Below are positions 1 through 64,000 of a DNA stretch of 64,000 nt, piece after piece. Each line of letters begins with the position of its first letter. Position 1 is the stretch's first letter. The position numbers were made by a program, and so were the translations under genes. Origin of the DNA: Candidatus Bathyarchaeota archaeon. Lineage in GTDB: Archaea; Thermoproteota; Bathyarchaeia; Bathyarchaeales; Bathycorpusculaceae. Where the stretch lies: assembly GCA_963826715.1 (NCBI GenBank), contig CAWGYA010000008.1, positions 160,001-224,000 of the forward strand. Direction: 5' to 3'. The notes below the pieces were generated by a model that was not told where the DNA came from, searched no databases, and worked only from the letters and a program-made list of their open reading frames with translations.

Positions 1-785
1 TCGTCGACATATGCTCCTTCGTTTAATGAATCCGTGTGTATTGCTAGTTGAACATCATATTCGTCTGCAACACTCAAGCCCGTATCCAAAGATGCCCTGG
101 TAGCACCCCAGTCTTCATGCATTTTAAGTCCGCCTGCACCTGCTGCAAGCTGTTCAACTATTGTATCTGGTTTACTATCGTTAGCTTTAGCCAAGAAAAG
201 CCAGTTGATTGGCAAACCTTCACTGGCCTCTATCATTTTTCTTATGTTCCAAGGTCCTGGTGTACAGGTAGTTGCATTTGTTCCATCGGCAGGCCCTGTG
301 CCTCCACCGATATAGGTTGTTATGCCATTTCCTATTGCATGGTACACTTGCTGCGGAGATATCATGTGAACATGTGTATCGAAGAAGCCTGCAGTGGCAA
401 TCAGTCCTTCTCCAGCAGTAACTTCAGTTGAGTTACTTGTAACCATGTTTTCAGTTACGTTATCCATCGTACTTGGGTTTCCAGCTTTTCCGATTCCTGC
501 TATTACCCCGTTTCTAATGCCTATGTCAGCTTTGACTACACCTAGTATTGCATCTAAAACTATAACGTTGGTAATAACATGGTCAAGAGCGCCATTTGCC
601 TGTGTTGTGCCAGCCGCTAAACCCATTCCTTGTCTAGCAGTTTTTCCACCACCGAAGACCAACTCGTCGCCAAATGAAGTGCAATCTTTTTCCACTTCAA
701 CGATCAAGTTTGTATCTGCCAATTGAATTTTGTCGCCTTTAGTTGGACCGTACAGATCTAAATATTGTTTTCTTGTGATTTTCAT
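1..785 (-). CDS. ureC: urease subunit alpha, N-terminal part (runs off the window start)
   Basis: Manual translation from ATG at 785: [25 protein letters not shown]...[11 protein letters not shown]...GLKMHEDWG...IHTDSLNE, with urease Ni-ligand motifs; follows ureB. Confidence 0.96.
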
Positions 786-789
786 TTTT

Positions 790-1167
790 TCAGGCTCCTT
801 TGAACTTGAGTTTTTTTGCTTTTGAAAGTGCCAAATCTTTTCGATAAATTGTTCTTACGCTACCGTCAACGAGATTGTTAAATCCGTGGATATATTTTTT
901 ACCACCGTATTCTACAAGTGTGATTTCTTTTTCTTGCCCCGGTTCAAATCTTACGCTTGTGCCTGCTGGAATTGCGAGTTTCATGCCGTATGCTTTTTCT
1001 CTCTCGAATTCCAATGCTCTATTTGACTCAAAGAAGTGAAAGTGTGAACCCACTTGAATTCCTCTATCGCCAGTATTTTTTACTTTTAATGTAAGTGTTT
1101 TTCTATTTGGGAAAGCTTCTATGTCGCCTTGTCCAAGGGTTATTTTGCCCACCGTATTGGGAGTCAT
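790..1167 (-). CDS. ureB: urease subunit beta
   Basis: [19 protein letters not shown] and [11 protein letters not shown] signatures. Confidence 0.97.
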
Positions 1168-1487
1168 TTTTCGTTTTCCTCCTTTGGCTGGATTGGATTA
1201 TGAACGCTTACTAGTTTGGTTCCATCTGGAAATGTTGCTTCAACCTGAACAAGAGTTATCATGTCAGCCACATTTGGCATCACGTCATCCATGGTCAAAA
1301 CATGCCTAGCTTCTTGAGCTATTTTAGCTACACCGACACCTCTTCTAGCGCCTTCTTGAACAAAATCTGCAATGATTGCTACAGTTTCAGGATAATTCAG
1401 TTTTAGCCCATTTTTCATTCTTCGCTCAGCCATTCTTGCAGCGGTAAAAATCATCATTTTTTCTGTTTCACGTGGAATCAGCTTCAT
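1164..1487 (-). CDS. ureA: urease subunit gamma
   Basis: MKLIPRE...GLKLNYPE...[19 protein letters not shown]. Confidence 0.97.
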
Positions 1488-1540
1488 TTTATTCGCCTTC
1501 TAATTAGTCATAGGTTTAAAATAGCTGTTTAAAACTATGC

Positions 1541-1557
1541 TGTTACAATATGTAACA
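1541..1557. promoter_or_regulatory. palindromic operator TGTTACA-ATA-TGTAACA (fits TGTNA-N7-TNACA)
   Basis: Perfect 7-bp inverted repeat between TATA-like boxes of the divergent ureA and urea transporter genes. Confidence 0.6.
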
Positions 1558-1610
1558 ACATAATTTTATATTCATTTCACAAACTAACCCGTTTTATAAG
1601 GTAGGTACTA

Positions 1611-2747
1611 ATGGATCCTATTTCAGGAACTATAAATTTTGTTCTTAACGGTGTTGCCCAAGTTTTCTTCATGGGGTCGCCTTTAGTTGGGATCATCTTT
1701 GTAATTGCTCTTGCCATTAATTCAAAAAGGGCAGCTACCTTTGCTGTCATAGGGTCAATAGCTGGAAGCTTGGTGGGTTTGGCTTTAGGGATAGAGCTTG
1801 TACCAACATCTTTGTCTTCACCGGACAACGCTTTAACTTACGGAATATTTGGATTTAACTCCGTTTTAACCGCTATTGCTTTAGGCGACACATTTCTTGA
1901 AAAAGGACGCTCGGCAACAACCGCAGCAGTTGTAGGCGCTCTTATAACTGGGTTCATTACCGCCTCATTAATTTGGGTCACAAAAATTTTTGGTCTGCCC
2001 GTGGAAACTTCAGCGTTTGTATTAACAACTTGGATTTTCCTATTTGCAGCCAAAAAGTTTTCCGCCGTGAAATTAGCTGGTCCTCCACCTGCACCAAAAC
2101 AAAGAAACACATTACTCAAAAATCCTCAAGACACAGATAAAGAAGAACCCTTGCGATTAAGTGAATTCACTTTGGGTGGATTTGTAAAATTAATCTTTAC
2201 AGGCATCGCGCAAGTATTCTTCCAAGAAAACTGGAAGACAGGAGTTCTAATTTTCATCGGATTAACTGTTGCTACAATTCCATTAAACCCCTATGGGTTC
2301 CCAGTGCAATATCCAATATACTTCGCTGGAATCACCGCATTCATAGGAACTCTTTCTGCAACACTAGCTGCGATTGCATTCAAAGCTGACAGATCCTCTG
2401 TCCTGATTGGTTTATATGGGTTTAACGGAACCTTAACAGCCTTGGCTGTAATGGGGGTTTTTGTTGGGTTCCTCTGGCCAATAAGTCCCTTCAATGGTGC
2501 GCCAATTAACTTCCTAATCATGCTTTTCGCCACGGCGTTCTCAACCATAGTTACTGCTTTCATGGGAACAATAACGGGGCGTTTCAACCTTCCCACTCTA
2601 ACTGGTCCGTTTGTGTTCACTGCTTGGCTTATAGAGTTGGGCGCACACGTTTTTCCTTCAATAGCTCCAGCCCAAATAGTTATATTAACAAACAGCGGAA
2701 TTCCAGCACTTATGCAGTTAATGCATCATTTTGCATTGGTGCTTTAG
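1611..2747 (+). CDS. urea transporter (UT/Yut family)
   Basis: Hydrophobic, two homologous halves each with G(V/I)AQVFF and G(I/L)(F/Y)GFN; next to urease. Confidence 0.9.
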   Translation: MDPISGTINFVLNGVAQVFFMGSPLVGIIFVIALAINSKRAATFAVIGSIAGSLVGLALGIELVPTSLSSPDNALTYGIFGFNSVLTAIALGDTFLEKGRSATTAAVVGALITGFITASLIWVTKIFGLPVETSAFVLTTWIFLFAAKKFSAVKLAGPPPAPKQRNTLLKNPQDTDKEEPLRLSEFTLGGFVKLIFTGIAQVFFQENWKTGVLIFIGLTVATIPLNPYGFPVQYPIYFAGITAFIGTLSATLAAIAFKADRSSVLIGLYGFNGTLTALAVMGVFVGFLWPISPFNGAPINFLIMLFATAFSTIVTAFMGTITGRFNLPTLTGPFVFTAWLIELGAHVFPSIAPAQIVILTNSGIPALMQLMHHFALVL

Positions 2748-2776
2748 CGCCCAAGTAGATTTATGGATGGATAAAT

Positions 2777-4090
2777 ATGTCAGCTATTCCTACAGAAAAC
2801 CTATTCAATAATCTTTGGGTCTTGATATGTGGAGTTCTAGTTTTTATAATGACTATTTCAGTAGGAATACTTGAGAGGGGAGAACTTGGCAGAGGCGCCA
2901 ACAGAGCCTTAATGAAAAATATTATGATTTCGTGTTCAGGTTTCTTTTTCATGGCATTTCTCGGCTTTAGCGTTGCTTTTGCACCTACAATAGGCGGGGG
3001 CTTAATGGGTAATCCGCTGTATAACTTTCCGCTCATGGGTAGCTTCCAGGGTAATTCTGCGGATATTTTTACTCAAGTTTGGTGGTCAATGGGTCCACAG
3101 TATTTTAACAATTCAGTTACTCTTCCTTCTTATTTTTTCTTTGAAACAGCCTTCGCTACAGTGACCCTTGCGTTGGTCGGTGTGGTTGTTTTAAGAAAAA
3201 TGAAGTTGGAAGCTTTCTTTCTTTATTCAATTCCTTACTTCATCCTCATTTGGGCTTTGCCGGCTGCCTGGATATGGAATCCACAAGGTTGGCTTTACGT
3301 ATTAGGCGTAAGAGACTTTGCAGGTGGATTAGTTGTTCATGGAGCAGCAGGAGCAGCAGGGTTAGCCATTGTTCTTAGAATTTGGCAGGAAGAGAAAAAG
3401 AAAGGATTCCGAGAAAGCCCGCAAATAAAACCTAAGCCTAACACGCCATGGTTATCTTTGTCAATTCTTCTTCTTTGGCTTGGGTGGTTTGGTTTCAATC
3501 CTGGAAGCACTTTAGCATTAAATATTCAATCATACATTGTAGTTCTGATCACTTTTCTTGCTGCAGCGACCAGCTTTTTGTTTACAATGCTTTTTAAGTA
3601 CCTTGAGATAAAAAAAATGCCCAGCATAATGTATGCGGCAAATGGTATTCTCATAGGCTTAATCGTTATCACCCCAGTTGCTGGATATGTAGGTCCTCAG
3701 AGCGCAGTTATTCTGGGAATATTGGGATCAATTTTATTTATTTTAGGCGAGAAGCTTTTCCAGCGAGCTAAATGGTTTACTGATCCAGTTGGTTTATTTC
3801 CAGGGCACTTTTTAGGCGGCATATTTGGTTTCATTATGGTTGCGTTTTTCACACAGAAGGCATTTGCGGACTTCGGAGGCGGGTTTGGACTTTCGAACGG
3901 ATTATTTTTCGGCGGCGGGATGGCTGCTTTGCATCAACTCGGACTTCAATTACTAGCTATCCCAGTAGTCACTATCACAGTCTTTGTATTATCATATATC
4001 TTTATGTGGATTATAAGCAAAGGTATTCATGGCATAATTAAAGAGTACACTGCTGAAGAGCTTAGAGAACAAAAGACAAAACCAGCATAA
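2777..4090 (+). CDS. amt: ammonium transporter (Amt family)
   Basis: WIW, RDFAGGLVVH, WLGWFGFNPGS and second His in FPGHFLGG. Confidence 0.95.
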   Translation: MSAIPTENLFNNLWVLICGVLVFIMTISVGILERGELGRGANRALMKNIMISCSGFFFMAFLGFSVAFAPTIGGGLMGNPLYNFPLMGSFQGNSADIFTQVWWSMGPQYFNNSVTLPSYFFFETAFATVTLALVGVVVLRKMKLEAFFLYSIPYFILIWALPAAWIWNPQGWLYVLGVRDFAGGLVVHGAAGAAGLAIVLRIWQEEKKKGFRESPQIKPKPNTPWLSLSILLLWLGWFGFNPGSTLALNIQSYIVVLITFLAAATSFLFTMLFKYLEIKKMPSIMYAANGILIGLIVITPVAGYVGPQSAVILGILGSILFILGEKLFQRAKWFTDPVGLFPGHFLGGIFGFIMVAFFTQKAFADFGGGFGLSNGLFFGGGMAALHQLGLQLLAIPVVTITVFVLSYIFMWIISKGIHGIIKEYTAEELREQKTKPA

Positions 4091-5199
4091 TAAACTAATT
4101 TTCTTTGCAGCTAGAGGAAGTAAATAGTTGCCACTCATAACAATAATAGCCAAACAATTTTGCTAAGCATTAATTAACACACGCAAATCTACGATGTTAT
4201 TCATAGATGAAAAACACCTCTTAGCTACAAGGTTCTACATTATTTGGTTCATTAAATGTTTATAAGTTTAAAAAAAATTTAAACATATTATGCATCGAAA
4301 AGCGCTGTTTTTTCTTGCAGGACTTTTTCTGGCCACTGCTTTAATGGCGCCATCAATAATTTTAATCGATCAAGCGAACTCGGACTTGAACAACATTTTT
4401 GCACAAGATAATCCTTGAATGGAAACAAGCATCAATAGCTCAACAGCCGATCAGATTAGCCAAGCCACCAGGCAACGTTTATTCTTGTCATAATAATCGA
4501 GGTAATATTTGTAATTCTCTTCGCAATAACGTTGTTTTTTGCCAAAACCAGTAACTCCAACCTTTGATTACTAATAAGCCAAAAAATCATAGAGTCAGTA
4601 AGTTCCAAAAGGTAATTTTTTACTATATGAAGCTGAACATACAATACAGCGGTTCAATGCCCATGCCAATTTCTGAAGGAAAAGCCATTCTCAAGTAGTT
4701 TTCTGAGAAAGAACATAAAAAAGTTGGGAGCAACTTAAAAATTGTCTATGTGAGTTCCCCTCTAGACAACTCCGCTGCCCACAAAAGTTTCCTTAAAGTA
4801 GACGCTCCGAATCAAGAGGTAAGCAAAAATTCTTTGGTTCAATGACAGTTGAAGTGAGACCTGTTAAATCACTAAGTGAAATATCAAAAAATCTGTAGAC
4901 ACAGATGCGATGATGCGCATAACGATATCTGTTAAAGACTAAAAACAACAAATATCCAAGCCCTGGTTTCTTTAGTGATATTTGAATTGAAAAGTATGAA
5001 AAAAAAATCAAATCTCCGATGATATAGCATCATTCTTAAATAACCTGCTATCCGCTTGCAGCGCCAAATCGTATACCGAAAAGTAAGAGATGGGTAGCTA
5101 TATTTTGTCTCCAGTAAGGGTTAAAGAGAGAACGACAATGGCATACTTCAGAAAAGCAAATAAGACACAGAAAAAGTAACCATTACGTGAAAATATCTT

Positions 5200-5424
5200 T
5201 TGAAAGCAAAAATAGGTTTGATCACGGCTTTTATTATAACAGCCGTTGTTGGAGTTTATAGCATAGACATAGGTATTCGTGTGTCAAAAGGCAATGAGCG
5301 CCCCGAAATCCTAGCTGTGGCGTTAATATTACTTGTATTACTGTTTTTTATTAATATCATATTATTGGCTAAACAACAAAAAAATAAACGGGAAAATTTA
5401 TTTGAAGCTCTATTTACCATTTAG
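5200..5424 (+). CDS. small hypothetical membrane protein
   Basis: 74 aa, two hydrophobic segments. Confidence 0.4.
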   Translation: MKAKIGLITAFIITAVVGVYSIDIGIRVSKGNERPEILAVALILLVLLFFINIILLAKQQKNKRENLFEALFTI

Positions 5425-6968
5425 CTCTTTTGATGGGAAACGTACAGTGAACGTTGTTCCTTTACCTTCTTGACTCTCAAAGTCTACACTGTCACCTAAC
5501 GCTTCACTCATACGTTTAACAACAACTAACCCGAACCCTTGACCTTTCGCCTTAGTCGTAAACATTGGAGTAAACAATTTTCCTTTTACGGCTTCAGAAA
5601 TTCCGACACCTGAATCTTTGACTAATATGACAGTGTCATTTACTTCCTTGTAAGTATATATGAATAGTTTTCCGCCATTGGGCATAGCTTGAACCGCGTT
5701 ATTCACTAAATTGTTCAATATACGAGTTATAAAAGTAGAGTCAGAGACAAATCTCCCTGCACCGGCTTCAACTTCAACGCTAACTTCAATATTACCGGGC
5801 AACCTTTTTTCCTTTAATAACTGGTCAATAATAAGTTTCAGCTCAATGTCCCCTAAATCAGGTTTAAGAGGTCTAGCAAAATCCTGCAAATCAGCTACAA
5901 TTTTGTTAATGTAATCAACGTTCTTCTCAATTTCTGATAAGCTCTCTTTTAAATTATTTTTTTCTTCACCATCAGGAATTGAGGCTAAATCTGTTTTAGC
6001 TAAAAATAACTCGCCAGTTATAGACTATAACGGGTTACGAATATCATGCCCCACCATGCCCGCGGTCGCACCGATAGCAGCTAAACGCTCCGCCGCCTTC
6101 AACTGTTGCACTCTTTTGTTTGCAAGCTCCTCCATTTGATTAGCATATTCTTTAACCAAAACCGCGGACTCTTCAAGCTTAGCCTGCATTCGAATCCGTT
6201 CAGTTATATCAACATTTGATTCCAATATTTCCATAATTTCGCCTAGAGCATTAAATTTGCCCAACCAATAACTCTGCACAAAAAACTTTATCTCCATTTT
6301 TGCATTTATGGCTGATTTCACCTGACCACTTACCGTCCAATTTAAGCTCTTTAAGAACTTCCTCTAGTGATTGCGGGAATTCTGTCATTAACAATGTGTG
6401 GATAACTTGTCCAACAGCTTCGTCTTTACTTCAACCATACAGTTTCTCAGCACCCTTACTCCAAAAAGCACTAGTACCGTCCAACCTTCTAACAATTATA
6501 ACATTAGGACTAAGATCAATAAGCTCAGCTTGCCTTGCAGTCGCTTCTTCTGCCTTTCTTGCGTTCTGTAATATCCTCAAATAAAACGACAAAATATCCC
6601 TTTTCAGGACAGTAAGCTGAAACTTTAAACCATTTATCCAAAGGCTCCGCATGATTCTCAAATTTAATGGGCGCCCCAGTTAGCGCAACTTTGCCATAAA
6701 CGTTAATCCAGTCTGTCGGGTCCTTCTCAATACCGATAAGGGCGTCTGTTACTTTCTTGACTATAAGTTGCTCTCTTTTAAGACCGGTCATCTTTTCAAA
6801 AGCATGATTGATTTCAACAAAAATGTAATCAACTGGTTTTCCCGACTTATCGACGACAATTATATGGTATGCAAAGCCATCGAGCATTTTATTAAAAAAC
6901 AAATTGAACTGTGTTCGGTCGCCACTGAAAGCCTTTTCCCATTCACCGGTTAAAACATCAGTTGACAT
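5410..6968 (-). pseudogene. PAS-domain sensor histidine kinase, disrupted
   Basis: PAS fragments in shifting frames (6525-6968, 6431-6661); H-box VGHDIRNPL followed by in-frame TAG at 6025-6027; HATPase N/G1/F/G2 boxes in 5410-5889. Confidence 0.85.
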
Positions 6969-7528
6969 TCTTAGGCTTCACCGTTAAATTACTAAAGATA
7001 CACAGATCCGCAGTATAAGAACACAACTTAATGCAGCGACAGATATCAGAAAAATTCTTAAACCTGCATTTTGGTTCGACTCATAAGTCGTAAACTACTC
7101 TTTTTAAGCTTCGTTCAATACAACAACAGCAACGTTTGTTAGTACTCAAGCACAAGCTTACACCTAAGGGCTCCGTTTTTGCATAGTCAGCAACGAAAGC
7201 ATAATTTTGTCTGGTCTTCGAAAGTTTTGAACTGCTTCTCTATTTAGAATCAATTACACTCTATCCCTACTTTAGTTTGTTTGATTAAATTGAATTTGAT
7301 ACACATGGCAATTTGCACACAAATTCTGCTTATTTTCGAGACATGATTATCATGGGTCGCTTTGGTATAATGAAGAGTAAACGAGCAAACTTATTTGTAT
7401 AGCCTTTCCCAAAACATTAAACATATCCCGCCTTGGTTCAGAGATGGCTTTAGGCAGGTTAAATCTTACTTTGCCTATGTCCATTCGACACTGACGCGGG
7501 AAATCTTAGTGTTAGAGAAGGTGAGCGC

Positions 7529-8449
7529 ATGAGTATACGAGTGGTGTTTCTTGGAACCAGCGGCAGCGTACCCACAATAAAACGTAGTCTACCAGCCGTG
7601 ATTGTGCAATGTCCACGTAATCAGTGGATGTTTGATTGCGGAGAAGGTGTACAGCGACAGATGATGGGAGCAAAAGTGAGTTTTCACCGGAAAATGAAAA
7701 TTCTAATAACTCATCTGCACGGCGACCACGTTTTGGGTTTACCTGGCCTTCTCCAGACGATGGCATTGATGGATAGAAAAGAATCTGTTGAGATTTATGG
7801 TCCAGTTGGGCTCGCCGCTTTTCTATCATGCGCCAAAGAAACACTGAATTTCAGCTTAAACTACCCTCTTGAAATCAATGAAATCAAATGCGAGGGGTTA
7901 GTCTGCGATGAAACAGAATTCCAAATTAAAGCCATCAAATCCAGCCACGCTATAGATGGCTACTGCTTTGCGCTCATTGAAAAATCACGCCCAGGAAGAT
8001 TCTACCCAAAAAAGGCTTTGACATTAGGGGTTCCTGAAGGTGAACTGTGGTCTAAACTGCAGGGAGGCAAATCAGTCATTCTTCCAAATGGAAAAACTGT
8101 TACGCCGAACGAAATAATGGGTCCGATACGTCCTGGAAGAAAAATAGTATATACAGGAGACACAAAACCCTTCTATGCCTTCGCAGAGTTCGCCAAAAAT
8201 GCGGATTTAGTGATACATGACTGCACCTTCGATAACGATCTTTCGGAGAGGGCAGCAACGGATGGGCATTCAACGCCAACCCAAGCAGCAACAGAGGCAA
8301 AAGCTGCAGGCGCCGAGCGGCTGGTACTCATTCACATCAGTGCACGCTACCCCGACGCCACGGCTCTTCTAGAAGAAGCGAAAAAAGTGTTTCAAAACAG
8401 CATCCTTGCCGAAGACGGCATGGAAATTGAGGTCCCTCTAAAAGAGTAA
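7529..8449 (+). CDS. rnz: ribonuclease Z
   Basis: FLGTSGSVPT, FDCGEG, THLHGDH, YTGDT, GHST, LIHISARY. Confidence 0.95.
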   Translation: MSIRVVFLGTSGSVPTIKRSLPAVIVQCPRNQWMFDCGEGVQRQMMGAKVSFHRKMKILITHLHGDHVLGLPGLLQTMALMDRKESVEIYGPVGLAAFLSCAKETLNFSLNYPLEINEIKCEGLVCDETEFQIKAIKSSHAIDGYCFALIEKSRPGRFYPKKALTLGVPEGELWSKLQGGKSVILPNGKTVTPNEIMGPIRPGRKIVYTGDTKPFYAFAEFAKNADLVIHDCTFDNDLSERAATDGHSTPTQAATEAKAAGAERLVLIHISARYPDATALLEEAKKVFQNSILAEDGMEIEVPLKE

Positions 8450-9220
8450 CTCGTTAAGTTTAGCAATACTTTCTGGAACACCACGCACAGATTCCACCAC
8501 GACAGTTTTGTCGTATCCAATTTTCTTTAGCGACTCTGCAAACCCCACATAATCAATCGTACCATCACATACACCGTTGTGCTGATCGTCGCTACCATCG
8601 TTGTTGCTAGCATGGATATGTACGATCTTGTCAGCGAGCCGGTTAATGAATGGCTCAATTTGTCCTTCCAGATGAGCGTGCCCTAAATCCAAAGTTATAC
8701 CTATGGGCAAATTCGTTTCTTTGTACATCCGCATAAACTCGGCGGGTGTACTCATCAAGAACCAGTATTTATGCGGCAAATTCTCCAGTGCTAAATTTAC
8801 TCCATATTCCTCGCCTAACAAGTAGAGCTGCTTAATACTCTGGCACATAACTTTGAAGTCGGCATCTGGATAGAACTGACCGATCCCGGTACGCTGTGCC
8901 GGATGAAAAACCCACATCTTCGCATTTATAGCGTTGGCGTTTGCAAGAGATTGTTTTAGCCGCTTCATGGTGGCAGATAGCATAGACTTTATTGGTGAGC
9001 CGATATTGATGTCGGCGAAGGGAGCATGTAATGAATAGGTTAAGCCGTAAGATTTAGCGGCTTCTTTGAGCTGAGTCACTCGGACTTTGTTCAGGTCATG
9101 AGTGCCGTCGTCAAGAATTTCGATATATTTGGTGTCCATTCTCTCCAATCGCTTAACCATGCGGTTGAAGGGGTCTCCCAGACAGTAGAGCATTGAAACG
9201 CCAACTTTAGCTTTAGCCAT
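8438..9220 (-). CDS. sugar phosphate isomerase/epimerase (AP endonuclease 2 TIM barrel)
   Basis: SLHAPF, LALEN, LDLGHA, HIHASNN..DQH motifs. Confidence 0.85.
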   Translation of the reverse strand: MAKAKVGVSMLYCLGDPFNRMVKRLERMDTKYIEILDDGTHDLNKVRVTQLKEAAKSYGLTYSLHAPFADINIGSPIKSMLSATMKRLKQSLANANAINAKMWVFHPAQRTGIGQFYPDADFKVMCQSIKQLYLLGEEYGVNLALENLPHKYWFLMSTPAEFMRMYKETNLPIGITLDLGHAHLEGQIEPFINRLADKIVHIHASNNDGSDDQHNGVCDGTIDYVGFAESLKKIGYDKTVVVESVRGVPESIAKLNELLF

Positions 9221-9596
9221 ATCAGGTTCCCCAAGTAAAGAGATGATTCTGGTTTAAGCCAAACGACCTAAATAACTTAACGCTACTTTGAGAACAATCT
9301 AAATTATTTCTGATTAAAACTATTTTGGCAACTATGGGTCTCATCGCATCGAATCAACGCCGGAAGATAGCTTTACACCGGTTAAACTACCAAAAGAAAC
9401 TCTACAGGAACCTATTGACCCCGAAGACCCTCGTTATAACCTTAAAATGTTATATCTCGTTTTTTGAAGAAAAACTGAAGAACTTTCGCGCGAATTTTTT
9501 TAGCAATAGACATTGTTTATTGCATATAACGCATGAAAAAGAAACAACTAAACGCTCAAATAAGGCAAACGAATTATAATATATGAATAATAAGTC

Positions 9597-9767
9597 GTGA
9601 AAGGCTTGAATACAGTTTTATGGTCAAGCTGCCCTTATTGTGAGAGTACTCACCTGGAAGAAGATTTAGTTTCCGTCAGGTGTCTTGAATGTGGCATGGG
9701 GAAATATAAAAGGGGCAGATATAAAGAATATCGAAAACAATTACATAAAAAAGATACTCTCTCATGA
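9597..9767 (+). CDS. small zinc-ribbon protein (56 aa)
   Basis: Manual translation from GTG: CPYC...CLECG with basic tail; TTATAA box just upstream; below ORF-track cutoff. Confidence 0.5.
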   Translation: MKGLNTVLWSSCPYCESTHLEEDLVSVRCLECGMGKYKRGRYKEYRKQLHKKDTLS

Positions 9768-10034
9768 TTTATGTAATTGTTTCTAAAAAAAAGAGTGGTC
9801 AATTAATTATTTTAAAACATAAAAGCTTTTAAGAATAAAACTAATGCGTAATCGATCACATTGAAGAGTTGTTATATGAAAGTTCTATGATACCAGGAAA
9901 CTTAAATATTAAATCCTTAGGTGCAAGAGCAAGATTTGGGCTCTTGTGCGCAATTAAAAAAAAGCTGACAAAAAATAACTCAAATATGAATATTGAATAG
10001 TGCACTACAAGAATTAATCTAAAGAGTTTTCCAG

Positions 10035-10526
10035 CTAAGGTTTTCGGTATAGGTAAATCGTGTGCGAAGGATAACCCAGCACGGGGTTTTCACAAAAATT
10101 CGTTACTTTCTCAGGCCGCCACCCCACTATCTCATAATCATGAGACACTATTCGGGCATCTTTTTTTAGATCTAATTCGAGTTTGGGCTTGATTTTCTCG
10201 TTTGCACTTGTGGTTAAGTAAAGATAGACTACGTCTGCAGCGGTTAAGTTCACATTGAACATGTCATCGTTTATGATAGTTACCCGGTCTTCAAGCCCAC
10301 TTTCATAAATATTTCCCAGTGCCTTCTTAGCTAAATCCTCGCGCAGCTCAATACCTACGCCGCGTGCGCCAAAGTTTTTTGCGCCAAAAATCACGGTTCT
10401 TCCATCGCCTGAGCCCATATCAAATAATACCTCGCCTGACTTTAAACCAGCGAGTTTTAGCATGTATTCTACAACGCTACTTGGACTTGGAACAAAGGGC
10501 GCTATAAACATATTTTTTATCCCCAA
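10035..10526 (-). CDS. SAM-dependent protein-lysine methyltransferase, aKMT-like
   Basis: APFVPSP, DMGSGDGR, KPKLE..L...ARIVSHDY, HTIYLY resemble Sulfolobus aKMT. Confidence 0.8.
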   Translation of the reverse strand: MGIKNMFIAPFVPSPSSVVEYMLKLAGLKSGEVLFDMGSGDGRTVIFGAKNFGARGVGIELREDLAKKALGNIYESGLEDRVTIINDDMFNVNLTAADVVYLYLTTSANEKIKPKLELDLKKDARIVSHDYEIVGWRPEKVTNFCENPVLGYPSHTIYLYRKP

Positions 10527-10543
10527 CCAAGGATATTTTCCTG

Positions 10544-10870
10544 TTATGCTACATAAGCGTCTCTTTTAGGTTGTGGTCTTCTTGCTTCTCCACATTTCGC
10601 GCAGCTCTGAACACACAAATCAAGGTATTTCTCTTCATCTGATGTACCTATCGCATATGCAGCTTTAGAGCAAAGTTCGCTGGGTTCACTGCAGCCTTCC
10701 TTACTGCATAAAGTAGAGATGTATTCGCAAACATCCTTTACGTCTTGTGGCTCCAGAATTGCCCTGTTTGTTCGCACAATTAAGCAGAGTTCCCGTGCCA
10801 TAACGCAGGTCTTCATGAATTTGATCCGTTCCAGTACTTCTTTGCGCAGGTTTTTTCGGCTTATCTCCAA
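10544..10870 (-). CDS. hypothetical Cys-rich protein
   Basis: 108 aa ORF co-oriented between lhr and the methyltransferase. Confidence 0.65.
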   Translation of the reverse strand: MEISRKNLRKEVLERIKFMKTCVMARELCLIVRTNRAILEPQDVKDVCEYISTLCSKEGCSEPSELCSKAAYAIGTSDEEKYLDLCVQSCAKCGEARRPQPKRDAYVA

Positions 10871-10978
10871 AGATGCATTCTCCTAAGAACATAGCAGGCA
10901 AATAACCAGAAATAAATAAGTCTTAACTTAAAAAGATAATGTAAAAACGATTGAGGCAAGAATATCCAATATGCAGGG

Positions 10979-13855
10979 TTAATGGAAGCGTTTACTGAGA
11001 GCTTTCCGTTCTGCTTCCAAAACAAGCTCATAGAAGTGGTCAGAGAGATTTTGTTCCTTTTCTAAAACCCCTGTCGCATCAGAAGCCCAAAGCCTTCGTG
11101 CACTCAACACTACCGCTGCAACTTTACCGTACTGTTCAATAAGATCCGCCGATTTTTTAGCTTGAACACGCATTTTCTCCTCATTTTTAGCCAAATGCTC
11201 ACCCTTCTTATCAAGTAGATTAATTGCCTTCTCTTCCTCTACTTTGAGCATACCAATAGCGTTGGAACCACATCTTGGGCATATAGGTTTATTCGGGAGG
11301 TCTTTTATGCGTATCATCGCCATGTAATCCCAACAGTTAGTGCAGATGAAAGTGCCTGTTTCATTAAGCAACCTTGCCTTTGCAGACTCGACTAAGACAG
11401 CCCGCATCTGTTCAGGCGGGATTAGGTCAGTTTTCATACTCACCCGTTCAATACCAACACGAGCCACAGGAGTCGGGTTCCCGGCTGTATTAACTATCTG
11501 AAGCCGCACCTCACCTTCACGCAATCGCCCCAGAACCTTTACTAAACCGTCGGCATCAAGATCTTTATTAAAAACTTCTTTGAGACCTTCTTCATAGATG
11601 GGTGTGCCTTCGAAACTGGAGATAATTTTTTGAAGGCTTACATTACTAAAGTCCGCCCATTTTTTGAGCGCGCCGAATCTGCGAGCGACTTGGATGACAC
11701 GACGCTTAAATAGCCCAGTTTTCACCGCAGAGTCAATTAAGGTTCTCCGAATAGCTGCTTCAGGTAGGTCCTTGATTTCCTTTAACACATCTACCAGTCG
11801 CTCGGCAGACATTGCACTCATAATTTGAACAAAAATCCGGTATGGATCATGCTGCACCACGATACCGCGTCCCAGCTTATCCGAGAGCACCTGCCCAAGT
11901 AGCTGCGCCAGCGCCCGATTAACTAATGAACCGAAGTTCGAGTGAATAATGATGAATTCACCCCATTCTTCTACGACAATCCGTTCGCGGGTGGGCACTG
12001 GAAAACCACTGTGGACCTGCTCAAGAGTTTCTGATATTGCATGTTGAATGGTTTGAGCATCAGCGGGATACCGCTCCGAGAGTACGGTACTGATTTGTTC
12101 AGCACTGGCGCCTCTATGAGATTGCGCTTCGACAAAACCTCGGATTTCAGCAAGGTCTTGAGCTATCTCATAAGGTACTGGGATTTCTTCGCCTATCCAA
12201 CTCGGTATCGAACCTGTGTGGTCTTCGACGGGGCGCACGTATACTTTGTCCTCGGTAGCGTGAATTATTTGCCATGGGCTTCCGCGAATGATGAATTTGG
12301 TTCCTGGCTTACCATATTCCGCCATAAATGCCTCATCAAGCACTCCTATGGAGGAATCTGCTGTTTCGTCGATGACAAGGAATTGTTTCTCTTCAGGAAT
12401 CATCGATAGATTATCAAAATAATATTCAAACAGCGCCTTACTGCGTTGAGGACGCAAAACCACTTTGTCTTCAAATGATGCCCAAGCCAGTCGTGGAAAA
12501 CGTTGGTGCATATACTTAATGATTTTTTCAATATCATCAATTGTTAGGTTCTGGAAGGGAGCGGCGTTTTTGTATATCCCCAGGATTTCCCCAAAAGTTA
12601 ACCGGCGATTTTTAAGCAGCAACCCGGCTATTTGATGTGTCAAGACATCATAGGGTTTGTCAGGTATCGAGATTGGCTCAAGCTGCTCCTGTAAAGCACG
12701 CTTAGCAATAACCAAGGCTTCAAGGGTGTCGTCGGAGTCCATGCCGATTATTATGCCCTCTGAAAGGTTGCCATAGGTGTGACCTGCTCGACCGACTCGT
12801 TGAATAAGCCGCGATACCTGCCGCGGACTCATATATTGTATGACCAAATCAATGTGGCCCACATCGATACCAAGTTCAAGGCTGCTAGTCGCAATCAGCC
12901 CCTTAAGTACACCACGTTTGAGTCCAGTTTCCGCCGCTATTCGTGAAGGCTTAGCAAGAGAGCCATGATGAATAGAAATAGGGAAGTCCATATCCCAAAC
13001 TTTAAATCGGGAAGCCAAAACCTCGGAAACCGATCGAGTATTCGTAAACAACAACACGGATTTGCGTTTGGTCATGTAGTCGCGGATAATACGTAGTCGT
13101 GCCGCCACCTCGGGATGAGTGTAGATTTTGCCTGCAAAACCAATGTCCTCCTCGGTGGGCTGTGGATAAATAACTGAGAGCTTCACCATTTTTGCCACAG
13201 AGACACGTACGATTTCGACTATACGATTGACTCCGACAAGGAATTGCGCAACTTTTTCAGGGCTACCCACTGTAGCCGATAAGCCGACCATTTGGAAGTC
13301 CTTGCCAATTAGACCACGAACCCGCTCCAGAGCCAGTGAGAGTTGACTGCCCCGTTTGCTATCAGCTAACTCATGCACTTCATCAATCACTACCCATTTA
13401 AGAGCTTGAAGATGCTGACGCAGCAACCAACCTGACAGGATAGCTTGGAGAGTTTCTGGGGTGGTAATTAGGATATCAGGTGGGCATTGACTTTGGCGAG
13501 TACGTTCTTTTTGCTCAGTATCGCCATGCCTAACTGCCAATTTGATATCGAGATTATTACACCACCATTGTAACCGTTCGAGCAAATCGCGGTTTAACGC
13601 ACGAAGCGGAGTAATATAGAGAACTTTTATGCCAGGCGTTTTAGGTTGCTGGAGAAGCATACTAAGAATAGGAAGAAAAGCCGCCTCGGTTTTTCCCGTA
13701 GCTGTCGGGGAAATAAGAAGCACATTTTTGCCTTCAAGGATTTTAGGGATGACTTTCTCTTGAGGCTCAGTAGGTTTAGAGAAGCCCCTTTGCTCAATAA
13801 GCCTCCGTACTGGCTTCACAAGAATTTCAAAAGAGCTCTCAGAAGTTACCTGCAA
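10979..13855 (-). CDS. lhr: Lhr-like SF2 helicase
   Basis: SPTATGKT, DEVH, SAT, HHGSL, QRVGRAGH; C-terminal CTNC/CPRC zinc finger. Confidence 0.92.
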   Translation of the reverse strand: MQVTSESSFEILVKPVRRLIEQRGFSKPTEPQEKVIPKILEGKNVLLISPTATGKTEAAFLPILSMLLQQPKTPGIKVLYITPLRALNRDLLERLQWWCNNLDIKLAVRHGDTEQKERTRQSQCPPDILITTPETLQAILSGWLLRQHLQALKWVVIDEVHELADSKRGSQLSLALERVRGLIGKDFQMVGLSATVGSPEKVAQFLVGVNRIVEIVRVSVAKMVKLSVIYPQPTEEDIGFAGKIYTHPEVAARLRIIRDYMTKRKSVLLFTNTRSVSEVLASRFKVWDMDFPISIHHGSLAKPSRIAAETGLKRGVLKGLIATSSLELGIDVGHIDLVIQYMSPRQVSRLIQRVGRAGHTYGNLSEGIIIGMDSDDTLEALVIAKRALQEQLEPISIPDKPYDVLTHQIAGLLLKNRRLTFGEILGIYKNAAPFQNLTIDDIEKIIKYMHQRFPRLAWASFEDKVVLRPQRSKALFEYYFDNLSMIPEEKQFLVIDETADSSIGVLDEAFMAEYGKPGTKFIIRGSPWQIIHATEDKVYVRPVEDHTGSIPSWIGEEIPVPYEIAQDLAEIRGFVEAQSHRGASAEQISTVLSERYPADAQTIQHAISETLEQVHSGFPVPTRERIVVEEWGEFIIIHSNFGSLVNRALAQLLGQVLSDKLGRGIVVQHDPYRIFVQIMSAMSAERLVDVLKEIKDLPEAAIRRTLIDSAVKTGLFKRRVIQVARRFGALKKWADFSNVSLQKIISSFEGTPIYEEGLKEVFNKDLDADGLVKVLGRLREGEVRLQIVNTAGNPTPVARVGIERVSMKTDLIPPEQMRAVLVESAKARLLNETGTFICTNCWDYMAMIRIKDLPNKPICPRCGSNAIGMLKVEEEKAINLLDKKGEHLAKNEEKMRVQAKKSADLIEQYGKVAAVVLSARRLWASDATGVLEKEQNLSDHFYELVLEAERKALSKRFH

Positions 13856-14171
13856 TACAAATTATTCCTCGATTGGTTAAAAGAATAGCTTTAGGTAGTG
13901 CTATAAAAATGTTGGATAGAAAAGTTGCAGATGACAAATTAGAGAGGCACTTTTCATTTCTAATTTTTTAGCTGTTTTATTGGTGCTGTTCCTGATGAAT
14001 ACAGAACCTTTCAATGGATAGTTTCCACATTTCCCTAACATTTTTTCGATGATGTTTACATAAAGCTGTTTAATCTCCATGATGAACTAAAAAATATCTA
14101 TCGGAAAAATATGGAAACTTTTTTATGCAATCAGCCGAATGGCATCAAAGCGATATTACGGAGGAAAATAA

Positions 14172-14342
14172 ATGGCTAAATGTCCAAAATGCGGAACCGA
14201 CGTATCGAAGCCAAAAAAGACATGGAAAATGGCAGGCCGCCCAGACAAAGCTGGAAAACGCATGCAACTCGAAATCGGCCTCTATGAATGCCCCAAATGC
14301 GGCAACGTATTCCGCGAAGTGCTAAGCAAACAAAAAATCTAA
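14172..14342 (+). CDS. cren7: Cren7-like chromatin protein (56 aa, two CxxC)
   Basis: MAKCPKCGTDVSKPKKTWKMAGRPDKAGKRMQLEIGLYECPKCGNVFREVLSKQKI; GGAGG RBS upstream. Confidence 0.8.
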   Translation: MAKCPKCGTDVSKPKKTWKMAGRPDKAGKRMQLEIGLYECPKCGNVFREVLSKQKI

Positions 14343-14351
14343 AAACGAACA

Positions 14352-14389
14352 GTGCCTCAGGATTGAGCACTCTCTATTTTTCTTTTTTT
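14352..14389 (+). terminator. short hairpin plus T-tract after cren7
   Basis: GTGCCTCA...TGAGCAC followed by TTTTTCTTTTTTT. Confidence 0.5.
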
Positions 14390-14416
14390 AAAATACCCGA
14401 TAATTAAAATCAGTTT
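14383..14416. repeat. left attachment/end site
   Basis: TTTTAAAA-N9-ATTAAAATCAGTTT. Confidence 0.75.
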
Positions 14417-14511
14417 TTAGTTTTACATAAAGCGCTATTAATTGGCATAATTAACTTAGGGCAAAATCTAAAAGCTAAAACAGTTTAATTGCAACTATCA
14501 AGGTCTTTAAA

Positions 14512-15312
14512 ATGACATTAATCCTCACTGAAGTCTCAAATTTTGGAATAGCAATGGCGGCTGATTCCGCTGTTACAATCCCAGTTATTAATGCTCATGG
14601 TGACCGACAATACAGGGTTTTGATGGGCGTTAACAAACTACAAGTAATTGAGAAATTAAATGCAGGGATAGCCATTTGGGGATTAGCTGAATTGACAATC
14701 GAACACGACCAAAAAATCGATATTGATGTTTGGTTGCGTGACTTCATACAATCTGAAAGGACAAACTACAATTCTCTTTCTGATTTTGCTACATTATTAC
14801 AAAATCGGATAAGAAATTATGTTGACCCAATAGATGCTGTTCAAAGACCATTAGGAAATATTGGTTTTCATCTTGCGGGTTTTGTAGAATACGAAGGTCA
14901 TCAAACCCCAACATTTTATCATATTCATAATGGCAGAAGTCAGGCGTTGGAGGCAAGAGGAACCCATATTGACCCAACCATCATCAATGCAAACCACGAC
15001 CTTCCTCCAAATTTAACCCAACAAGTTTTTGCTCAAGGGCAAGCATATCTAACTCGAAATGGCGACTTTACAATTTACGCTGCGCTTTTTAACCATATTG
15101 GGCAATTCCTGCAAGGTTTATCTCAATATGGTGGACTCACAATACCGCAATCAAGAAACCTAAAAGAAAGAGCCGAATGGTTGCGATTTCAAATTAAAAC
15201 CATGTCTGAACTTTACAGGCTTAGCAACTTGCATCTTCCAACAATCGGAGGAAAGATTGACACGTTACTCATAACTCCGAATAGTGTTGACGATTGCGGA
15301 TTAACCTTTTAG
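14512..15312 (+). CDS. Ntn-hydrolase, proteasome beta-like peptidase
   Basis: M-T start, GIAMAADS, NKL, FHLAGF, TIGGKI match the T1 peptidase pattern. Confidence 0.65.
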   Translation: MTLILTEVSNFGIAMAADSAVTIPVINAHGDRQYRVLMGVNKLQVIEKLNAGIAIWGLAELTIEHDQKIDIDVWLRDFIQSERTNYNSLSDFATLLQNRIRNYVDPIDAVQRPLGNIGFHLAGFVEYEGHQTPTFYHIHNGRSQALEARGTHIDPTIINANHDLPPNLTQQVFAQGQAYLTRNGDFTIYAALFNHIGQFLQGLSQYGGLTIPQSRNLKERAEWLRFQIKTMSELYRLSNLHLPTIGGKIDTLLITPNSVDDCGLTF

Positions 15313-15330
15313 ATTCCACGGTTCTATGAC

Positions 15331-15606
15331 TCATAAATCACCTAACGGATAGCCTTCACGCTTAATGACCTTAACGCCTTTGGAATTGAACATCATTGTT
15401 TTACTGCTGAAATTTATGTAAAAGCAATCCAAATCTACAAAAACCGAATGATGCTTGTCTGTAACAAACGGAAAGCGTTTCTGTAATCGCTTAACATCTT
15501 CTTGGCTTTCAGGTTCAATAACAAAACCCTCTGCGAAAACTTTGTCGCAAATCGCGCATTTCATGGATTCCTTGATTTCTTTCTTACCGAACCATACAGC
15601 CTTCAA
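15331..15606 (-). CDS. hypothetical protein, possible Zn finger
   Basis: CAIC...DLDC; TTG start overlaps the upstream stop (TTGA). Confidence 0.6.
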   Translation of the reverse strand: MKAVWFGKKEIKESMKCAICDKVFAEGFVIEPESQEDVKRLQKRFPFVTDKHHSVFVDLDCFYINFSSKTMMFNSKGVKVIKREGYPLGDL

Positions 15607-15695
15607 TCGTTAACACCTTTATCCATGCTTTTCGGGATGAACGGAACAAGCGGTTTCACGCTGTATTTTGAGGAACACAAACATGAACAACACAT
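15603..15695 (-). CDS. 30-aa Cys-rich micro-protein
   Basis: MCCSCLCSSKYSVKPLVPFIPKSMDKGVND; AGGTGA RBS; stop coupled to the next start. Confidence 0.4.
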   Translation of the reverse strand: MCCSCLCSSKYSVKPLVPFIPKSMDKGVND

Positions 15696-15867
15696 GCTCC
15701 GTTCACCTTTCCGCGTCTGAAATATCTATGCAGGGATGCTTGATATAATCGTTATCAAACGAATAAGATGTTAAAAGGCAGATTATTTACACGTTCGAGT
15801 TTTTGTTAGTGCAAAAATTTAAAACCATTATTCCGTATTAACAATTGGGAATCAAGAGGGAAATCAT

Positions 15868-16476
15868 ATGTCTATATCTCCATCTAACGACCAAGTAAGA
15901 GTTATTATTTTAGATTTTCTTCATAAGGAATTGCAAGAACATCCAAGGGATGTCACCAATAAAGAAAATATAGTTCAAGCGTTAGGGGTTCCCCAAAAAC
16001 AACTTGACTTTAACATGTTCTATCTTCAAGAAAAGGGATTAGTTGAACTCATAACTGCAATGGACGGTTGGCATTGCGCAAATATAACAGCCTATGGCAT
16101 TGATGTTATCGAAAACAAGGATTCTTACAAAAGCGAATTTCCTTTTATAAATAATACAACAATTCAAGTGCAAGGTAACAATTACGGCGCTATAATTCAA
16201 GCAAATAATCATTCAACCATTATTTTCCATCAGCAAATATCAGATGCTTTCAAGGAAGCTTATGAAAAAATTGAAAAAGAACAAAGTTTAGCTCCTGAAT
16301 TAAAGGAGCAAATAAAAGTCAAAACAAAAGCATTGGAAGAGGAACTCAATAAAGCTGAACCTGATGCAGGGATAATCCAACAATCATGGAAATGGATTAA
16401 ACAAAACGCAAACTGGTTGATTCCAACATTAACCCAAGTTGTTACCGAAGGAATAAAAATTGCCTGTGGGGTTTAA
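15868..16476 (+). CDS. N-terminal winged-helix protein with N/Q/G-rich linker and helical C-terminus
   Basis: YLQEKGLV...ITAYGID wHTH pattern; IQVQGNNYGAIIQANNHS linker. Confidence 0.65.
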   Translation: MSISPSNDQVRVIILDFLHKELQEHPRDVTNKENIVQALGVPQKQLDFNMFYLQEKGLVELITAMDGWHCANITAYGIDVIENKDSYKSEFPFINNTTIQVQGNNYGAIIQANNHSTIIFHQQISDAFKEAYEKIEKEQSLAPELKEQIKVKTKALEEELNKAEPDAGIIQQSWKWIKQNANWLIPTLTQVVTEGIKIACGV

Positions 16477-16498
16477 AGAAAGGCAAAATTGTTAACGA

Positions 16499-16999
16499 TT
16501 ACTTGTTATTCGATGCGAGAACTAAAACTGATAGACCCAAAAGTCCCATAACTATGAATGCAGCGAGCCTTCCTTTGTCTGCGCCATCTTTTATACAATA
16601 GGCTTTCTCTTGAACTTTATTTGCCAATTCATTTAACTTCTCTTGATTCATGGGGTCAAAAGTAGCATAGACTGTCGTATAACTTATCATTAAAGGAACG
16701 GGAACACCTTCTTCTGCAAAAACATAAATTTCCTTTCGAGGTTTTTTGTGATAAGCGGCTGAAATTTCCCAGTTAACCACATCTCTTGTATCTTGGTTGT
16801 TTGCTACGTTTGCCGTCCAAAATACAAAAACTGCTTCAGAAGCTTCTATTGCGTCATCCAATTTTTTGGGTAAAGGAAACGGTGTGGGGTCTTCTACTTT
16901 TGCAAGATATGGCTCAACTGGAATAAGTTTCAAGTTTGAAACAACAGTGTCGATTAACCATCCATCTTTACTGCTGTGCGCGATAAATATACGAACCAT
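16499..16999 (-). CDS. TIR-domain protein with C-terminal transmembrane helix
   Basis: RIFIAHSSKD, AIEASEAVFVFWT, VNWEISAA (catalytic-type Glu); hydrophobic C-terminus. Confidence 0.8.
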   Translation of the reverse strand: MVRIFIAHSSKDGWLIDTVVSNLKLIPVEPYLAKVEDPTPFPLPKKLDDAIEASEAVFVFWTANVANNQDTRDVVNWEISAAYHKKPRKEIYVFAEEGVPVPLMISYTTVYATFDPMNQEKLNELANKVQEKAYCIKDGADKGRLAAFIVMGLLGLSVLVLASNNK

Positions 17000-17037
17000 T
17001 ATCTATTCACTCTTGTCCTTGTATGATTAGTTAATGA

Positions 17038-17081
17038 TTTAAGTTTTTACACTACGAAAGCCTGCGATGCAAAAACTTAAA
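17038..17081. promoter_or_regulatory. back-to-back G(T/C)AAAAACTTAAA motifs (BRE/TATA-like) forming an inverted repeat
   Basis: TTTAAGTTTTTAC...GCAAAAACTTAAA; the same motif is at 17705-17717, with variants at 15811 and 14461. Confidence 0.65.
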
Positions 17082-17104
17082 GCCAAATAAACTGAGTATC
17101 AAAT

Positions 17105-17701
17105 ATGGATGAGATTTGGAAAGAAGCGAAAAATGTCAATGATAAAATTGCAATTAGGCTCGCATCCGTTCCTAATTTTGCCCTGAATGTTTATCATCCA
17201 AAACAGGTTGAATATTATTCAAAATTTACTGAGTTAATATACAAAGCATTAAACGTGGACTCGGTTTGTGGCTTCTTGCAAGAGCTTACCAAAAATCTAA
17301 GCAGCGATAAAATTGAGATAAGAGTCATGCGCTTGCCTTCTAACAGAAGCAAGATATTTGGAATTACCACGAAAGGAAGAATCCTTGACCAGCAGTTATA
17401 TGGACGTGCATGGAAAAAGAAACCTTTGGTTGATATTTTTCCCGACTGCATATTTTCTGACAATAAATCTGAGCCTTATCTGAATGTGGGATTGAGAGGA
17501 TACGTTATCAATGGTTCAATTCGAACAGTAATTCATGAACTTCTCCACAAATCAGGTTTACACGAAGAAACAAAGGTTCGCGAATTAACAGAACAACTTT
17601 ACAAGGAGTTTCGAAAGAAACACATTGCAAACTTTGACAGCGAAATTAAGCCGTTGGTTAAAGAATGGAAAAAATTTGAAAAGCAGATTAACTCAGGTTA
17701 A
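17105..17701 (+). CDS. hypothetical protein with HExxH zincin motif
   Basis: VIHELLH followed by EE. Confidence 0.6.
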   Translation: MDEIWKEAKNVNDKIAIRLASVPNFALNVYHPKQVEYYSKFTELIYKALNVDSVCGFLQELTKNLSSDKIEIRVMRLPSNRSKIFGITTKGRILDQQLYGRAWKKKPLVDIFPDCIFSDNKSEPYLNVGLRGYVINGSIRTVIHELLHKSGLHEETKVRELTEQLYKEFRKKHIANFDSEIKPLVKEWKKFEKQINSG

Positions 17702-17740
17702 CATGCAAAAACTTAAACGTTAATTAGTTGACTATCAAGC

Positions 17741-18157
17741 ATGGTCTATGAAGAGATTGTGATTTCTGTTCTCGGTGTTGTGGGAACTGCAAGCGTCGTC
17801 ACAGCTTGCTTAACATACGTTTTCGACAAGAGAAAGGAAATAGCGTTTAGAGAACAAGAGTACAAAGAAATGCGGTACAAGGCAATGGTACTCCAAATGA
17901 AAGTATTGCTAAAACCAGACGATTTGAAATACATGCAATTACATAGACCCGATTTGAAGAACATGCAAGACGTAAAAAATGAGGTTGAAACCGAACTTTA
18001 CAACTGCCTTCTATTTGCCTCAGATGATGTAATCAAATCATTAAAACAGTTTATTCTAACACCTAACAACATAACTTATGCCAAAACTGTCTTTGCAATG
18101 AGAAAAGATTGTTGGAACAAGAAAACAAGTTTGAGACCTGAAGAAATCAACATCTAA
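17741..18157 (+). CDS. hypothetical protein with N-terminal TM helix
   Basis: Hydrophobic N-terminus; own promoter motif at 17705. Confidence 0.7.
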   Translation: MVYEEIVISVLGVVGTASVVTACLTYVFDKRKEIAFREQEYKEMRYKAMVLQMKVLLKPDDLKYMQLHRPDLKNMQDVKNEVETELYNCLLFASDDVIKSLKQFILTPNNITYAKTVFAMRKDCWNKKTSLRPEEINI

Positions 18158-18183
18158 GTCGCAAAGTCAACTGAGCGATAACC

Positions 18184-18744
18184 ATGAACAAAATTAAGGA
18201 GCTTAAAAATCTTGCAGAGTTGAATTTTTGCGAAAGATGTTTCCAGTATTACAAAGCATTGATTGAACCAAACATAAAGGAATTTTTAGCTAAACCTCTG
18301 AATGATTGGCTGTGGGTCGAAAACCAAATCACTCAGATGGCTATGAAACAGAAAGGTGTATTCAAAACAAAAGAGATAATCATTCCCAATAAGGGCGAGG
18401 AAGAAAAATTCGCTAATCAAATTGACGCAAAGAAATTTAGAGAAATTAATAGATGGAGTTTCAAAAAGAAAATAGATTATCTTCATGCTGAAGGTATCCT
18501 GCAAGATTTCTCTTACAAAGTATTGGATAAAGCGAGACACGCACGAAACAAGATTCATGGAGAGCCTATTTTAACTGAATTAACTGAACAAGATTATGCT
18601 TTGTTCTCTGTATCAAATGCGATTGTCTCTCAATTATGGAGACCAACATTGTTTGAGGACAAGGTTGAAATCGACTCTTTCCTGAAAAATAATGCTGAAA
18701 AAATTGCTGAGTTGTTTTTGAAACAATCAAATAATATTATTTAG
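18184..18744 (+). CDS. HEPN-like protein
   Basis: SFKKKIDYL...ARHARNKIH, an R-x-H motif in a helical protein. Confidence 0.5.
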   Translation: MNKIKELKNLAELNFCERCFQYYKALIEPNIKEFLAKPLNDWLWVENQITQMAMKQKGVFKTKEIIIPNKGEEEKFANQIDAKKFREINRWSFKKKIDYLHAEGILQDFSYKVLDKARHARNKIHGEPILTELTEQDYALFSVSNAIVSQLWRPTLFEDKVEIDSFLKNNAEKIAELFLKQSNNII

Positions 18745-19277
18745 CTACAAGTTTTGGTAGAGTTACCTTGAAAGAGGTTAAGCTTGAAAAATTGCGATAG
18801 ATGAAGCACTTTATCGGTTTCTGTTTGCGGTTGCGCCTTAATCCTTCTTTTCTTTTGCGTCGGAAAGCTACGTTAAGAAAAGCATAGAAGCTCACCTTTC
18901 AAAAGCATCAATATCCAGAATTTTCGCACTTTTAACATCCCAAGTCGAAAGAAAACGAGCAAAATTTCTCCGATAAACGCTGAAATGCGGATGATTTGAG
19001 GAGCTTTAGGCATTATGCTATCAATGTATCAACGATTAATGTTAATTGTTGGTCGCTGTCTGCGTTTGAACGGTGCAAAAGACGCTTTATCATGTTGCAC
19101 AATCTGACGCAAAACATCGTTTATGAATCAATAAAACGCATTTTTAATCACTTCAAGCCCTCATTCATAAGCGTAACAGATAACGATGTTATCTTACTTC
19201 GGATTGACCTCGAAAAGTACAACAACCTCAGAAGCGAATCAGATTAGGTTTAAACGATTTCCTGAGCGACTGTTAAA

Positions 19278-19430
19278 CTAATCATCTATTGACTCAATCA
19301 TGGGTTGACTGCAACATTCAGGAGCTTTCTCTCCTTTGCACACAGCGGAATGAGTGCAACATATTTCATAATCAGCTTTCACAATGCGACCGCATTTGGT
19401 ACACATGAATGTTGGCATGTTTTCGCCCAT
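19278..19430 (-). CDS. 50-aa Cys-rich metal-binding protein
   Basis: MGENMPTFMCTKCGRIVKADYEICCTHSAVCKGEKAPECCSQPMIESIDD. Confidence 0.6.
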   Translation of the reverse strand: MGENMPTFMCTKCGRIVKADYEICCTHSAVCKGEKAPECCSQPMIESIDD

Positions 19431-19553
19431 AATAATTAAGGATTAAAGCCGATTAAAACATTTTCAAAGTTTTCAGGATTTTGCTATCGAAAGCCTGAGT
19501 GATAAAATGAAAACTTTGCGATAATTCGACAAAAAAAAGAAAGAAAAAAAGGT

Positions 19554-19871
19554 TTATTGTGCTGGGGCTTTTATTGCCTCAGAGACGACATTAGCGACCG
19601 CATAAAGGTGATTGCATCGACTTTTTTCGGCTGGTTTAACGTATGCGATTTTGCCCTCCTTTTTCAGCGTTGCCATTTTTGTTCGAATATAGGCGCGTCC
19701 TTGGTCAGCGTCTTTAATGCCTAATTTATCGCTGATTTCGCGCGATGATGCAGGATGCCCAACGTTTTGAACGGCTGTTATAAGCTGTTCAGTTGAGAAA
19801 TTCAGTTTTGCGTTTTGGGTTTTAGTTTTTGAGGTTTTTGTTTTGGGTGTTTTTGACATATGATTCACCAT
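19554..19871 (-). CDS. winged-helix DNA-binding protein
   Basis: PASSREISDKLGI...LKKEGKI; T-tract terminator downstream. Confidence 0.7.
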   Translation of the reverse strand: MVNHMSKTPKTKTSKTKTQNAKLNFSTEQLITAVQNVGHPASSREISDKLGIKDADQGRAYIRTKMATLKKEGKIAYVKPAEKSRCNHLYAVANVVSEAIKAPAQ

Positions 19872-20124
19872 ACATGTACAATATTTAGGCGCTGATTTAA
19901 CCCGTCTTGACTGTTTAGGGCTTGCTTTGAGTCTGTTACACTAAAACATCGTTGAAGCTGTCTCGTACAAGAATTAGGGAATCATGGGTTAAGTCTTTTG
20001 AGAATTGATGCTTTAAAACGCGCGAGCGTTTAAGGTCGAATAAGGTGCGAAAACTTTGCCTTACCGTCGCAAGTACCAATGGTGAAATTTCAGATTTCAA
20101 AAATCCAGAATTGCTGGAATAACT

Positions 20125-20453
20125 TTGGAATTGCGAAATTTCATTTTTACGGAATTCAACGCTACATTATCAAGGGAGTCATATGAAAAAACGTTTATAC
20201 AATTTAACAAAAAGGTTCCTCTTCATACAAGCCAAATTATTCCCTAATATTGTAATTCCGCAATTCCAAAAAACAGTTATGCTGTCACAGCTTCGACACC
20301 ATGATTCCGAAATTGCGGAATTTCACATTTACGGAATTCTTGTCAACTATTGAAAGGGAGGATGTTATTTGTAAAAATGTTTGAACGATATTTCTTCCTA
20401 TATTACAAAACCCTTTGATGAAATGCATAAACCTGTAATTCCGCAATTCCAAA
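20125..20453. repeat. two ~183-bp modules bounded by inverted GGAATTGCGGAATT motifs (candidate origin/iterons)
   Basis: Identical TGTAATTCCGCAATTCCAAA at 20251 and 20434; imperfect inverted copies near 20125 and 20309; TTTACGGAATTC at 20146 and 20328. Confidence 0.85.
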
Positions 20454-20480
20454 TAAAAAATAAAAAGAAAAAATAAGGAG

Positions 20481-21608
20481 CTATTGTGCCAAAGTTATCA
20501 GCCATTCTGTACCTGAACCGCGTTCTTTATTGATGTAATGATATGCTTCAAGTTTCTTGACTAGTCGAGATGCAGTAGCTTCATCGATGTTGAGATATTC
20601 CGCGATTTCTTTTTGATTCGATTGCTTTTCTCTCAACAGATGCAAAGTTTTAACAGCCATTTCTTTATGCTCTTTATTGTTCTGGAATAAATCTGTCAAT
20701 TCTAAATCCATGTCAGCGACTAATTGCTTTGTGGTTATTTCCTTCTTGATTATCTCTGATGTTATCGGGAAAATGTTATCGCTTAAAGCTGTGGCTTCAA
20801 TGCTTCTTTTTATGTACTTCAAGTAACGTCTGAATATGCCTCTGCTTAACTGTGCAGTTAACAGCAAAGCGTCTTCAGTAAATGGTTCTGTGTTGCCCCA
20901 TTTGCTTTTGTATGCTTCAACCATTTCATAGGGCTTCATCGGTGAAAGTTCAACAGCAATCATTTTTCCGAGAAAGAAATGCCCTGCATACATCTCTTTT
21001 TGTATGCCTAAAACAAAAGTCGGCAAAGTTGCTTTCTTGAACACATCGTATTCGGTTATTATGGTGCCTTCTGTCCTTGTAGCACTTTCCGATGTTCTCG
21101 AATCAGCTATCTGTTTCCATATACTTTCTATGCTTCGCAAGTCCTTGCTCATGGCATCTTTGTTTTTCTTGTTGTAGTCTGGAAGGTCAATGAATATCAT
21201 ATTGAAGCTTGAAAGGAAGGCTATGTTTGAAGCATATGGCAATCTCTCGATTATGGTCTTGCCTTCATTCATGAATTGGGCTTCTTTTTCCCTTAACCTT
21301 GTTTCCCAGTCAGGAAGCCAACGGAAAAACAGCGTCTTGATTCCTTTCGCTTTAAAATGGTTAGCCAGCATTTCTAACGTTCGACTTTTGCCTATGCCTT
21401 GAAGACCTATTACACCTATGAAGCCTTCATTAGAGTGCGATAGCATGAATATCAAGCGTTTAGCGTCGTCAGTCATGTAGAAGTTCTCGCTTGCATCCTT
21501 GATGGCTTCCCCTTGCAGATGGGTCGCCCAGTCGTAAACAATGCCTGCCTTCTGCATTGCTGGGTTTGTTCGTGCTTCACGTAATATTTTCAAACATCGT
21601 CCCATCAT
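20481..21608 (-). CDS. AAA+ ATPase with C-terminal wHTH (candidate replication initiator)
   Basis: Walker A GLQGIGKS, Walker B IFIDLPD, SRGIFR, HTH NQKEIAEYLNIDEATASRLVKKL. Confidence 0.75.
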   Translation of the reverse strand: MMGRCLKILREARTNPAMQKAGIVYDWATHLQGEAIKDASENFYMTDDAKRLIFMLSHSNEGFIGVIGLQGIGKSRTLEMLANHFKAKGIKTLFFRWLPDWETRLREKEAQFMNEGKTIIERLPYASNIAFLSSFNMIFIDLPDYNKKNKDAMSKDLRSIESIWKQIADSRTSESATRTEGTIITEYDVFKKATLPTFVLGIQKEMYAGHFFLGKMIAVELSPMKPYEMVEAYKSKWGNTEPFTEDALLLTAQLSRGIFRRYLKYIKRSIEATALSDNIFPITSEIIKKEITTKQLVADMDLELTDLFQNNKEHKEMAVKTLHLLREKQSNQKEIAEYLNIDEATASRLVKKLEAYHYINKERGSGTEWLITLAQ

Positions 21609-21916
21609 AATAATTCCTCAATATTTTGTAGCGGAGAAATTACGCAATTCCGTTTTGCTTTTGGGCGTTCATCGTAGATTATGCCTTTCTCGTCAGCAAT
21701 CACCATGATTTCTCGTTTAGAGGGCAACTTCCCTACCATTTCTGTGCAGAGGTCAAAGCAGATTTTATCTATCTCCGATTCACTGCCTTCGAAGATTAGC
21801 TTAACAAAGTTTTCATCTAACAGTTCTTCGGATAACTTTGTGATTGGAAGGTTGAGTTGTTTTGCGAAGTCGTTTTTGGCTATGATTATTAGCGTTTTAT
21901 TTTTTGTGTTTTCCAT
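21605..21916 (-). CDS. hypothetical protein
   Basis: GAGGT RBS; stop overlaps the ATPase start. Confidence 0.7.
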   Translation of the reverse strand: MENTKNKTLIIIAKNDFAKQLNLPITKLSEELLDENFVKLIFEGSESEIDKICFDLCTEMVGKLPSKREIMVIADEKGIIYDERPKAKRNCVISPLQNIEELL

Positions 21917-22069
21917 ATTGTATTACCTCATGTTGTTTTGCTTTAGCTTTGTCAAACACTCTTCCCGAAGCAAACGATTGAAGCCAGAACGAAACTGAGG
22001 AGTCGATGAGGAAAAATGACCTCAACCGTTTCCCTTTTCGGGAGTGTTTAGACTTTACTAAAGCTGAAG

Positions 22070-22987
22070 CTAATGCACCTCCTTTCCGTAGCCTGAGCGT
22101 CTTATGGCTTGTTCCACGTAACGTCTCGAAGAGATTTCGTCGGTTGTTAGGGGTGATGGAAATGGAACGTTTGCCGTTTCATTGGTTAGAAATTGAAGCT
22201 GGGAAAGGAGACATTCGTACTGTCGTTGGAGGTCGTGAAATTCTTCCAGATTATCCGAGAATGTTTTTGCCAATTGAATGCTGGGCGCTCCATTTTGAAG
22301 GGTCTTCCATGCTTCACGGTTAGCTTGGACAACGATTGGTCGAATAGTTGTAGCTTTTTTGGTTATCTCTTTCAGCTTGGTTTTTATTTCTTTGATTCGT
22401 GGGCTGTTTTGTCTTTTAGAAATTTCGGCTTCATAGATTGCAATTCGGCGTTTGCGAATAACTATTGCCTTTTCAAGAACAGCGATTTCAGCTTTAGCCA
22501 ACTTTTCTCGGTAAGGATAATCCGATGATGAGATGAGTTCAATGCCGTTGCCATTTTGAATTTCAATTGTTTCGTGTTTTTCAGCTTTCTTCTTTGTTTC
22601 TTCACTAAGTATTGTTGTTAAGCGAAATTGTATGGCTTCGATGTATCCATCGACTTTTGAACGTTCGTTTTCGCTATCTTTTGTTAATTCCCGAAATTTC
22701 AGCGTGTTGGCATATGTTTTGATTATTTCATCGATGTCTTCGGAATTGTTGTAAGTGTGATTGCCTGCAATTTTGTCTCCCAAATTCAAAAATAACTTAA
22801 CTTCTCGTTTCTCATTATCCCGTGTCGCTTCTCCCTGAAGCCTCTTTAGCTCTGCTTCATATTCTTCCTTGGTTGCGTTCCCTGCCTTGTATGCAAGTTG
22901 AACGGCTGATTCGTTATAACGGGAAATGGTTGCTGAGCCTATTCTGTGATGTATTATTACTAATTCAATGTCTTTTTCGTCTGTCGT
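22070..22987 (-). CDS. coiled-coil hypothetical protein (start uncertain, possibly ACG at 22987)
   Basis: Long charged helical ORF; ORF track extends it to 23083, overlapping the RHH gene. Confidence 0.65.
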   Translation of the reverse strand, partial: TTDEKDIELVIIHHRIGSATISRYNESAVQLAYKAGNATKEEYEAELKRLQGEATRDNEKREVKLFLNLGDKIAGNHTYNNSEDIDEIIKTYANTLKFRELTKDSENERSKVDGYIEAIQFRLTTILSEETKKKAEKHETIEIQNGNGIELISSSDYPYREKLAKAEIAVLEKAIVIRKRRIAIYEAEISKRQNSPRIKEIKTKLKEITKKATTIRPIVVQANREAWKTLQNGAPSIQLAKTFSDNLEEFHDLQRQYECLLSQLQFLTNETANVPFPSPLTTDEISSRRYVEQAIRRSGYGKEVH

Positions 22988-22988
22988 T

Positions 22989-23189
22989 TTACTTCCCCCC
23001 TTTTTGCTCGAATAAATCAAGGCATTTGTTGAGAAATTCATCATACGTGAGTGCCCGAGAACACAACAATTTAAGCCGTTCAAGGGTTCCCCGTTTGATG
23101 TTTATGCTTGTCAATTCTTCATACAATTTTAATTCCTCATTGTTTTCATTTTTTACATGATATACAATTGAACAACGTTTATATGACAA
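22989..23189 (-). CDS. small ribbon-helix-helix (CopG-like) regulator
   Basis: TSINIKRGTLERLK...TYDEFLNKCLD pattern. Confidence 0.6.
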   Translation of the reverse strand: MSYKRCSIVYHVKNENNEELKLYEELTSINIKRGTLERLKLLCSRALTYDEFLNKCLDLFEQKGGK

Positions 23190-23224
23190 ATATCGTACAT
23201 TTTATTTCATAAAATGAACAAAAA

Positions 23225-23746
23225 TTGTACATGGTGAAACATTTGTTATCAAAAGGCATGAAGAAATATGTATTAAGCGAGGACAAATCGGGTTACGATA
23301 AAGGCACTCAAAATACGTACAACTATCGCTTAAGAATAGACGTTAGGGAAGCAATTGAAGACCTTACCATGATACTTCAAAAACTGCCTGAGTCAGAATT
23401 GGAAGGTTTGTTTAATGACCGCACAATGGCACCCTTTTTTGAGGCATTGTTTAAAGTGCAAATAAATGCCAAAGACCATGAAGAATGGATACAGAAGAAG
23501 CATTCAAAGGAAATAAGAGTAAAACGGCAACGTTTGTTTAGATTGTCAAAAAGGGTGCTCGACATCGTAAGCAAAGGCTCTTTCGTTTCAACAATTTTAC
23601 CTGAAAGCTCAAAACATCATCTCGGTGATAAGATTGGGGTTCACGAAAAGAACCTGATAGAGATGTTTAAGATAGACAGAAATGCGCTTGAATATGATGA
23701 AAACTTTGCGAATAACGACACAAACAAAAAGAAGAATAACGGTTAA
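23225..23746 (+). CDS. hypothetical protein, divergent from the RHH gene
   Basis: 173 aa ORF; stop overlaps the integrase stop. Confidence 0.65.
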   Translation: MYMVKHLLSKGMKKYVLSEDKSGYDKGTQNTYNYRLRIDVREAIEDLTMILQKLPESELEGLFNDRTMAPFFEALFKVQINAKDHEEWIQKKHSKEIRVKRQRLFRLSKRVLDIVSKGSFVSTILPESSKHHLGDKIGVHEKNLIEMFKIDRNALEYDENFANNDTNKKKNNG

Positions 23747-25005
23747 TCGTTACTCACAACGATTTTCCCGCTTGGAAGCGTAGTTACAACCTGATAGCCG
23801 TCAGCTAACAGTTCAGGTAATTCGCTTTCGTTCACAATGCGCTGACAATGTTTGCCGTCAGTACAACCTTTAGCTTTTGGTTTAACCGTTTTAATTTTTT
23901 CCTCTGTTGCTTCTTCCAAAACATCAACTTCATCCTTAATGTTAAGTTCGCGTCCAAGAACAATGGATTTCTGTCGAAAGATTGTTTTCATTTCGCCATC
24001 GCTTAAACCTTGCAGTTTCGCAAGCATCAACAACGCTTGTTTCTTAGCCATCAATTCCATATCACCTTGCTCAAAAGATTTAACGAAAGTTGTTTCGCCC
24101 ATAGCACGTTGATAATCTTCCCTCAATTGGTCGGGGCTAACGTATGCGCTTTCAGGAACAGTTTTACCGACAATTTGTTTCCATTTGCTTTCAGACATAT
24201 AGTTGCTTAAATGGTCAATCAAAAACTTACGCAAACAGTGAAAGCGTATGTTCTTGTTACCGTATTTTATCCCTGCCTTATCAGCTACACGCAGAAGAAT
24301 TCGAGAAAGCTGAATTTCATCACGATATTTCAGAATACGCTCATTAGCATCTGTGCGTCCATCCCTGCTCATTTGCTCAAGAAACATCTTCACAACAGGT
24401 TTAGCGTCTGTGTCTATGAACGGAAAGGCAGTAACGTTTTCCTTTTGAGTGCATAATTCACCTATGCTGATTGGCGATTCACGGTCAATGTATGCTTCCA
24501 AATCACCGCGTCTTAAACCAATGAAGTCGCCAGCTCGCAAGCCGAAAGATTTGCCAACCGTAATGATGTATTTTTCAGTTAAGTCAGCGTGGTCACACAT
24601 TTTCTTTAAATCGTCTTTGCTGAAGCGATAGTCCTCTTGAACTCTTTTATATTCAGTTAATTTCGCCTTTTCGGTGTTTCTGAACTCTAAGCCTAATCGG
24701 TGGTATGCAAAGAAGGAGCGAACAGAAGTTATAGCGACAACGCCTGAACCTGAGCTTTGTTTTTTGTTTTCCATCACCCAAGGTTTGAAAGTTAAAGTTT
24801 TTTTCTCCCAAGAGTATTCTTTGTCTGTTTTGCGGTTTACAAGAATTTGGTCGCCTGTCATACCAACGTATTCAAGAAAATATCTCCACATTGTTTGATA
24901 ACTTGACTTTGTTGATTTCTTTAAACTATTCAACCATTCATTGGTTGCTAAATCGTTTGGAAACCACTCGTTTGTTTTTACGTTCATATTTATGTTCCTC
25001 AACAT
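23743..25005 (-). CDS. tyrosine recombinase/integrase
   Basis: GLRAGD (R), TQKE (K), FHCLRK (HxxR), IVGK, ESAY (Y); N-terminal core-binding region. Confidence 0.9.
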   Translation of the reverse strand: MLRNINMNVKTNEWFPNDLATNEWLNSLKKSTKSSYQTMWRYFLEYVGMTGDQILVNRKTDKEYSWEKKTLTFKPWVMENKKQSSGSGVVAITSVRSFFAYHRLGLEFRNTEKAKLTEYKRVQEDYRFSKDDLKKMCDHADLTEKYIITVGKSFGLRAGDFIGLRRGDLEAYIDRESPISIGELCTQKENVTAFPFIDTDAKPVVKMFLEQMSRDGRTDANERILKYRDEIQLSRILLRVADKAGIKYGNKNIRFHCLRKFLIDHLSNYMSESKWKQIVGKTVPESAYVSPDQLREDYQRAMGETTFVKSFEQGDMELMAKKQALLMLAKLQGLSDGEMKTIFRQKSIVLGRELNIKDEVDVLEEATEEKIKTVKPKAKGCTDGKHCQRIVNESELPELLADGYQVVTTLPSGKIVVSND

Positions 25006-25040
25006 GAACGTATGTCAGTGCCATATTTATACGAGTCCGT

Positions 25041-25073
25041 AAACTGATTTTAATAATAGTTTTTTTTAAAATA
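25041..25073. repeat. right attachment/end site
   Basis: AAACTGATTTTAAT-N9-TTTTAAAA, mirroring the left site. Confidence 0.75.
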
Positions 25074-25295
25074 AATAGCTCAAAGCTATTTGCAAATTTA
25101 AAGAATATTCGGTCTTTTGAAAGCTAAATATATTCTACAAAATTTTCGAAAACGAAGACCTGCGATGTTAAAGCACCAATGAAAATGGTAATTTAACAAA
25201 AAAGGGGAGCACCAAACCATCATAGATGTATTTATAAAGAAAGGTTCCGATAAAATGATATTTAAAGGCGGGTTAAAAGCAAGGAGTGAAAATAA

Positions 25296-25865
25296 TTGCC
25301 CAAAGTGAAGGCGACAATAAGCATTGAAAACGTGGTCGCTTCTGCAACAATAAACCAAAAAGTCGACTTAAATTCAGTTGTTAAGGGCTATCCGAGTGTG
25401 GAATACCGACCTGAACAATTCCCAGGTCTAGTTTTTAGGCTAAAACGTCCAAAAACTGCAACCTTGATTTTTAGTTCCGGAAAAATGGTTTGCACCGGGG
25501 CTAAATCAGAGAAAGAAGCAAAACGAGCCGTCACGAAAGTGGTTAAGGAACTAAAAAAAGGCGGTATCATCATCATTAGCAAACCTGAAATGAAAATTCA
25601 GAACATCGTAGCTTCAGGTGGACTTGGTGGAATGATAGACCTAGAAAAAGCTGCATATACCCTTGGGCATGCCATGTATGAACCAGAGCAGTTTCCCGGA
25701 TTAATTTACCGAATGGAAGATCCCAAAGTAGTGATCCTACTTTTTGCCAGCGGTAAACTAGTCTGCACAGGCGCGAAACGGGAACCGGACGTATATACAG
25801 CCGTAGAAAAATTGCATTCACTACTGGAAGAAACCGATCTTATTTTTTACGAGCAATCAGTTTAG
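25296..25865 (+). CDS. tbp: TATA-box binding protein
   Basis: Two repeats of (E/Q)N(V/I)VAS...Y.PEQFPGL...F.SGK.VCTGAK. Confidence 0.98.
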   Translation: MPKVKATISIENVVASATINQKVDLNSVVKGYPSVEYRPEQFPGLVFRLKRPKTATLIFSSGKMVCTGAKSEKEAKRAVTKVVKELKKGGIIIISKPEMKIQNIVASGGLGGMIDLEKAAYTLGHAMYEPEQFPGLIYRMEDPKVVILLFASGKLVCTGAKREPDVYTAVEKLHSLLEETDLIFYEQSV

Positions 25866-26488
25866 TGTTTAACTTGTTTTAAAATTGTTTTGAAACTTTC
25901 TTGTTCAATTGCGCCAACAATATAGAGTATTTTTGCGACCTCACTGATTTTTAGTAACGCATGAACATTCACACCGTTCTGCTCCAGCAGTTCTTTTCCG
26001 CCTTCTTCGCGGTCCAAAAACACAACAGAATCCGTCACAATTCCTCCTTCAGCCTGGATAGCGTCTACGGCGTTTTTAATCGTCAATCCAGTCGTTAATA
26101 AATCATCAATCACAAGTACTTCGTCGCCAGAAATCAGAATTCCTTCAACACGGCGTTTTCTGCCGTGGAGTTTTATGCCTTTGCGGACGTAGAGGAAGGG
26201 TTTTTTGAGATTATAAGCAATTTGAGATGCAAAAGATATGCCAGCAAGAGGGATACCTGAAATACGATCAAAGCTCTTCAGACCAATTTGATCAGAGATG
26301 GTTTGGGAGTATAAATCGCAAATTTCTTTAAAAGCATCTGGAAAACTGGGAATGACCCGCAAATCAACGTAGTATGGACTGGCTTTACCAGAGGATAATG
26401 TAAAGACCCCGAATTTAATTGCACCAATTTTAAAGAGAAGGCTGGCCATCTGGTTCTTTTTGTCTAACCCAATTTTCCCTATTTCCAT
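25862..26488 (-). CDS. pyrE: orotate phosphoribosyltransferase
   Basis: FTLSSGKASPYYVDLR, YVRK, VLVIDDLLTTG. Confidence 0.95.
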   Translation of the reverse strand: MEIGKIGLDKKNQMASLLFKIGAIKFGVFTLSSGKASPYYVDLRVIPSFPDAFKEICDLYSQTISDQIGLKSFDRISGIPLAGISFASQIAYNLKKPFLYVRKGIKLHGRKRRVEGILISGDEVLVIDDLLTTGLTIKNAVDAIQAEGGIVTDSVVFLDREEGGKELLEQNGVNVHALLKISEVAKILYIVGAIEQESFKTILKQVKH

Positions 26489-26492
26489 TTTT

Positions 26493-27182
26493 TCACGTCA
26501 ATTTAGAAACTTGGTATATTCGGTCTTGCTGAGGTATCAAACACGCAGTTCTGCGTAGATCTCGTTTAAGCAGCTCAGCGAATTCATTTTGGCTCTGGAC
26601 GGAACCGGTGTGGTAAGGAACGGCAAGTGGTGGATTTGTTAAGCGCGCGATTTCAAAACCGGTTTCGGGACTGTGACCTGGTGCGATACCAACACTGCAA
26701 AAGACCACGTCGAACTTTTCCCGCTGCGCCAAAAGCGTCAACTCGGGAAAAGGAAGACTGTCAGCTGTGTGGTACATTTTGACGTTGTCCTCGCTGGTTA
26801 TTATATATGTGACTGGCGCTTGGGCATTGTGGTTACATTTTTCTGCTTTGATTGTGACTCCACCAATTTTAGTAACTTGCCCCGGTTTGATTTCCTGAAG
26901 CTTGTCGGTAGGGATATTGAGTTGAAGTTTTTTAGCGGAGGCTTGGTCCGCGATAACTCTACAACCTGTAGAGTTTTGCAATGCAGCAACAAGCGGGGGG
27001 TCAAGGTGATCGTAGTGTTCATGAGTAACTAGGATGGCGTCGAGCACGGGGAAGTCTTTTGGTCTAATATCTACAGGATCAATAGCTAATGTTTTAGTAG
27101 GGGTTTTAATCAGGATGCCCGCATATTGATTGAACCAAACAAAGAAGAGCGTGTTGGCCTCAGGTATTTTTTGTATGGACAA
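26493..27182 (-). CDS. MBL-fold metallo-hydrolase
   Basis: IDP, THEHYDH, YHTADS, VPYH; TTG start after RBS. Confidence 0.85.
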   Translation of the reverse strand: MSIQKIPEANTLFFVWFNQYAGILIKTPTKTLAIDPVDIRPKDFPVLDAILVTHEHYDHLDPPLVAALQNSTGCRVIADQASAKKLQLNIPTDKLQEIKPGQVTKIGGVTIKAEKCNHNAQAPVTYIITSEDNVKMYHTADSLPFPELTLLAQREKFDVVFCSVGIAPGHSPETGFEIARLTNPPLAVPYHTGSVQSQNEFAELLKRDLRRTACLIPQQDRIYQVSKLT

Positions 27183-27265
27183 ACTTGATTCCTCACATCT
27201 ATATACGACTCTGGTTTTAAAGAAGTTACGCATTACTTTAAAGTTGTAAAAGAGGATGAGAAAGT

Positions 27266-27904
27266 ATGTCAGAGAAATCTATCTCTGAACGCGGCAAAGA
27301 AACACTGAAGTGGATACAGAAAGAGCAGAAGCTTAACGGTTTAGGAATGGTTGAATCCAATAAAATCCCGGATCAAGATGCGCTTCGTTTTCTTCTTCGA
27401 AAGAGCGATGTATTTGAGCCACAACAGGGCATGATAAAGTCTCTTGTGGAACCGGAAAGTGAAGAGTCAGTTGAGTTCCCTGATCATAAACCGTGGATTT
27501 GGAGAAAGCCCAAACCTAAGAAAAAGGGCGATGTACCAGAGCCATATGAGTTTCTGGCTTACCCTGATTGGAATATACTCCCAGCAACGGTTGCTGCAGC
27601 TTTAAGGGATATGGGTTTTGGCAGCACCCCTTATTTGTTTGGCAGTTATAGTTACCGAAAGATAGGTGGAGGAGCTCTTCGCCGCAAGATGAAAGGAAAT
27701 TATTCCAAAGAGGTTTTGCTGGAAGAACTTAAGCTGACAAAAACAGAAGCCGAATTGGCAGAGATTAAACAAAAAATCAACGACGTAATTGCAGAAAAGA
27801 CGAACAAAGCAAAGCAGATCTCTGAAGTGCAGGTATGCTCTGGAATAATATATTACCCAAAGGACAGAAGTTTTAGTTTACAAGAAAACAAGAAGCAAGC
27901 GTGA
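27266..27904 (+). CDS. hypothetical protein
   Basis: 212 aa ORF with GAGGA RBS. Confidence 0.75.
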   Translation: MSEKSISERGKETLKWIQKEQKLNGLGMVESNKIPDQDALRFLLRKSDVFEPQQGMIKSLVEPESEESVEFPDHKPWIWRKPKPKKKGDVPEPYEFLAYPDWNILPATVAAALRDMGFGSTPYLFGSYSYRKIGGGALRRKMKGNYSKEVLLEELKLTKTEAELAEIKQKINDVIAEKTNKAKQISEVQVCSGIIYYPKDRSFSLQENKKQA

Positions 27905-27986
27905 GCGGATAATTTCCGCAGCCTTGTTTTGATAAGGCTTAATAGTTTCTAACACCGAGTACATCTAAACTGCAACGTGAATCTTT

Positions 27987-29270
27987 ATGGTTGATGTTTG
28001 GCTTCCCTACGGAAAAACTGATGTCTGCGTCCGAGTTCCAGCTCGCAACCTACTTGGAACCATCGAGCCTAAAGAGATACCAGCTGCTCCTGACCAGAAA
28101 GTTGAAGTGGAACGAGCGCTGAGTGAACCCATCGGAAGCAAAAGACTTTTGGAAATAGCTAAACCAGAGTCCAAAGTTGCCATAGTCGTAGATGATGCTA
28201 CCCGCAAAGCTCCAAGTGAAAGAATGCTTCTACCAGTACTCGCGGAGCTTTATTTGGCAGGGGTTAGAGACGAAAACATCTCCGTCATTTTCGGCTGCGG
28301 TACCCACCGCGCTGTGACACCTGAAGAAGCTCAAGCACTCATAGGGGAACAAGCCCTGAAACGTGTCAAAACCCTTAGCCATTGTTGCACAGAAACCGAC
28401 GGCGTCTACTTAGGCACCACTAAAACCTACGGCACTAAGGTCTACGTGAACCGAGTTTTTGCTGATGCCGATGTGAAGGTGTTACTCGGCGACGTAAACT
28501 ACCATTACTATGCGGGGTATGGCGGGGGTAGAAAAAGTCTATTGCCTGCTGTATGTAGCGAAGAAACTATCAAGCAAAACCATGCTCTGCTTCTCACCGC
28601 AAGCGCTAAAACAGGCAACTTAGACGGCAATCCTGTAAATATTGACATGATGGAAGCGGCCAGGCTTGCTAAGGTAGATTTTATCGTTAACGTAGTGGAG
28701 AACAAGAATGGTGAAATCGTAAAGGCGTACGCTGGCGATTTGGAAGCAGCGTTTCTGGAAGCTGTCAAATTGGTAGATGAGATGTACCGAGTCAATGTGG
28801 ACCGCCGGGCAGACATAGTCGTTGTCAGCGCAGGAGGCCACCCATCAGACATTAACCTCTATCAAGCTTACAAGGGGCTCGATAACGCCCTAGACGCAGT
28901 GAAACGGGGCGGAGTCATAATCTTAGTCGCGGAATGCCCTGAAGGGCATGGCAACCAAGTCTTCTACGATTGGATGACAAGATTGGGTGACCTTAAATCC
29001 GTGGAGCGCGAAGTCAAACGCAATTTCGTAATGGGCGGACACAAAGCATACTACCTCCTAAAAGCCCTTCAAAGTCACCCAATAATCTTGGTTTCTTCGC
29101 TGCCCGACTATTATGCCACCAGCATTTTTAAACTCAAAACAGCACGCGCCGTCAACGATGCCCTAAACGAGGCGTTTAAGATTGCAGGCTCTGCTTCACG
29201 AGTCTGGGCGATGCCCCAAGGCAATTACACTCTTCCTGTCTTCACGGCACCAGACGAAAACAAAGCATAA
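27987..29270 (+). CDS. larA: nickel-dependent lactate racemase family protein
   Basis: VDDATR, GTHR, HYYAGYGGGRKS, DINLYQA, ECPEGHG. Confidence 0.9.
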   Translation: MVDVWLPYGKTDVCVRVPARNLLGTIEPKEIPAAPDQKVEVERALSEPIGSKRLLEIAKPESKVAIVVDDATRKAPSERMLLPVLAELYLAGVRDENISVIFGCGTHRAVTPEEAQALIGEQALKRVKTLSHCCTETDGVYLGTTKTYGTKVYVNRVFADADVKVLLGDVNYHYYAGYGGGRKSLLPAVCSEETIKQNHALLLTASAKTGNLDGNPVNIDMMEAARLAKVDFIVNVVENKNGEIVKAYAGDLEAAFLEAVKLVDEMYRVNVDRRADIVVVSAGGHPSDINLYQAYKGLDNALDAVKRGGVIILVAECPEGHGNQVFYDWMTRLGDLKSVEREVKRNFVMGGHKAYYLLKALQSHPIILVSSLPDYYATSIFKLKTARAVNDALNEAFKIAGSASRVWAMPQGNYTLPVFTAPDENKA

Positions 29271-29351
29271 GTACCATCAAACCCACGATAAAGATTTGAG
29301 GCGTAACATTTAAGTTTGGACAGATAAATCCTGTTTAGGCAAGGCGAAACG

Positions 29352-29834
29352 ATGCAACAACAAAGCTTTAACATACGCAAATTCATTCCAGAGGACCTGC
29401 AAAGCGTTATGCAAATTAACCGCGTTTGCTTACCTGAAAACTACACAGATTTCTTCTTTGTGGATTTGCATCAACGATTTCCTGAAACCTTCATTGTTTC
29501 AGAGGAAGAAGGAAAAATCAGTGGTTACATAATGTGCCGCATTGAGGTGGGCTTATCTAACTTTGGCTTCGGTGGATTGGTACGCAAAGGACATGTAGTT
29601 TCAATTGCGGTGATGCCTCAGGCAAGACGGAAAGGAGTGGCTCAAGCCATCATCAATAAAGCGCTACAAGGTATGGAATATTACAAAGCTAAACAGGGCT
29701 TCCTCGAAGTCCGCGTAACAAACGATGTCGCGATTACGCTCTATAAGAAGCTAGGCTTCGAAATCACAAGAACAATTAGCGGTTATTATAGCGATGGCGA
29801 AGACGCTTACGTCATGACCAAAAAACTCGCATGA
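29352..29834 (+). CDS. rimI: N-terminal acetyltransferase (Ard1/RimI)
   Basis: CLPENY, GHVVSIAV, LEVRVTN, YYSDGEDA. Confidence 0.92.
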   Translation: MQQQSFNIRKFIPEDLQSVMQINRVCLPENYTDFFFVDLHQRFPETFIVSEEEGKISGYIMCRIEVGLSNFGFGGLVRKGHVVSIAVMPQARRKGVAQAIINKALQGMEYYKAKQGFLEVRVTNDVAITLYKKLGFEITRTISGYYSDGEDAYVMTKKLA

Positions 29835-30032
29835 AATGTTTTTTAGTAAAAAGCTGAAGTCACTAAACGCAAAGCAACTTTTCTGCTCAATCCCTAAAGT
29901 ATAGCTTAGACTTTGTACTGCTCAATAAGCAAATATCCATAATCCCAAACTCTTTATAGATTCATCCAAAACACAACATTATTAAAGTTGCCACAGAGTC
30001 GCTTTAACAAAGAACAGTATTGATGAACAGCT

Positions 30033-30473
30033 ATGATTAAAAGTAGAAAACGGATCGCCTTGATCGCACACGACCACAAAAAAGAAGATATGCTCCAGTG
30101 GGCAAAGTACAACTTATCAACACTGCGCAAACACGACCTATTTGCCACTGGCACAACAGGTAAACTTCTCGAAAAGGAATTAGAATTGCAAATTACGAAT
30201 ATGGAATCTGGACCATTGGGCGGCGACCTACAAATCGGCGCATGTATAGCAAACGGAAACATTGACTGTCTAATCTTTTTCTGGGATCCCCTTGAACCTC
30301 AACCTCATGACCCAGATGTAAAAGCTCTGCTAAGGGTAGCGGTGGTTTGGAACATTCCGGTAGCGTGTAACCGCACCACAGCGGATTTTATTATTTCATC
30401 GCCACTTATGTGTGAAGACTATGTACGCAAACTCCCAGACTACGAATGCTACCGCCAACGCTTAGAAAAATAA
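30033..30473 (+). CDS. mgsA: methylglyoxal synthase
   Basis: IALIAHD.KK, ATGTTG, SGPLGGD.QIGA, QPHDPDV. Confidence 0.96.
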   Translation: MIKSRKRIALIAHDHKKEDMLQWAKYNLSTLRKHDLFATGTTGKLLEKELELQITNMESGPLGGDLQIGACIANGNIDCLIFFWDPLEPQPHDPDVKALLRVAVVWNIPVACNRTTADFIISSPLMCEDYVRKLPDYECYRQRLEK

Positions 30474-30553
30474 AAAGAAAATAACAAGCCACAAGAAAAT
30501 ATTAAAACAAAAAATAGACAAGAGAGAATTTAAAATAAAAGATAAGGAAAAAT

Positions 30554-31417
30554 TTAAGCCGCTGGTTTGGCTTTTTCGACCGCTCCGTTTAGGCTCGTCA
30601 TTTCTGCGTTGGCTTTGCGGATGAGGTCGGCGATGGTTTCTTTTGTAGGTATGGCTGCACCGACTGATAGCGCGACCGCTTTTTGATGAGCGCGCTGTAG
30701 TAACGGTTTAATGGTGTCTTTGCTTGCATAACCTATCTCAAGTGCGAGCGCGAAGGCTTCTTGGTTGCTGGTTTCCACGCTTCTGCGGGTGGCTGCAACG
30801 TCAACTTTGAGTTGGTCACCTGTAATCATCATACCGTTGTCAAAAACTGCGCGCATGGAAATTCCCAGTTCCACTGCTTTTATTCCCAGTTTTGATAGTA
30901 CACCAGCTAATCGTTCGTTGATGGGTTCACCTCGACGAACAACTAATGTGTCTTTGCTAACCCAAACGCTACCGTTTTCAATTCTAGTTGGCAAGCCAAC
31001 TGCATTAAGTTGACTAATAACGGGTCCTGGAGGCTGTCCAGTATTGCTTGCCGGAATAACAACATCTTCTGCAGCTATATCGCCTGATTTTGCGGTTGTT
31101 TTGACTTTACCATGTTCTAGTAGAAGCGCAAGCTTGAAGGGGTTAAGGTCGGTAAAAAGGAAAACATTTGATCCCTCTAAGTATTCCTCAAGTTTCTTTA
31201 GCTCGGCATGATTCATTTCGTCGATGGCAATTTTGATAAGTGTGTTTTTAAGAACACGCAAGTAAACTTTGCCAGCCATGCTTTTCTTGAGTTCCTGTAG
31301 CTGTGAAGCGCGGACCTTACGTAAGCTGGCGATGCCGATTGATTTGTATTCTTTGAGTATATCTTTTATTGCTGCAACTTCGTTTGTTTTTTCATCTAAT
31401 ACTTGTTGGGATGGCAT
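30554..31417 (-). CDS. rplP0: 50S ribosomal protein uL10 (P0)
   Basis: KNTL, FTDLNPF, TGQPPGP, KLGIKAV. Confidence 0.95.
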   Translation of the reverse strand: MPSQQVLDEKTNEVAAIKDILKEYKSIGIASLRKVRASQLQELKKSMAGKVYLRVLKNTLIKIAIDEMNHAELKKLEEYLEGSNVFLFTDLNPFKLALLLEHGKVKTTAKSGDIAAEDVVIPASNTGQPPGPVISQLNAVGLPTRIENGSVWVSKDTLVVRRGEPINERLAGVLSKLGIKAVELGISMRAVFDNGMMITGDQLKVDVAATRRSVETSNQEAFALALEIGYASKDTIKPLLQRAHQKAVALSVGAAIPTKETIADLIRKANAEMTSLNGAVEKAKPAA

Positions 31418-31433
31418 GATACTTCTCTCGTGT

Positions 31434-32084
31434 TTATGGTTTAATTTTTACTGGTTGACCCATGCTGGTTTTGATGAAAACGTATCTTACGTTTTTAAGA
31501 CCCCGTTTGAGTTTTCCATCAAGCATACGCAGAACAACCATAGTGTTATCAACTAGATCTTCATCACTCATCTGCTGAGAACCAACAGGAACCTGAATAA
31601 TGGGCTGGTTTCGCATACGAACAATAACTGTTTTACGGTGCTTTGCAATCAACGCAGAAATGTCTGCATTAGGTGCAACTGGAACAGGCATTTTACCTCT
31701 TGGACCCAGGACTGGGCCTAAAATTCTACCGACAAGCGGCATAAGAGGTGCTTCTGAAATGAAGACATCGTAACTTGTTGCAAGCTTGCGCAGTTCCTTC
31801 TTTTTGCCGGAAAGCTCTTCTAAACCTGCACGTTCCACAACGATATCAGCCTGAGAATTTTTAGCTTTTAAGGCAAACTCGCCCGAAGCAATAACACAAA
31901 CGCGGTTTGGTTTTCCCGTATCATGTGGAAGTTCAACAACCTCTTGGATTTTCCCCTCAGGGGCTTTCATGTCAATTTCCATTATATCAAGTATTAACTC
32001 TACAGTCTGGTTGAACTTCTTCTCTCCAGCTTGAGATTTTGCCTGTTTTATTGCTTCAGATATGGTCTTGGTGTCTAGGGGCAT
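31434..32084 (-). CDS. rpl1: 50S ribosomal protein uL1
   Basis: KFNQTVEL, LGPVLGPRGKMP, KTSMG. Confidence 0.96.
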   Translation of the reverse strand: MPLDTKTISEAIKQAKSQAGEKKFNQTVELILDIMEIDMKAPEGKIQEVVELPHDTGKPNRVCVIASGEFALKAKNSQADIVVERAGLEELSGKKKELRKLATSYDVFISEAPLMPLVGRILGPVLGPRGKMPVPVAPNADISALIAKHRKTVIVRMRNQPIIQVPVGSQQMSDEDLVDNTMVVLRMLDGKLKRGLKNVRYVFIKTSMGQPVKIKP

Positions 32085-32142
32085 TTTTAAGCCTCGTGCC
32101 TGTAGGGGATAAGAAACCCATTATAAAAATATTCGCCCAACA

Positions 32143-32631
32143 TTAGTCGCTACCAAATAGGTTATCATAGGTGCCAGCATCGATTTCGCTCTGGACTTCT
32201 CGGGGGTCTTTGCCTTCAACGGTAACGCCTAAACTCACACATGTTCCTAACAACTCTTTGGTTGCATCCTTTATAGTTAAAGCCAACAGTTGGGGCGCCT
32301 TGATTTTAGCGATTTTGAGAATTTGATCCATGGTCAGATCGCCTACTTTCACACTATTAGGAGTGCCTGAGCCTTTCTCAATTTTTAGTTCGGCAACAAT
32401 GAGCGCGGACGCAGTGGGGGTACCCACACTAACCTCAAATGTTTTGTCTTCAGTGTCAACACTAATCTTTACAGGAACCTTCATTCCAGCATATTCTTTG
32501 GTGACTTCATTGATTTTGTTGACTATAGCAACGATGTTGACGCCTAATGGACCCAAAGCTGGACCCAGAGGTGGACCGGCATTGGCTTGTCCGCCGCTCA
32601 CGATTAATTCTACAACTTTCTTTTCGGGCAT
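32143..32631 (-). CDS. rpl11: 50S ribosomal protein uL11
   Basis: [18 protein letters not shown]. Confidence 0.97.
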
Positions 32632-32645
32632 TCTTTATTTTCTCC

Positions 32646-33119
32646 TTATGCTTTTGCTTTTTCTACAAGTTTTACATAGTCTGAATGTACTGTTATTGGC
32701 AAAGTGAAGGTTGCTTCCAACAACTCCAAGGTAACTTCGCCTTTGGATTTGTCAAGTCTTGTAATTTTAGCTCGCATACCCTTGAAGGGACCACCAGTAA
32801 TCTCGACAACATCATCTTCACTAAGGTCCTCCATGACGGGTTTGCGAACGATGTAGCGTTCGATTTCGTTAAAGCTAATAAGTCCAGGAATTCGAGAGCG
32901 GACATGCCTAACGCCTGAGATAGCTTCCTCTACAAGGTGAGGTCCATCTGTTTCGATGAAAACGTAGCCTTTTAGTGTATCGGGTACTAGAAGAGACTTG
33001 ATAGGGATATGGTTCATTTCCACTTTTGATCCGATAAGCCGCGCTACGTTGCGCTCTTGCCCAGTGGTTGTTTTTACAGCGAAAATTTTAACGCGTGATT
33101 GCTCTTCTTTTTCACCCAT
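32646..33119 (-). CDS. spt5: transcription elongation factor Spt5/NusG
   Basis: TTGQERNVA, KGYVFIE, KOW motif GGPFKG. Confidence 0.96.
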   Translation of the reverse strand: MGEKEEQSRVKIFAVKTTTGQERNVARLIGSKVEMNHIPIKSLLVPDTLKGYVFIETDGPHLVEEAISGVRHVRSRIPGLISFNEIERYIVRKPVMEDLSEDDVVEITGGPFKGMRAKITRLDKSKGEVTLELLEATFTLPITVHSDYVKLVEKAKA

Positions 33120-33133
33120 AAACTTTTTCCCTT

Positions 33134-33322
33134 CTAACCTGTTACTGTATTGGTTGCTCCACCTAAAGCGAAAGATAACAGTTTAATTATAAAGCCAATT
33201 AAACCGATTGCGCCGATGCCCAAAAGGCTGATTTTTACGGATAACCAAAGTTCTTCTCGGTCTGGTTTAACGGCTAGTTTTAATGTCCTAGCCGCCTGTG
33301 TTAACCAAGATTTTATACCCAT
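33134..33322 (-). CDS. secE: protein translocase SecE/Sec61 gamma
   Basis: LAVKPDREE...GLIGFII; upstream of spt5. Confidence 0.93.
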   Translation of the reverse strand: MGIKSWLTQAARTLKLAVKPDREELWLSVKISLLGIGAIGLIGFIIKLLSFALGGATNTVTG

Positions 33323-33440
33323 ATTTATCGCACTCTCAAGATTTCATCAGCTATAATAAACATTACTGTGATGTTTAGGTTTAAAAAACTACGCTGCCCA
33401 GACTTTTAAACGTTCCCAAAGACTATTTCGGATGGTTCGC

Positions 33441-34280
33441 CTAAACTTTCCGGTATGGCAACCCCACGGTTTCCAAGGCCGATAGTAGATCAGGTTTATC
33501 TTCGCTTTTTATTCCTTTCCAATCCAAAAGAACCAATGGAACACGCCCGCAAGTTTTCACGATGCACTGGCGCAGCATGTCCTCGTCAAGTTGGGAAACG
33601 GCGTATTTGGGTACAATGTGCCCAAATACAGCTTGTCCCATCAATGCCATCAAAGTGAACTTGTGGTTGTAATGAGTTCCACCAATACCTAAATTCGCCT
33701 CCGCTCCACTACACCTAAAATTTGCTACAGCCGCCATTGCTGAATGCGCTACAGCCTCAGCAGCCTTTACATCACTCCATTGTACCTCGGAGCTACCCAA
33801 CTCTACAAACATGGTTGGAACATCTAAACTCGGACCATGATGAGTGCACTCGTAAGACACCTCGTAATTAAGGTTCATGGCTTCTTTGCAGCGGAAAAGC
33901 TCTTGCAGAGCAATCTGCATCGAGTCAGCTGGGGCAACAGCAAGAGTTTTGGGTAAACCACCGAGCTCGGCTTTCCCAAAGTTTCCGGGAGCATGAACTG
34001 AGAGTGTGGGTTTGCCACTTTGGCTACTATGACGAGAGAGAAAAACGATTAAGTCTGCGCTAGGAAAGTCAACTTGAAGATGCTGGGCGTAAACAGATTC
34101 TTCATTGAGTGTAATGAAGGTGATTTGTTGCCCGTTAATTTCGGCATTGAAAATTGGGTTTTCTTGGTAAGTTTGGCATGTTTTTATGAACGGATATTGA
34201 GCAAGTATAGCTTTAGCTATGTTTAAACCTGCAACATCGAGATTTGAGTGAACAAGCAATATCAAATTTAACGCACTCAA
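33441..34280 (-). CDS. dtdA: D-aminoacyl-tRNA deacylase (DTD2/GEK1)
   Basis: SRHSS, HAPGN, ECTHHGP, FVELGS, GGTHY. Confidence 0.93.
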   Translation of the reverse strand: MSALNLILLVHSNLDVAGLNIAKAILAQYPFIKTCQTYQENPIFNAEINGQQITFITLNEESVYAQHLQVDFPSADLIVFLSRHSSQSGKPTLSVHAPGNFGKAELGGLPKTLAVAPADSMQIALQELFRCKEAMNLNYEVSYECTHHGPSLDVPTMFVELGSSEVQWSDVKAAEAVAHSAMAAVANFRCSGAEANLGIGGTHYNHKFTLMALMGQAVFGHIVPKYAVSQLDEDMLRQCIVKTCGRVPLVLLDWKGIKSEDKPDLLSALETVGLPYRKV

Positions 34281-34390
34281 TTAATTCTATACGTAAGATC
34301 TAAAAAGTTGTTCGGATCGTAACGGCAAAAGTAAGGTGTCCATAAAGCTTATTATTGAATGCTCGCTTGAGCCTACTGAAGGCGAAAAAG

Positions 34391-35302
34391 ATGCATTTGC
34401 TGAACTTCGGTGAACTTTCAGGTAAAGATCTCTCAGACCTTGTTGATTTGGGATTGGAAACTAAGAAGAACCCCAAAAAATACCTGAAAACTTTCGAGGG
34501 AAAATCGGCAGCCCTGATTTTCCAGAAAACCAGCACTCGGACCCGCGTTTCTTTCGAAGTCGCAATGACTCAACTAGGCGGGCATGCCCTATTCATTGAT
34601 TGGCGAACCACCAACTTCACGCTTGCAGAGATATCTGATGAAATTGCGTATCTTTCACGCAATGTTGACTGCATCATGGCACGGTTGCTTTGCAACTCAG
34701 ACTTGCAGAAAATGGCGATAGCTTCCTGCGTGCCAGTTATCAACGGTTGTGATGAAAAATATCATCCAAGTCAGGCTTTAGCGGACCTAATTACTATCAA
34801 AGAGAAACATGGTAAACTAAAAGGGGCTAAACTTGTTTACATCGGTGTGCATAACAACGTCACTAACAGCCTAATTGAGAGCTGCAGCAAAACAGGTGTG
34901 GAATTAACTACTGTTACACCGATCTTTAACGAAGCAGCAAGAGATTCCAAGTTACTCTCTGAAGCTAAGAAGACTGGACTTTGGAAGTCAACTCTAGACA
35001 TAAAAGAAGCAATTGCTGATGCCGACTTTGTTTACACTGACACATGGATTGACATGGAATTCTTCACTGATCCAAAATTCGCCGATGAAAAAGAAAAACG
35101 TCTTAAGATCATGGCACCCTACCAAATTAACAATGACCTACTCAAAGACCGCAACGCTTACATTATGCATGATATGCCCATCCATCGAGGCTACGAAATC
35201 AGCGCAGAAGCCATAAACAACCCTAAATCTGTAATCTACCTTCAGGCAGAAAACAGGCTCTACTCGGCAAAAGCGATTTTTCTAAAGTTAATGCATACTT
35301 AA
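34391..35302 (+). CDS. argF: ornithine carbamoyltransferase
   Basis: STRTRVSFE, HPSQALAD, YTDTW, HDMP, QAENR. Confidence 0.9.
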   Translation: MHLLNFGELSGKDLSDLVDLGLETKKNPKKYLKTFEGKSAALIFQKTSTRTRVSFEVAMTQLGGHALFIDWRTTNFTLAEISDEIAYLSRNVDCIMARLLCNSDLQKMAIASCVPVINGCDEKYHPSQALADLITIKEKHGKLKGAKLVYIGVHNNVTNSLIESCSKTGVELTTVTPIFNEAARDSKLLSEAKKTGLWKSTLDIKEAIADADFVYTDTWIDMEFFTDPKFADEKEKRLKIMAPYQINNDLLKDRNAYIMHDMPIHRGYEISAEAINNPKSVIYLQAENRLYSAKAIFLKLMHT

Positions 35303-35367
35303 TTTAGCTTCAAACACCCTTACTTTTCATTATACAATTTGAGTCTATAAACCCTGGAAAGTCATAG

Positions 35368-35844
35368 TTATTTTCTGTTGGGCTCCCAACGATGCTTAGA
35401 GCCTGAACCTCGCGGTTTCTCTCCCTGAAAACCACAGCCATAACATTTTCCATTATGCACTGAAACGACGTCGCCACAATTTGGGCAATAATATCTTTCA
35501 GCTTGACTAAATAGGAATGCAGCTATTCCTTTTTCTTTGATTACTTTTTGGTTTTCAACCATACTCATCCCGTAGCGTGAACGGTAATATGCATCTAATT
35601 TAGTTAAATGCTCACAGGGCATATCGGCGCATTCAAAACAGAAGCAAATTTGATTTTTTCTTAGTTTCTCACAGTCTCTTTTTATGAAAGCACAGTTTTT
35701 GTTCCTTACCCGGCAGCCTGTGCAATGGTACACTTTTCCTTTCTGGTATGGTATACCCCTTGAGTAGGCAAGATAGGCTTTGCATATTCCGCAGTTCATC
35801 CCGCAGGGCGCAACTAAATCCACCGAAAACTTTGAGTCAGCCAT
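35368..35844 (-). CDS. DUF3795-like Cys-rich protein
   Basis: APCGMNCGIC...CTGC...CFEC..MPC. Confidence 0.8.
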   Translation of the reverse strand: MADSKFSVDLVAPCGMNCGICKAYLAYSRGIPYQKGKVYHCTGCRVRNKNCAFIKRDCEKLRKNQICFCFECADMPCEHLTKLDAYYRSRYGMSMVENQKVIKEKGIAAFLFSQAERYYCPNCGDVVSVHNGKCYGCGFQGEKPRGSGSKHRWEPNRK

Positions 35845-35986
35845 GATTATTATTTGCTCTTGATATAGTTAATTACTTTGCCTTCAAAAGTGTTTGAAAT
35901 CTGTGTTTTTAGTTTTATGTTCCGTTATCGAATAAAAAATAAGAATATTTTTGAGGCACAACTCTATACTTACATCTAGAATTTGT

Positions 35987-37216
35987 ATGACTGATAATGA
36001 ACCTCTAGTTTTATCCCCAAATGTTTTTTGGGTGGGAGTCAACGACACAGAAATTCCTCTTTTTGAAGGACTCTGGGATATTCCTGAAGGGGTCTCCTAT
36101 AACTCTTATTTAGTTAAGGGCTCTGAGAAAACTGCTCTCATCGACTGTGTTCACGAAAGAAAAGCCCAAGAGCACTTCCAAAAAATCAATCAAATAACTG
36201 AAATCTCAAAAATAGACTACTTAATCATCAACCACATGGAACCAGACCATACAAGCGCAGTGCCAGAGTTTCTCAAGTTGGCGCCCAACGCCAAAGTAGT
36301 CTATACTCCAATCGCTCAAAGTATCTTCAAAAAATTTTATAAAATCGACCCCTCCGCAATTCTCACCAAAGGAGACGACATGACCCTCTCTTTAGGCGGA
36401 AAAACACTTCGGTTTATCCAAACGCCCTGGCTCCATTGGCCCGAAACCATGAGCACATACGTCCTTGAAGATAAGATTCTGTTTTGCTGCGACGCTTTTG
36501 GAGCATTCAACAAGCTACCCAAGGGCGCCATATTGGAATCAGAGATGGACGTCGATAAGCAGGATATCTGTTCCTGTTCACAGAAGTATTTTGCCTCAGT
36601 GTTCAACGGCCAACGCGAATGGGTTCTAAAAGCAATAGAAAAAATTGACAAAATAAACTTAGAAATCAACGTTTTAGCACCAAGTCACGGTCCAGTCTTC
36701 AACCAAACTTCAAAACAAAAGCTAACCGATTGGACAAACTGGAGCCGGGAAATCTACAAAAAAACCGTAGTAGTGGTTTACGGCTCAATGTATGGAATGA
36801 CGGCACAATGCTTAGACGCTATTACAAAAGGCGTCAATGAAGCTGGAGGCAAAACTCAAACTTTTGATCTCTCAAAAGCAAAATCCGTGGACGCTTTAAC
36901 TGCCTTAGTTGAGGCCCCAGCGTTAATCATCGGTTCATCAACCTATGAGCACGAAATTTTCCCCAAAGTAGCCGATTTCATAAACATGCTGAGAGTAAAA
37001 AGGTTCTCAAACCGAATTGCAGTAACTTTCGGAAGTTTTGGCTGGAGCGGAGAAGCAACAAGAAAAATCGCTGCAGACTTAACAGCTTTAGGTTTCGAAT
37101 TGGCTGGACTACCACTTCCAATTTATGGAAACCCCACAGAGGAAGACTTAACGAAAGTTCAGCAACTTGCTAAAACCGCTACAGAGAAAGCTTTCCAAAA
37201 ATATGATGTAAAATAA
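35987..37216 (+). CDS. fprA: flavodiiron protein (FprA)
   Basis: YNSYL, NHMEPDH, LHWPE, CDAFG, PSHG, flavodoxin YGSMYG and GSFGWSG. Confidence 0.94.
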   Translation: MTDNEPLVLSPNVFWVGVNDTEIPLFEGLWDIPEGVSYNSYLVKGSEKTALIDCVHERKAQEHFQKINQITEISKIDYLIINHMEPDHTSAVPEFLKLAPNAKVVYTPIAQSIFKKFYKIDPSAILTKGDDMTLSLGGKTLRFIQTPWLHWPETMSTYVLEDKILFCCDAFGAFNKLPKGAILESEMDVDKQDICSCSQKYFASVFNGQREWVLKAIEKIDKINLEINVLAPSHGPVFNQTSKQKLTDWTNWSREIYKKTVVVVYGSMYGMTAQCLDAITKGVNEAGGKTQTFDLSKAKSVDALTALVEAPALIIGSSTYEHEIFPKVADFINMLRVKRFSNRIAVTFGSFGWSGEATRKIAADLTALGFELAGLPLPIYGNPTEEDLTKVQQLAKTATEKAFQKYDVK

Positions 37217-37404
37217 CAAAACCCAACGAAGACTACATTAAAAGTACAATTCTACAGATTAGATTGTGCTTCGGAGTATTAATCACTATTTGCCTACATA
37301 ATTCTAAAATTAGTGTTGGAAAATCCCTGATAATTTTTTACCTCTTGTTGGTTACTGTTAATATAGAGGGTCTTAATTAATTTAATTAGCTGAAGATTCA
37401 GCTA

Positions 37405-38330
37405 ATGGGTTTGATAGAAACTGAAAATTTAACAAAAAAGTTCACTGATTTAACAGCCGTAGATAACGTTACCCTACGAGTTAATGACGGAGAAGTTTTT
37501 GGCTTTCTTGGACCGAATGGCGCAGGAAAAACCACTACTATTAGGATGCTTTGTTGCCTAATTTCAAAAACAAGTGGAAGCGCCACAATAGGCGGGTATG
37601 AAATCGGCAATAAAGAGGGTTCTTTAAAGATACGTAAAATGATTGGGTTGGTTCCTGATAATGTCGGGCTATCTGAACATCTAACCGCTTACGATAACCT
37701 AGACTTTTATGGAAAAATATATGATTGCTCGGAATCTCAAAGGAAAGAAAGCATTAAACGGTTCCTTGAGATGTTGGGTCTTTGGGAAAAGAGGAATGCT
37801 TTGGCAGGAACCTTTTCAAAGGTATATGCAAAAGTTAGCCTATTGTAGCGTGCTCTTATTCATGTTCCAAAGTTTTAATTTTGGATGAGCCGACGGCGAA
37901 CTTGGATCCTGAATCTGCGAAGACAGTTAGGGATTTTATTCTTGAATTGAAAAAGCAGAAGAAAACTATTTTTCTAAACACTCATAACCTTGATGAGGCA
38001 CAACGGATTTGTGATAAAATAGGAATACTCAACACCAAGCTCCGTGTGGTAGGAACCCCAGAAGACCTTGAAGAGGCTGTTAAGGGTAAGAAAACCGTTA
38101 TCTCATTAGAACAAGTTAACGAAAAAATTCTAACTGCTTTGAAAAAACTGTCACTTAAGAATTTGACTATTGAGGGAAATAAGGTATCGTTTGATGTGTC
38201 AGACCCAGATAAGGAGAATTGGGGTGCTGTTGAAGCTTTGGTTTTAGCGGGTGGTCATGTTAACACAGTTAATGTTGTTGGTTCCTCTTTAGAGGATGTA
38301 TATTTGAAGCTTGTAAGGGAGTCAGCATGA
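37405..38330 (+). pseudogene. ABC transporter ATP-binding subunit, frameshifted
   Basis: GPNGAGKTT in one frame and LDEPT in another; signature region near 37815-37880 is broken. Confidence 0.85.
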
Positions 38331-39316
38331 GATCATCTAAAGCGTGGATTGTAGCAGCTATGGACTTCAAAATATTTAGGCGCGTAAAAAACGTTTGGTA
38401 TTCAATCATCGTCTTCCCCGTTATCATCTCGGTTCTGTTTCCGGTGATACTGGAGTATTTAGCATTAAGGGGGAGTCCTGGACTCTCAGCCCCTAGTGTG
38501 CTTCCAAATTTGCTTAACTCCTTTTCCTTCTTTTTAGTTATAGGTGCAGCATACGTTCCCTTGGGAATTGCCTCCTACAGTATAGTGGGGGAGAAGGTGG
38601 AGAAGAGTCTGGAACCGCTTCTAGCTACGCCCCTTACTGACGGAGAGATCTTGCTGGGAAAAGCCATTTCCGCAGTTATTCCAACTTTAGTGGCAATGTG
38701 TGCTGCTGCGGTAGTTTTCATGTTGGGTGTTGATGGGGTTACTTTCAATACTCTTGGCTACTATTATTTTCCAAACTGGAACATCGCCACTTTGCTGTTA
38801 GTTCTGATGCCAGTCGCCATTGTCATGAGTGTTCTGTTCAGCGTCATCGTTTCATCAAAAGTTAATGATGTACGCAGTGCTAACAGTTTTGGAATTTTTA
38901 TTCTCTTCCCCCTCCTTGGCACATATTTTGCCAGCGAGTTAGGCATAATAACTCTTGACGTAAACGGTCTGCTTATGATCTCAGGTATACTTTTAGCGGT
39001 TGATGCGGCGCTGTTCTATGTTAGCACAGCAACTTTCCGAAGGGAGGAAATACCAACCAAAGGAAGTAGCAAATATGCAAAAGAAGAGGGCGGAGGTGGA
39101 ACAGTGGACTGGAGTAAATACTACCAAACCAACAAGGGGAGACTCCTCGGAATTGGAGGAATACTAATTCTGGTAGGCCTTTTTCTCTACTTTGGGAGAG
39201 GAAATGACGCACGTGTGCTCATCTTACCCGCAGTTGGAATAGTATTGTTCATTGCCGGAGTCATTTATAAGCCACACCAGAAAACGACAGAAAATATCGC
39301 CAGTGAGAGATCGTAG
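38327..39316 (+). CDS. ABC-2 permease, apparently fused to a downstream small membrane ORF
   Basis: IVGEKVEKSLEPLLATPL, ILLGK; internal GGAGG RBS and GTG at 39104. Confidence 0.8.
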   Translation: MRSSKAWIVAAMDFKIFRRVKNVWYSIIVFPVIISVLFPVILEYLALRGSPGLSAPSVLPNLLNSFSFFLVIGAAYVPLGIASYSIVGEKVEKSLEPLLATPLTDGEILLGKAISAVIPTLVAMCAAAVVFMLGVDGVTFNTLGYYYFPNWNIATLLLVLMPVAIVMSVLFSVIVSSKVNDVRSANSFGIFILFPLLGTYFASELGIITLDVNGLLMISGILLAVDAALFYVSTATFRREEIPTKGSSKYAKEEGGGGTVDWSKYYQTNKGRLLGIGGILILVGLFLYFGRGNDARVLILPAVGIVLFIAGVIYKPHQKTTENIASERS

Positions 39317-39463
39317 GTAGAATTTTCAACTCAATGGGCAGCTTTCAGTCAACCCCTTTTAATTTACAAGTTTAATGATGTTTGAACATTAAATCAGCTT
39401 GCGCTCGAAAATTCACTGATAAGAATTGGATTTATAGGATACTTGCTGATCTTGTTGTTGTCG

Positions 39464-40228
39464 CTATGTTATATTTTCAATGTCTAATGTAGCGATGTAT
39501 TCCAGATTTTTAGGCGAATTCTTATTTCTCGAACTATCAAAAACAAATTTCGGTTTCAAATTATGATGTTCTGCCGCAAGTTGCAAATGACAAAGAGCTA
39601 TACCCATATTGACAGGATAGTAACTACCGCCAGCGATAGCTCTAAGAAAGCTAGACTTAGACGAATAAGCATGAATTGATTTCTTGTTGCCAGTAAAATA
39701 CCAGTTTTGCAAGTTTACAGCAGATGGAGCAAGACGAACTGGTTCTAACAATTCATTGATATTCTCAAGATCTGTGATATCAGAAAGGGATTTTCTTTTA
39801 AACTCCTCAACACTGGTTCTATATAGTGTTTCCTTTGATTTTCCAAACGACATCAAAACAACGAATTCAAGATTTGAAGACTCCGTAACCTCTTTGGTTG
39901 GTTGCGGCAGTCCCAACCAGCAACTGCCTAATCCAATAGCTGAAAAATAGAGGTCCATTTGTTGAAGCATATACCCTACGTTGACTTTATAATTGTCTTT
40001 AGTTTCCGAGAAAGCTGCAATATAATGTGGAGCATTAATTCTGAGTTTTCTTGTTACCTGAGTTGGCGAAATTATCTTGAACTCTGTTTTGATTCCAGTC
40101 AATATTGGCTTTAAAGAGTCCAAGATATCTGAAAGCGGTTTTAGGAAGTTTTGGTCAATTGGAGCAGGATCATATTTTCTGATTGACTTACGTTTGAAAA
40201 TCGCGTCATAAAGTTTATCCGCATTCAT
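39464..40228 (-). CDS. nitroreductase family protein
   Basis: KRKSIRKY, GSCWLG, LAPSAVNLQNW. Confidence 0.88.
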   Translation of the reverse strand: MNADKLYDAIFKRKSIRKYDPAPIDQNFLKPLSDILDSLKPILTGIKTEFKIISPTQVTRKLRINAPHYIAAFSETKDNYKVNVGYMLQQMDLYFSAIGLGSCWLGLPQPTKEVTESSNLEFVVLMSFGKSKETLYRTSVEEFKRKSLSDITDLENINELLEPVRLAPSAVNLQNWYFTGNKKSIHAYSSKSSFLRAIAGGSYYPVNMGIALCHLQLAAEHHNLKPKFVFDSSRNKNSPKNLEYIATLDIENIT

Positions 40229-40351
40229 TTCCTCACGCTCAAATAAATGTCAAGCTAGCGGTGGTAAAAGCTTATCTATGCTGACCACCACGAAAATCCA
40301 CCAAAAATTATTTCATTATTCTAAACTAAAATCGGCAGCCCCTAAAAAAAA

Positions 40352-40855
40352 TTAAACATCAGATGGTAAAGATTTTGCACCTTGCCCTATTTCATCACAC
40401 CAAGTCTTTATTTGTAGTTCAGTTTTTTCTTGGTCCTTCATAGGTCGAGTAAAGCCACACTCGCTAACAATGCGCTTAGCGGAAATAGCTGATCTCATAT
40501 TTTCTAACGATTTTTCAGGTTTATTCCCATCCAAAGTAACAAACAGAGCTACGTCCTTTTCTTTAAAATCATTGGTAACTATGAATTTTCTTATAGCGGG
40601 AGCGATTTTCCCTGCCCAGACTGGAGATCCAATAACAACTAAATCATATTCTTCAATTGATTTTGAAACTTCAATATCAGTTAATTTTTCTCGCATCGCA
40701 TCACTTCCACCACCTATAAAACCAAGCCTTCCATCCCTGTTTTTCTTATCAGTTATTGCACATAATTCTGCATCTAACAATTGTGAAATTTTTTCAGAAA
40801 TAAATTTAGTATGACCAGTTCTTGAATAATAAGCTACCAATGTTTTCATTTTCAT
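40352..40855 (-). CDS. flavodoxin-like protein
   Basis: YYSRTGHT, IGSPVWAG. Confidence 0.88.
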   Translation of the reverse strand: MKMKTLVAYYSRTGHTKFISEKISQLLDAELCAITDKKNRDGRLGFIGGGSDAMREKLTDIEVSKSIEEYDLVVIGSPVWAGKIAPAIRKFIVTNDFKEKDVALFVTLDGNKPEKSLENMRSAISAKRIVSECGFTRPMKDQEKTELQIKTWCDEIGQGAKSLPSDV

Positions 40856-41006
40856 GACCTCAGTTATTTAGCGCATAATGTTTCTTTTTATGTTTTTCCT
40901 TAGTAGACTAAAGTAAAATGTTGATTTGCTGAAGGATTTTGTACTTTAAACCTATCTTGACAAGATATTTCAATCTAGGACTGTTCCTTGCGCTGTTTGA
41001 GCAGAC

Positions 41007-41201
41007 TTACAGGTAATTGCTGCAGCCTACAACTTTATTTTCAGATGCAGCACTACTCTCAGGATTTAGGCGTCCATGAGCCCTTTGGCAGGCTTTGCCA
41101 CAAACTTGACACTTTATACACTTACTTAAATCGACGTCAAAGTACCCAAGTAAACGTAAAACTCTTTTTTCACCGTTGAACCTTAAGTCTAAAAGGTACA
41201 T
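41007..41201 (-). pseudogene. 4Fe-4S dicluster protein remnant
   Basis: VDLSKCIKCQVCGKAC, then degenerate. Confidence 0.4.
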
Positions 41202-41402
41202 TTAATGCTTGAATTGTAGCAGTGGAATTATATGCTTAGAGTTATCAACCGCTCCTCTGATCAGTTAATTAGAGGACCAAAATACCTCAATTAAGAAAAA
41301 TGAGAAGATTTCAGCTAATAAGTATGGGCATAAATAATACCCTGAGTACCTAAAAATAGGTAACTAAGTACATAACTAGGAAATCCAGTGTAGGTAACCA
41401 AT

Positions 41403-41807
41403 ATGGCAAATAGTAATGAGAAGAAAGTTGGATCTTCTTCAAAGCTTATCGACGAGAGAATTCTGGAACTAGGCGACTGGCGCGGAGAAACGTTAGCTAA
41501 AGTGCGCCGACTCATCAAGGAAGCGGATCCCGAAGTAGTTGAAGAGTGGAAATGGGTGAAACCAACTAATCCTGGGACGCCGGTCTGGTCACACAACGGC
41601 GGAATCTGTACAGGAGAAACCTACAAGAATGAAATCAAGCTTACTTTCTTTAAGGGGGCTTCAATAGATGACCCCGCTCACCTCTTCAACCAACCTGGGA
41701 CCGTCAGGCGCGCTATCGACATACATGAAGGAGAGAAGATTGATGAAGAAGCCTTCAAATCTCTAATTCGTGCTTCTGTGAAACTAAACACCTCTAGGTC
41801 TCACTAG
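41403..41807 (+). CDS. DUF1801 (YdhG-like) protein
   Basis: LGDWRGETL...VVEEWKW...TPVWSHNG...KLTFFKGA. Confidence 0.85.
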   Translation: MANSNEKKVGSSSKLIDERILELGDWRGETLAKVRRLIKEADPEVVEEWKWVKPTNPGTPVWSHNGGICTGETYKNEIKLTFFKGASIDDPAHLFNQPGTVRRAIDIHEGEKIDEEAFKSLIRASVKLNTSRSH

Positions 41808-42898
41808 TACCTAGCTGCTCTGGTCCTCATAGACTTAATTTGTTCTGTAAACCTTGTTGCATAACCGAGATTCATTGTGGGGCATTCATCAATGCAATGG
41901 CCACAGCCGACGCATCGGATATCTTGAACGCTTTCACTATTGATTGCTTTGCCCTTGATATCAATTGACATTGGGCAAGCCTCGTTGCATTTGTTACATT
42001 GTATGCATTTCGTGTTGTTGGTGGTTATTTTCTGACCAGCAATTCTGGCAAATCCACTCAACACCGTTCCCAAGGGACAATAGTAGCAGTATCCTCTACC
42101 AATAAAAGCAATCCAGAAAAACAAAGACAGCATAAGCTCCCCAACAAGATATTTGTATGATTCAATTTTCGTTATGATATCGATATTAGGCGTAATAGTT
42201 ATTCCAACAAGGTATAATGCCCAAAATGCAATAAAGAATAATGCAATTCCGAGAAATACCCATTTAAGAATATTCATAAATCTGATGGTTCTGGGTTTAA
42301 TTCTTCTTCGTTTTCCAACCAATGGAATTGCTGGGTCAAAAACTTCAGCGGCAAATCCATTGAAAAGACAGATTGAGGAGCATTGAATTCTTCGTCCGTA
42401 AAGTAGCGTGCCTATCAATACTACAAGGCTGATAGCAATAAAGAAGACTAAAGCTGATAGGATTCCGCCACTTCCCGATGAGGTTATAGTGCTCTGAAAT
42501 AGCGAAGAGTTAGGGTCTAGTAATTGTAGTGGTGTTGTTGTCCAGGGAAGAGGCATAGCGAAAAAGTACAGGTCATAGTTGTTAACAAGCAATGGAGTAA
42601 CGACATGTACGGTTAAAGCCGCTATTATGAAGCCGATAAGATTTGTTTTCCTCATTATTGTCCTTTTTGAAGAACCAATGATTTTTATGGTCAAAAATGA
42701 GCCTATTATAATAAATGCTGTCTTTACCCAGTTTTCGTAAATAAGCCAAACCCATGCAATAATTGATGCAATATTTGGGGGAGCTACCCGTGCATATCCA
42801 TAGTTAATGCCCGCTATTAGAATAGCGAGTATAATGTAAGTTGCAAGAATTGTTTTCAATAATTTTAAGTAAATTGTGCTGTTTTTTTCCATCAACAA
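41804..42898 (-). CDS. membrane polyferredoxin (NapH/MauN-like)
   Basis: TM helices, CYYCPLG, two CxxCxxCxxxCP motifs. Confidence 0.85.
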   Translation of the reverse strand: MLMEKNSTIYLKLLKTILATYIILAILIAGINYGYARVAPPNIASIIAWVWLIYENWVKTAFIIIGSFLTIKIIGSSKRTIMRKTNLIGFIIAALTVHVVTPLLVNNYDLYFFAMPLPWTTTPLQLLDPNSSLFQSTITSSGSGGILSALVFFIAISLVVLIGTLLYGRRIQCSSICLFNGFAAEVFDPAIPLVGKRRRIKPRTIRFMNILKWVFLGIALFFIAFWALYLVGITITPNIDIITKIESYKYLVGELMLSLFFWIAFIGRGYCYYCPLGTVLSGFARIAGQKITTNNTKCIQCNKCNEACPMSIDIKGKAINSESVQDIRCVGCGHCIDECPTMNLGYATRFTEQIKSMRTRAARY

Positions 42899-43502
42899 GC
42901 GATTCCTAATTTCCTATGTGTAATGTCTAGTTATAAGCTTTTCCAGATTAGTTTCAAAACTGCATTATTTGCCTCTCCAATGTTATAATCGCACCTCAAG
43001 ATCCAGCTAAAAAGGAAAGACAAGACTGTTTACCACAAGAAATAATTGCTGATAATACGATCATATTTTTAACACGGCGACAGGAAAAGGATACGGATTA
43101 GCTACCTGGGTGGACACTTTCTCTAACAGTCTATTAGGTACAGGGATCATAAAAAGCATAATTCAAACAAAGACAAGTGACCCGAACAATTATTTCGGTA
43201 CAGGTTCTGCAATCGGTCAGGGTAGTTCAGACAAATACCACAGCATCACTGTGATTGCTTCTTCTAGTTGGTATCCAACAGACACTCCATTGCCCACAAT
43301 AGTTCTAATCACTACAGGTGTATTCATAGTTCAAGAGTAAACCAAAAATCAATATTCTTTTTTTTCTTATTTGACAAGCAAAAAGCCAAAATTTTTCTTG
43401 GGTATGGACTTTCAGACAGCGCGCCCATAATTATCGCAGTATTTTTTAACATAATTCTTAATTATGCCGTCTGCTAAATGGTTGGCTGAAGGTAATCATA
43501 AA

Positions 43503-44568
43503 ATGGTAAAGATGGATTTCGGTGGCGTTATAGAAGATGTCATCACTCGAAAAGAGTTTACAATTGCGCAAGCCCAAAAAATTCTAAAAGACGAAGTTGT
43601 CGTTTCGCTCGGCTACGGAATACAGGGTCGTGCTCAATCACTTAACATGAGAGATCAAGGAATAAACGTAATTATTGGTCAAGAAAACATGGGTCCACAC
43701 AAAGCCTACTATGACTTGGCAGTACAAGACGGCTGGGTTCCAGGCAAAAACCTGTTCCCGATGGAAGACGCCGCTGATATGGGAACCATCAAAATGTTCT
43801 TGTTCACTGACGCAGGACAGAAAGATGCATGGCCAAAAATTAAGAAGTCACTCAAAAAAGGAGACGCACTTTACTTCAGCCACGGTTTCAGCATCGTCTA
43901 CAAAGATCAAACAGGTGTCATTCCACCGACGGACGTAGACGTTATTCTGGTTGCGCCAAAAGGTAGTGGCACCAGTGTGCGCCGAAACTTCCTTGACGGA
44001 TCAGGTATAAACTGCAGCTTCGCTGTTTTCCAGAATGCAACAGGCAAAGCAGAAAACCGCGCAAAAGCACTCGGCATCGCTATCGGCGGTGGATACCTTT
44101 TCCCTACAACTTTTGAAAAAGAGGTGTATAGTGACTTAACAGGCGAGCGCGGCACCTTGATGGGCGCACTAGCGAGGAATCCTAGAAGCTCAGTATAAAA
44201 CCCTCCGTGAACGCGGTCACAGCCCAAGCGAAGCATTCAACGAATCCGTCGAAGAACTCACTCAAAGTCTCATTCGCCTAGTTGACGAAAACGGCATGGA
44301 CTGGATGTATTGCAACTGCAGCGAAACCGCTCGTATCGGAGCCCTCCGATGGAAAGAACGGTTCCGCAGCGCAACCCAGCCCGTCTTCGACAGCCTCTAT
44401 GACCTCGTTGCAGCAGGCGAAGAAACACGTATCGTACTGGAAAAAAGCAAAGAACCAGATTACCGCCAAAAACTCGCAGATGAGCTCAAAGACATGGGCA
44501 ATAGCGAAATGTGGCGTGCAGGAGAAACCGTCCGCTCGCTCCGCCCAGGCAGACAAAATAAAGAGTAA
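43503..44568 (+). pseudogene. ilvC: ketol-acid reductoisomerase with one +1 frameshift
   Basis: GYGIQG, FSHGF, VAPKGSG, SDLTGERG; removing one base near 44173 restores ALAGILEAQY...GHSPSEAFNE...MDWMY to the stop at 44568. Confidence 0.9.
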
Positions 44569-44626
44569 ACAACCCTTTTTCTTATTTTTTATTATTTTTA
44601 TGTTAAGCAGATCTAAGTCTCGAGGT

Positions 44627-45373
44627 TTATCTGTAGCAAACTGGGCAACGGGGGTTTTTGAATAGAGGTACTGTAGTGAAGTCCATGTCATTAAAGTCGC
44701 AGACTAACATTTTACCTCTCAAACTTGAACCAATCCCAACCAAAAGCTTTATGGTTTCCATAGCTTGAAGACTGCCTATAATTCCAGCCGAAGCACCAAG
44801 TACACCAAAAGACTGCGGAGAGTCGGAGTCGGTTTTATGCAAAGTGCATTCAAGGCATCCCGTTTGGGGTGAATCGAATACTGAAAGGTTGCCTTCTAAA
44901 CCCATGACTGCGCCAAAAACATAAGGGATACATAGTTTTACACATGCCCTGTTGATTAAGTATCGAGTTTGGAAGTTATCCAAGCAATCAACAACAACAT
45001 CAACACCTGTTGTAAGGGCTAAGGCATTGTCGGAATCTACTTTTTTTTCCACGGCTTCAACCTGTACTAGCGGATTTTGTTTGTGCAACTTTTCGGCAGC
45101 AACCTCAGCTTTAAGGCGGTGGAGATCATATGGAGTGTAGAGGATTTGCCGGTGTAGATTATGGGTTTCTACCGTATCTTGATCGATTAATCGCAAGTAG
45201 CCTACGCCTGCCAAAGCCAGATACAGAGAACAAACCGATCCTAATCCCCCGACGCCTACAATGGCAACTCTGGATTTAGAAAGTCTTTCTTGCCCTAGAG
45301 AACCCAATTCTTTTATAATCAATTGGCGACTATAGAATAATTTAGTGAATTCCGCTCTGCTTGTCGCTTTCAT
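44627..45373 (-). CDS. ThiF/MoeB family E1-like adenylyltransferase
   Basis: YSRQ, GVGGLGS, NLHRQ, DCLDNF, CLEC and CPVC. Confidence 0.92.
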   Translation of the reverse strand: MKATSRAEFTKLFYSRQLIIKELGSLGQERLSKSRVAIVGVGGLGSVCSLYLALAGVGYLRLIDQDTVETHNLHRQILYTPYDLHRLKAEVAAEKLHKQNPLVQVEAVEKKVDSDNALALTTGVDVVVDCLDNFQTRYLINRACVKLCIPYVFGAVMGLEGNLSVFDSPQTGCLECTLHKTDSDSPQSFGVLGASAGIIGSLQAMETIKLLVGIGSSLRGKMLVCDFNDMDFTTVPLFKNPRCPVCYR

Positions 45374-45550
45374 GCTGATCAATTTTGCAGGCGTTGTATT
45401 TGGCTTTATTGGGCAACTTATCATCACAGATGTGCTTCATCTAATCTATAATTGGTTCGTCGTCAGTTCACTTTCACCCACCCCTCCCCTGCCCCGTAAT
45501 GTTGATTTAGCGGTGATTTAAATAGGAAAAACAAAGGTAACTGCTAATCC

Positions 45551-46309
45551 GTGAAGAACATGCAACAACAAGAATTCCTATTCAGAACCCAAAGGAAGCA
45601 AACGAACTTATCACTGCCACGGTTAACTTTTAATGTTCCAGATATAGATGGATTATTTCCAGGCTTTAAAGCTGGAGACTTCGCCGTTGTCTATGGTCCA
45701 CAAACGGTTACTTCCCTGACGTCTCAACTCTGTGTTCGTGCACAATTGTCAAAAGAGTTTGGTGGATTGGAAAGTAAAGTGGTATTCATCGATGCAGCAA
45801 ACAGCCCTTCGCTATCAAACATACCTCAAGCTATGCTTGTGAACTTCATTAAAAAACGCGCATACACTGCATACCGATTGACTTCATTAATAATGGAGCA
45901 GTTGGAAGAAGCGGTGGAGGCATCCGACGCGAAAATGGTCGTTGTATCCGACATTGCAGGTCCATTCCTCAGCGACAACGTAGATGATAATGAAGCAAAA
46001 GCTGCTTACAGCCAAATCATGGGTTACCTTGCAGACTTCGCGAAGAAGCACCGAATCATGGTGGTTGCAACTTATCTGAGCCATGAAGGCAACAGAAGAA
46101 ACAGCCTATTGCAGGAAATTAGCACTGCAAAGGCGGGAGTCGTGTTGCGGTTCACAGAGACACCCTACACAAGCGAAGTTGAGCTTGAGAAGCATCCATC
46201 CTACATGTTGGGCGTGGCGGAGTTTACTCCTAAAGCGAAAACCTTAGCGGATTTTTCATCAGCAATTCCAAGCAAAGTAACCGTCCCTTTAGCTTATAAA
46301 ATATTATAG
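45551..46309 (+). CDS. RecA/RadA-fold protein with degenerate P-loop
   Basis: IDGLFPGF..GDFAVVYG, GGLESKVVFIDA, RAYTAY, VVVSD; no GKT/S. Confidence 0.7.
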   Translation: MKNMQQQEFLFRTQRKQTNLSLPRLTFNVPDIDGLFPGFKAGDFAVVYGPQTVTSLTSQLCVRAQLSKEFGGLESKVVFIDAANSPSLSNIPQAMLVNFIKKRAYTAYRLTSLIMEQLEEAVEASDAKMVVVSDIAGPFLSDNVDDNEAKAAYSQIMGYLADFAKKHRIMVVATYLSHEGNRRNSLLQEISTAKAGVVLRFTETPYTSEVELEKHPSYMLGVAEFTPKAKTLADFSSAIPSKVTVPLAYKIL

Positions 46310-46581
46310 ATACCAAAGCCTTTTTTTTAGGCAGCATTCGTTTTTCGTAGACATGCCTTTTGTTTAAAAGTTACACCAGAAAAGCAGCCTATTTGCGCCC
46401 CATTTAGTTTTTATTCAGAAACAGGGTTGGCTTCTAGTATCCAACCTAAGCACACAGTCTAGGCGGGAGGTATAGAGCAAAAACCTAAGGGGCGCCCTTG
46501 TAAATAGAAAACCACTTGTTAGCATATTGAAACCTAAAACAAGAAGAGAGAGGAGTAAAAAAACTCTGCAGGAGTTGAACC

Positions 46582-46992
46582 TTATGAGAACACCGAGAAA
46601 GATGAATCTTCTTCTGGTTCCTCGTTTTTCTTGTTGAGTTCAGCAATTTTCTTGCTTATTTCCTCTGCTTCTTTGGTGTTGCCCAACGCTTTTTGGCTGT
46701 CCCGCGCGTTCTCCAAGGCGCTTAGGCCATAGCGTTCAAAGCCTTTAGCGAATGATATGTCGGCTGATTTGGTGAAGAGCTCCACGGCTTTCTCGTATTC
46801 TTTGAGGATAAAGCTACATTCGCCTGCTTTATAGCTCATCTCTGCTGCGCCGAAGTAATTTTGTCCCTTATAGTAGAGGTCAGCAACTTTAACGAAGAGG
46901 TCGCGTGCTTCAACGTATTTGCCGTTCTCCATCAACGCCATCGCGTCTTTGTGAAGTTTAATCGTGTCTACTCTTTCAGTCATAACCATCAA
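46582..46992 (-). CDS. TPR/SNAP-like helical repeat protein
   Basis: Repeated A..F.K.A..Y helices. Confidence 0.65.
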   Translation of the reverse strand: MMVMTERVDTIKLHKDAMALMENGKYVEARDLFVKVADLYYKGQNYFGAAEMSYKAGECSFILKEYEKAVELFTKSADISFAKGFERYGLSALENARDSQKALGNTKEAEEISKKIAELNKKNEEPEEDSSFSVFS

Positions 46993-47093
46993 CTGTAAAA
47001 TATTCTGCGGATACTCCCATTTAGAATTTTCCCCTCAAAAATGAATGGCGAGTGATGATTCTTTTATAATGGATAAACAAGAATAAGTAACCA

Positions 47094-47657
47094 GTGAACT
47101 ATAACTCAGTGAACTCTATGAAAAGCAAAATCCCAATCTCCGGAACTGCATCGATACTGGCAGCGGGAGCCATATTTGCAGCGCTGGTCGCCGTCGCAAC
47201 CTATATCTTCATAATACCCATCCCCGCCACAACAGGCTACTTTAACTTAGGAGAAACCGTAATTTACATTGCCGCATTAACATTGGGTCCCTACGTGGGC
47301 GCTTTTGCAGGGGCTGGTGCAGCATTCGCAGATATTATCGTTCCAGGGGGCGCAGCCTTCGCACCAGGAACATTTGCAATCAAAGCCCTCGAAGGCTATG
47401 CAGTAGGCATGTTGAACCGAAAACTACAGAAAAACCAGAACATAACCCTAAACGCCGCAGTCTCGGTTGTATTAGGGGGATTAATTATGATTTTTGGTTA
47501 TTTCATGTATGAAGTGATAGTGCTTGGTTTCCCCGTTGCCGCGGTGTTGCTTGAGATGCCCTTCAACTTTGTGCAGATGATAGTCGGCTTGTTAGTTGCA
47601 GTACCGATTATGCACGCAGTTTACCGTATTTTCCCACAACTTAAAAGCTACAGTTAA
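47094..47657 (+). CDS. ECF transporter S component
   Basis: IPIPATTGYFNLGE, APGTFAIKALEG. Confidence 0.88.
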   Translation: MNYNSVNSMKSKIPISGTASILAAGAIFAALVAVATYIFIIPIPATTGYFNLGETVIYIAALTLGPYVGAFAGAGAAFADIIVPGGAAFAPGTFAIKALEGYAVGMLNRKLQKNQNITLNAAVSVVLGGLIMIFGYFMYEVIVLGFPVAAVLLEMPFNFVQMIVGLLVAVPIMHAVYRIFPQLKSYS

Positions 47658-47670
47658 CAGAGGACAAAGT

Positions 47671-48678
47671 ATGAAACTGCCACCAGGAAAAATTCCAATT
47701 GATCTACTAAAAAAGGTGGTTTTCAAAAACCTAGGCACCCCTCGAGATGAAGTTGTACTTGGACCAGCTGCAGGCGTAGATGGCGCAATACTGGATGTAG
47801 GAAACAAAAACGCCATCGTTTCAATGGACCCCATTACCGGTGCGATAGAACGAATCGGTTGGGAAGCCATCAACGTAAACGCCAATGACGTCGCCACATT
47901 CGGAGTGCAACCTGCTTTCTTCTTTAGCTGCATTATGCTCCCAGAGAACGCGGACAGCCAAATAGTGGAAAACATAAGCAGCCAGATGCATCATGCGGCA
48001 TCGGAATTAGGCATTGCCATTGTGGGTGGACATTGTGAGTGCACCCCGGGACTTACAAGCCCTATTGTGGTGGGTTGTGTTATGGGTTTAACTGAGAAAG
48101 GTAAGTACGTTACAGCTGCTGGGGCTAAATCAGGTGACAAAATCATATTAACCAAAAGCGCAGGCATTGAAGGAACCGCGATTCTGGCAACTGATCGCGA
48201 GCAGGAACTTAAAACCTTATTCAGCCAACCGATGCTTGACCTTGCAAAAGGCTTCTACAGTCAAATCAGCGTCGTCAAAGATGCCTTAACTGCATATCAT
48301 GCCGGGGGAGTTCATGCTATGCATGACCCAACCGAAGGTGGAATACTTAATGGAATCCATGAAATGGCGGATGCCGCAGGGTTGGGTGCAAGGGTATTTG
48401 TTGAGAAAATTATAGTTGAACCCGAAACCGCCAAGATTTGCCGCTACTACGGAATCGACCCGTTGCAGTTGATTAGTTCAGGTGCGCTTCTTATCTCAGT
48501 AGATCCAGATTCCGCAAACAATGTTGTTGAGAGCCTCTGTGGTGAACGTATCTACGCAGACATTATCGGCGAATTTACGCCAAACCTCAACAAGCGCTTA
48601 TTGATACATACAGATGATTCAGCGGAGATATTACCACGTCCTATCTCAGACCATCTTTGGCGGGCATTATCAAAGTAA
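47671..48678 (+). CDS. AIR synthase/HypE-like protein
   Basis: GKIP, DPITG, NANDVA, IVGGH, MHDPTEGG. Confidence 0.85.
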   Translation: MKLPPGKIPIDLLKKVVFKNLGTPRDEVVLGPAAGVDGAILDVGNKNAIVSMDPITGAIERIGWEAINVNANDVATFGVQPAFFFSCIMLPENADSQIVENISSQMHHAASELGIAIVGGHCECTPGLTSPIVVGCVMGLTEKGKYVTAAGAKSGDKIILTKSAGIEGTAILATDREQELKTLFSQPMLDLAKGFYSQISVVKDALTAYHAGGVHAMHDPTEGGILNGIHEMADAAGLGARVFVEKIIVEPETAKICRYYGIDPLQLISSGALLISVDPDSANNVVESLCGERIYADIIGEFTPNLNKRLLIHTDDSAEILPRPISDHLWRALSK

Positions 48679-48683
48679 AAATT

Positions 48684-49451
48684 CTATTTCTTAGATAAAC
48701 CATTTCTAAAGCCATTAAGCGGTAGCTGTAAGCCCCAATACAAGAAAAATACAGGGTAAAAAATCATGTATTCAAAAAGATGTGAATACACAAGACCACA
48801 CCGCAACTCAACTATTGCTTGAAGCAGACCATTTTGCAGACTCCAATTCTCCGGCGGTTTATAATGCAAACAGTAAACATCGCTACCTACCAAAACACTA
48901 TAACCATGATTTTCGATCCAACGTACCAAATATGCATCCTCGTAGGCGTGAAGTTCTTCTGGAATCCGAACACCCTCAACAGCTGACTTTAAAATCAGGG
49001 TGTCATGCATGCCACCTCGTAATTTAAAACATTGCCTTGCTACCAAACTCTGCAACTGCAAAATCCGCTTGTTTGTTACGTTAGGCAACATATCAACATT
49101 AACGCCCCACACACAACCTACGCCGTCAGCCAAATCAGCCTGTGCTTTTTTGAACCAGTCGCGGCACAGAATCACATCGCTATCAACAAACATAAACCAT
49201 TTCGTAGTTACTTTCTGAATACCGACGGAGCGCGCCTTAGCCCTTGAACCTCTAAGCTGGAAGAGTTTCACGTTACGATACTTTTTGTTAAAGCCCTCAA
49301 GGATCGCAAGAGTACGATCAGTTGAGTATCCATCAATGATAATGAGGTTTTTGATGGGCACATTTTGGTACACTGCGTTTAAGCATTTACTGAGCAGATG
49401 TTGGCTGTTTTTTGTCAAAACGACGACGTCGACTTGCATAGATAGCCTCAA
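48684..49451 (-). CDS. glycosyltransferase family 2
   Basis: DGYSTD, FVDSD, ED; paralogue of the next gene. Confidence 0.88.
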   Translation of the reverse strand: MRLSMQVDVVVLTKNSQHLLSKCLNAVYQNVPIKNLIIIDGYSTDRTLAILEGFNKKYRNVKLFQLRGSRAKARSVGIQKVTTKWFMFVDSDVILCRDWFKKAQADLADGVGCVWGVNVDMLPNVTNKRILQLQSLVARQCFKLRGGMHDTLILKSAVEGVRIPEELHAYEDAYLVRWIENHGYSVLVGSDVYCLHYKPPENWSLQNGLLQAIVELRCGLVYSHLFEYMIFYPVFFLYWGLQLPLNGFRNGLSKK

Positions 49452-49523
49452 AGTGGTGATACATTCTTAATGGTTAGCAATAACTTAAAAACTAGTAACC
49501 CAAAGCCAAATTATCATTCAGAG

Positions 49524-50267
49524 TTAGCGAGAGAACATTTGATAGATGGAATACGCCGCATAAAATCCATAAGCTAAAAGCAACCTACTGATTAAGCGAA
49601 AATTTCCAAACCGTAAAGACTCCGCGACCAAATCTAAACTACCCCTAAAACTCCAAACGGTTTGGGGGCGATAATGGATGCAGAACGGACTATAACAAGC
49701 CAACACCCTAAAACCTTTAGCAGTTATCCAATCTTTTATGTACGCATCTTCAAATACATGTAGCTGTGAAGGAATTTTCATATCCCTTATCAGGCTAGAG
49801 CGAATCAGGGTGTCATGCGTCCCGCCACGAACCTCAAATATTTTGCGGGTAATGGTAAGAAACAAGCGCAGGGTTTTTGGCTTAGTTATGGTAGACCAGA
49901 TCTCAATTCCCCACACTCCACCAACTTCTGGTTGAATATATTGTCTAGCTTTCTCATACCAACCCCGGCACAAGACCACATCGCTATCAACAAACATGAA
50001 CCACTCAGTTGTTACGTTTTCAATTCCTTTTTGGCGGGCTGTTGCACGAGTGCCCCTATCAAGAATAACTTGAAGGTTGCCATATTTTTGCTTAAAGCCC
50101 TCAAGGATCTTAAGAGTGCAATCGGTTGAGTAACCATCCACAACTATAAGTTTGGCAACGGGTACATTCTGGTAAATGGATTCTACGCAACGGCGAAGAA
50201 GGCGAGCGCTGTTTTTAGTTATTAACACAACATCCACTGAGTCCATTGCCACGGTAAGTTCACTCAA
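49524..50267 (-). CDS. glycosyltransferase family 2
   Basis: DGYSTD, FVDSD, ED. Confidence 0.88.
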   Translation of the reverse strand: MSELTVAMDSVDVVLITKNSARLLRRCVESIYQNVPVAKLIVVDGYSTDCTLKILEGFKQKYGNLQVILDRGTRATARQKGIENVTTEWFMFVDSDVVLCRGWYEKARQYIQPEVGGVWGIEIWSTITKPKTLRLFLTITRKIFEVRGGTHDTLIRSSLIRDMKIPSQLHVFEDAYIKDWITAKGFRVLACYSPFCIHYRPQTVWSFRGSLDLVAESLRFGNFRLISRLLLAYGFYAAYSIYQMFSR

Positions 50268-50745
50268 TCCAATAGTTATTCACAGGGTGGAAAGTGAAAC
50301 GGCTTAAAAAATAGTTGCTCCCAAAATGAAACATCAAATAAAAAAACAACTTCATATGCCACTATGCACCTATCGAATCTTCCTGCGTGTTCTGCACCCA
50401 AGCAGACCATAGAAGAGGTACTGTAATCGAAGTTGACAAGCAAGAGCCATACACATTGTCCAAAAGAAGGTAGCTGAGCATTTTTGTTGCCGTCCATAGT
50501 TTTGGAGAATCCACAGATTTGAGAATATTCTTGCGTTTAAACCTTAATTGAGATGATGCTCTTTTTGGGATCTTTACAATTAACATCAAATTAAAGAATT
50601 AACCTAACAACCAAGTGACTGTGAAAAAGTGCCAAAGGAGACATGTAGCGCTATTGATTCACTAAAAGCAAACCAACAACTGATAACGGTTTTATACTGC
50701 CAACCTGAATACACTTAACCATAAATTTAAGCGGCAAGTGTCAGT

Positions 50746-51780
50746 TTGACGTCAGGTTTAAGAAAAGCGTTGTCCATCGCGGGACGTTCTTTGGCTCCAG
50801 GCAAGCCCCATCATGCACAATGGTTAGTTACAAGAAAATGTAACTATCGATGTGTAGGCTGCAACGTTTGGAAAGAGCAGGATCAAAATGAACTGTCTAC
50901 TGAAGAAATAAAAAAAGGGTTAGACATACTAAAAAAAGTAGGCATATTTGAGTTGGTTCTCTCAGGTGGCGACCCCTTATTACGACCTGATATTGGCGAA
51001 ATCATTGATTATGCTTCAGAACGTTTTGTTACTACTGTTTATGATAATGGCAGCATGGCAGCTAAAAAAATGGAGGCACTGCGCAAAGTAGATTTCGTCG
51101 CAATATCGATTGATAGTTTAGATGAATCAAAAAATGATTACATTAAAGCGGTCCCAGGCGCATGGAAAAATGCAATGGCTGCAGTCGAAAAACTCCAAAA
51201 AGAAAATATTCCCGTTAGCGTCACACCAACAATTTCCCAGAAAAACCTCTATGAAATTGTAGATATTACCAACTATTTTACTGCTAAGGGCATACCTGTC
51301 TGGTACTGCCTCTACTCCTTTGACACATCCGAAGACAGCAACCAACTCTTTAGGATAGGCAAAGCAAATGACGAATTCATGATAACCGACAAAAAAGCAA
51401 TGGTGAACCTTTGTAACCAACTTATCAACATGTCAAAAAAGAACAAAAAAATTCTCATGACCACTAAGTTGCTCGAAACCCTTCGAAGTCTCTACGATGA
51501 AGAACAGCGAACATGGAAATGCGAGGCACTCAAAAACTTTTTAGTCGTCGATCACCTCGGCAGAATAGCAGCTTGTCACAGCACCAATTTTTTGGGCACC
51601 GTGTTTGATTTACCCCAGAAATGGAAAACTGAAGAATTCAAAGCTCTTCGCAAAACCTATCATGACTGCACAAAATGCAACTACCTCTGTTATGTATTCT
51701 ACTCAATGTATGGAAGCCCCCACGGTCACCTCTCTTTAGCGAGAGAACAATGGAAAAACGCAAGATTACTCTTCAAATAA
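50746..51780 (+). CDS. radical SAM protein with SPASM/twitch-like C-terminus
   Basis: CNYRCVGC, SGGDP, ISIDS, CTKC..LC. Confidence 0.9.
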   Translation: MTSGLRKALSIAGRSLAPGKPHHAQWLVTRKCNYRCVGCNVWKEQDQNELSTEEIKKGLDILKKVGIFELVLSGGDPLLRPDIGEIIDYASERFVTTVYDNGSMAAKKMEALRKVDFVAISIDSLDESKNDYIKAVPGAWKNAMAAVEKLQKENIPVSVTPTISQKNLYEIVDITNYFTAKGIPVWYCLYSFDTSEDSNQLFRIGKANDEFMITDKKAMVNLCNQLINMSKKNKKILMTTKLLETLRSLYDEEQRTWKCEALKNFLVVDHLGRIAACHSTNFLGTVFDLPQKWKTEEFKALRKTYHDCTKCNYLCYVFYSMYGSPHGHLSLAREQWKNARLLFK

Positions 51781-51781
51781 C

Positions 51782-52027
51782 TTAATTCTCCAAGCTCGAA
51801 ATCGCAGGCAGGAAAACAAAGAAAAATTTTGCAAACTGTTCATTAAATGGAAGATCCTCCTCCATGTTAGCTATCCCCGATAGGCAAGTCAAAGCTATGT
51901 TTCCATTTATCATCCGGGGTCCAGCATCTCGTGAAAGAATTAGCTCCACCAATGCCGGTAGAAACGTTATAGACATCGTAAAGACCACCGTTCCAAGCAA
52001 AGTGATTATCAACACATCTAAAGCCAT
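51782..52027 (-). CDS. small membrane protein
   Basis: N-terminal TM; co-oriented with the GT2 gene. Confidence 0.55.
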   Translation of the reverse strand: MALDVLIITLLGTVVFTMSITFLPALVELILSRDAGPRMINGNIALTCLSGIANMEEDLPFNEQFAKFFFVFLPAISSLEN

Positions 52028-52055
52028 AATTTTTTACCCCCAAACATTGTTATTT

Positions 52056-53345
52056 TTAACATAGTTTCTCTCCGTTACCAGAATGCATAGTTTTAGTCCA
52101 GCTGTGATGTTTTCGACCAGTCACTTTTGCAGCTACAAGATCAAGAAAAGCTAACATACAAAGGGGCATATTATAAAGGAAGGTTACTATGGATAGAGGA
52201 ACTAGCCAATGCGAGTGTTTTCGTCCATCCAAATATAAACCTACACCTACTTCAAAGAAGGGTGCAAAGTTACCCACGAAACTATAAGAGGAAAGGGGAA
52301 GAATTATCAAAAAAGCAAACAGAAAATAATTATTAAAAGTTAAATTGCCATTAGAACAAATCAACACTAAGCCCACAAAGAAAGAGATGAAAACTATCAG
52401 GGGCATAAAATATATGTTGAGCAAAAGCAACCCATCTATTTTCTGTTTTATATTCATCTTATTAGTGGTGAGTACACTCCAGAAATGCTTAAAAAAACAT
52501 TGCATATGCCCCTTTGCCCAGCGGCTGCGCTGCCTCCAATATGCACCCCAGTTGTTAACAGCTTCCTCATAACATTCGGCATCAACGCAATATTTTACTG
52601 CGTATCCAGCGAGGTAAATCCGAAATGTAATGTCGGTGTCCTCAGCTAAAACCGATTCGTCCCATCCCCCCAAACTCATTAGTAAGTTATGCCGAAAACC
52701 GCCCACTGTACCGCCAAACTGAGCAATCAACCCCAAAATATTCCGGGCTTCTTGGTCTACACGATATCCACCGATGCGCTCCAAAGCCACCAAACGCGTA
52801 ACAGTGTTTTCAGGTTCATTTAAAACCACAACTCTACCTTGAACTGCACCAACCTTCGTATCTACAAACGGACTATTTAGACGCTCCACAATGTCTACCT
52901 GAGGATAATAATCAGCATCAAAACAAAGAATGATCTCGCCTACAGCTCGAGTTACCCCGTCATTCATAGCAGCAGCTTTTCCTTTTCCACTTTTTTCCCC
53001 ACTTCGATGAACCACCTCTATGAAAGGGTAAACCATTGAATATTCATCAGCGATTTTTCCCGTACTATCCGTAGAAGCGTCATCTATTACAATTACCTGC
53101 AGTTTACTTTTTGGATACGTAGCCTCGACTAGGCGGTTTAGTAGTCTCCCAATGACTTTTTCTTCATTTTTAGCTGGAACAAGAATGGAAACAACAGGTT
53201 CAAAGGCTTCAGACGAAACTTGGGTAATTTTGGGGTGGTTAGCCACTTTTAGAACTGCAAGAGTAAAAAAGTAATGACGAACAAGATAAACAATCATAAG
53301 AGAAGTTAAAAGATAAAATAAGACTTCTAAAGTCTCAAAAATCAT
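52056..53345 (-). CDS. processive-type membrane GT2 (cellulose/PNAG synthase-like)
   Basis: DDAS, DAD, AED, QRSRW, TM helices. Confidence 0.9.
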   Translation of the reverse strand: MIFETLEVLFYLLTSLMIVYLVRHYFFTLAVLKVANHPKITQVSSEAFEPVVSILVPAKNEEKVIGRLLNRLVEATYPKSKLQVIVIDDASTDSTGKIADEYSMVYPFIEVVHRSGEKSGKGKAAAMNDGVTRAVGEIILCFDADYYPQVDIVERLNSPFVDTKVGAVQGRVVVLNEPENTVTRLVALERIGGYRVDQEARNILGLIAQFGGTVGGFRHNLLMSLGGWDESVLAEDTDITFRIYLAGYAVKYCVDAECYEEAVNNWGAYWRQRSRWAKGHMQCFFKHFWSVLTTNKMNIKQKIDGLLLLNIYFMPLIVFISFFVGLVLICSNGNLTFNNYFLFAFLIILPLSSYSFVGNFAPFFEVGVGLYLDGRKHSHWLVPLSIVTFLYNMPLCMLAFLDLVAAKVTGRKHHSWTKTMHSGNGEKLC

Positions 53346-53728
53346 TGGGAACCACCTTTCGAGCGAAAACGGAGAAAAGTTAGGCTAAACGACCAAAAAG
53401 AGATAAACCAAAGAGAATTAAGAAATGGGTAGCTTATCGTGTAAATTATTTTGATATTAGTTATGGAAATTATCGAAGAGTCAGTAGCAGATACTATGAG
53501 GGCATGAAAACTGTAGTTCCAAACGGTACCTATCACATTGCCAGCGGTCAACATCGCCAGTTTGAGCAATAAACTACCCTTCAGTTGTAACATAAGTGAT
53601 ATGAATAACACATTGAAGATCAAAAGGACAGCTGTAGATTGGAAATCTACTCGAAAAGCAGTTAAGAGCACTGAAAATACGGCTATTTCTATAAGAAGAA
53701 TTACCAATAGCGATCTTATCAATTCCAC
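53342..53728 (-). CDS. membrane protein
   Basis: About four TM segments; stop overlaps the GT2 start. Confidence 0.7.
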   Translation of the reverse strand: MELIRSLLVILLIEIAVFSVLLTAFRVDFQSTAVLLIFNVLFISLMLQLKGSLLLKLAMLTAGNVIGTVWNYSFHALIVSATDSSIISITNIKIIYTISYPFLNSLWFISFWSFSLTFLRFRSKGGSQ

Positions 53729-53819
53729 GTCTCTTATTGTCCCCCAATACTGAAATCGATATAAATTCTATTGTATGATAGTGTTTTTAAAGAAAAGGTA
53801 ATAATATTATAGAAGAATA

Positions 53820-54437
53820 TTACTCAGATTTTGAAAAGGAAAAAACCACGTTATCAATTACTCGACAGAGAACCTCAAAGACTTCAGCAGCGTTCAATTG
53901 GTTAGTATCTAGAATAAAGTCAAATGGCGATAAATCTTCACCTAAAACAAAACCGTAAAGCGTTTTGTAGATGGATTTTGTATTTTCCTCCTTTTCAGCC
54001 AGCATTTTTCGAGCTTGCTCAAGGGTCATATGATCTCTTAAACTAACTCGGACGGATCGATTCTCGAAAGATGCTTCAAGCCAAATCTTAAAACAGTTAC
54101 CTTTGTAAAGCCAAGGCATAGTCCAGCTGTCCAGAAGCACATTGCCTTCTGCCGCATAATCCAGAAGTTTTTCATCAACGGCTTTATCGAATTTTGGATC
54201 ACTGACGCGTTCTTTTAGAAACTTTAAGCCCTCAGGGTTTTCCCACCAGCCCTCGATAGTAACGTCATAGCCTTCCTCTTTGGCGAGAACTTTGAGGGCA
54301 TCACCACCAGAAAAGTAGCGGAGTCCATATTTTTCCGCGAGTTTCTTCGCTAGAGTGCTTTTGCCTGTGCCCGCCATACCTGATATACAGATGACCGTAT
54401 TATGGGTGAGTTGGCAGGGGTAGTTAGTTGGGGACAT
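53820..54437 (-). CDS. cmk: cytidylate kinase
   Basis: ISGMAGTGKST; conserved position after DUF106. Confidence 0.9.
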   Translation of the reverse strand: MSPTNYPCQLTHNTVICISGMAGTGKSTLAKKLAEKYGLRYFSGGDALKVLAKEEGYDVTIEGWWENPEGLKFLKERVSDPKFDKAVDEKLLDYAAEGNVLLDSWTMPWLYKGNCFKIWLEASFENRSVRVSLRDHMTLEQARKMLAEKEENTKSIYKTLYGFVLGEDLSPFDFILDTNQLNAAEVFEVLCRVIDNVVFSFSKSE

Positions 54438-54460
54438 GGCAAGGTCACTGGAATTTTTGA

Positions 54461-54967
54461 TTAGTGTTCTATTGGCATGATACCGATTATGCGTTGGGAA
54501 AGGAGCCCGAAGAATAAGGAGCAGATAGGATACCAGTAAATTACTGGAATAGCACCAGAAACGGCTGCTCCATCGACCACAGCATTTGCTATTGTACCAA
54601 TCCCAGGTATATAGGCCATTGGAGTGTAGCCGAAGACGGGTATGAGCACTAGAAACCAAACGATAAGGTAGACAAAAGATATTCCGATTTGGAGCATCTG
54701 TGGCTTAAACATTTTAGTTTGCATGTTGTTGATTTGAGATTGTCTCTTTTTCAGCTTCTCAAGCTGTTTCTTGTCGTTAGCGCGCGCTGCAGCCATTTGT
54801 TCAGAGCGAAACTCGGCCATTTCCTTTTGCATGACCCGATATTGTTCCCAGCCAATGAAGTAGTTTATTAAAACTCGGTTAACACTAGAGTTAAGAAAGG
54901 CAATACCAGCAGCAATACCCATAATTACTAGAGTTCCTATGGGCAATGAAGTGATTACTTCAGACAT
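54461..54967 (-). CDS. DUF106/EMC3 (Oxa1 superfamily) membrane insertase
   Basis: TM, coiled coil, MFKP, WY pattern; downstream of secY. Confidence 0.85.
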   Translation of the reverse strand: MSEVITSLPIGTLVIMGIAAGIAFLNSSVNRVLINYFIGWEQYRVMQKEMAEFRSEQMAAARANDKKQLEKLKKRQSQINNMQTKMFKPQMLQIGISFVYLIVWFLVLIPVFGYTPMAYIPGIGTIANAVVDGAAVSGAIPVIYWYPICSLFFGLLSQRIIGIMPIEH

Positions 54968-55097
54968 CAGTTTTTCCTCTATCCACTCTTCAGCTTAGCC
55001 TACTTGTTCGTTGTTAATAACTATTTTTGCTTTTCCCGCGCTCAAATAATGCAGATACAGATAATTCACAATTACGTTGAATAAATGAAGTGTTGCG

Positions 55098-55643
55098 TTA
55101 GACCGTTTGGAGTGCAGACTTCGCAAGCTCGCGTGCCCAAGCCTCAATTGTTGACCAATCGCGAGTATCATGGATACGGGTAGTATCCAAACCGTTCTTT
55201 CGCAGGCTTTTCCTGTTAACTCTAACCATGATATCAACGATTAAACCGTGACTATGACTAAAATCTAAGTAACCGCCGAAGAACCCCAATGCCAAAGGTT
55301 TAAAGCCAAATTGATCTGCGGTTTTTTGCAGATAAAGACTTTTCGCAATATCTCTCTTTTCATCTTTACGGTCTGCCATCTGGCAACTAACAAACAAGGC
55401 AATTTTTTTCGTTCGAAGCACCTGCATGTTCTTCTCCAAAAAGATCAACGAATCTTTAGTCCATTTGTCAGCACGCAATCCACTTCCAACTACAATCAAG
55501 TCGTAAGCATTTACGTCTTGGGCAAATTGTTTAGCATCAATGATATTGGCTGGTATACCCTCCGCGGTTATAGCAACCCCAATTTTCTCTGCCACTTTGA
55601 TGGTGCCACCCCACCTTGTGCCATAAACAACTAGTGCCCTCAT
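55098..55643 (-). CDS. flavodoxin-domain protein (HemG-like)
   Basis: VYGTRWGGT, VVGSG, DTRDW. Confidence 0.8.
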   Translation of the reverse strand: MRALVVYGTRWGGTIKVAEKIGVAITAEGIPANIIDAKQFAQDVNAYDLIVVGSGLRADKWTKDSLIFLEKNMQVLRTKKIALFVSCQMADRKDEKRDIAKSLYLQKTADQFGFKPLALGFFGGYLDFSHSHGLIVDIMVRVNRKSLRKNGLDTTRIHDTRDWSTIEAWARELAKSALQTV

Positions 55644-56073
55644 TTGTTTCCCAACAATTCATATGAATTGGTTACAGTGCAGTTTGAAGTATCTAATTAA
55701 TTATTTTATGAAGCTGGAAGAAAAGTTATGAATAAATAAAAAAATGAAAGATGGAAAATGGGGGTTAGATTTACTTCCTTCGCACGAATATAATTGATTC
55801 AAACGAAATCGCAATTACTATTTCTTGTTTTCAAAATGTTCATTTTGCTTGTTCTTCCAAGTTGGAAAAAAATAAACTGCTAACTGCTCAGCCCTTTCTA
55901 ATTATGTGTTTTTACAAGATTTAGGACAAAACATGCTTCAATAAACAGATCACAAAGCGGCAGTTACAAGGAAATACTATCTCAAACAAAGCTGATCCAA
56001 AATGGAGAATTCAAGCTCCTAAAAAGGGAGCAAAAAAAGGTGCCATCAAAAAAATGGGCCTCTACGGGGAATG

Positions 56074-57537
56074 TTACTCGCCTAGGATTCTTCTAAACGC
56101 GGGGAACATTTCGGCAGCGCGTTCACGCATCAACAGCTCATAGTATTGATAGATAATACCCACTGATAGTAAGATTCCTGTACCAGTTCCAAACGCACCG
56201 AAGAAATCAGAGAGCCCTGCCAATAGCCCAACGAATATTCCACCCAGTACGGTCACGACTGGAATATAGCGTTTAAGGATCGCTTCTATGGGGCGCTCTG
56301 AGCGTCGATATCCAGGGATCTGCATACCGCTGTCCATAAGCTGCTTGGCAACTTTGCTTGGACCTAATCCGCCAACTTCAAGCCAAATCAAGGAGAAAAC
56401 AGCACAGAATGCCACTATTATTCCAAGGTATGCAGAAGCACGTAACGGCTCAGCAATAACGTTTTGTATACTGTGAGGTGCAGTGACGAAGTATGCTAAT
56501 CCGCCAATTGGGACAACGTTGGTGCTTATAGCGCCAGAAGCAGAGGTAGAACTAGTTACGTTGAAGTCACCGATTATCTGGAAGAACAGGTTTGTACCTG
56601 GAGCTGGTTGACCCAGTTGACTCCAGAGTAGTTGACCAAAGAAGTAAACGTTAGCGAAAAGTGCAGAGGCAAAAATCACAGGCAAGTTACTAACATAGAG
56701 AAGTTTAATTGGGTAACGACTACGGAAACCTTTGTAGCCAGCATAGCTCATAGGAAGTTCAACACGAACACCCTGCAGGTAAATAACCACTAGAAACACA
56801 ACAATGGTAGCGATTAAACCCATCAGAGACGGATATACACCTGCGTTGGACCCGAATGCCCACTCTAATCCGGTTTGCTGCCCACCTAGGAAGCTTGATA
56901 GCGATCCAACAAATAATCCTGTGGGCGGTGAGAACATGGACCAGAAGATGTTCTGTGCTACACCTGCCATGATGAAAAGACTGATACCGCTACCTAGACC
57001 CCAGCCTTTCTGAACAAGTTCGTCCATTAACATAACCACGACACCTGTGGATATCAACTGCAGAAAAATTATTAATACGGTACCGCCTGGAATACCACCT
57101 GCGGCAGGATCCCCAAACGGTGTACCATACATTCCACTGAGTATGTATGCGCCACCTTGAACTGCAGTCAGGACTATGGTGAACACTTTACTTGCGGATG
57201 TAAAGAGACCTCTGTCTTCAGGATTAGACATATCACATTTAATGATGTTTGAACCAGCTAATAGTTGAAGAATTAACCCAGCTGTCACAATGGGACCAAT
57301 ACCAAGTTCCATCAGTGTACCTTGGTTAGAAGCAAAAATAACTCGTAGCTGACCGAATCTGTCGGATGCACTTGAGCTGACCCCAAAAAGTGGAATTTCG
57401 GTCATTACAAGAAATACAATTAAAACAAGGGCGGTCCAGAAGATTTTTTCGTTAAAACTGACTTTCCTTTCAGGTTTCTTAATTTCAGGCAAAACTCGAC
57501 CTATAGGCTTGAATAGGCTGAGGAATCTTCCGGCCAT
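56074..57537 (-). CDS. secY: protein translocase SecY
   Basis: ELGIGPIVTAG, GSGISLFI, YPIKLLY, GTGILL. Confidence 0.98.
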   Translation of the reverse strand: MAGRFLSLFKPIGRVLPEIKKPERKVSFNEKIFWTALVLIVFLVMTEIPLFGVSSSASDRFGQLRVIFASNQGTLMELGIGPIVTAGLILQLLAGSNIIKCDMSNPEDRGLFTSASKVFTIVLTAVQGGAYILSGMYGTPFGDPAAGGIPGGTVLIIFLQLISTGVVVMLMDELVQKGWGLGSGISLFIMAGVAQNIFWSMFSPPTGLFVGSLSSFLGGQQTGLEWAFGSNAGVYPSLMGLIATIVVFLVVIYLQGVRVELPMSYAGYKGFRSRYPIKLLYVSNLPVIFASALFANVYFFGQLLWSQLGQPAPGTNLFFQIIGDFNVTSSTSASGAISTNVVPIGGLAYFVTAPHSIQNVIAEPLRASAYLGIIVAFCAVFSLIWLEVGGLGPSKVAKQLMDSGMQIPGYRRSERPIEAILKRYIPVVTVLGGIFVGLLAGLSDFFGAFGTGTGILLSVGIIYQYYELLMRERAAEMFPAFRRILGE

Positions 57538-57546
57538 TTATCAGCT

Positions 57547-57963
57547 TTACTCCTCGGTAGCTTCTGCTTCTGGGAGAATAATTTTTCCGCCTGCTTCCAG
57601 GATTTTTGCGACTGCAGATTTTGAGGCTGCTAAAACTTGAACGGTTAAAGCGCGGGTAAGTTTTCCCGTACCAAGAAGTTTGGTGTAGCCTAGTGCAGTT
57701 AGGTTTATTTCGGGACCTGTTGCAAGCTGGTCGAGTTTGTGAAGGTTTATCGTACTTTCAACTCGATTTTTACTTTGTGGGGAGGTAAATCCATGTTTTC
57801 CGAAATATCCAGGGTTAATGTTTTGAATTTTACTCCAGAGGTGTTTGTGGCGTCCGACTTTCCGGTTGCCTTTGCTGCCGCTGTCGCGGTGCTGTCCTAT
57901 TCTTCCGTAGCCTATAGTTCTAGTGCCACGGAATTTCCTGATTTTTCTTAGTTTATGGGGCAT
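57547..57963 (-). CDS. rpl15: 50S ribosomal protein uL15
   Basis: GYGRIGQHR, GYFGKHGF, KLLGTG. Confidence 0.96.
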   Translation of the reverse strand: MPHKLRKIRKFRGTRTIGYGRIGQHRDSGSKGNRKVGRHKHLWSKIQNINPGYFGKHGFTSPQSKNRVESTINLHKLDQLATGPEINLTALGYTKLLGTGKLTRALTVQVLAASKSAVAKILEAGGKIILPEAEATEE

Positions 57964-58387
57964 GATGGTCAGCTTTTCCTATTGCTGTTGGTTCAGCTTT
58001 TTTAAGTTTGATTTCAAGCACGCCATTTTTAAATTTGGTGTGTGTTTCGTCTGGTATGACTACCTTCGGTAAATTTAAACTTTTATAGTATCGGCGTTCT
58101 TTTGATTTGGCTGAAAGGGTAATTTTCTGATCTTTAACGTTTATTTTCAGAGAATCTTTACTGAAACCAGTGATTTCAGCAATTATAGTGATGTTCTTGC
58201 TGTCCTGAAAAATGTCGATTAATGGTTTAGGATCTTGGCTTTTGCGTTTTGCATAACTTCTGTGCGTGCGGAAGTTCGGTGGCGCCGGGGTATTTTTTTG
58301 GCTATTTTTCTGTTTTCTAGGTTTAGTTAACTCGCAAAGGTCTAGCCATTTACGGTTTTTATTGCTTCTTCGCCATTTTGCACTCAT
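57953..58387 (-). CDS. small heat-shock protein (Hsp20)
   Basis: PLIDIF...FKNGVLEIKL alpha-crystallin motif. Confidence 0.88.
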   Translation of the reverse strand: MSAKWRRSNKNRKWLDLCELTKPRKQKNSQKNTPAPPNFRTHRSYAKRKSQDPKPLIDIFQDSKNITIIAEITGFSKDSLKINVKDQKITLSAKSKERRYYKSLNLPKVVIPDETHTKFKNGVLEIKLKKAEPTAIGKADHHAP

Positions 58388-58847
58388 TGTCTTTCCCCCT
58401 CCAGTTAACTAACGGATTTCTCCAGAGGTATTATAAAATGTATCGCACATAAAGGGTTAGAAAAACCTTGAAGCCGATGACACTATTATACAATGAAAGT
58501 GAGGGCTGCGAGGTGGATTCTTTGGTATTGTTACACCTTATTGAGGCATTAATCACAAAGTTAGCCGCGCTTTATAAGGTGTCTTAATCACAAAAAAATC
58601 TTTTTTAACTGCCAAGCCTGGATGGTTAGGTGTTTGCAGTATTTTCCTGATTTCAACAGATTTGAATCAAAATTTTACATGAATTCTAGAGTTAAATCAC
58701 GCAGGCTAAGCATTGATAGTTGAACGCCTTCCAAGGAAAGGAGCGATCAGAATGTTTCACTTACAAGAGCATAAAACTTTGCCATCATTACAAGAAGGTC
58801 AACAATACTTCTAACCTACAAAGATTCATTAAGAGAAAAATTAGCAG

Positions 58848-59153
58848 CTAAATTTCTGGCACATCATTAAAATTATCGCAAGGCTCAGGTTTCGCATCAG
58901 TGCGCAAGTACTCTTCTCCATTGACGGTAACAACCCGCACATCTTCGCCGCGCCTCCACTTACCAAGAGTTGTCCTAAAAACCGTAGCGTAGCTAAGACC
59001 ACCCTTTATTTTGGCGATGACTTCTGTCCGCGATTCTATGGAAGTTTCGCAAACCAGACAGCCAAAATCGCTATGGACTTCTACACAGTTGATTTGAGTA
59101 GAGCCTATAACAGATTTGACACCTGAAATCAGATAATCTGCCCACTTCTGCAT
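58848..59153 (-). CDS. DUF3892-like protein
   Basis: KWADYLIS...YLRTD...DNF..VPE. Confidence 0.7.
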   Translation of the reverse strand: MQKWADYLISGVKSVIGSTQINCVEVHSDFGCLVCETSIESRTEVIAKIKGGLSYATVFRTTLGKWRRGEDVRVVTVNGEEYLRTDAKPEPCDNFNDVPEI

Positions 59154-59508
59154 TCAATCATCTTTTGCTCCAAAATTCATTGTGCTATTTAACACTTTTT
59201 GCTCGAAATATGGACAATATAAAATTCAACTTAATAACAGAGTGAACAGTCATACAACTTCTCTGAATGCTAATTCAAAAATGAATTAATTGTATGAAAA
59301 GATATCGATCAAATAGTCCAGGGCACGTTGCTGCAGAATATAAAGACTATTAAAATCCTATGGTGTTAAAGATGAAAGCAATGTTGTTAGATCTTCATTA
59401 TTCTTGAACCTACAGAGACCTTGCACAAACATTCAAAAATATAACTCAAGAAAAAATTCTAAGGAAAATACCTGTGGAAATAAATTGAAAGAGAAAAAAA
59501 TAACGCAA

Positions 59509-60000
59509 TTAAATCATGCGTTTAACAAGGTCGTTGATAGCTTCGCCGCGGTACCCTGCTTCGCCGCCTGCATTATATGATTTTTTGGTTAAGCCCTTAT
59601 AACCCTTTGATGGTGGGTGCAGCTTAAAGCGAGGTTCGATATCGGGCAGATTTTTGTATGCGATTTTGCAAGATAAAATGGCATCTGCAAGGTCATCAAT
59701 AGAGCCATAGCCTGTTTTTTGGAGGTATTCGGCTGTAAGTTTTTTATGACCGGCTAATCTGCCACGTTTCGTTAACATTGAGGCTATAGTGTCTTTGTTG
59801 ATTTCGCCCCATGTTACATAGTTGCTTGCACGTTGTAACATGCCCTTGTAAGCGGGTCTGCTGTCAATGAGGACAGCGTGGTTAGTGTGTGTTAGTCTCA
59901 GCAATTCGAGTGTTTCGCGGGTTTCCTTCATTGCGCTGACAGTTCCTCGAACTCGGACCACAGCAAAGCATTTGGATTCTTCAGTTTTCTGTTGTGACAT
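59509..60000 (-). CDS. rpl30: 50S ribosomal protein uL30
   Basis: VVRVRG, YVTWGE, LHPP.KG, GYRG. Confidence 0.96.
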   Translation of the reverse strand: MSQQKTEESKCFAVVRVRGTVSAMKETRETLELLRLTHTNHAVLIDSRPAYKGMLQRASNYVTWGEINKDTIASMLTKRGRLAGHKKLTAEYLQKTGYGSIDDLADAILSCKIAYKNLPDIEPRFKLHPPSKGYKGLTKKSYNAGGEAGYRGEAINDLVKRMI

Positions 60001-60002
60001 AT

Positions 60003-60665
60003 TTACTTCACCCAATCTGTGGTTGTAATCAAGTTGTAAGTTTTGGTTAATCCATCAAAGATTGCGCATGCATAAGAGGGCACTGTTCGAGTAGAACCAT
60101 AGCTTCGCATCCAAAGGTCTTTAACTCCGGCTAATCCCAAAATGACTTTAGCTACTTCACTGGAAACTAGACCTAGACCTCTGGGACCTGGAACGATAAC
60201 GACACGAACGCCACCACATTTGCCTTCTACTTCGAAAGGTACACTGTGAGGTTTGCCGCAGCCGCATTCCCAACTTCCGCACCCTCGTTTAACTGGGATA
60301 ATATTGAGGCGTGCATTGGCAGCTGCTTTTTCAATAGCATTTCGAACTTGACTGGCTTTACCTTGACCGAGACCAATGTAGCCGTCTCGGTTTCCGACTG
60401 CAACAATTGCTTTGAAGCGTGATTTTTCGCCTGCGTCAGTTTGCTTCTGAACCAAGTTAACATTTATGACTTCCTCTTGGAGGTCAGGAATTAAAGAGTC
60501 TACAATTTGTGATTCACTGATTTTTATGCCTGACAGGAACACATCTTCTATAGTTGCTATTTTACCTTCCTGAACCATTTTGCCCAATCGGGTTCTTGGA
60601 ACCCAAGATTCTAGACTACTTTGGCGTCTTTCGCTATCTCTACTTCTATCTCTTTGACGACTCAT
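60003..60665 (-). CDS. rps5: 30S ribosomal protein uS5
   Basis: WVPRTRLG, QKQTDAG, GCGSWEC. Confidence 0.97.
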   Translation of the reverse strand: MSRQRDRSRDSERRQSSLESWVPRTRLGKMVQEGKIATIEDVFLSGIKISESQIVDSLIPDLQEEVINVNLVQKQTDAGEKSRFKAIVAVGNRDGYIGLGQGKASQVRNAIEKAAANARLNIIPVKRGCGSWECGCGKPHSVPFEVEGKCGGVRVVIVPGPRGLGLVSSEVAKVILGLAGVKDLWMRSYGSTRTVPSYACAIFDGLTKTYNLITTTDWVK

Positions 60666-61540
60666 GCTTTCTTTTCACCCTTCTTGGTTGCCTTAACTTT
60701 CGGCACTGCCTTCGCTTTGGCAGATGATTTTGCTTTTGCTGCAGGTTTTTCTTTCGTTACAGCTTTCTCTTTAGTGGGAGTTTTCGCCTTTGCAGGTGCC
60801 TTTTCTGCTGAAGCTACCTCTGCAGTAACTGCTTTAGGCTGTGGCTTAACTTTGGCTTTTTCTTTCTGCATTATCGGTGACTCTTTAGTTGGAGAAGCAG
60901 GCTCCTTTGTTGCTTGTATAGTCTGCGTTTCAATTTCGGCGACTATCTTTGAACCATTAAATGATTCAACGATGTCAGCTTTCACTTTGATGAAGTGCTC
61001 TGGAAGTTTTTCAGGCGAGATTTCTTTACCTGCATATTTTGAGAATTTCAAGGATTTCTCTTCTGAGTTCGCGCTTAAGCTTTTCGCATATTCAGCAATG
61101 TGATCGCCCTTATTGCGTTCCTTAACGAGTTTGCCATCACCATGAGGAATCTCTATGCCTGCATCTATTACACCGTTCATAGTGGCGAAAATTTTGGCGC
61201 CTTTTGTAGGTGTGAATAAACCTATGTCAAGGATAGCACCTTGTATACCCGCTGCTTTGGCTTTTAACCCGCAGAGGAGACCGGTAAGGTAAGCTGCAGG
61301 GATGTTTCCCGTAGGTGCTTTCCAACCATATTTTTTAATGAGTTCACGGCTATTAGCCGCGGCTATCACTTGATCACCAATTTGTTTTGCCACGATGATT
61401 TGGGCAGTTACGTTTTTGTTTGATGTTCGGGTGACAAGCCGTGGCCTTCCAGACATAACAAGTGCCTTTCGTGCTTGGTAATCAGTTTTTCCTGAGCGCC
61501 TGCGTCTTAACTTTACGCGGTAATTACTACTATTTGCCAA
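60662..61540 (-). CDS. rpl18: 50S ribosomal protein uL18 with long K/A/P-rich tail
   Basis: RRRRSGKTDY, AAYLTG, LDIG. Confidence 0.95.
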   Translation of the reverse strand: MANSSNYRVKLRRRRSGKTDYQARKALVMSGRPRLVTRTSNKNVTAQIIVAKQIGDQVIAAANSRELIKKYGWKAPTGNIPAAYLTGLLCGLKAKAAGIQGAILDIGLFTPTKGAKIFATMNGVIDAGIEIPHGDGKLVKERNKGDHIAEYAKSLSANSEEKSLKFSKYAGKEISPEKLPEHFIKVKADIVESFNGSKIVAEIETQTIQATKEPASPTKESPIMQKEKAKVKPQPKAVTAEVASAEKAPAKAKTPTKEKAVTKEKPAAKAKSSAKAKAVPKVKATKKGEKKA

Positions 61541-61541
61541 C

Positions 61542-61997
61542 TTAACGTTTCCTCCATAGGTCATGTTCTTTCAGATTGCGTTCCAGCTCTGCGATAGAGT
61601 CAAATCTGCCGCTGCCAGCTATACGATAGTATTGGGTGTAGGTAGCTTCGGTTATAACTCGGCTAGCTTTAAGAGCCCGCAACTTCCGTCGTAATGAACG
61701 GATTTTTATCATCCAGGCATCTTTCTGGGTAACTTTGGCGTGGCTTGCACCTGTGACGCTTCCTGGACCACTTCGTCTACCTAAGCGTTTTTTGGCGCGT
61801 ATAATTTTTGCTCTTGAGCGGCTAACGCCTTTCTCAGGCAGTGAAACAATAACTTTTTCGTGAATGAGCTTTCGGACCTCTTCACGGGTTATAGCACCAT
61901 CTACATCATCAATGCGCTCGGGGTCTATCCAAACCCGGTTCTTCCCAATCTTTAGAATCTGCGCAGCTAATCGTCGTTGTCCAGTTAGGTTTGTCAT
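61542..61997 (-). CDS. rpl19e: 50S ribosomal protein eL19
   Basis: QRRLAAQILKIGKNRVWIDP. Confidence 0.97.
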   Translation of the reverse strand: MTNLTGQRRLAAQILKIGKNRVWIDPERIDDVDGAITREEVRKLIHEKVIVSLPEKGVSRSRAKIIRAKKRLGRRSGPGSVTGASHAKVTQKDAWMIKIRSLRRKLRALKASRVITEATYTQYYRIAGSGRFDSIAELERNLKEHDLWRKR

Positions 61998-62608
61998 TAC
62001 TTCTTCTCCTTACTTTTGGATTTAGGTTTCTTTTTCTTTTCTTTTTTAGGCGCCTTAGTCTCTTTCTTTTTCTCTTTCTGAGGCATCTTCTTTACTGGCT
62101 TGGATACTTTCGGGGTTTCTTTAGACTCGGCTACAGTGCCTTCTTTTGCTTGCTCAGTGGTTTCTTCAACCTCTGCTTCTTCTGCTTCAGTTTCTTCTTC
62201 TTGGGATTCAGCGGTAATTTTTATGTTCAAGATTTTTAGGTTAAGTTCTTTAGCCTTTGCGATGATTTCGGCACGTTTGCGTTTGCCCACGGTGTGAGCG
62301 ATGCGTACAGCTTGTGTTGTAGGAATAATATTGGACAACCCTGCTACGTTGTTAACTATTACTTCTCGGTAACCTGAGGGGTGCAGAAATCGGGCGCACT
62401 TAGGTCCTTTGTAGCCAACACTTGGTCCTGGAGGCCAGCCCTTAATTTTTCTGCGGATTTTGTTGTCGAGTCCGCGGGGTTTACGCCAACTTAGACTGAA
62501 GCGAGAATATTTCCAACTTTCAGCTCGGACAAAGTTAGGTTTCTTATTTTTAGCGCGTGTCCTAAGTCTTAGTTCTTTTTGTGAGGGGGAAACTTTCTTT
62601 TCTGCCAT
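61997..62608 (-). CDS. rpl32e: 50S ribosomal protein eL32 with acidic-then-basic tail
   Basis: WRKPRGLDNKIR, LHPSG. Confidence 0.96.
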   Translation of the reverse strand: MAEKKVSPSQKELRLRTRAKNKKPNFVRAESWKYSRFSLSWRKPRGLDNKIRRKIKGWPPGPSVGYKGPKCARFLHPSGYREVIVNNVAGLSNIIPTTQAVRIAHTVGKRKRAEIIAKAKELNLKILNIKITAESQEEETEAEEAEVEETTEQAKEGTVAESKETPKVSKPVKKMPQKEKKKETKAPKKEKKKKPKSKSKEKK

Positions 62609-63153
62609 TATGCCATTCCTTCGTTTCTTTCATAGGTATAAATGCCATCAAGGAAAACTCGTGGATCTTTTCCTCTAACCTTTGTCGACTGCTCAATGTT
62701 GGCAGCGGTTTGGCTAACTTGTTCAAGGTTTACGCCCTCGATGATAATGTCTTCTGCTTCGATTTTGACTTTGGCATCACCTAAGATTTTGACTCTACGG
62801 GGTCTGCGTTCACCTGTGAAGTTTTCAATTAAAACGAAATTATCTTGCTGCTTTATTGAAATCGGAAAGTGGGAGAAGACAATTTTCATCTTGTAGGAGT
62901 AGCCTTTAGTAACTCCTGTTATCATGTTTCTGATGTGTGAATCTATTGTTCCGACAAGCGCAGCTTCCTTCTTACGTGGCCATTTTGCCCAAATTCGGAC
63001 GTTTTTACCTTCGCCATCTATAGATACAGTGGCAAACGAGAAGTCACGCGTGAGGTTTCCTTTAGCGCCTTTAACGCTGATTATTTTATCTTTTACAGTC
63101 AAATCTACGTCATCAGGAACTTCAATGGTTCGAGATACTTCGGGAAGCCGCAT
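62608..63153 (-). CDS. rpl6: 50S ribosomal protein uL6
   Basis: NMITGVT.GY, HFP, DPRVFLDGIY. Confidence 0.97.
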   Translation of the reverse strand: MRLPEVSRTIEVPDDVDLTVKDKIISVKGAKGNLTRDFSFATVSIDGEGKNVRIWAKWPRKKEAALVGTIDSHIRNMITGVTKGYSYKMKIVFSHFPISIKQQDNFVLIENFTGERRPRRVKILGDAKVKIEAEDIIIEGVNLEQVSQTAANIEQSTKVRGKDPRVFLDGIYTYERNEGMA

Positions 63154-63165
63154 ATGTTACACTCC

Positions 63166-63549
63166 TTAATATATGAAGGCTAAAAGCCTTCCTCCAAGAT
63201 TCTTTTCTTCTGCATCTTTGTGAGCGATAACACCTTTAGACGTTGAAACAACCATTATGCCAACGTCGCGTGATGGCAGGAATTTCTTTTCCCAGTCCTC
63301 ATATTTTGTGGCTTTTACAGCAAATCTGGGTTTAACGGGACCACATTTGTTTATTCTGCCAAGGAGCTGAACTTTGAATTTTCCTTGACGTCCATCGTCG
63401 ATGAATTCAAATTCGCCTATGTAGCCGTTAAGCTGCATGATGCGCAATACACGGCCCAAAAGTTTAGACGCAGGGCTAATAATGCATTCGCGTTTGTTGC
63501 GTGTTTCGTTGTTTTTGATGGTGATAAGACCATTTGTTAAAGTGTCCAT
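63166..63549 (-). CDS. rps8: 30S ribosomal protein uS8
   Basis: PASKL, GYIGEFE, INKCG..KPRF, GGRLLA. Confidence 0.97.
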   Translation of the reverse strand: MDTLTNGLITIKNNETRNKRECIISPASKLLGRVLRIMQLNGYIGEFEFIDDGRQGKFKVQLLGRINKCGPVKPRFAVKATKYEDWEKKFLPSRDVGIMVVSTSKGVIAHKDAEEKNLGGRLLAFIY

Positions 63550-63566
63550 TTTCTTTCTTTTAGCTC

Positions 63567-63731
63567 CTACTCATATTTTTTGAACCCTAATTTTGGTGCA
63601 GCTTCTCTAAAACAGTGCCTACATAGATATAAATTGTAACGTCGGATAACTGGACCAAACGAACCACATCTTACACATGGTCGTGAACCTTTGCCGTATT
63701 TTCGAACTTTTTTTACTTGCTGTTTTCCCAT
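63567..63731 (-). CDS. rps14: 30S ribosomal protein uS14 (Zn type)
   Basis: Manual translation: [13 protein letters not shown]...LCRHCFRE...LGFKKYE. Confidence 0.96.
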
Positions 63732-63747
63732 AAATTCACACTCTGTT

Positions 63748-64000
63748 TTAGACGATTTCTACTCCTAACGTTTGTTTTATGAAGAGAATCGATTCTTCGG
63801 GTGTTAGCACATGTTTCGGCCCCAAGGATTTGCTCTGGCGTTTACGAATTTTAATGCGCTGGCCAGGTCGATTAACAGTTACGCAGATATCCATGCCGAA
63901 TATGCCTATTTCAGGATCATATTTGACTCCTGGAATTTCGATGTGCTCTTTGAGTCCAAAGCTAAAGTTTCCGCGGATATCAAATGATCTTCTTGCTAAT
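63748..64000 (-). CDS. rpl5: 50S ribosomal protein uL5, C-terminal part (start lies beyond the window end)
   Basis: [33 protein letters not shown]. Confidence 0.96.

What the first reader, a model, noticed from the sequence alone, without database searches (positions are those of the whole stretch)
14383..25073. tRNA-independent archaeal element with Tn916-like end geometry
Seen: read inward, both ends are TTTTAAAA-N9-ATTAAAATCAGTTT with different N9 spacers (TACCCGATA versus AAAACTATT). The inner 14-mers are a perfect inverted repeat, TTTTTTTAAAATA is directly repeated outside, there is no tRNA, and the integrase is intact rather than split. Established: Tn916-type tyrosine integrases use inverted ends, non-identical coupling sequences and AT-rich targets, whereas SSV1/pNOB8/SNJ2-type archaeal integrases target tRNAs. 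Inference: a homology-independent tyrosine-recombinase transposon or integrative plasmid that inserted at the cren7 terminator. Excision would give a junction AAACTGATTTTAAT-N-ATTAAAATCAGTTT.
Basis: partly seen in the sequence, partly recalled or inferred. Interest (0 to 1): 0.8.

Follow-up and report, generated by a model that had tools for sequence, protein, structure and literature searches.

The report
Small integrative element in Bathyarchaeia
A 10.7-kb mobile element sits between two housekeeping genes of a soil archaeon, inserted by its own integrase through ordinary site-specific recombination at a short AT-rich site, not by Tn916-like transposition.

Summary
The repeats are real. The 14-mer inverted repeat lies at 14403-14416 and 25041-25054, its only two exact copies in the 2.64-Mb genome. 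The 13-bp direct repeat lies at 14383-14395 and 25061-25073.

Contigs from two soil-metagenome runs of the same population join 14382 to 25061. They skip exactly 10,678 bp, and 13 letters fit either side. That is an empty site with one copy of the direct repeat.

So this is a precisely bounded, population-polymorphic integrative element of a Bathyarchaeia archaeon. The 13-bp repeat is the att core.

They are missing from the empty site. A sister element (integrase 84% identical) keeps them at a different host locus.

The integrase is intact. Its fold is closest to XerA, integron and lambda integrases; Tn1549 ranks 33rd.

Six of 27 related elements share the geometry: 13-bp inverted repeats 27-29 bp apart around a 10-13-bp direct repeat. 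Controls gave 0 of 81.

Integration outside tRNA genes at short AT-rich sites is already published for archaea (PMC6563490, PMC8371274, PMC11529989).

Verdict: observation confirmed; Tn916-like reading rejected; a new member of a known kind.

The parts
14172..14342 (+).
   Evidence: ORF. It is 87-96% identical in relatives. Pfam Cren7 scores only 16.6 bits against a cut-off of 25.
14364..14389 (+). Host T-rich terminator tract of the Zn-ribbon gene
   Evidence: GCACTCTC..TTTTTCTTTTTTT or a close variant is printed after the stop codon in most of the 13 relatives' loci and in G238; L014, L006, L013 and L003 diverge. That a T-run acts as an archaeal terminator is established knowledge, not tested here.
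14383..14395 (.). attL copy of the 13-bp att core (direct repeat TTTTTTTAAAATA)
   Evidence: The empty-site joint 14382->25061 has 13 letters that fit either side.
14396..14402 (.). Left spacer CCCGATA: element DNA between core and inverted repeat
   Evidence: Absent from the empty site. Identical in sister element L067 at another locus.
14403..14416 (+). Left 14-bp inverted repeat (integrase-distal)
   Evidence: An identical 14-mer lies at the integrase-distal end of L067.
14512..15312 (+). 266-aa ORF, unknown; not shared with the sister element
   Evidence: Searches give no significant family. No blastn match to L067.
15331..15606 (-). 91-aa ORF of the conserved backbone
   Evidence: Window 15331-15748 matches L067 at 80%. 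A 91-aa ORF lies in the same place in L067.
15868..16476 (+). 202-aa cargo ORF with weak hits only
   Evidence: PHROG 436 at 1.8e-6. PADLOC PDC-M14B at 2.7e-5.
16499..16999 (-). 166-aa TIR-domain protein with a hydrophobic C-terminus; candidate defence cargo
   Evidence: Pfam TIR_2 at 1.3e-6, 29.3 bits against a cut-off of 28. PADLOC ThsB at 2.1e-4. Not shared with L067.
17105..18744 (+). Three cargo ORFs (198, 138 and 186 aa), unknown
   Evidence: No significant family. Not shared with L067.
19554..19871 (-). 105-aa backbone ORF
   Evidence: Window 19544-20341 matches L067 at 78%. The only family hit is weak: LexA N-terminal region at E 0.007.
20124..20456 (.). Four copies of a roughly 30-nt repeat, two in each orientation, upstream of the ATPase gene; candidate origin or operator
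   Evidence: the repeat finder families D1, D5 and I2-I4, I6. The region is conserved in L067. Function is inferred.
20481..21608 (-). 375-aa P-loop/AAA-type ATPase with a C-terminal winged helix; candidate replication or regulatory protein
   Evidence: Pfam MarR at 1e-5, nSTAND3 at 4e-4, AAA_22 at 3e-3. Atlas look-alikes are archaeal AAA_22/AAA_14 plus HTH clusters. L067 has a 375-aa ORF in the matching position.
21605..21916 (-). 103-aa backbone ORF
   Evidence: Window 20462-21806 matches L067 at 73%.
22070..23083 (-). 337-aa ORF, unknown; a 322-aa ORF lies in the same place in L067
   Evidence: No family.
23225..23746 (+). 173-aa ORF next to int, unknown
   Evidence: No family. A 185-aa ORF lies in the same place in L067.
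23743..25005 (-). Tyrosine integrase, 420 aa, intact
   Evidence: PHROG integrase at 3.2e-9. NCBIfam XerA at 1.6e-9, below its cut-off. Residues R157, K188, H256, R259 and Y288 are invariant in 12 homologues. AF2 model has pLDDT 85.2. Best fold match is XerA 5hxy at E 3.3e-8.
25041..25054 (-). Right 14-bp inverted repeat, just upstream of the TATA-like box of int
   Evidence: Its position relative to TATAAATA and the int start is kept in L067 and G063.
25055..25060 (.). Right spacer (AATAG plus one T): element DNA
   Evidence: Absent from the empty site. AATAG against AATCG in the sister element.
25061..25073 (.). attR copy of the 13-bp att core
25074..25295 (+). Host intergenic DNA upstream of tbp
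   Evidence: The empty-site contig of run X2 runs 14268-14382 then 25061-25217 with no differing letters. Other species align only from about 25219.
25296..25865 (+). Host TATA-binding protein gene; right neighbour
   Evidence: Pfam TBP at 6.8e-62. 83-93% identical over the full length in 18 of 19 relatives' loci; L018 matches in pieces.

Best explanation
This is a 10,678-bp integrative element of a soil Bathyarchaeia archaeon. It may be plasmid-like or viral; no capsid gene was recognised.

Its own intact tyrosine integrase (23743-25005, -) inserted it by conservative site-specific recombination. The partners were an element site (attP) and a short AT-rich host site (attB), a T-run/A-run at the terminator of a Zn-ribbon gene upstream of tbp. 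The two partners share the 13-bp core TTTTTTTAAAATA, which now flanks the element as attL and attR.

The 14-bp perfect inverted repeats lie inside the element, 7 bp and 6 bp from the core. On the excised circle (25041-25073 followed by 14396-14416) they would stand 26 bp apart. Their centre of symmetry would fall exactly on the T|A junction of the core.

Shown: the boundaries, the single-core empty site, the mixed population, and the conserved spacers in a sister element at another locus.

Inferred: strand exchange occurs in a 6-8-bp overlap around the T|A junction. The inverted repeats are integrase-binding sites of attP. The right one, next to the int promoter, may also regulate int.
For: 1. 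Empty site. One contig each in runs X1 (depth 4.4, 92 nt on the shorter side) and X2 (depth 2.9, 115 nt) joins 14382 to 25061. The joint skips 10678 bp, with 13 letters fitting either side. X2 record 12 has no differing letters. X3 and X4 show no joint. X1 also holds element contigs.

2. Synteny. The Zn-ribbon gene lies within 1.5 kb of tbp in 13 of 19 loci from congeneric species, and 1.7 and 2.4 kb away in two more. Left-flank homology ends at 14389-14393.

3. Sister element L067 (integrase 84% identical). It has the same end anatomy: the same 14-mer at the far end, 11 of 14 at the near end, spacer CCCGATA identical, AATAG against AATCG, and a 10-bp direct repeat TTTAAAAAAA. It sits at a different locus between convergent genes. 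That locus is empty in the window's own genome, at G000:C8 about 875850. The window's site holds no element in that genome.

4. A third element (G063, integrase about 50% identical, 17.4 kb) has a 12-bp direct repeat and 11-of-13 inverted repeats at the same spacing. Its site is empty in G057, G046 and G048.

5. Geometry scan. I looked for 13-bp inverted repeats (up to 3 mismatches) 27-29 bp apart around a direct repeat of 10 bp or more. It hit 6 of 27 distinct elements, 0 of 54 decoy windows inside int, and 0 of 27 reversed near-windows.

6. Integrase. Catalytic R157, K188, H256, R259 and Y288 are invariant. The model has pLDDT 85.2. XerA, IntI, Brujita and lambda Int are the best fold matches.

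7. G+C drops inside the element.
Against: - No circle junction was seen. Only the skipping joint was reported, and the runs are held as contigs, which drop rare variants.
- X1 may be the sample the genome was assembled from. All four runs come from one study.
- Insertion cannot be told from excision.
- Four other exact copies of the 13-mer in the genome are unoccupied. The sister element uses another locus. So what fixes the target is not explained.
- Binding of the integrase to the inverted repeats is untested. They lie 14-27 bp from the symmetry centre. From recalled structures, that is further out than the core-type sites of Cre or XerCD.
- 21 of the 27 related elements gave no hit in the geometry scan. 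For most of them only about 10 kb beyond int was held, so those misses say little.
Confidence: 0.85

Rival explanations
1. Tn916/Tn1549-type element. The integrase cuts with a stagger in non-identical coupling sequences next to the inverted ends. No identity between element and target is needed, and the circle carries a heteroduplex joint.
For: Inverted repeats lie near both ends, the target is AT-rich, there is no tRNA, and the tyrosine integrase is intact. Sister elements sit at two different loci. Tn1549 Int does appear among the fold matches, at rank 33 with E 6.6e-3.
Against: - The empty site keeps exactly one 13-bp core and lacks both spacers.
- The spacers are conserved in a sister element at another locus. 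Coupling sequences should change with each move.
- Identical direct repeats of 13, 10 and 12 bp flank three elements.
- The best fold matches are XerA, IntI and lambda Int.
- No Xis-like or conjugation gene was recognised by Pfam, PHROGs, NCBIfam or PADLOC.
Confidence: 0.03
2. A cut-and-paste or casposon-like transposon. Its 13-bp direct repeat would be a target-site duplication made by staggered cleavage and repair, and the inverted repeats would be subterminal transposase sites.
For: Direct repeats flank inverted repeats, and the empty site has one repeat copy. Archaeal casposons are known to carry inverted terminal repeats and target duplications (PMC6563490, passages).
Against: - No Cas1, DDE or HUH enzyme was recognised. 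The only recombinase is a tyrosine integrase.
- Repeat length varies between relatives: 13, 10, 12, 12, 11 and 13 bp.
- The repeat is nearly the same T/A tract in two sister elements at unrelated loci. That fits a core specified by the element, not a copy of an arbitrary target.
Confidence: 0.04
3. The element is a small provirus rather than a plasmid-like element. The integration mechanism would be the same.
For: Half of the backbone ORFs have no recognisable family. Structural proteins of small archaeal viruses often escape profile searches; this point is recalled, not tested.
Against: - No capsid, portal, terminase or other virion family appears in PHROGs or Pfam.
- IMG/VR holds no relative of the integrase, and neither do the phage or plasmid collections.
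- The backbone holds an ATPase with a winged helix beside a repeat cluster, which looks like a replicon.
Confidence: 0.15
4. A fixed genomic island whose end repeats are chance matches in AT-rich DNA.
For: The 13-mer is low-complexity and occurs 6 times in the genome.
Against: - The presence/absence break lies exactly at the repeat in two runs.
- The 14-mer occurs only at the two ends.
- The same anatomy is seen in relatives, with 0 of 81 controls.
Confidence: 0.01

Closest known systems
Yucahu-i and other integrated elements of Atabeyarchaeia (Asgard), PMC11529989 (passages read)
   Same: About 10.9 kb against 10.7 kb here. The tyrosine integrase is the first gene. Insertion is at a short AT-rich motif (11 bp there, 13 bp here) that is present at both ends. 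Integrated and empty forms coexist in soil populations. [quoted passage not shown]
   Different: The host class and the att motif differ. A circular form was seen there and not here. The passages I read mention no flanking inverted repeats. Sequence relatedness of the integrases was not tested, because I held no sequence of theirs.
Thaumarchaeal integrated elements at non-tRNA sites (cryptic integrated elements), PMC6563490 (passages read)
   Same: Tyrosine-recombinase elements with short att repeats, as short as 8 bp with a median of 17. Of 68 elements, 15 are intergenic and 14 lie in 3' ends of protein genes. One has a 13-bp att at a Zn-finger protein gene.
   Different: The host lineage differs. 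Here the site lies 40 bp past the stop codon, in the terminator. Their att tables are in supplements that I could not see, so I do not know whether they record inverted repeats.
Prophage PsiM100 of Methanothermobacter and phage lambda (as described in PMC8371274, passage)
   Same: An AT-rich intergenic att site, an intact integrase, and neighbouring genes left undisturbed.
   Different: Those are tailed viruses. Lambda has arm-type sites and accessory proteins, none of which is shown here.
Tn916/Tn1549 conjugative transposons
   Same: A tyrosine integrase, inverted repeats near the ends, and a taste for AT-rich targets. These family features are recalled. Tn1549 Int structures are among the fold hits.
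   Different: Here an identical core is present at both ends and once in the empty site. The spacers are fixed element DNA. No conjugation or Xis genes were recognised, and the integrase fold is closer to XerA and lambda Int.
Archaeal XerA/dif
   Same: The closest solved fold and sequence: 5hxy at E 3.3e-8 and 4a8e at E 3.1e-5. The recombination site is symmetric.
   Different: dif is 11-6-11 (PMC8371274, passage), while here the arrangement is 14-26-14. NCBIfam XerA scores 37.8 bits against a cut-off of 220. This protein has an extra C-terminal region of about 110 aa. It is encoded on a mobile element.

Membership tests
Tyrosine recombinase superfamily | Catalytic R..K..HxxR..(H/W)..Y set | tested here: met
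   R157, K188, H256, R259 and Y288 are invariant, and W275 nearly invariant, in 12 homologues. Box I aligns with XerA GLR. Assigning K188 and W275 to catalytic roles is my inference from their position.
Tyrosine recombinase superfamily | Two-domain fold: core-binding plus catalytic | tested here: met
   The AF2 model has pLDDT 85.2. Foldseek gives 23 PDB matches at E<=0.001; all those listed at that level are tyrosine recombinases, with XerA best at 3.3e-8. Pfam itself gives no hit at E<=0.1.
Site-specific integrative element with an intact integrase gene (functionally 'type II', pNOB8-like class of archaeal integrases) | The int gene is not split by integration | tested here: met
   One 420-aa frame. 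The att core lies 56 bp upstream of the int start.
Site-specific integrative element with an intact integrase gene (functionally 'type II', pNOB8-like class of archaeal integrases) | An identical att core flanks the element, and the empty site carries it once | tested here: met
Site-specific integrative element with an intact integrase gene (functionally 'type II', pNOB8-like class of archaeal integrases) | Sequence relatedness to pNOB8, SNJ2 or SSV integrases | not tested
Site-specific integrative element with an intact integrase gene (functionally 'type II', pNOB8-like class of archaeal integrases) | A circular excised form with attP | tested here: inconclusive
   No back-joining joint was reported in 4 runs, but those runs are held as contigs only.
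Tn916/Tn1549 family | Non-identical coupling sequences next to the ends, and no shared core | tested here: not met
   a single 13-bp core in the empty site, and spacers conserved between elements at different loci.
Tn916/Tn1549 family | An integrase of the Tn916 type with an N-terminal arm-binding domain, plus Xis | tested here: not met
   Tn1549 Int ranks 33rd at E 6.6e-3, behind XerA, IntI and lambda Int. No Xis family was found. The N-terminal domain was not examined separately.
Tn916/Tn1549 family | A conjugation module | tested here: not met
   No conjugation family appears among the ORFs scanned.
Casposon or DDE transposon | A Cas1 or DDE transposase, with a fixed-length target duplication abutting the terminal inverted repeats | tested here: not met
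   No such enzyme was found. The repeat is separated from the inverted repeat by 6-7 bp and varies from 10 to 13 bp among relatives.
Cren7 (the neighbour gene's label) | A Pfam Cren7 match above the gathering score | tested here: not met
   16.6 bits against 25, E 0.0076. Many Zn-ribbon models score alike.

The most novel reading that the evidence does not exclude
This Bathyarchaeia integrase family (576 database homologues, none with a Pfam domain on record) may read a two-part attP. One part is a short AT-rich crossover core. The other is a pair of distal 13-bp inverted repeats at a fixed spacing of about 28 bp, perhaps contacted by the conserved C-terminal helical arm and small beta/alpha domain (residues about 313-418). 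The host site would need only about 10 bp of T/A-tract identity. Sister elements could then move among transcription terminators, which is looser targeting than a classical one-site integrase shows.
Probability: 0.2. Interest if true: 0.5.

Novelty: new member of a known kind. Interest (0 to 1): 0.3.

Why it matters
Non-viral mobile elements of Bathyarchaeia appear not to have been described. Two full-text searches found only papers on viruses or proviruses, or papers on other archaeal or bacterial groups. The terms were Bathyarchaeia + integrase + mobile genetic elements (12 papers, 10 listed) and Bathyarchaeota + tyrosine recombinase + integrated (3 papers, 2 listed).

This element comes with base-pair-exact boundaries, an empty site from the same population, a sister element at a second locus, and a repeat geometry shared across an integrase family that Pfam does not recognise. 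That makes it a clean starting point for two tasks: annotating integrated elements in Bathyarchaeia genomes, and testing how a short AT-rich core plus flanking inverted repeats specify integration.

It also carries candidate defence cargo, a TIR-domain protein, in a variable region.

It does not show a new recombination mechanism in archaea. The Tn916-like idea is rejected.

Tried and rejected
1. Exact 36-nt left-flank pattern in metagenome contigs: 0 matches.

2. Integrase in metagenome contigs: 36 pattern matches, none a relative.

3. Integrase alignment in IMG/VR: 58 pattern matches, none a relative. tblastn against plasmids and phages: no match at 1e-5.

4. A first k-mer search for end repeats in related loci gave several chance pairs, which I dropped. 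Examples are L056 939/5299 inside coding DNA and L063 19507/16571.

5. A first control for the geometry scan varied the total spacing. It was uninformative, because real elements reappear at shifted registers. I replaced it with decoy windows.

6. Rows left out of the 27-element scan:
- Five loci that repeat places already held (L069, L070, L074, L078, L082).
- Eight loci that I never scanned (L076, L079, L081, L084, L088, L092, L097, L098). I left them out for short contigs, a cut integrase match or little DNA beyond int, without checking each; L081 and L098 do hold about 10 kb on the other side of int.

7. The 66-nt insert of G010 that resembles both element ends is single-copy in G010. So it is not a miniature repeat family.

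8. Scanning the paralogous integrase on contig C2 for the same geometry gave 0 hits.

9. Parts of the element without cover in runs X2-X4 are not evidence of absence. Contig depths are not copy numbers.

10. The sigma-70/terminator scan of 14100-14600 does not apply to archaea and showed nothing.

11. Four relatives' loci without the Zn-ribbon gene within 1.5 kb (L017-L020) were not followed up.

12. Supplements of PMC6563490 (att tables) were not requested because supplements are closed. They may list comparable sites.

Full report
OBSERVATION. The 13-mer TTTTTTTAAAATA lies at 14383-14395 and 25061-25073. The 14-mer ATTAAAATCAGTTT lies at 14403-14416 on the + strand and at 25041-25054 on the - strand. 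Read inward, each end is TTTTAAAA, nine bases, then the 14-mer.

The repeat finder ranks this pair as the longest inverted repeat of the region, with 34-nt arms that are 82% complementary. In the window's own genome (2,639,800 bp, 8 contigs) the exact 14-mer occurs only at these two places. The 13-mer occurs six times, these two included. One of 20,000 random pairs of 30-nt genome windows shared 13 nt or more.

No tRNA is found in the 64-kb window, and no Rfam family matches at E<=0.1 in 12000-27500. G+C falls from about 0.44-0.47 to 0.35-0.41 inside. The integrase frame 23743-25005 (-) is whole at 420 aa.

HOST AND NEIGHBOURS. Record titles of related loci name the lineage as Bathyarchaeia/Bathyarchaeota for 32 of 34 loci. 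One title says WOR-3 bacterium (a 4-kb contig) and one says Methanocella.

The right neighbour is tbp (Pfam TBP 6.8e-62). The left neighbour is a 56-aa Zn-ribbon protein. Its Cren7 score of 16.6 bits is under the cut-off of 25, so I do not call it cren7.

The right flank matched in 40 of 41 genomes searched, G000 included; I examined the 19 loci returned for relatives. In 13 of them both neighbour genes lie within 1.5 kb of each other. In two more they lie 1.7 and 2.4 kb apart. Four loci were not followed up.

Most relatives carry one to three tandem genes for a protein that I judge, by motif recall only, to be signal-peptidase-like. These genes lie between the two neighbours. The window and three relatives lack them.

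Homology of the left flank stops at 14389-14393, inside the T-run that ends the Zn-ribbon gene. On the right, other species align only from about 25219.

EMPTY SITE IN THE SAME POPULATION. Four soil-metagenome runs of one study hold the host flank, with word shares of 0.96 to 0.44. I laid them on 13000-26500.

One contig each in X1 and X2 joins 14382 to 25061. The joint skips 10,678 bp, and 13 letters fit on either side. The X2 contig covers 14268-14382 and 25061-25217 with no differing letters. X3 and X4 show no joint.

X1 also holds contigs of the element, so both forms are assembled from that sample. X1 may be the source of the genome, and contig depths are not copy numbers. No back-joining joint and no loose end was reported.

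This fixes the element at 10,678 bp, counting one copy of the 13-mer. It shows that 25074-25218 is host DNA. It also shows that the stretches between the 13-mer and the 14-mers (14396-14402 and 25055-25060) leave with the element.

SISTER ELEMENT AT ANOTHER LOCUS. L067 comes from a 2.94-Mb chromosome and encodes an integrase 84% identical. It is the only close relative among 120 genomes of the genus; 14 of 120 have a homologue at E<=1e-40, G000 included. G277 lies at the same coordinates as L067's record, so it appears to be the same genome.

Its backbone matches the window at 73-81% over these parts: int, the ATPase region, the repeat cluster with the 105-aa ORF, 18901-19278, and 15331-15748. 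The left end matches at 86%. The cargo at 14512-15312 and 15868-18744 is not shared.

Its integrase-distal end reads host DNA, then T7-AAATA, CCCGATA and the exact 14-mer. Its integrase-proximal end has the 14-mer at 11 of 14, then AATCG where the window has AATAG, then a T8/A9 tract. The repeat shared by its two ends is TTTAAAAAAA, 10 bp.

The host flanks differ from the window's. Here the element lies between two convergent genes. That locus is uninterrupted in the window's own genome at G000:C8 about 875850, where the tract reads T7-AG-A8. Conversely, the Zn-ribbon/tbp interval of that genome holds no element.

Spacers that stay the same at two unrelated loci cannot be coupling sequences carried over from a previous target.

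THE WIDER FAMILY. A third element (G063, integrase about 50% identical, 17.4 kb) has a 12-bp direct repeat, TTAATTGTAGTT. Its 13-bp inverted repeats match at 11 of 13 and are related to the window's. The repeat-to-inverted-repeat distances are 7 and 9 bp. Its site is uninterrupted in G057, G046 and G048.

Measured between 13-mers, the spacer on the reconstructed circle is 28 bp in all three elements, and the direct repeat straddles its centre.

I scanned 27 distinct elements for this geometry: 13-bp inverted repeats with up to 3 mismatches, a spacer of 27-29 bp, and a direct repeat of 10 bp or more. It found six: the window, L067, G063, L083, L091 and L093. It found none in 54 decoy windows inside int and none in 27 reversed near-windows.

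The boundaries of L083, L091 and L093 are not checked by empty sites. For most of the other 21 elements, only about 10 kb beyond int was held. No tRNA lies at any of these ends. The repeats differ between lineages and all are AT-rich.

INTEGRASE. Pfam finds nothing at E<=0.1. PHROG integrase families score 3e-9. NCBIfam XerA scores 37.8 bits, far under its cut-off of 220. A profile of 12 homologues finds archaeal XerA 4a8e at 3.1e-5.

R157, K188, H256, R259 and Y288 are invariant. The AlphaFold model has pLDDT 85.2. It matches XerA 5hxy best (E 3.3e-8), then integron IntI, Brujita Int and lambda Int. Tn1549 Int is rank 33 at E 6.6e-3.

After the catalytic domain come three long helices (313-373) and a small conserved beta/alpha domain (388-418). 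The family has 576 database members at E<=1e-5, none with a Pfam domain on record, and JGI names many of them 'integrase'.

HOW IT MOST LIKELY WORKS. Integration is conservative site-specific recombination between attP and a host T/A tract that share 10-13 bp.

On the circle, the two 14-mers would stand 26 bp apart. The centre of their symmetry would fall exactly on the T|A junction; this follows from coordinates 25055-25073 plus 14396-14402.

The identity shared by attL and attR in the three checked elements overlaps over about 10 bp around that centre. That leaves room for a normal 6-8-bp overlap. This last step is inference.

The inverted repeats are absent from the host sites, so they are features of attP. 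I infer that the integrase binds them, possibly through its extra C-terminal domain.

The right one lies directly upstream of the TATA-like box of int, in the window, in L067 and in G063. That suggests autoregulation. None of this binding is shown.

Insertion into the T-run leaves the host terminator intact at attL and leaves the tbp promoter region untouched.

NATURE OF THE ELEMENT. The conserved backbone holds:
- int;
- ORFs of 173, 337 and 103 aa;
- a 375-aa P-loop ATPase with a C-terminal winged helix;
- a cluster of four roughly 30-nt repeats in two orientations;
- ORFs of 105 and 91 aa.

No virion, conjugation or transposase family was recognised. I read it as plasmid-like. A small provirus is not excluded.

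The variable part carries a TIR-domain protein (Pfam TIR_2 29.3 bits against 28; ThsB 2.1e-4) and unknown ORFs.

COMPARISON AND NOVELTY. Integration outside tRNA genes with short att repeats is documented in the papers below. I read passages only.
- Thaumarchaeota: 15 intergenic and 14 protein-gene sites among 68 elements, with att as short as 8 bp (PMC6563490).
- The review of archaeal tyrosine recombinases notes such sites (PMC8371274).
- Asgard Atabeyarchaeia: Yucahu-i is a 10,867-bp element with an 11-bp AT-rich att, and integrated, empty and circular forms coexist in soil (PMC11529989).

Two full-text searches found no description of non-viral integrative elements of Bathyarchaeia. The Bathyarchaeia virus paper mentions only viral integrases (PMC10541130, passages).

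The finding is therefore a well-delimited new member of a known kind. The Tn916-like claim is rejected.

Supplements were not available. The runs are held as contigs from one study. No experiment was possible.

Noticed in passing
Loci L003-L009, L013-L015, L065, L066, L105 (interval between the Zn-ribbon gene and tbp in relatives): Most congeners carry one, two (G016) or three (G008) tandem copies of a gene of about 160-190 aa between the two neighbours. By motif recall I judge the product signal-peptidase-like. The window and L010-L012 lack it, and L010 and L011 keep a 3' remnant. This interval is a variable spot of the genus.
   Followed up: partly
L011:2940-3012 (G010), just after the Zn-ribbon terminator: A roughly 66-nt insert relative to L010 contains ATACCCGATA (the window's left spacer region, 10 of 10) and AAAGTGATTTT (10 of 11 to the right inverted repeat). 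It is single-copy in G010. It may be a scar of a related element at the same site, or chance.
   Followed up: partly
G000:C2:301768-302748 (-), outside the window: A second integrase, about 30% identical, lies in the same genome. The geometry scan found no matching end repeats within about 20 kb.
   Followed up: partly
window 20124-20456: Four copies of a roughly 30-nt unit, two per orientation, lie between the 105-aa ORF and the ATPase gene. They are conserved in the sister element. They look like an origin or operator.
   Followed up: no
G159:C1:79438-80634 and 89626-90810 (L058): Two integrase homologues (54% identical to the query) lie 10.2 kb apart in the same orientation. This suggests two elements in tandem. 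Palindromes GTCAAGTTTTCTTGAC lie upstream of the first.
   Followed up: no
G000: C2:423180, C5:55955, C8:30897, C8:529250: Four further exact copies of the 13-bp core are unoccupied. The copy at C8:529250 also resembles the window's attB flank. They may be secondary sites.
   Followed up: no
window 16499-16999 (-): A TIR-domain protein with a hydrophobic C-terminal tail lies in the variable cargo region, beside several unknown ORFs. It may be a defence gene carried by the element.
   Followed up: partly
window 23743-25005 (-), residues 313-418 of the integrase: Three long helices and a small beta/alpha domain follow the catalytic domain. The motif CxDGxHCQRIV ... LPSGKIVV is conserved across the family. 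Its function is unknown.
   Followed up: no
L076 and L080: Two integrase homologues lie on contigs labelled WOR-3 bacterium (4 kb, 47% identical) and Methanocella sp. (42% identical). This could be mis-binning or spread beyond Bathyarchaeia.
   Followed up: no
G218:C1:2101314-2101826 and 2107298-2107810: Two identical-scoring C-terminal integrase fragments (residues 239-418, 49% identical) lie 6 kb apart in one genome.
   Followed up: no

Follow-up and report, generated by a model that had tools for sequence, protein, structure and literature searches.

Short motifs repeated at gene junctions are known from mycobacteriophages, whose start-associated sequences and stoperators are specific to phage clusters and are tied to translation or to repressor binding. 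The locus described here resembles them in having a motif of ~13 nt at many gene junctions, in both orientations; it differs in that the motif fits the BRE/TATA geometry of host promoters and is found genus-wide, outside its element family.

Morons are transcription units of their own that prophage genomes have acquired, and the passages of PMC3594210 devoted to them describe single genes or small groups with their own promoter, placed between conserved backbone genes, missing in close relatives and often of host-benefit or defence type. The modules of our locus are alike in these respects, with putative promoters, although the host is archaeal and the promoters are of BRE/TATA type, the modules are carried by a small integrative element without recognisable virion genes, and an almost identical promoter is common to five of them. 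Cryptic integrated elements of Thaumarchaeota, as portrayed in the relevant part of PMC6563490, are small (<20 kb), integrated and variable in cargo, with the integrase as the sole broadly recognisable gene and a target that is intergenic or 3’-distal rather than a tRNA gene. Our element shares this description, but its host belongs to the class Bathyarchaeia, its empty site is directly visible in metagenome contigs and the 13-mer that forms its att core is very rich in A and T. Archaeal integrons, in the account that PMC9668308 gives of their structure, are rows of ORFs in tandem, generally pointing the same way, with attC sites between them. The present locus is similar in pairing an array of short unrelated genes with a tyrosine recombinase, which in the circular form would be divergent from the array across the att site. 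Unlike integrons, it lacks attC sites, its recombinase matches no IntI-type model, its genes are not mostly promoterless, in one orientation and served by a platform promoter (five are on the plus strand, three on the minus strand, and five have their own BRE/TATA copy), and the site of its recombinase is the element’s own att, for chromosomal integration.

Boundaries, integrase and backbone of the element

The window (the whole 64,000-nucleotide stretch that we analysed) contains an integrative element of 10,692 bp, at positions 14383-25074, in a Bathyarchaeia chromosome. Both ends carry the 13-nt direct repeat TTTTTTTAAAATA, as the attL core at 14383-14395 and as an identical 13-mer, the attR core, at 25062-25074. 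Each core adjoins an inverted arm (left, 14397-14416; right, 25041-25061), and the two ends together form an inverted repeat, I1, in which 14383-14416 and 25041-25074 are 82% complementary. To judge from its sequence, the left arm is likely to be an integrase-binding arm; the 17-mer AAACTGATTTTAATWAT from the arms was confined to the two element ends, and the arm sequence was absent when looked for across the cargo. In metagenome contigs from two runs of a single study (X1 and X3), position 14382 was joined precisely to 25061, with 13 letters at the junction compatible with either side. The same flanks were adjacent in 24 congeners, separated by 180-830 bp in most and by ~2.3 kb at the maximum, compared with 10.8 kb in this genome. 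Bordered on either side by an att direct repeat, and with its target seen empty elsewhere, the locus is an integrative element, and it moves as one whole unit. A sister element, whose integrase is 84% identical, lies elsewhere in the chromosome, at a similar TTTTTTTAAA repeat. In the circular form, to judge from the coordinates, the integrase gene would be divergent from the first cargo gene across the att site.

The integrase (420 aa; 23743-25005, minus strand) gave PHROG matches to integrase families, at 3e-9 (phrog_216, 3.2e-9) and 6e-9. In the NCBIfam scan its sole match was the XerA-type model NF040815 (1.6e-9), at 37.8 bits far under the cut-off of 220; that scan gave no IntI model at E ≤0.01, and a Pfam scan gave no match at 0.01. 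IntI-type integrases are marked by an additional domain around patch III. The R...K...HxxR...W...Y positions were conserved across 11 aligned homologues, which keep GKSxGxR, TxKE, FHCxR, the W in ESxWKQIVGK, and E.AY; these positions would correspond to the catalytic R-K-H-R-W-Y set of the family. The protein is a tyrosine recombinase with conserved catalytic residues, and integrases of its family were found at E ≤1e-59 in 17 of 120 genomes of the genus.

The backbone genes are on the minus strand as well. They encode a winged-helix protein of 105 aa (19554-19871; LexA_DNA_bind, 0.003; 85% identity in the sister element of genome G085), a P-loop NTPase with a C-terminal MarR-type winged helix (20481-21608; Pfam MarR, 1e-5; nSTAND3/AAA_22; 74% identity in G085 and 94% in metagenome contigs) and p103 (21605-21916; 48% identity in G085). 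AATTGCG(G/A)AAT repeats, some direct and some inverted, cluster at 20124-20456 (D1, D15, I2, I3, I5 and I8); the cluster is kept in the sister elements and appears iteron- or operator-like. The NTPase adjoins this cluster and is possibly a replication or maintenance protein, although it matched no specific replication family. Variable slot d holds p337 (22070-23083, minus strand), with no family match and no homologue in G085 by tblastn.

Cargo genes and their junction motif

The accessory cargo arm (14412-19518) holds eight short ORFs, five on the plus strand and three on the minus strand, in keeping with the seven or eight genes in both orientations of the original prediction. Variable slot a is occupied by p266 (266 aa; 14512-15312, plus strand), an ORF with no family match that is missing from the G085 sister element. 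There follows a conserved anchor (15331-15748) made up of the p91 gene (15331-15606, minus strand) and its upstream region, which is 77-81% identical at the nucleotide level in the sister elements G085 and L063. The plus-strand gene p202 (15868-16476) encodes a winged-helix-like N-terminus (phrog_436, 1.8e-6) and a C-terminus weakly resembling the PADLOC candidate PDC-M14B (2.7e-5). A TIR-domain protein of 166 aa whose C-terminal segment is hydrophobic (16499-16999, minus strand) matched Pfam TIR_2 (1.3e-6; 29.3 bits, cut-off 28) and PADLOC ThsB (2e-4). Three plus-strand genes complete the block: p198 (198 aa; 17105-17701), with a HELLH motif, p138 (17741-18157), which is small with a hydrophobic N-terminus, and p186 (18184-18744). 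To the right of this variable block b, a second anchor (18787-19248) has been kept in both G085 and L063, starting from AAATTGCGATA. Slot c, occupied by other sequence in the sister elements, contains p50 (19278-19430, minus strand), a small Cys-rich ORF with a 76% identical copy in genome G009. What had been proposed as a variable defence array at the element’s left end is a variable accessory array in that position, of which at least one gene, that of the TIR-domain protein, is defence-like by its domain matches.

The motif GYAAAANYTWAAA matched five times in the window, all within 14461-17717, against an expectation of 0.59, and five matches were reached in none of 100 shuffles; genome-wide there were 20 matches in 2.64 Mb, five of them in this region. 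All five copies are placed as the original prediction claimed, and each faces a start codon at 23 nt or at 38-44 nt. On the plus strand, GCAAAATCTAAAA (14461-14473; two mismatches to the consensus) ends 38 nt before the p266 ATG at 14512, and GCAAAAATTTAAA (15811-15823) ends 44 nt before the p202 ATG at 15868, the interval containing AGAGGG, which resembles a Shine-Dalgarno sequence. The minus-strand copy GTAAAAACTTAAA (17038-17050) ends 38 nt before the ATG of the TIR gene at 16999. The sequence GCAAAAACTTAAA occurs twice on the plus strand, each time ending 23 nt before an ATG: at 17069-17081, as part of the 16-mer GATGCAAAAACTTAAA, for p198 (ATG at 17105), and at 17705-17717 for p138 (ATG at 17741). 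A copy with ≤2 mismatches was found upstream of 5/8 cargo genes and 0/5 backbone genes, against a genome-wide background of 26/2,145 crude ORF upstreams. For p186 there is no such copy, the closest upstream sequence differing from the motif at 6 positions. The gene is linked to p138 in genome G059 and in an X2 contig, and the copy at 17705 probably serves the p138-p186 pair, with p186 probably co-transcribed with p138.

The proposal that the motif acts as a BRE/TATA promoter fits the sequence geometry. TATA boxes of the host follow the pattern YTTAWAW, and a loose form of the motif, GNAAR-N1-3-YTWAW, lies 40-52 nt upstream of 9/37 host tRNA genes (shuffle mean 0.95, maximum 6). The strict 13-mer was found upstream of 0/37 tRNA genes. 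We suggest that GCAAAAAYTTAAA, in its extended form gcGATGCAAAAACTTAAAac, would be a strong BRE plus TATA promoter, transcriptionally active and read by host TFB and TBP, that drives the accessory genes. The 23-nt distance from motif to ATG would make the p198 and p138 mRNAs leaderless, while those of p266, p202 and the TIR gene (38-44 nt) would have short leaders with a Shine-Dalgarno element.

Other junction features in the original prediction fared unevenly. The stop-to-motif gaps were right (3 nt from 17701 to 17705, 6 nt from 16476 to 16483, and 3 nt from 18157 to 18161), but the partial copies GCAAAATT at 16483 and GCAAAG at 18161 are too short to count, GCAAAA alone occurring 30 times in a 19-kb sister locus; the former sits between convergent genes, and no TATA follows the latter. 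Three of the five proposed inverted repeats folded better than shuffles: 14412-14476 (z -2.4), 17038-17081 (z -2.2), which is a pair of divergent promoter copies back to back, and 19465-19518 (z -4.5), which has perfect 11-nt arms and was equalled by 0/200 shuffles. Neither the 15798 region (z -1.5) nor 18748-18794 (z -0.2) did better than shuffles, and DNA folding gave no hairpin at junctions 17705, 18161 and 16483; overall, 3/8 folded junction regions beat shuffles. The shared 10-mer CGAAAGCCTG is expected by chance, as simple arithmetic gives ~13 pairs of exact shared 10-mers per 5 kb. The absence of attC boxes was correctly noted, with 0 RYYYAAC...GTTRRRY pairs in 14383-19540 (shuffle mean 1.43); integron attC sites, one to each cassette, are imperfect inverted repeats with R''/R' boxes and fold as single strands.

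These data bear on the idea that the locus is integron-like, the element’s integrase capturing single-gene cassettes at a motif or hairpin that doubles as the promoter. The motif at five junctions, three homology breakpoints at its 5’ edge (see below) and the circular form, which by its coordinates would recall an intI-attI-cassettes layout with the integrase divergent beside att and the first cargo gene, would all suit such a system. We nevertheless find it scarcely credible, given the lack of attC-type pairs, the lack of hairpins at most junctions and an integrase that matches the general XerA-type model only, and then well below its cut-off. Moreover, the integrase arm sequence is missing from the cargo, the demonstrated site being the 13-nt att core at the ends, and the cargo genes lie in both orientations with a putative promoter each, in contrast to the tandem ORFs that PMC9668308 describes where it treats archaeal integrons.

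Genus-wide distribution of the 16-mer

The 16-mer GATGCAAAAACTTAAA gave 41 matches in 120 congeneric genomes, with 0 for the reversed control, and was present in 25 of them; a composition estimate puts its over-representation at ~90x. Conservation across 30 fetched copies was limited to about 22 nt. An ORF of ≥50 aa lay downstream of 25 of these copies, beginning 20-30 nt past the motif in 10/25, and the ORFs represent about 19 unrelated families, mostly accessory, so that very different genes have 16-22 identical bases in common. This scatter before unrelated genes is a further point against capture by the integrase. As 20 of the 24 non-own downstream genes are without a homologue in this genome, the sequence appears to be the promoter of a flexible gene pool and not an average host promoter. 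Clusters of 2-3 copies were found in other genomes (G088, G003, G075 and G020:C156), and an element with a related integrase (L060) has 3 strict motif copies.

Conservation of this kind could also mark a site of co-regulation, in which bases beyond the minimal BRE/TATA, such as the GCGAT prefix, form the operator of a regulator, encoded by the host or by the element, or of a specific TBP/TFB paralogue, the cargo being a regulon comparable to those under the repeated operators of some phages. The extended conservation of gcGATGCAAAAACTTAAAac across 30 copies would be explained, the element codes for three winged-helix proteins, and there are two or more TBP paralogues in the genome (secondary match, G000:C1:7947-8377). 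We consider this very unlikely, however. The 16-mer is in more genomes (25/120) than the family integrase (17/120), making an element-encoded regulator improbable, and the element’s own repeated motif is a different one, AATTGCGRAAT at 20124-20456. In archaeal promoters the BRE plus TATA footprint accommodates a conserved stretch of ~22 nt, and the 22 nt seen here would fit it with no extra factor.

Cargo exchange among sister elements

Three sister versions of the element carry three different blocks between common anchors, the shared sequence stopping at 15748 and starting again at about 18788: sister elements exchange multi-gene blocks between conserved anchors. The motif, at ≤2 mismatches, is upstream of 0/5 cargo genes in L063 and 1/8 in G085, and is missing from 12/13 sister cargo genes in all. 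Sister-element breakpoints at 14431 and 15748 are 30 and 63 nt from the motif, and the right-hand module boundaries are without it. Each of these results runs counter to integrase-mediated capture, as do the varying distance from the p198 stop codon to the motif (3 nt here, 31 nt in G059) and the linkage of p198, p138 and p186 as a group in G059. Single-gene cassette capture at a hairpin site, the central proposal of the original prediction, is not supported by the sister elements; blocks are swapped, and the motif is mostly missing from their cargo genes.

The expectation that breakpoints coincide with the motif was realised in part, in comparisons outside the sister elements. Homology with two G020 loci, which hold p138 copies of 80-82% identity with the same promoter, breaks at 17703, and homology with an X2 contig starts at 17706, both within 0-2 nt of the motif’s 5’ edge; homology with G059, which has a p198 homologue of 75% identity with the same promoter, starts exactly at that edge (17069). 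Three independent breakpoints at the 5’ edge are tighter than a purely random-breakpoint model suggests, although the coincidence at 17705 is forced by a stop codon only 3 nt before. The cargo modules are present here between conserved genes and absent from close relatives, as morons are, and the three breakpoints support the view that they are promoter-bounded, moron-like modules.

One explanation for such breakpoints is that identical 16-22 bp promoters serve as portable patches of homology, short crossover points at which host machinery shuffles modules with no dedicated recombinase. The three breakpoints come from three different sources, and the over-representation of the 16-mer, its position before about 19 unrelated accessory gene families, its clusters of 2-3 copies and the three strict copies in the L060 element would all be expected. 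However, conservation ends at about the size of the TFB/TBP footprint, without hitch-hiking flanks, which promoter selection alone predicts equally; breakpoints in the sister elements fall away from the motif; and a crossover inside the repeat predicts homology on both sides in some comparisons, where none was seen. With three cases, one of them forced by the 3-nt spacer, we regard this explanation as unlikely.

We conclude that the locus is probably explained by the mobility of the whole element, a shared promoter and block-wise replacement of cargo, rather than by capture at the motif. The tyrosine integrase would recombine the 13-bp core TTTTTTTAAAATA flanked by its inverted arms, and each cargo gene or gene pair would be its own transcription unit, as in phage morons. 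For the way in which blocks are exchanged, we infer that one- to five-gene blocks would be replaced between conserved backbone anchors by homologous or illegitimate recombination of the ordinary kind, with selection acting afterwards. In this family of elements, cargo would change in this way, and site-specific capture at the motif would play no part in it.

Boundaries and natural states of the integrative element

The insertion was defined by DNA searches against 40 relatives, including 24 congeners. In all 24 congeners the sequences at 10036-14390 and 25220-27000 are recognizable at ~72% identity, mostly separated by 180-830 bp (maximum ~2.3 kb), versus 10.8 kb here. The 10,692-bp element that accounts for this spacing (14383-25074) carries a 13-nt direct repeat, TTTTTTTAAAATA, at both ends (14383-14395 and 25062-25074), with inverted arms directly within the repeats (14397-14416 and 25041-25061); the arm sequence is restricted to the two element ends. 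G+C content is 36-39% across the element versus 43-46% in the flanks. Logan contigs from two soil-metagenome runs of a single study join 14382 straight to 25061, the 13 letters of the repeat being compatible with both sides, and one of these two empty-site runs also contains fragments of the element that are ≥99% identical. From these contigs, we conclude that the occupied and precisely empty sites are both natural, and that the att core is the working site of the integrase.

The integrase itself is a 420-aa tyrosine recombinase encoded just within the right end. Its profile matches are to PHROG integrase families (3e-9) and, well under the model cut-off, to a XerA-type NCBIfam model (1.6e-9); aligned with ten homologues, the protein retains the R, K, HxxR, W and Y positions. 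An inverted repeat (I1) had raised the possibility of a casposon or other transposon, which was rejected in view of the direct repeats at the ends, the tyrosine recombinase beside the right end and precise excision. A 73% resemblance between the host flank at 25143-25172 and cargo sequence at 17045-17074 was dismissed, since this flank has its counterpart in the intergenic DNA of the congeners themselves. The source genome encodes a second tyrosine recombinase (C2:301768-302748; 30% identity to the element integrase), which may mark a further integrated element.

A stretch of 24 nt upstream of p91 (15665-15688; ORFs are named by length in aa) repeats, in inverted form and with 88% identity, the opening 24 nt of the integrase gene (24982-25005), and this near-copy is kept in the two sister elements. 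Minus-strand transcription across the p91 leader would yield RNA complementary to the start region of the integrase mRNA, hinting at possible antisense control of the integrase. Between the winged-helix and NTPase genes, 20124-20456 holds direct and inverted repeats containing AATTGCG(G/A)AAT, also kept in the sister elements, that resemble iterons or operators, and TTGCGATA words related to them lie at 18793 and 19513, beside variable-slot borders. On the minus strand at 14414-14427, a motif-like GTAAAACTAAAAAC, kept in the sister element of genome G085, faces outward over attL and would face the integrase gene once the element is circular. The integrase gene has its own TATAAATA box ~23 nt upstream of its ATG.

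Variable cargo between conserved anchors

In keeping with the original prediction of seven or eight genes, eight short ORFs in mixed orientation lie between 14412 and 19518: p266 (plus strand), p91 (minus), p202 (plus), a 166-aa TIR-domain protein (minus), p198, p138 and p186 (all plus) and p50 (minus). The TIR assignment passes the Pfam cut-off narrowly (29.3 bits versus 28), with a weak likeness to ThsB; p202 has a winged-helix-like N-terminus and a weak PADLOC candidate match, and p198 carries an HELLH motif. The remaining cargo genes had no family matches in the profile and sequence searches run. Of four proteins compared with PDB sequences (p266, p198, the integrase, the NTPase), none had a usable match, and Rfam and tRNA scans over the window found nothing. 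Some of the cargo may plausibly act in defence or exclusion. The window is archaeal and encodes a TATA-binding protein (25296-25865), an Lhr-type helicase (10979-13855) and an ammonium transporter. A search for AmoA was negative in the source genome and equally so in the control genomes, and thus carries no information. A second TBP-like gene of the source genome (C1:7947-8377) has ~66% nucleotide identity to the first, and most congeners likewise have two matches.

With the integrase as query against 120 genomes of the genus, we found one close sister (genome G085, 84-85% identity) and ~15 distant relatives at 39-51%. The G085 element (locus L050, 6470-17081) occupies another chromosomal site, with a TTTTTTTAAA repeat, and has in common with the window element the integrase, p103, the NTPase-winged-helix protein (74%), a 105-aa winged-helix protein (85%), p91 (75%) and two non-coding anchors. 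The backbone is also found, at 92% identity, on L063, a contig from a metagenome. The three versions hold differing DNA between the same anchors: homology stops at 15748 and restarts at ~18788, at AAATTGCGATA. Three smaller slots (14432-15330, 19279-19533 and 21807-23016) vary as well.

The junction motif as a probable promoter

The original prediction described a motif shared by the gene junctions. The degenerate 13-mer GYAAAANYTWAAA indeed has five matches in the 64-kb window, all within 14461-17717, where 0.59 are expected and none of 100 shuffles reaches five; the whole 2.64-Mb genome has 20, five of them in the element's cargo region. Partial copies claimed at 16483 and 18161 are 6-8 nt long and no better than chance. 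Inverted repeats had been claimed around the junctions; three of the five beat shuffles (z -2.2 to -4.5) and two fail. The repeat at 17038-17081 is two motif copies back to back, serving the divergent TIR and p198 genes. The best fold of the region (z -4.5) is at 19465-19518, a perfect 11-nt inverted repeat (CAAAGTTTTCA / TGAAAACTTTG) directly downstream of the T-run that trails the winged-helix gene.

A start codon lies downstream of all five copies. For p198 and p138, 23 nt separate the end of the motif from the ATG, which places the TATA centre ~26-27 nt upstream and fits leaderless mRNAs for these two genes. For p266, p202 and the TIR gene the distance is 38-44 nt, with purine-rich stretches between. 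This geometry and the resemblance to host BRE/TATA elements argue for the promoter function that had been proposed.

Host promoters were characterized from intergenic k-mers and tRNA upstream regions. These replaced a composition profile upstream of crude ORF starts, which gave only a Shine-Dalgarno signal because the start calls were noisy. YTTAWAW boxes, directly preceded by A-rich bases, are enriched in the intergenic DNA of the host. Of the 37 tRNA genes, 9 have a loose form of the motif, GNAAR-N1-3-YTWAW, at 40-52 nt upstream (shuffle mean 0.95, maximum 6), and none is preceded by the strict 13-mer. A bacterial sigma-70/terminator scan of the window was uninformative, with 34 promoter-like sites versus 32.2 expected.

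The degenerate 13-mer shows very little enrichment in the genus as a whole (281 copies versus 232 for the reversed control). Enrichment is limited to the specific variant and to the extended 16-mer GATGCAAAAACTTAAA, which occurs 41 times in 25 of the 120 genomes (reversed control, 0). The 30 copies of the 16-mer that were retrieved are conserved over no more than ~22 nt (gcGATGCAAAAACTTAAAac) and have unrelated flanks. An ORF of at least 50 aa follows 25 of the 30, beginning 20-30 nt past the motif in ten instances. The 25 products fall into ~19 families, and 20 of the 24 from other genomes are without a homologue in the source genome. We therefore read it as a putative promoter of the flexible gene pool of the genus, similar in general type to the BRE/TATA promoters of the host and far more uniform.

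Elsewhere in the genus, two to three exact GCAAAAACTTAAA copies cluster within 1-4 kb at G088:C1:232704-236294, G003:C1:1745753-1746662, G075:C30:2259-3668 and G020:C156:2292-4189 (each in a different genome), so similar promoter-rich accessory arrays recur. The genes downstream in these clusters are small and without a Pfam family; among ten genes behind motif clusters in other genomes, the sole Pfam family was that of a neighbouring P-type ATPase.

Proposed integron-like capture and possible exchange at the promoter edge

The original prediction further held that single-gene cassettes are captured at the motif, as in an integron. No R''/R' box pairs were found (shuffle mean 1.43), the folded junctions shared no consistent hairpin, three junctions had no fold at all, and an NCBIfam scan of the integrase gave no match to any IntI model. 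Archaeal integrons, as outlined in PMC9668308, have tandem ORFs mostly in the same orientation, attC sites that fold, and an IntI with an additional domain. Unlike these, the cargo genes here lie in both orientations and probably have their own promoters. The one likeness left to integrons is that, in the circular form, the integrase gene and the first cargo gene would lie in divergent orientation on either side of attP. It is common, however, for integrative elements to carry accessory genes beside their att sites.

Comparison with the sister elements also bears on capture. The left breakpoints of two cargo slots fall 30 nt (14431 versus 14461) and 63 nt (15748 versus 15811) upstream of the nearest motif copy. 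Allowing up to two mismatches and 90 nt upstream of an ORF, the motif precedes 5 of 8 cargo genes and 0 of 5 backbone genes in the window element, 0 of 5 cargo ORFs in L063 and 1 of 8 in G085, with 26 of 2,145 crude ORFs genome-wide. From these counts, the motif is not a standing feature of the family's cargo slots, as an attC-like site must be.

Three other comparisons speak for modular exchange at the promoter edge, as they place breakpoints 0-2 nt from the 5' edge of the motif. Genome G020 has p138 at two loci, with homology to the window from ATGCAAAAAC (17703) to the stop codon. In genome G059, homology begins exactly at 17069 and continues through p198 (75% protein identity) to a second motif copy, followed by p138 with an internal deletion and a decayed p186 start. 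A contig from X2, a hot-spring metagenome run, matches 15618-16466, then has 625 other letters, then resumes at 17706, which means joint replacement of the TIR gene and p198; another X2 contig connects p138, p186 and the right anchor. Several points weaken this evidence. Two other sources also show linkage of p198, p138 and p186, which therefore do not behave as single-gene cassettes, and the right-hand module boundaries are without the motif. Any exchange preserving p198 and the promoter must break at 17705, because the preceding stop codon is only 3 nt away; the 31-nt spacer between the p198 stop and the motif in G059 argues against a fixed site-specific junction. Integron-like capture is not supported.

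In the G059 locus (L072, contig C56), at reverse-complement 9900-10100, the p138 deletion starts just past the promoter, p186 is truncated by stop codons and the neighbouring p198 is intact. The locus resembles the p198-p138-p186 block in a state of decay. The X2 cargo variant (window 15618-19010), from a study other than that of the soil runs, has ~88-98% identity over the matched pieces; as the remaining sources are soil, related elements occur in very different habitats.

The identity of the promoter before many unrelated genes raises a further reading, in which the 16-22 bp promoter gcGATGCAAAAACTTAAAac would be a flexible-pool 'plug', giving expression in any congeneric host and also serving as a short-homology crossover point for promoter-gene modules. 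We regard this as improbable. If it were true, modules would be traded between integrative elements and chromosomal islands, in a promoter-mediated, recombinase-free analogue of cassette shuffling. The repeated breakpoints at the promoter edge pose a small question on the mosaicism of archaeal mobile elements.

Placement of the locus and its candidate promoter

The first observation was largely right, and its ideas of a promoter and a variable array stand; the supposed new recombination system is replaced by a well-bounded mobile element. We file the locus with archaeal cryptic integrated elements (compare PMC6563490) and phage morons (compare PMC3594210), the closest known kinds. In Bathyarchaeia, where cultured members are nearly lacking, the boundaries of few small integrative elements have been established. 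For the present one, the att core, the empty site from the same metagenome study, the sister elements and no fewer than four variable cargo slots are all defined. The analysis also yields a candidate strong promoter consensus for the genus; by title and abstract, our literature search for such a consensus returned nothing on Bathyarchaeia promoters. The same 16-nt promoter is frequent on accessory genes of the genus, and would be useful for annotation, for prediction of leaderless starts and, should a host be cultured, for expression constructs.
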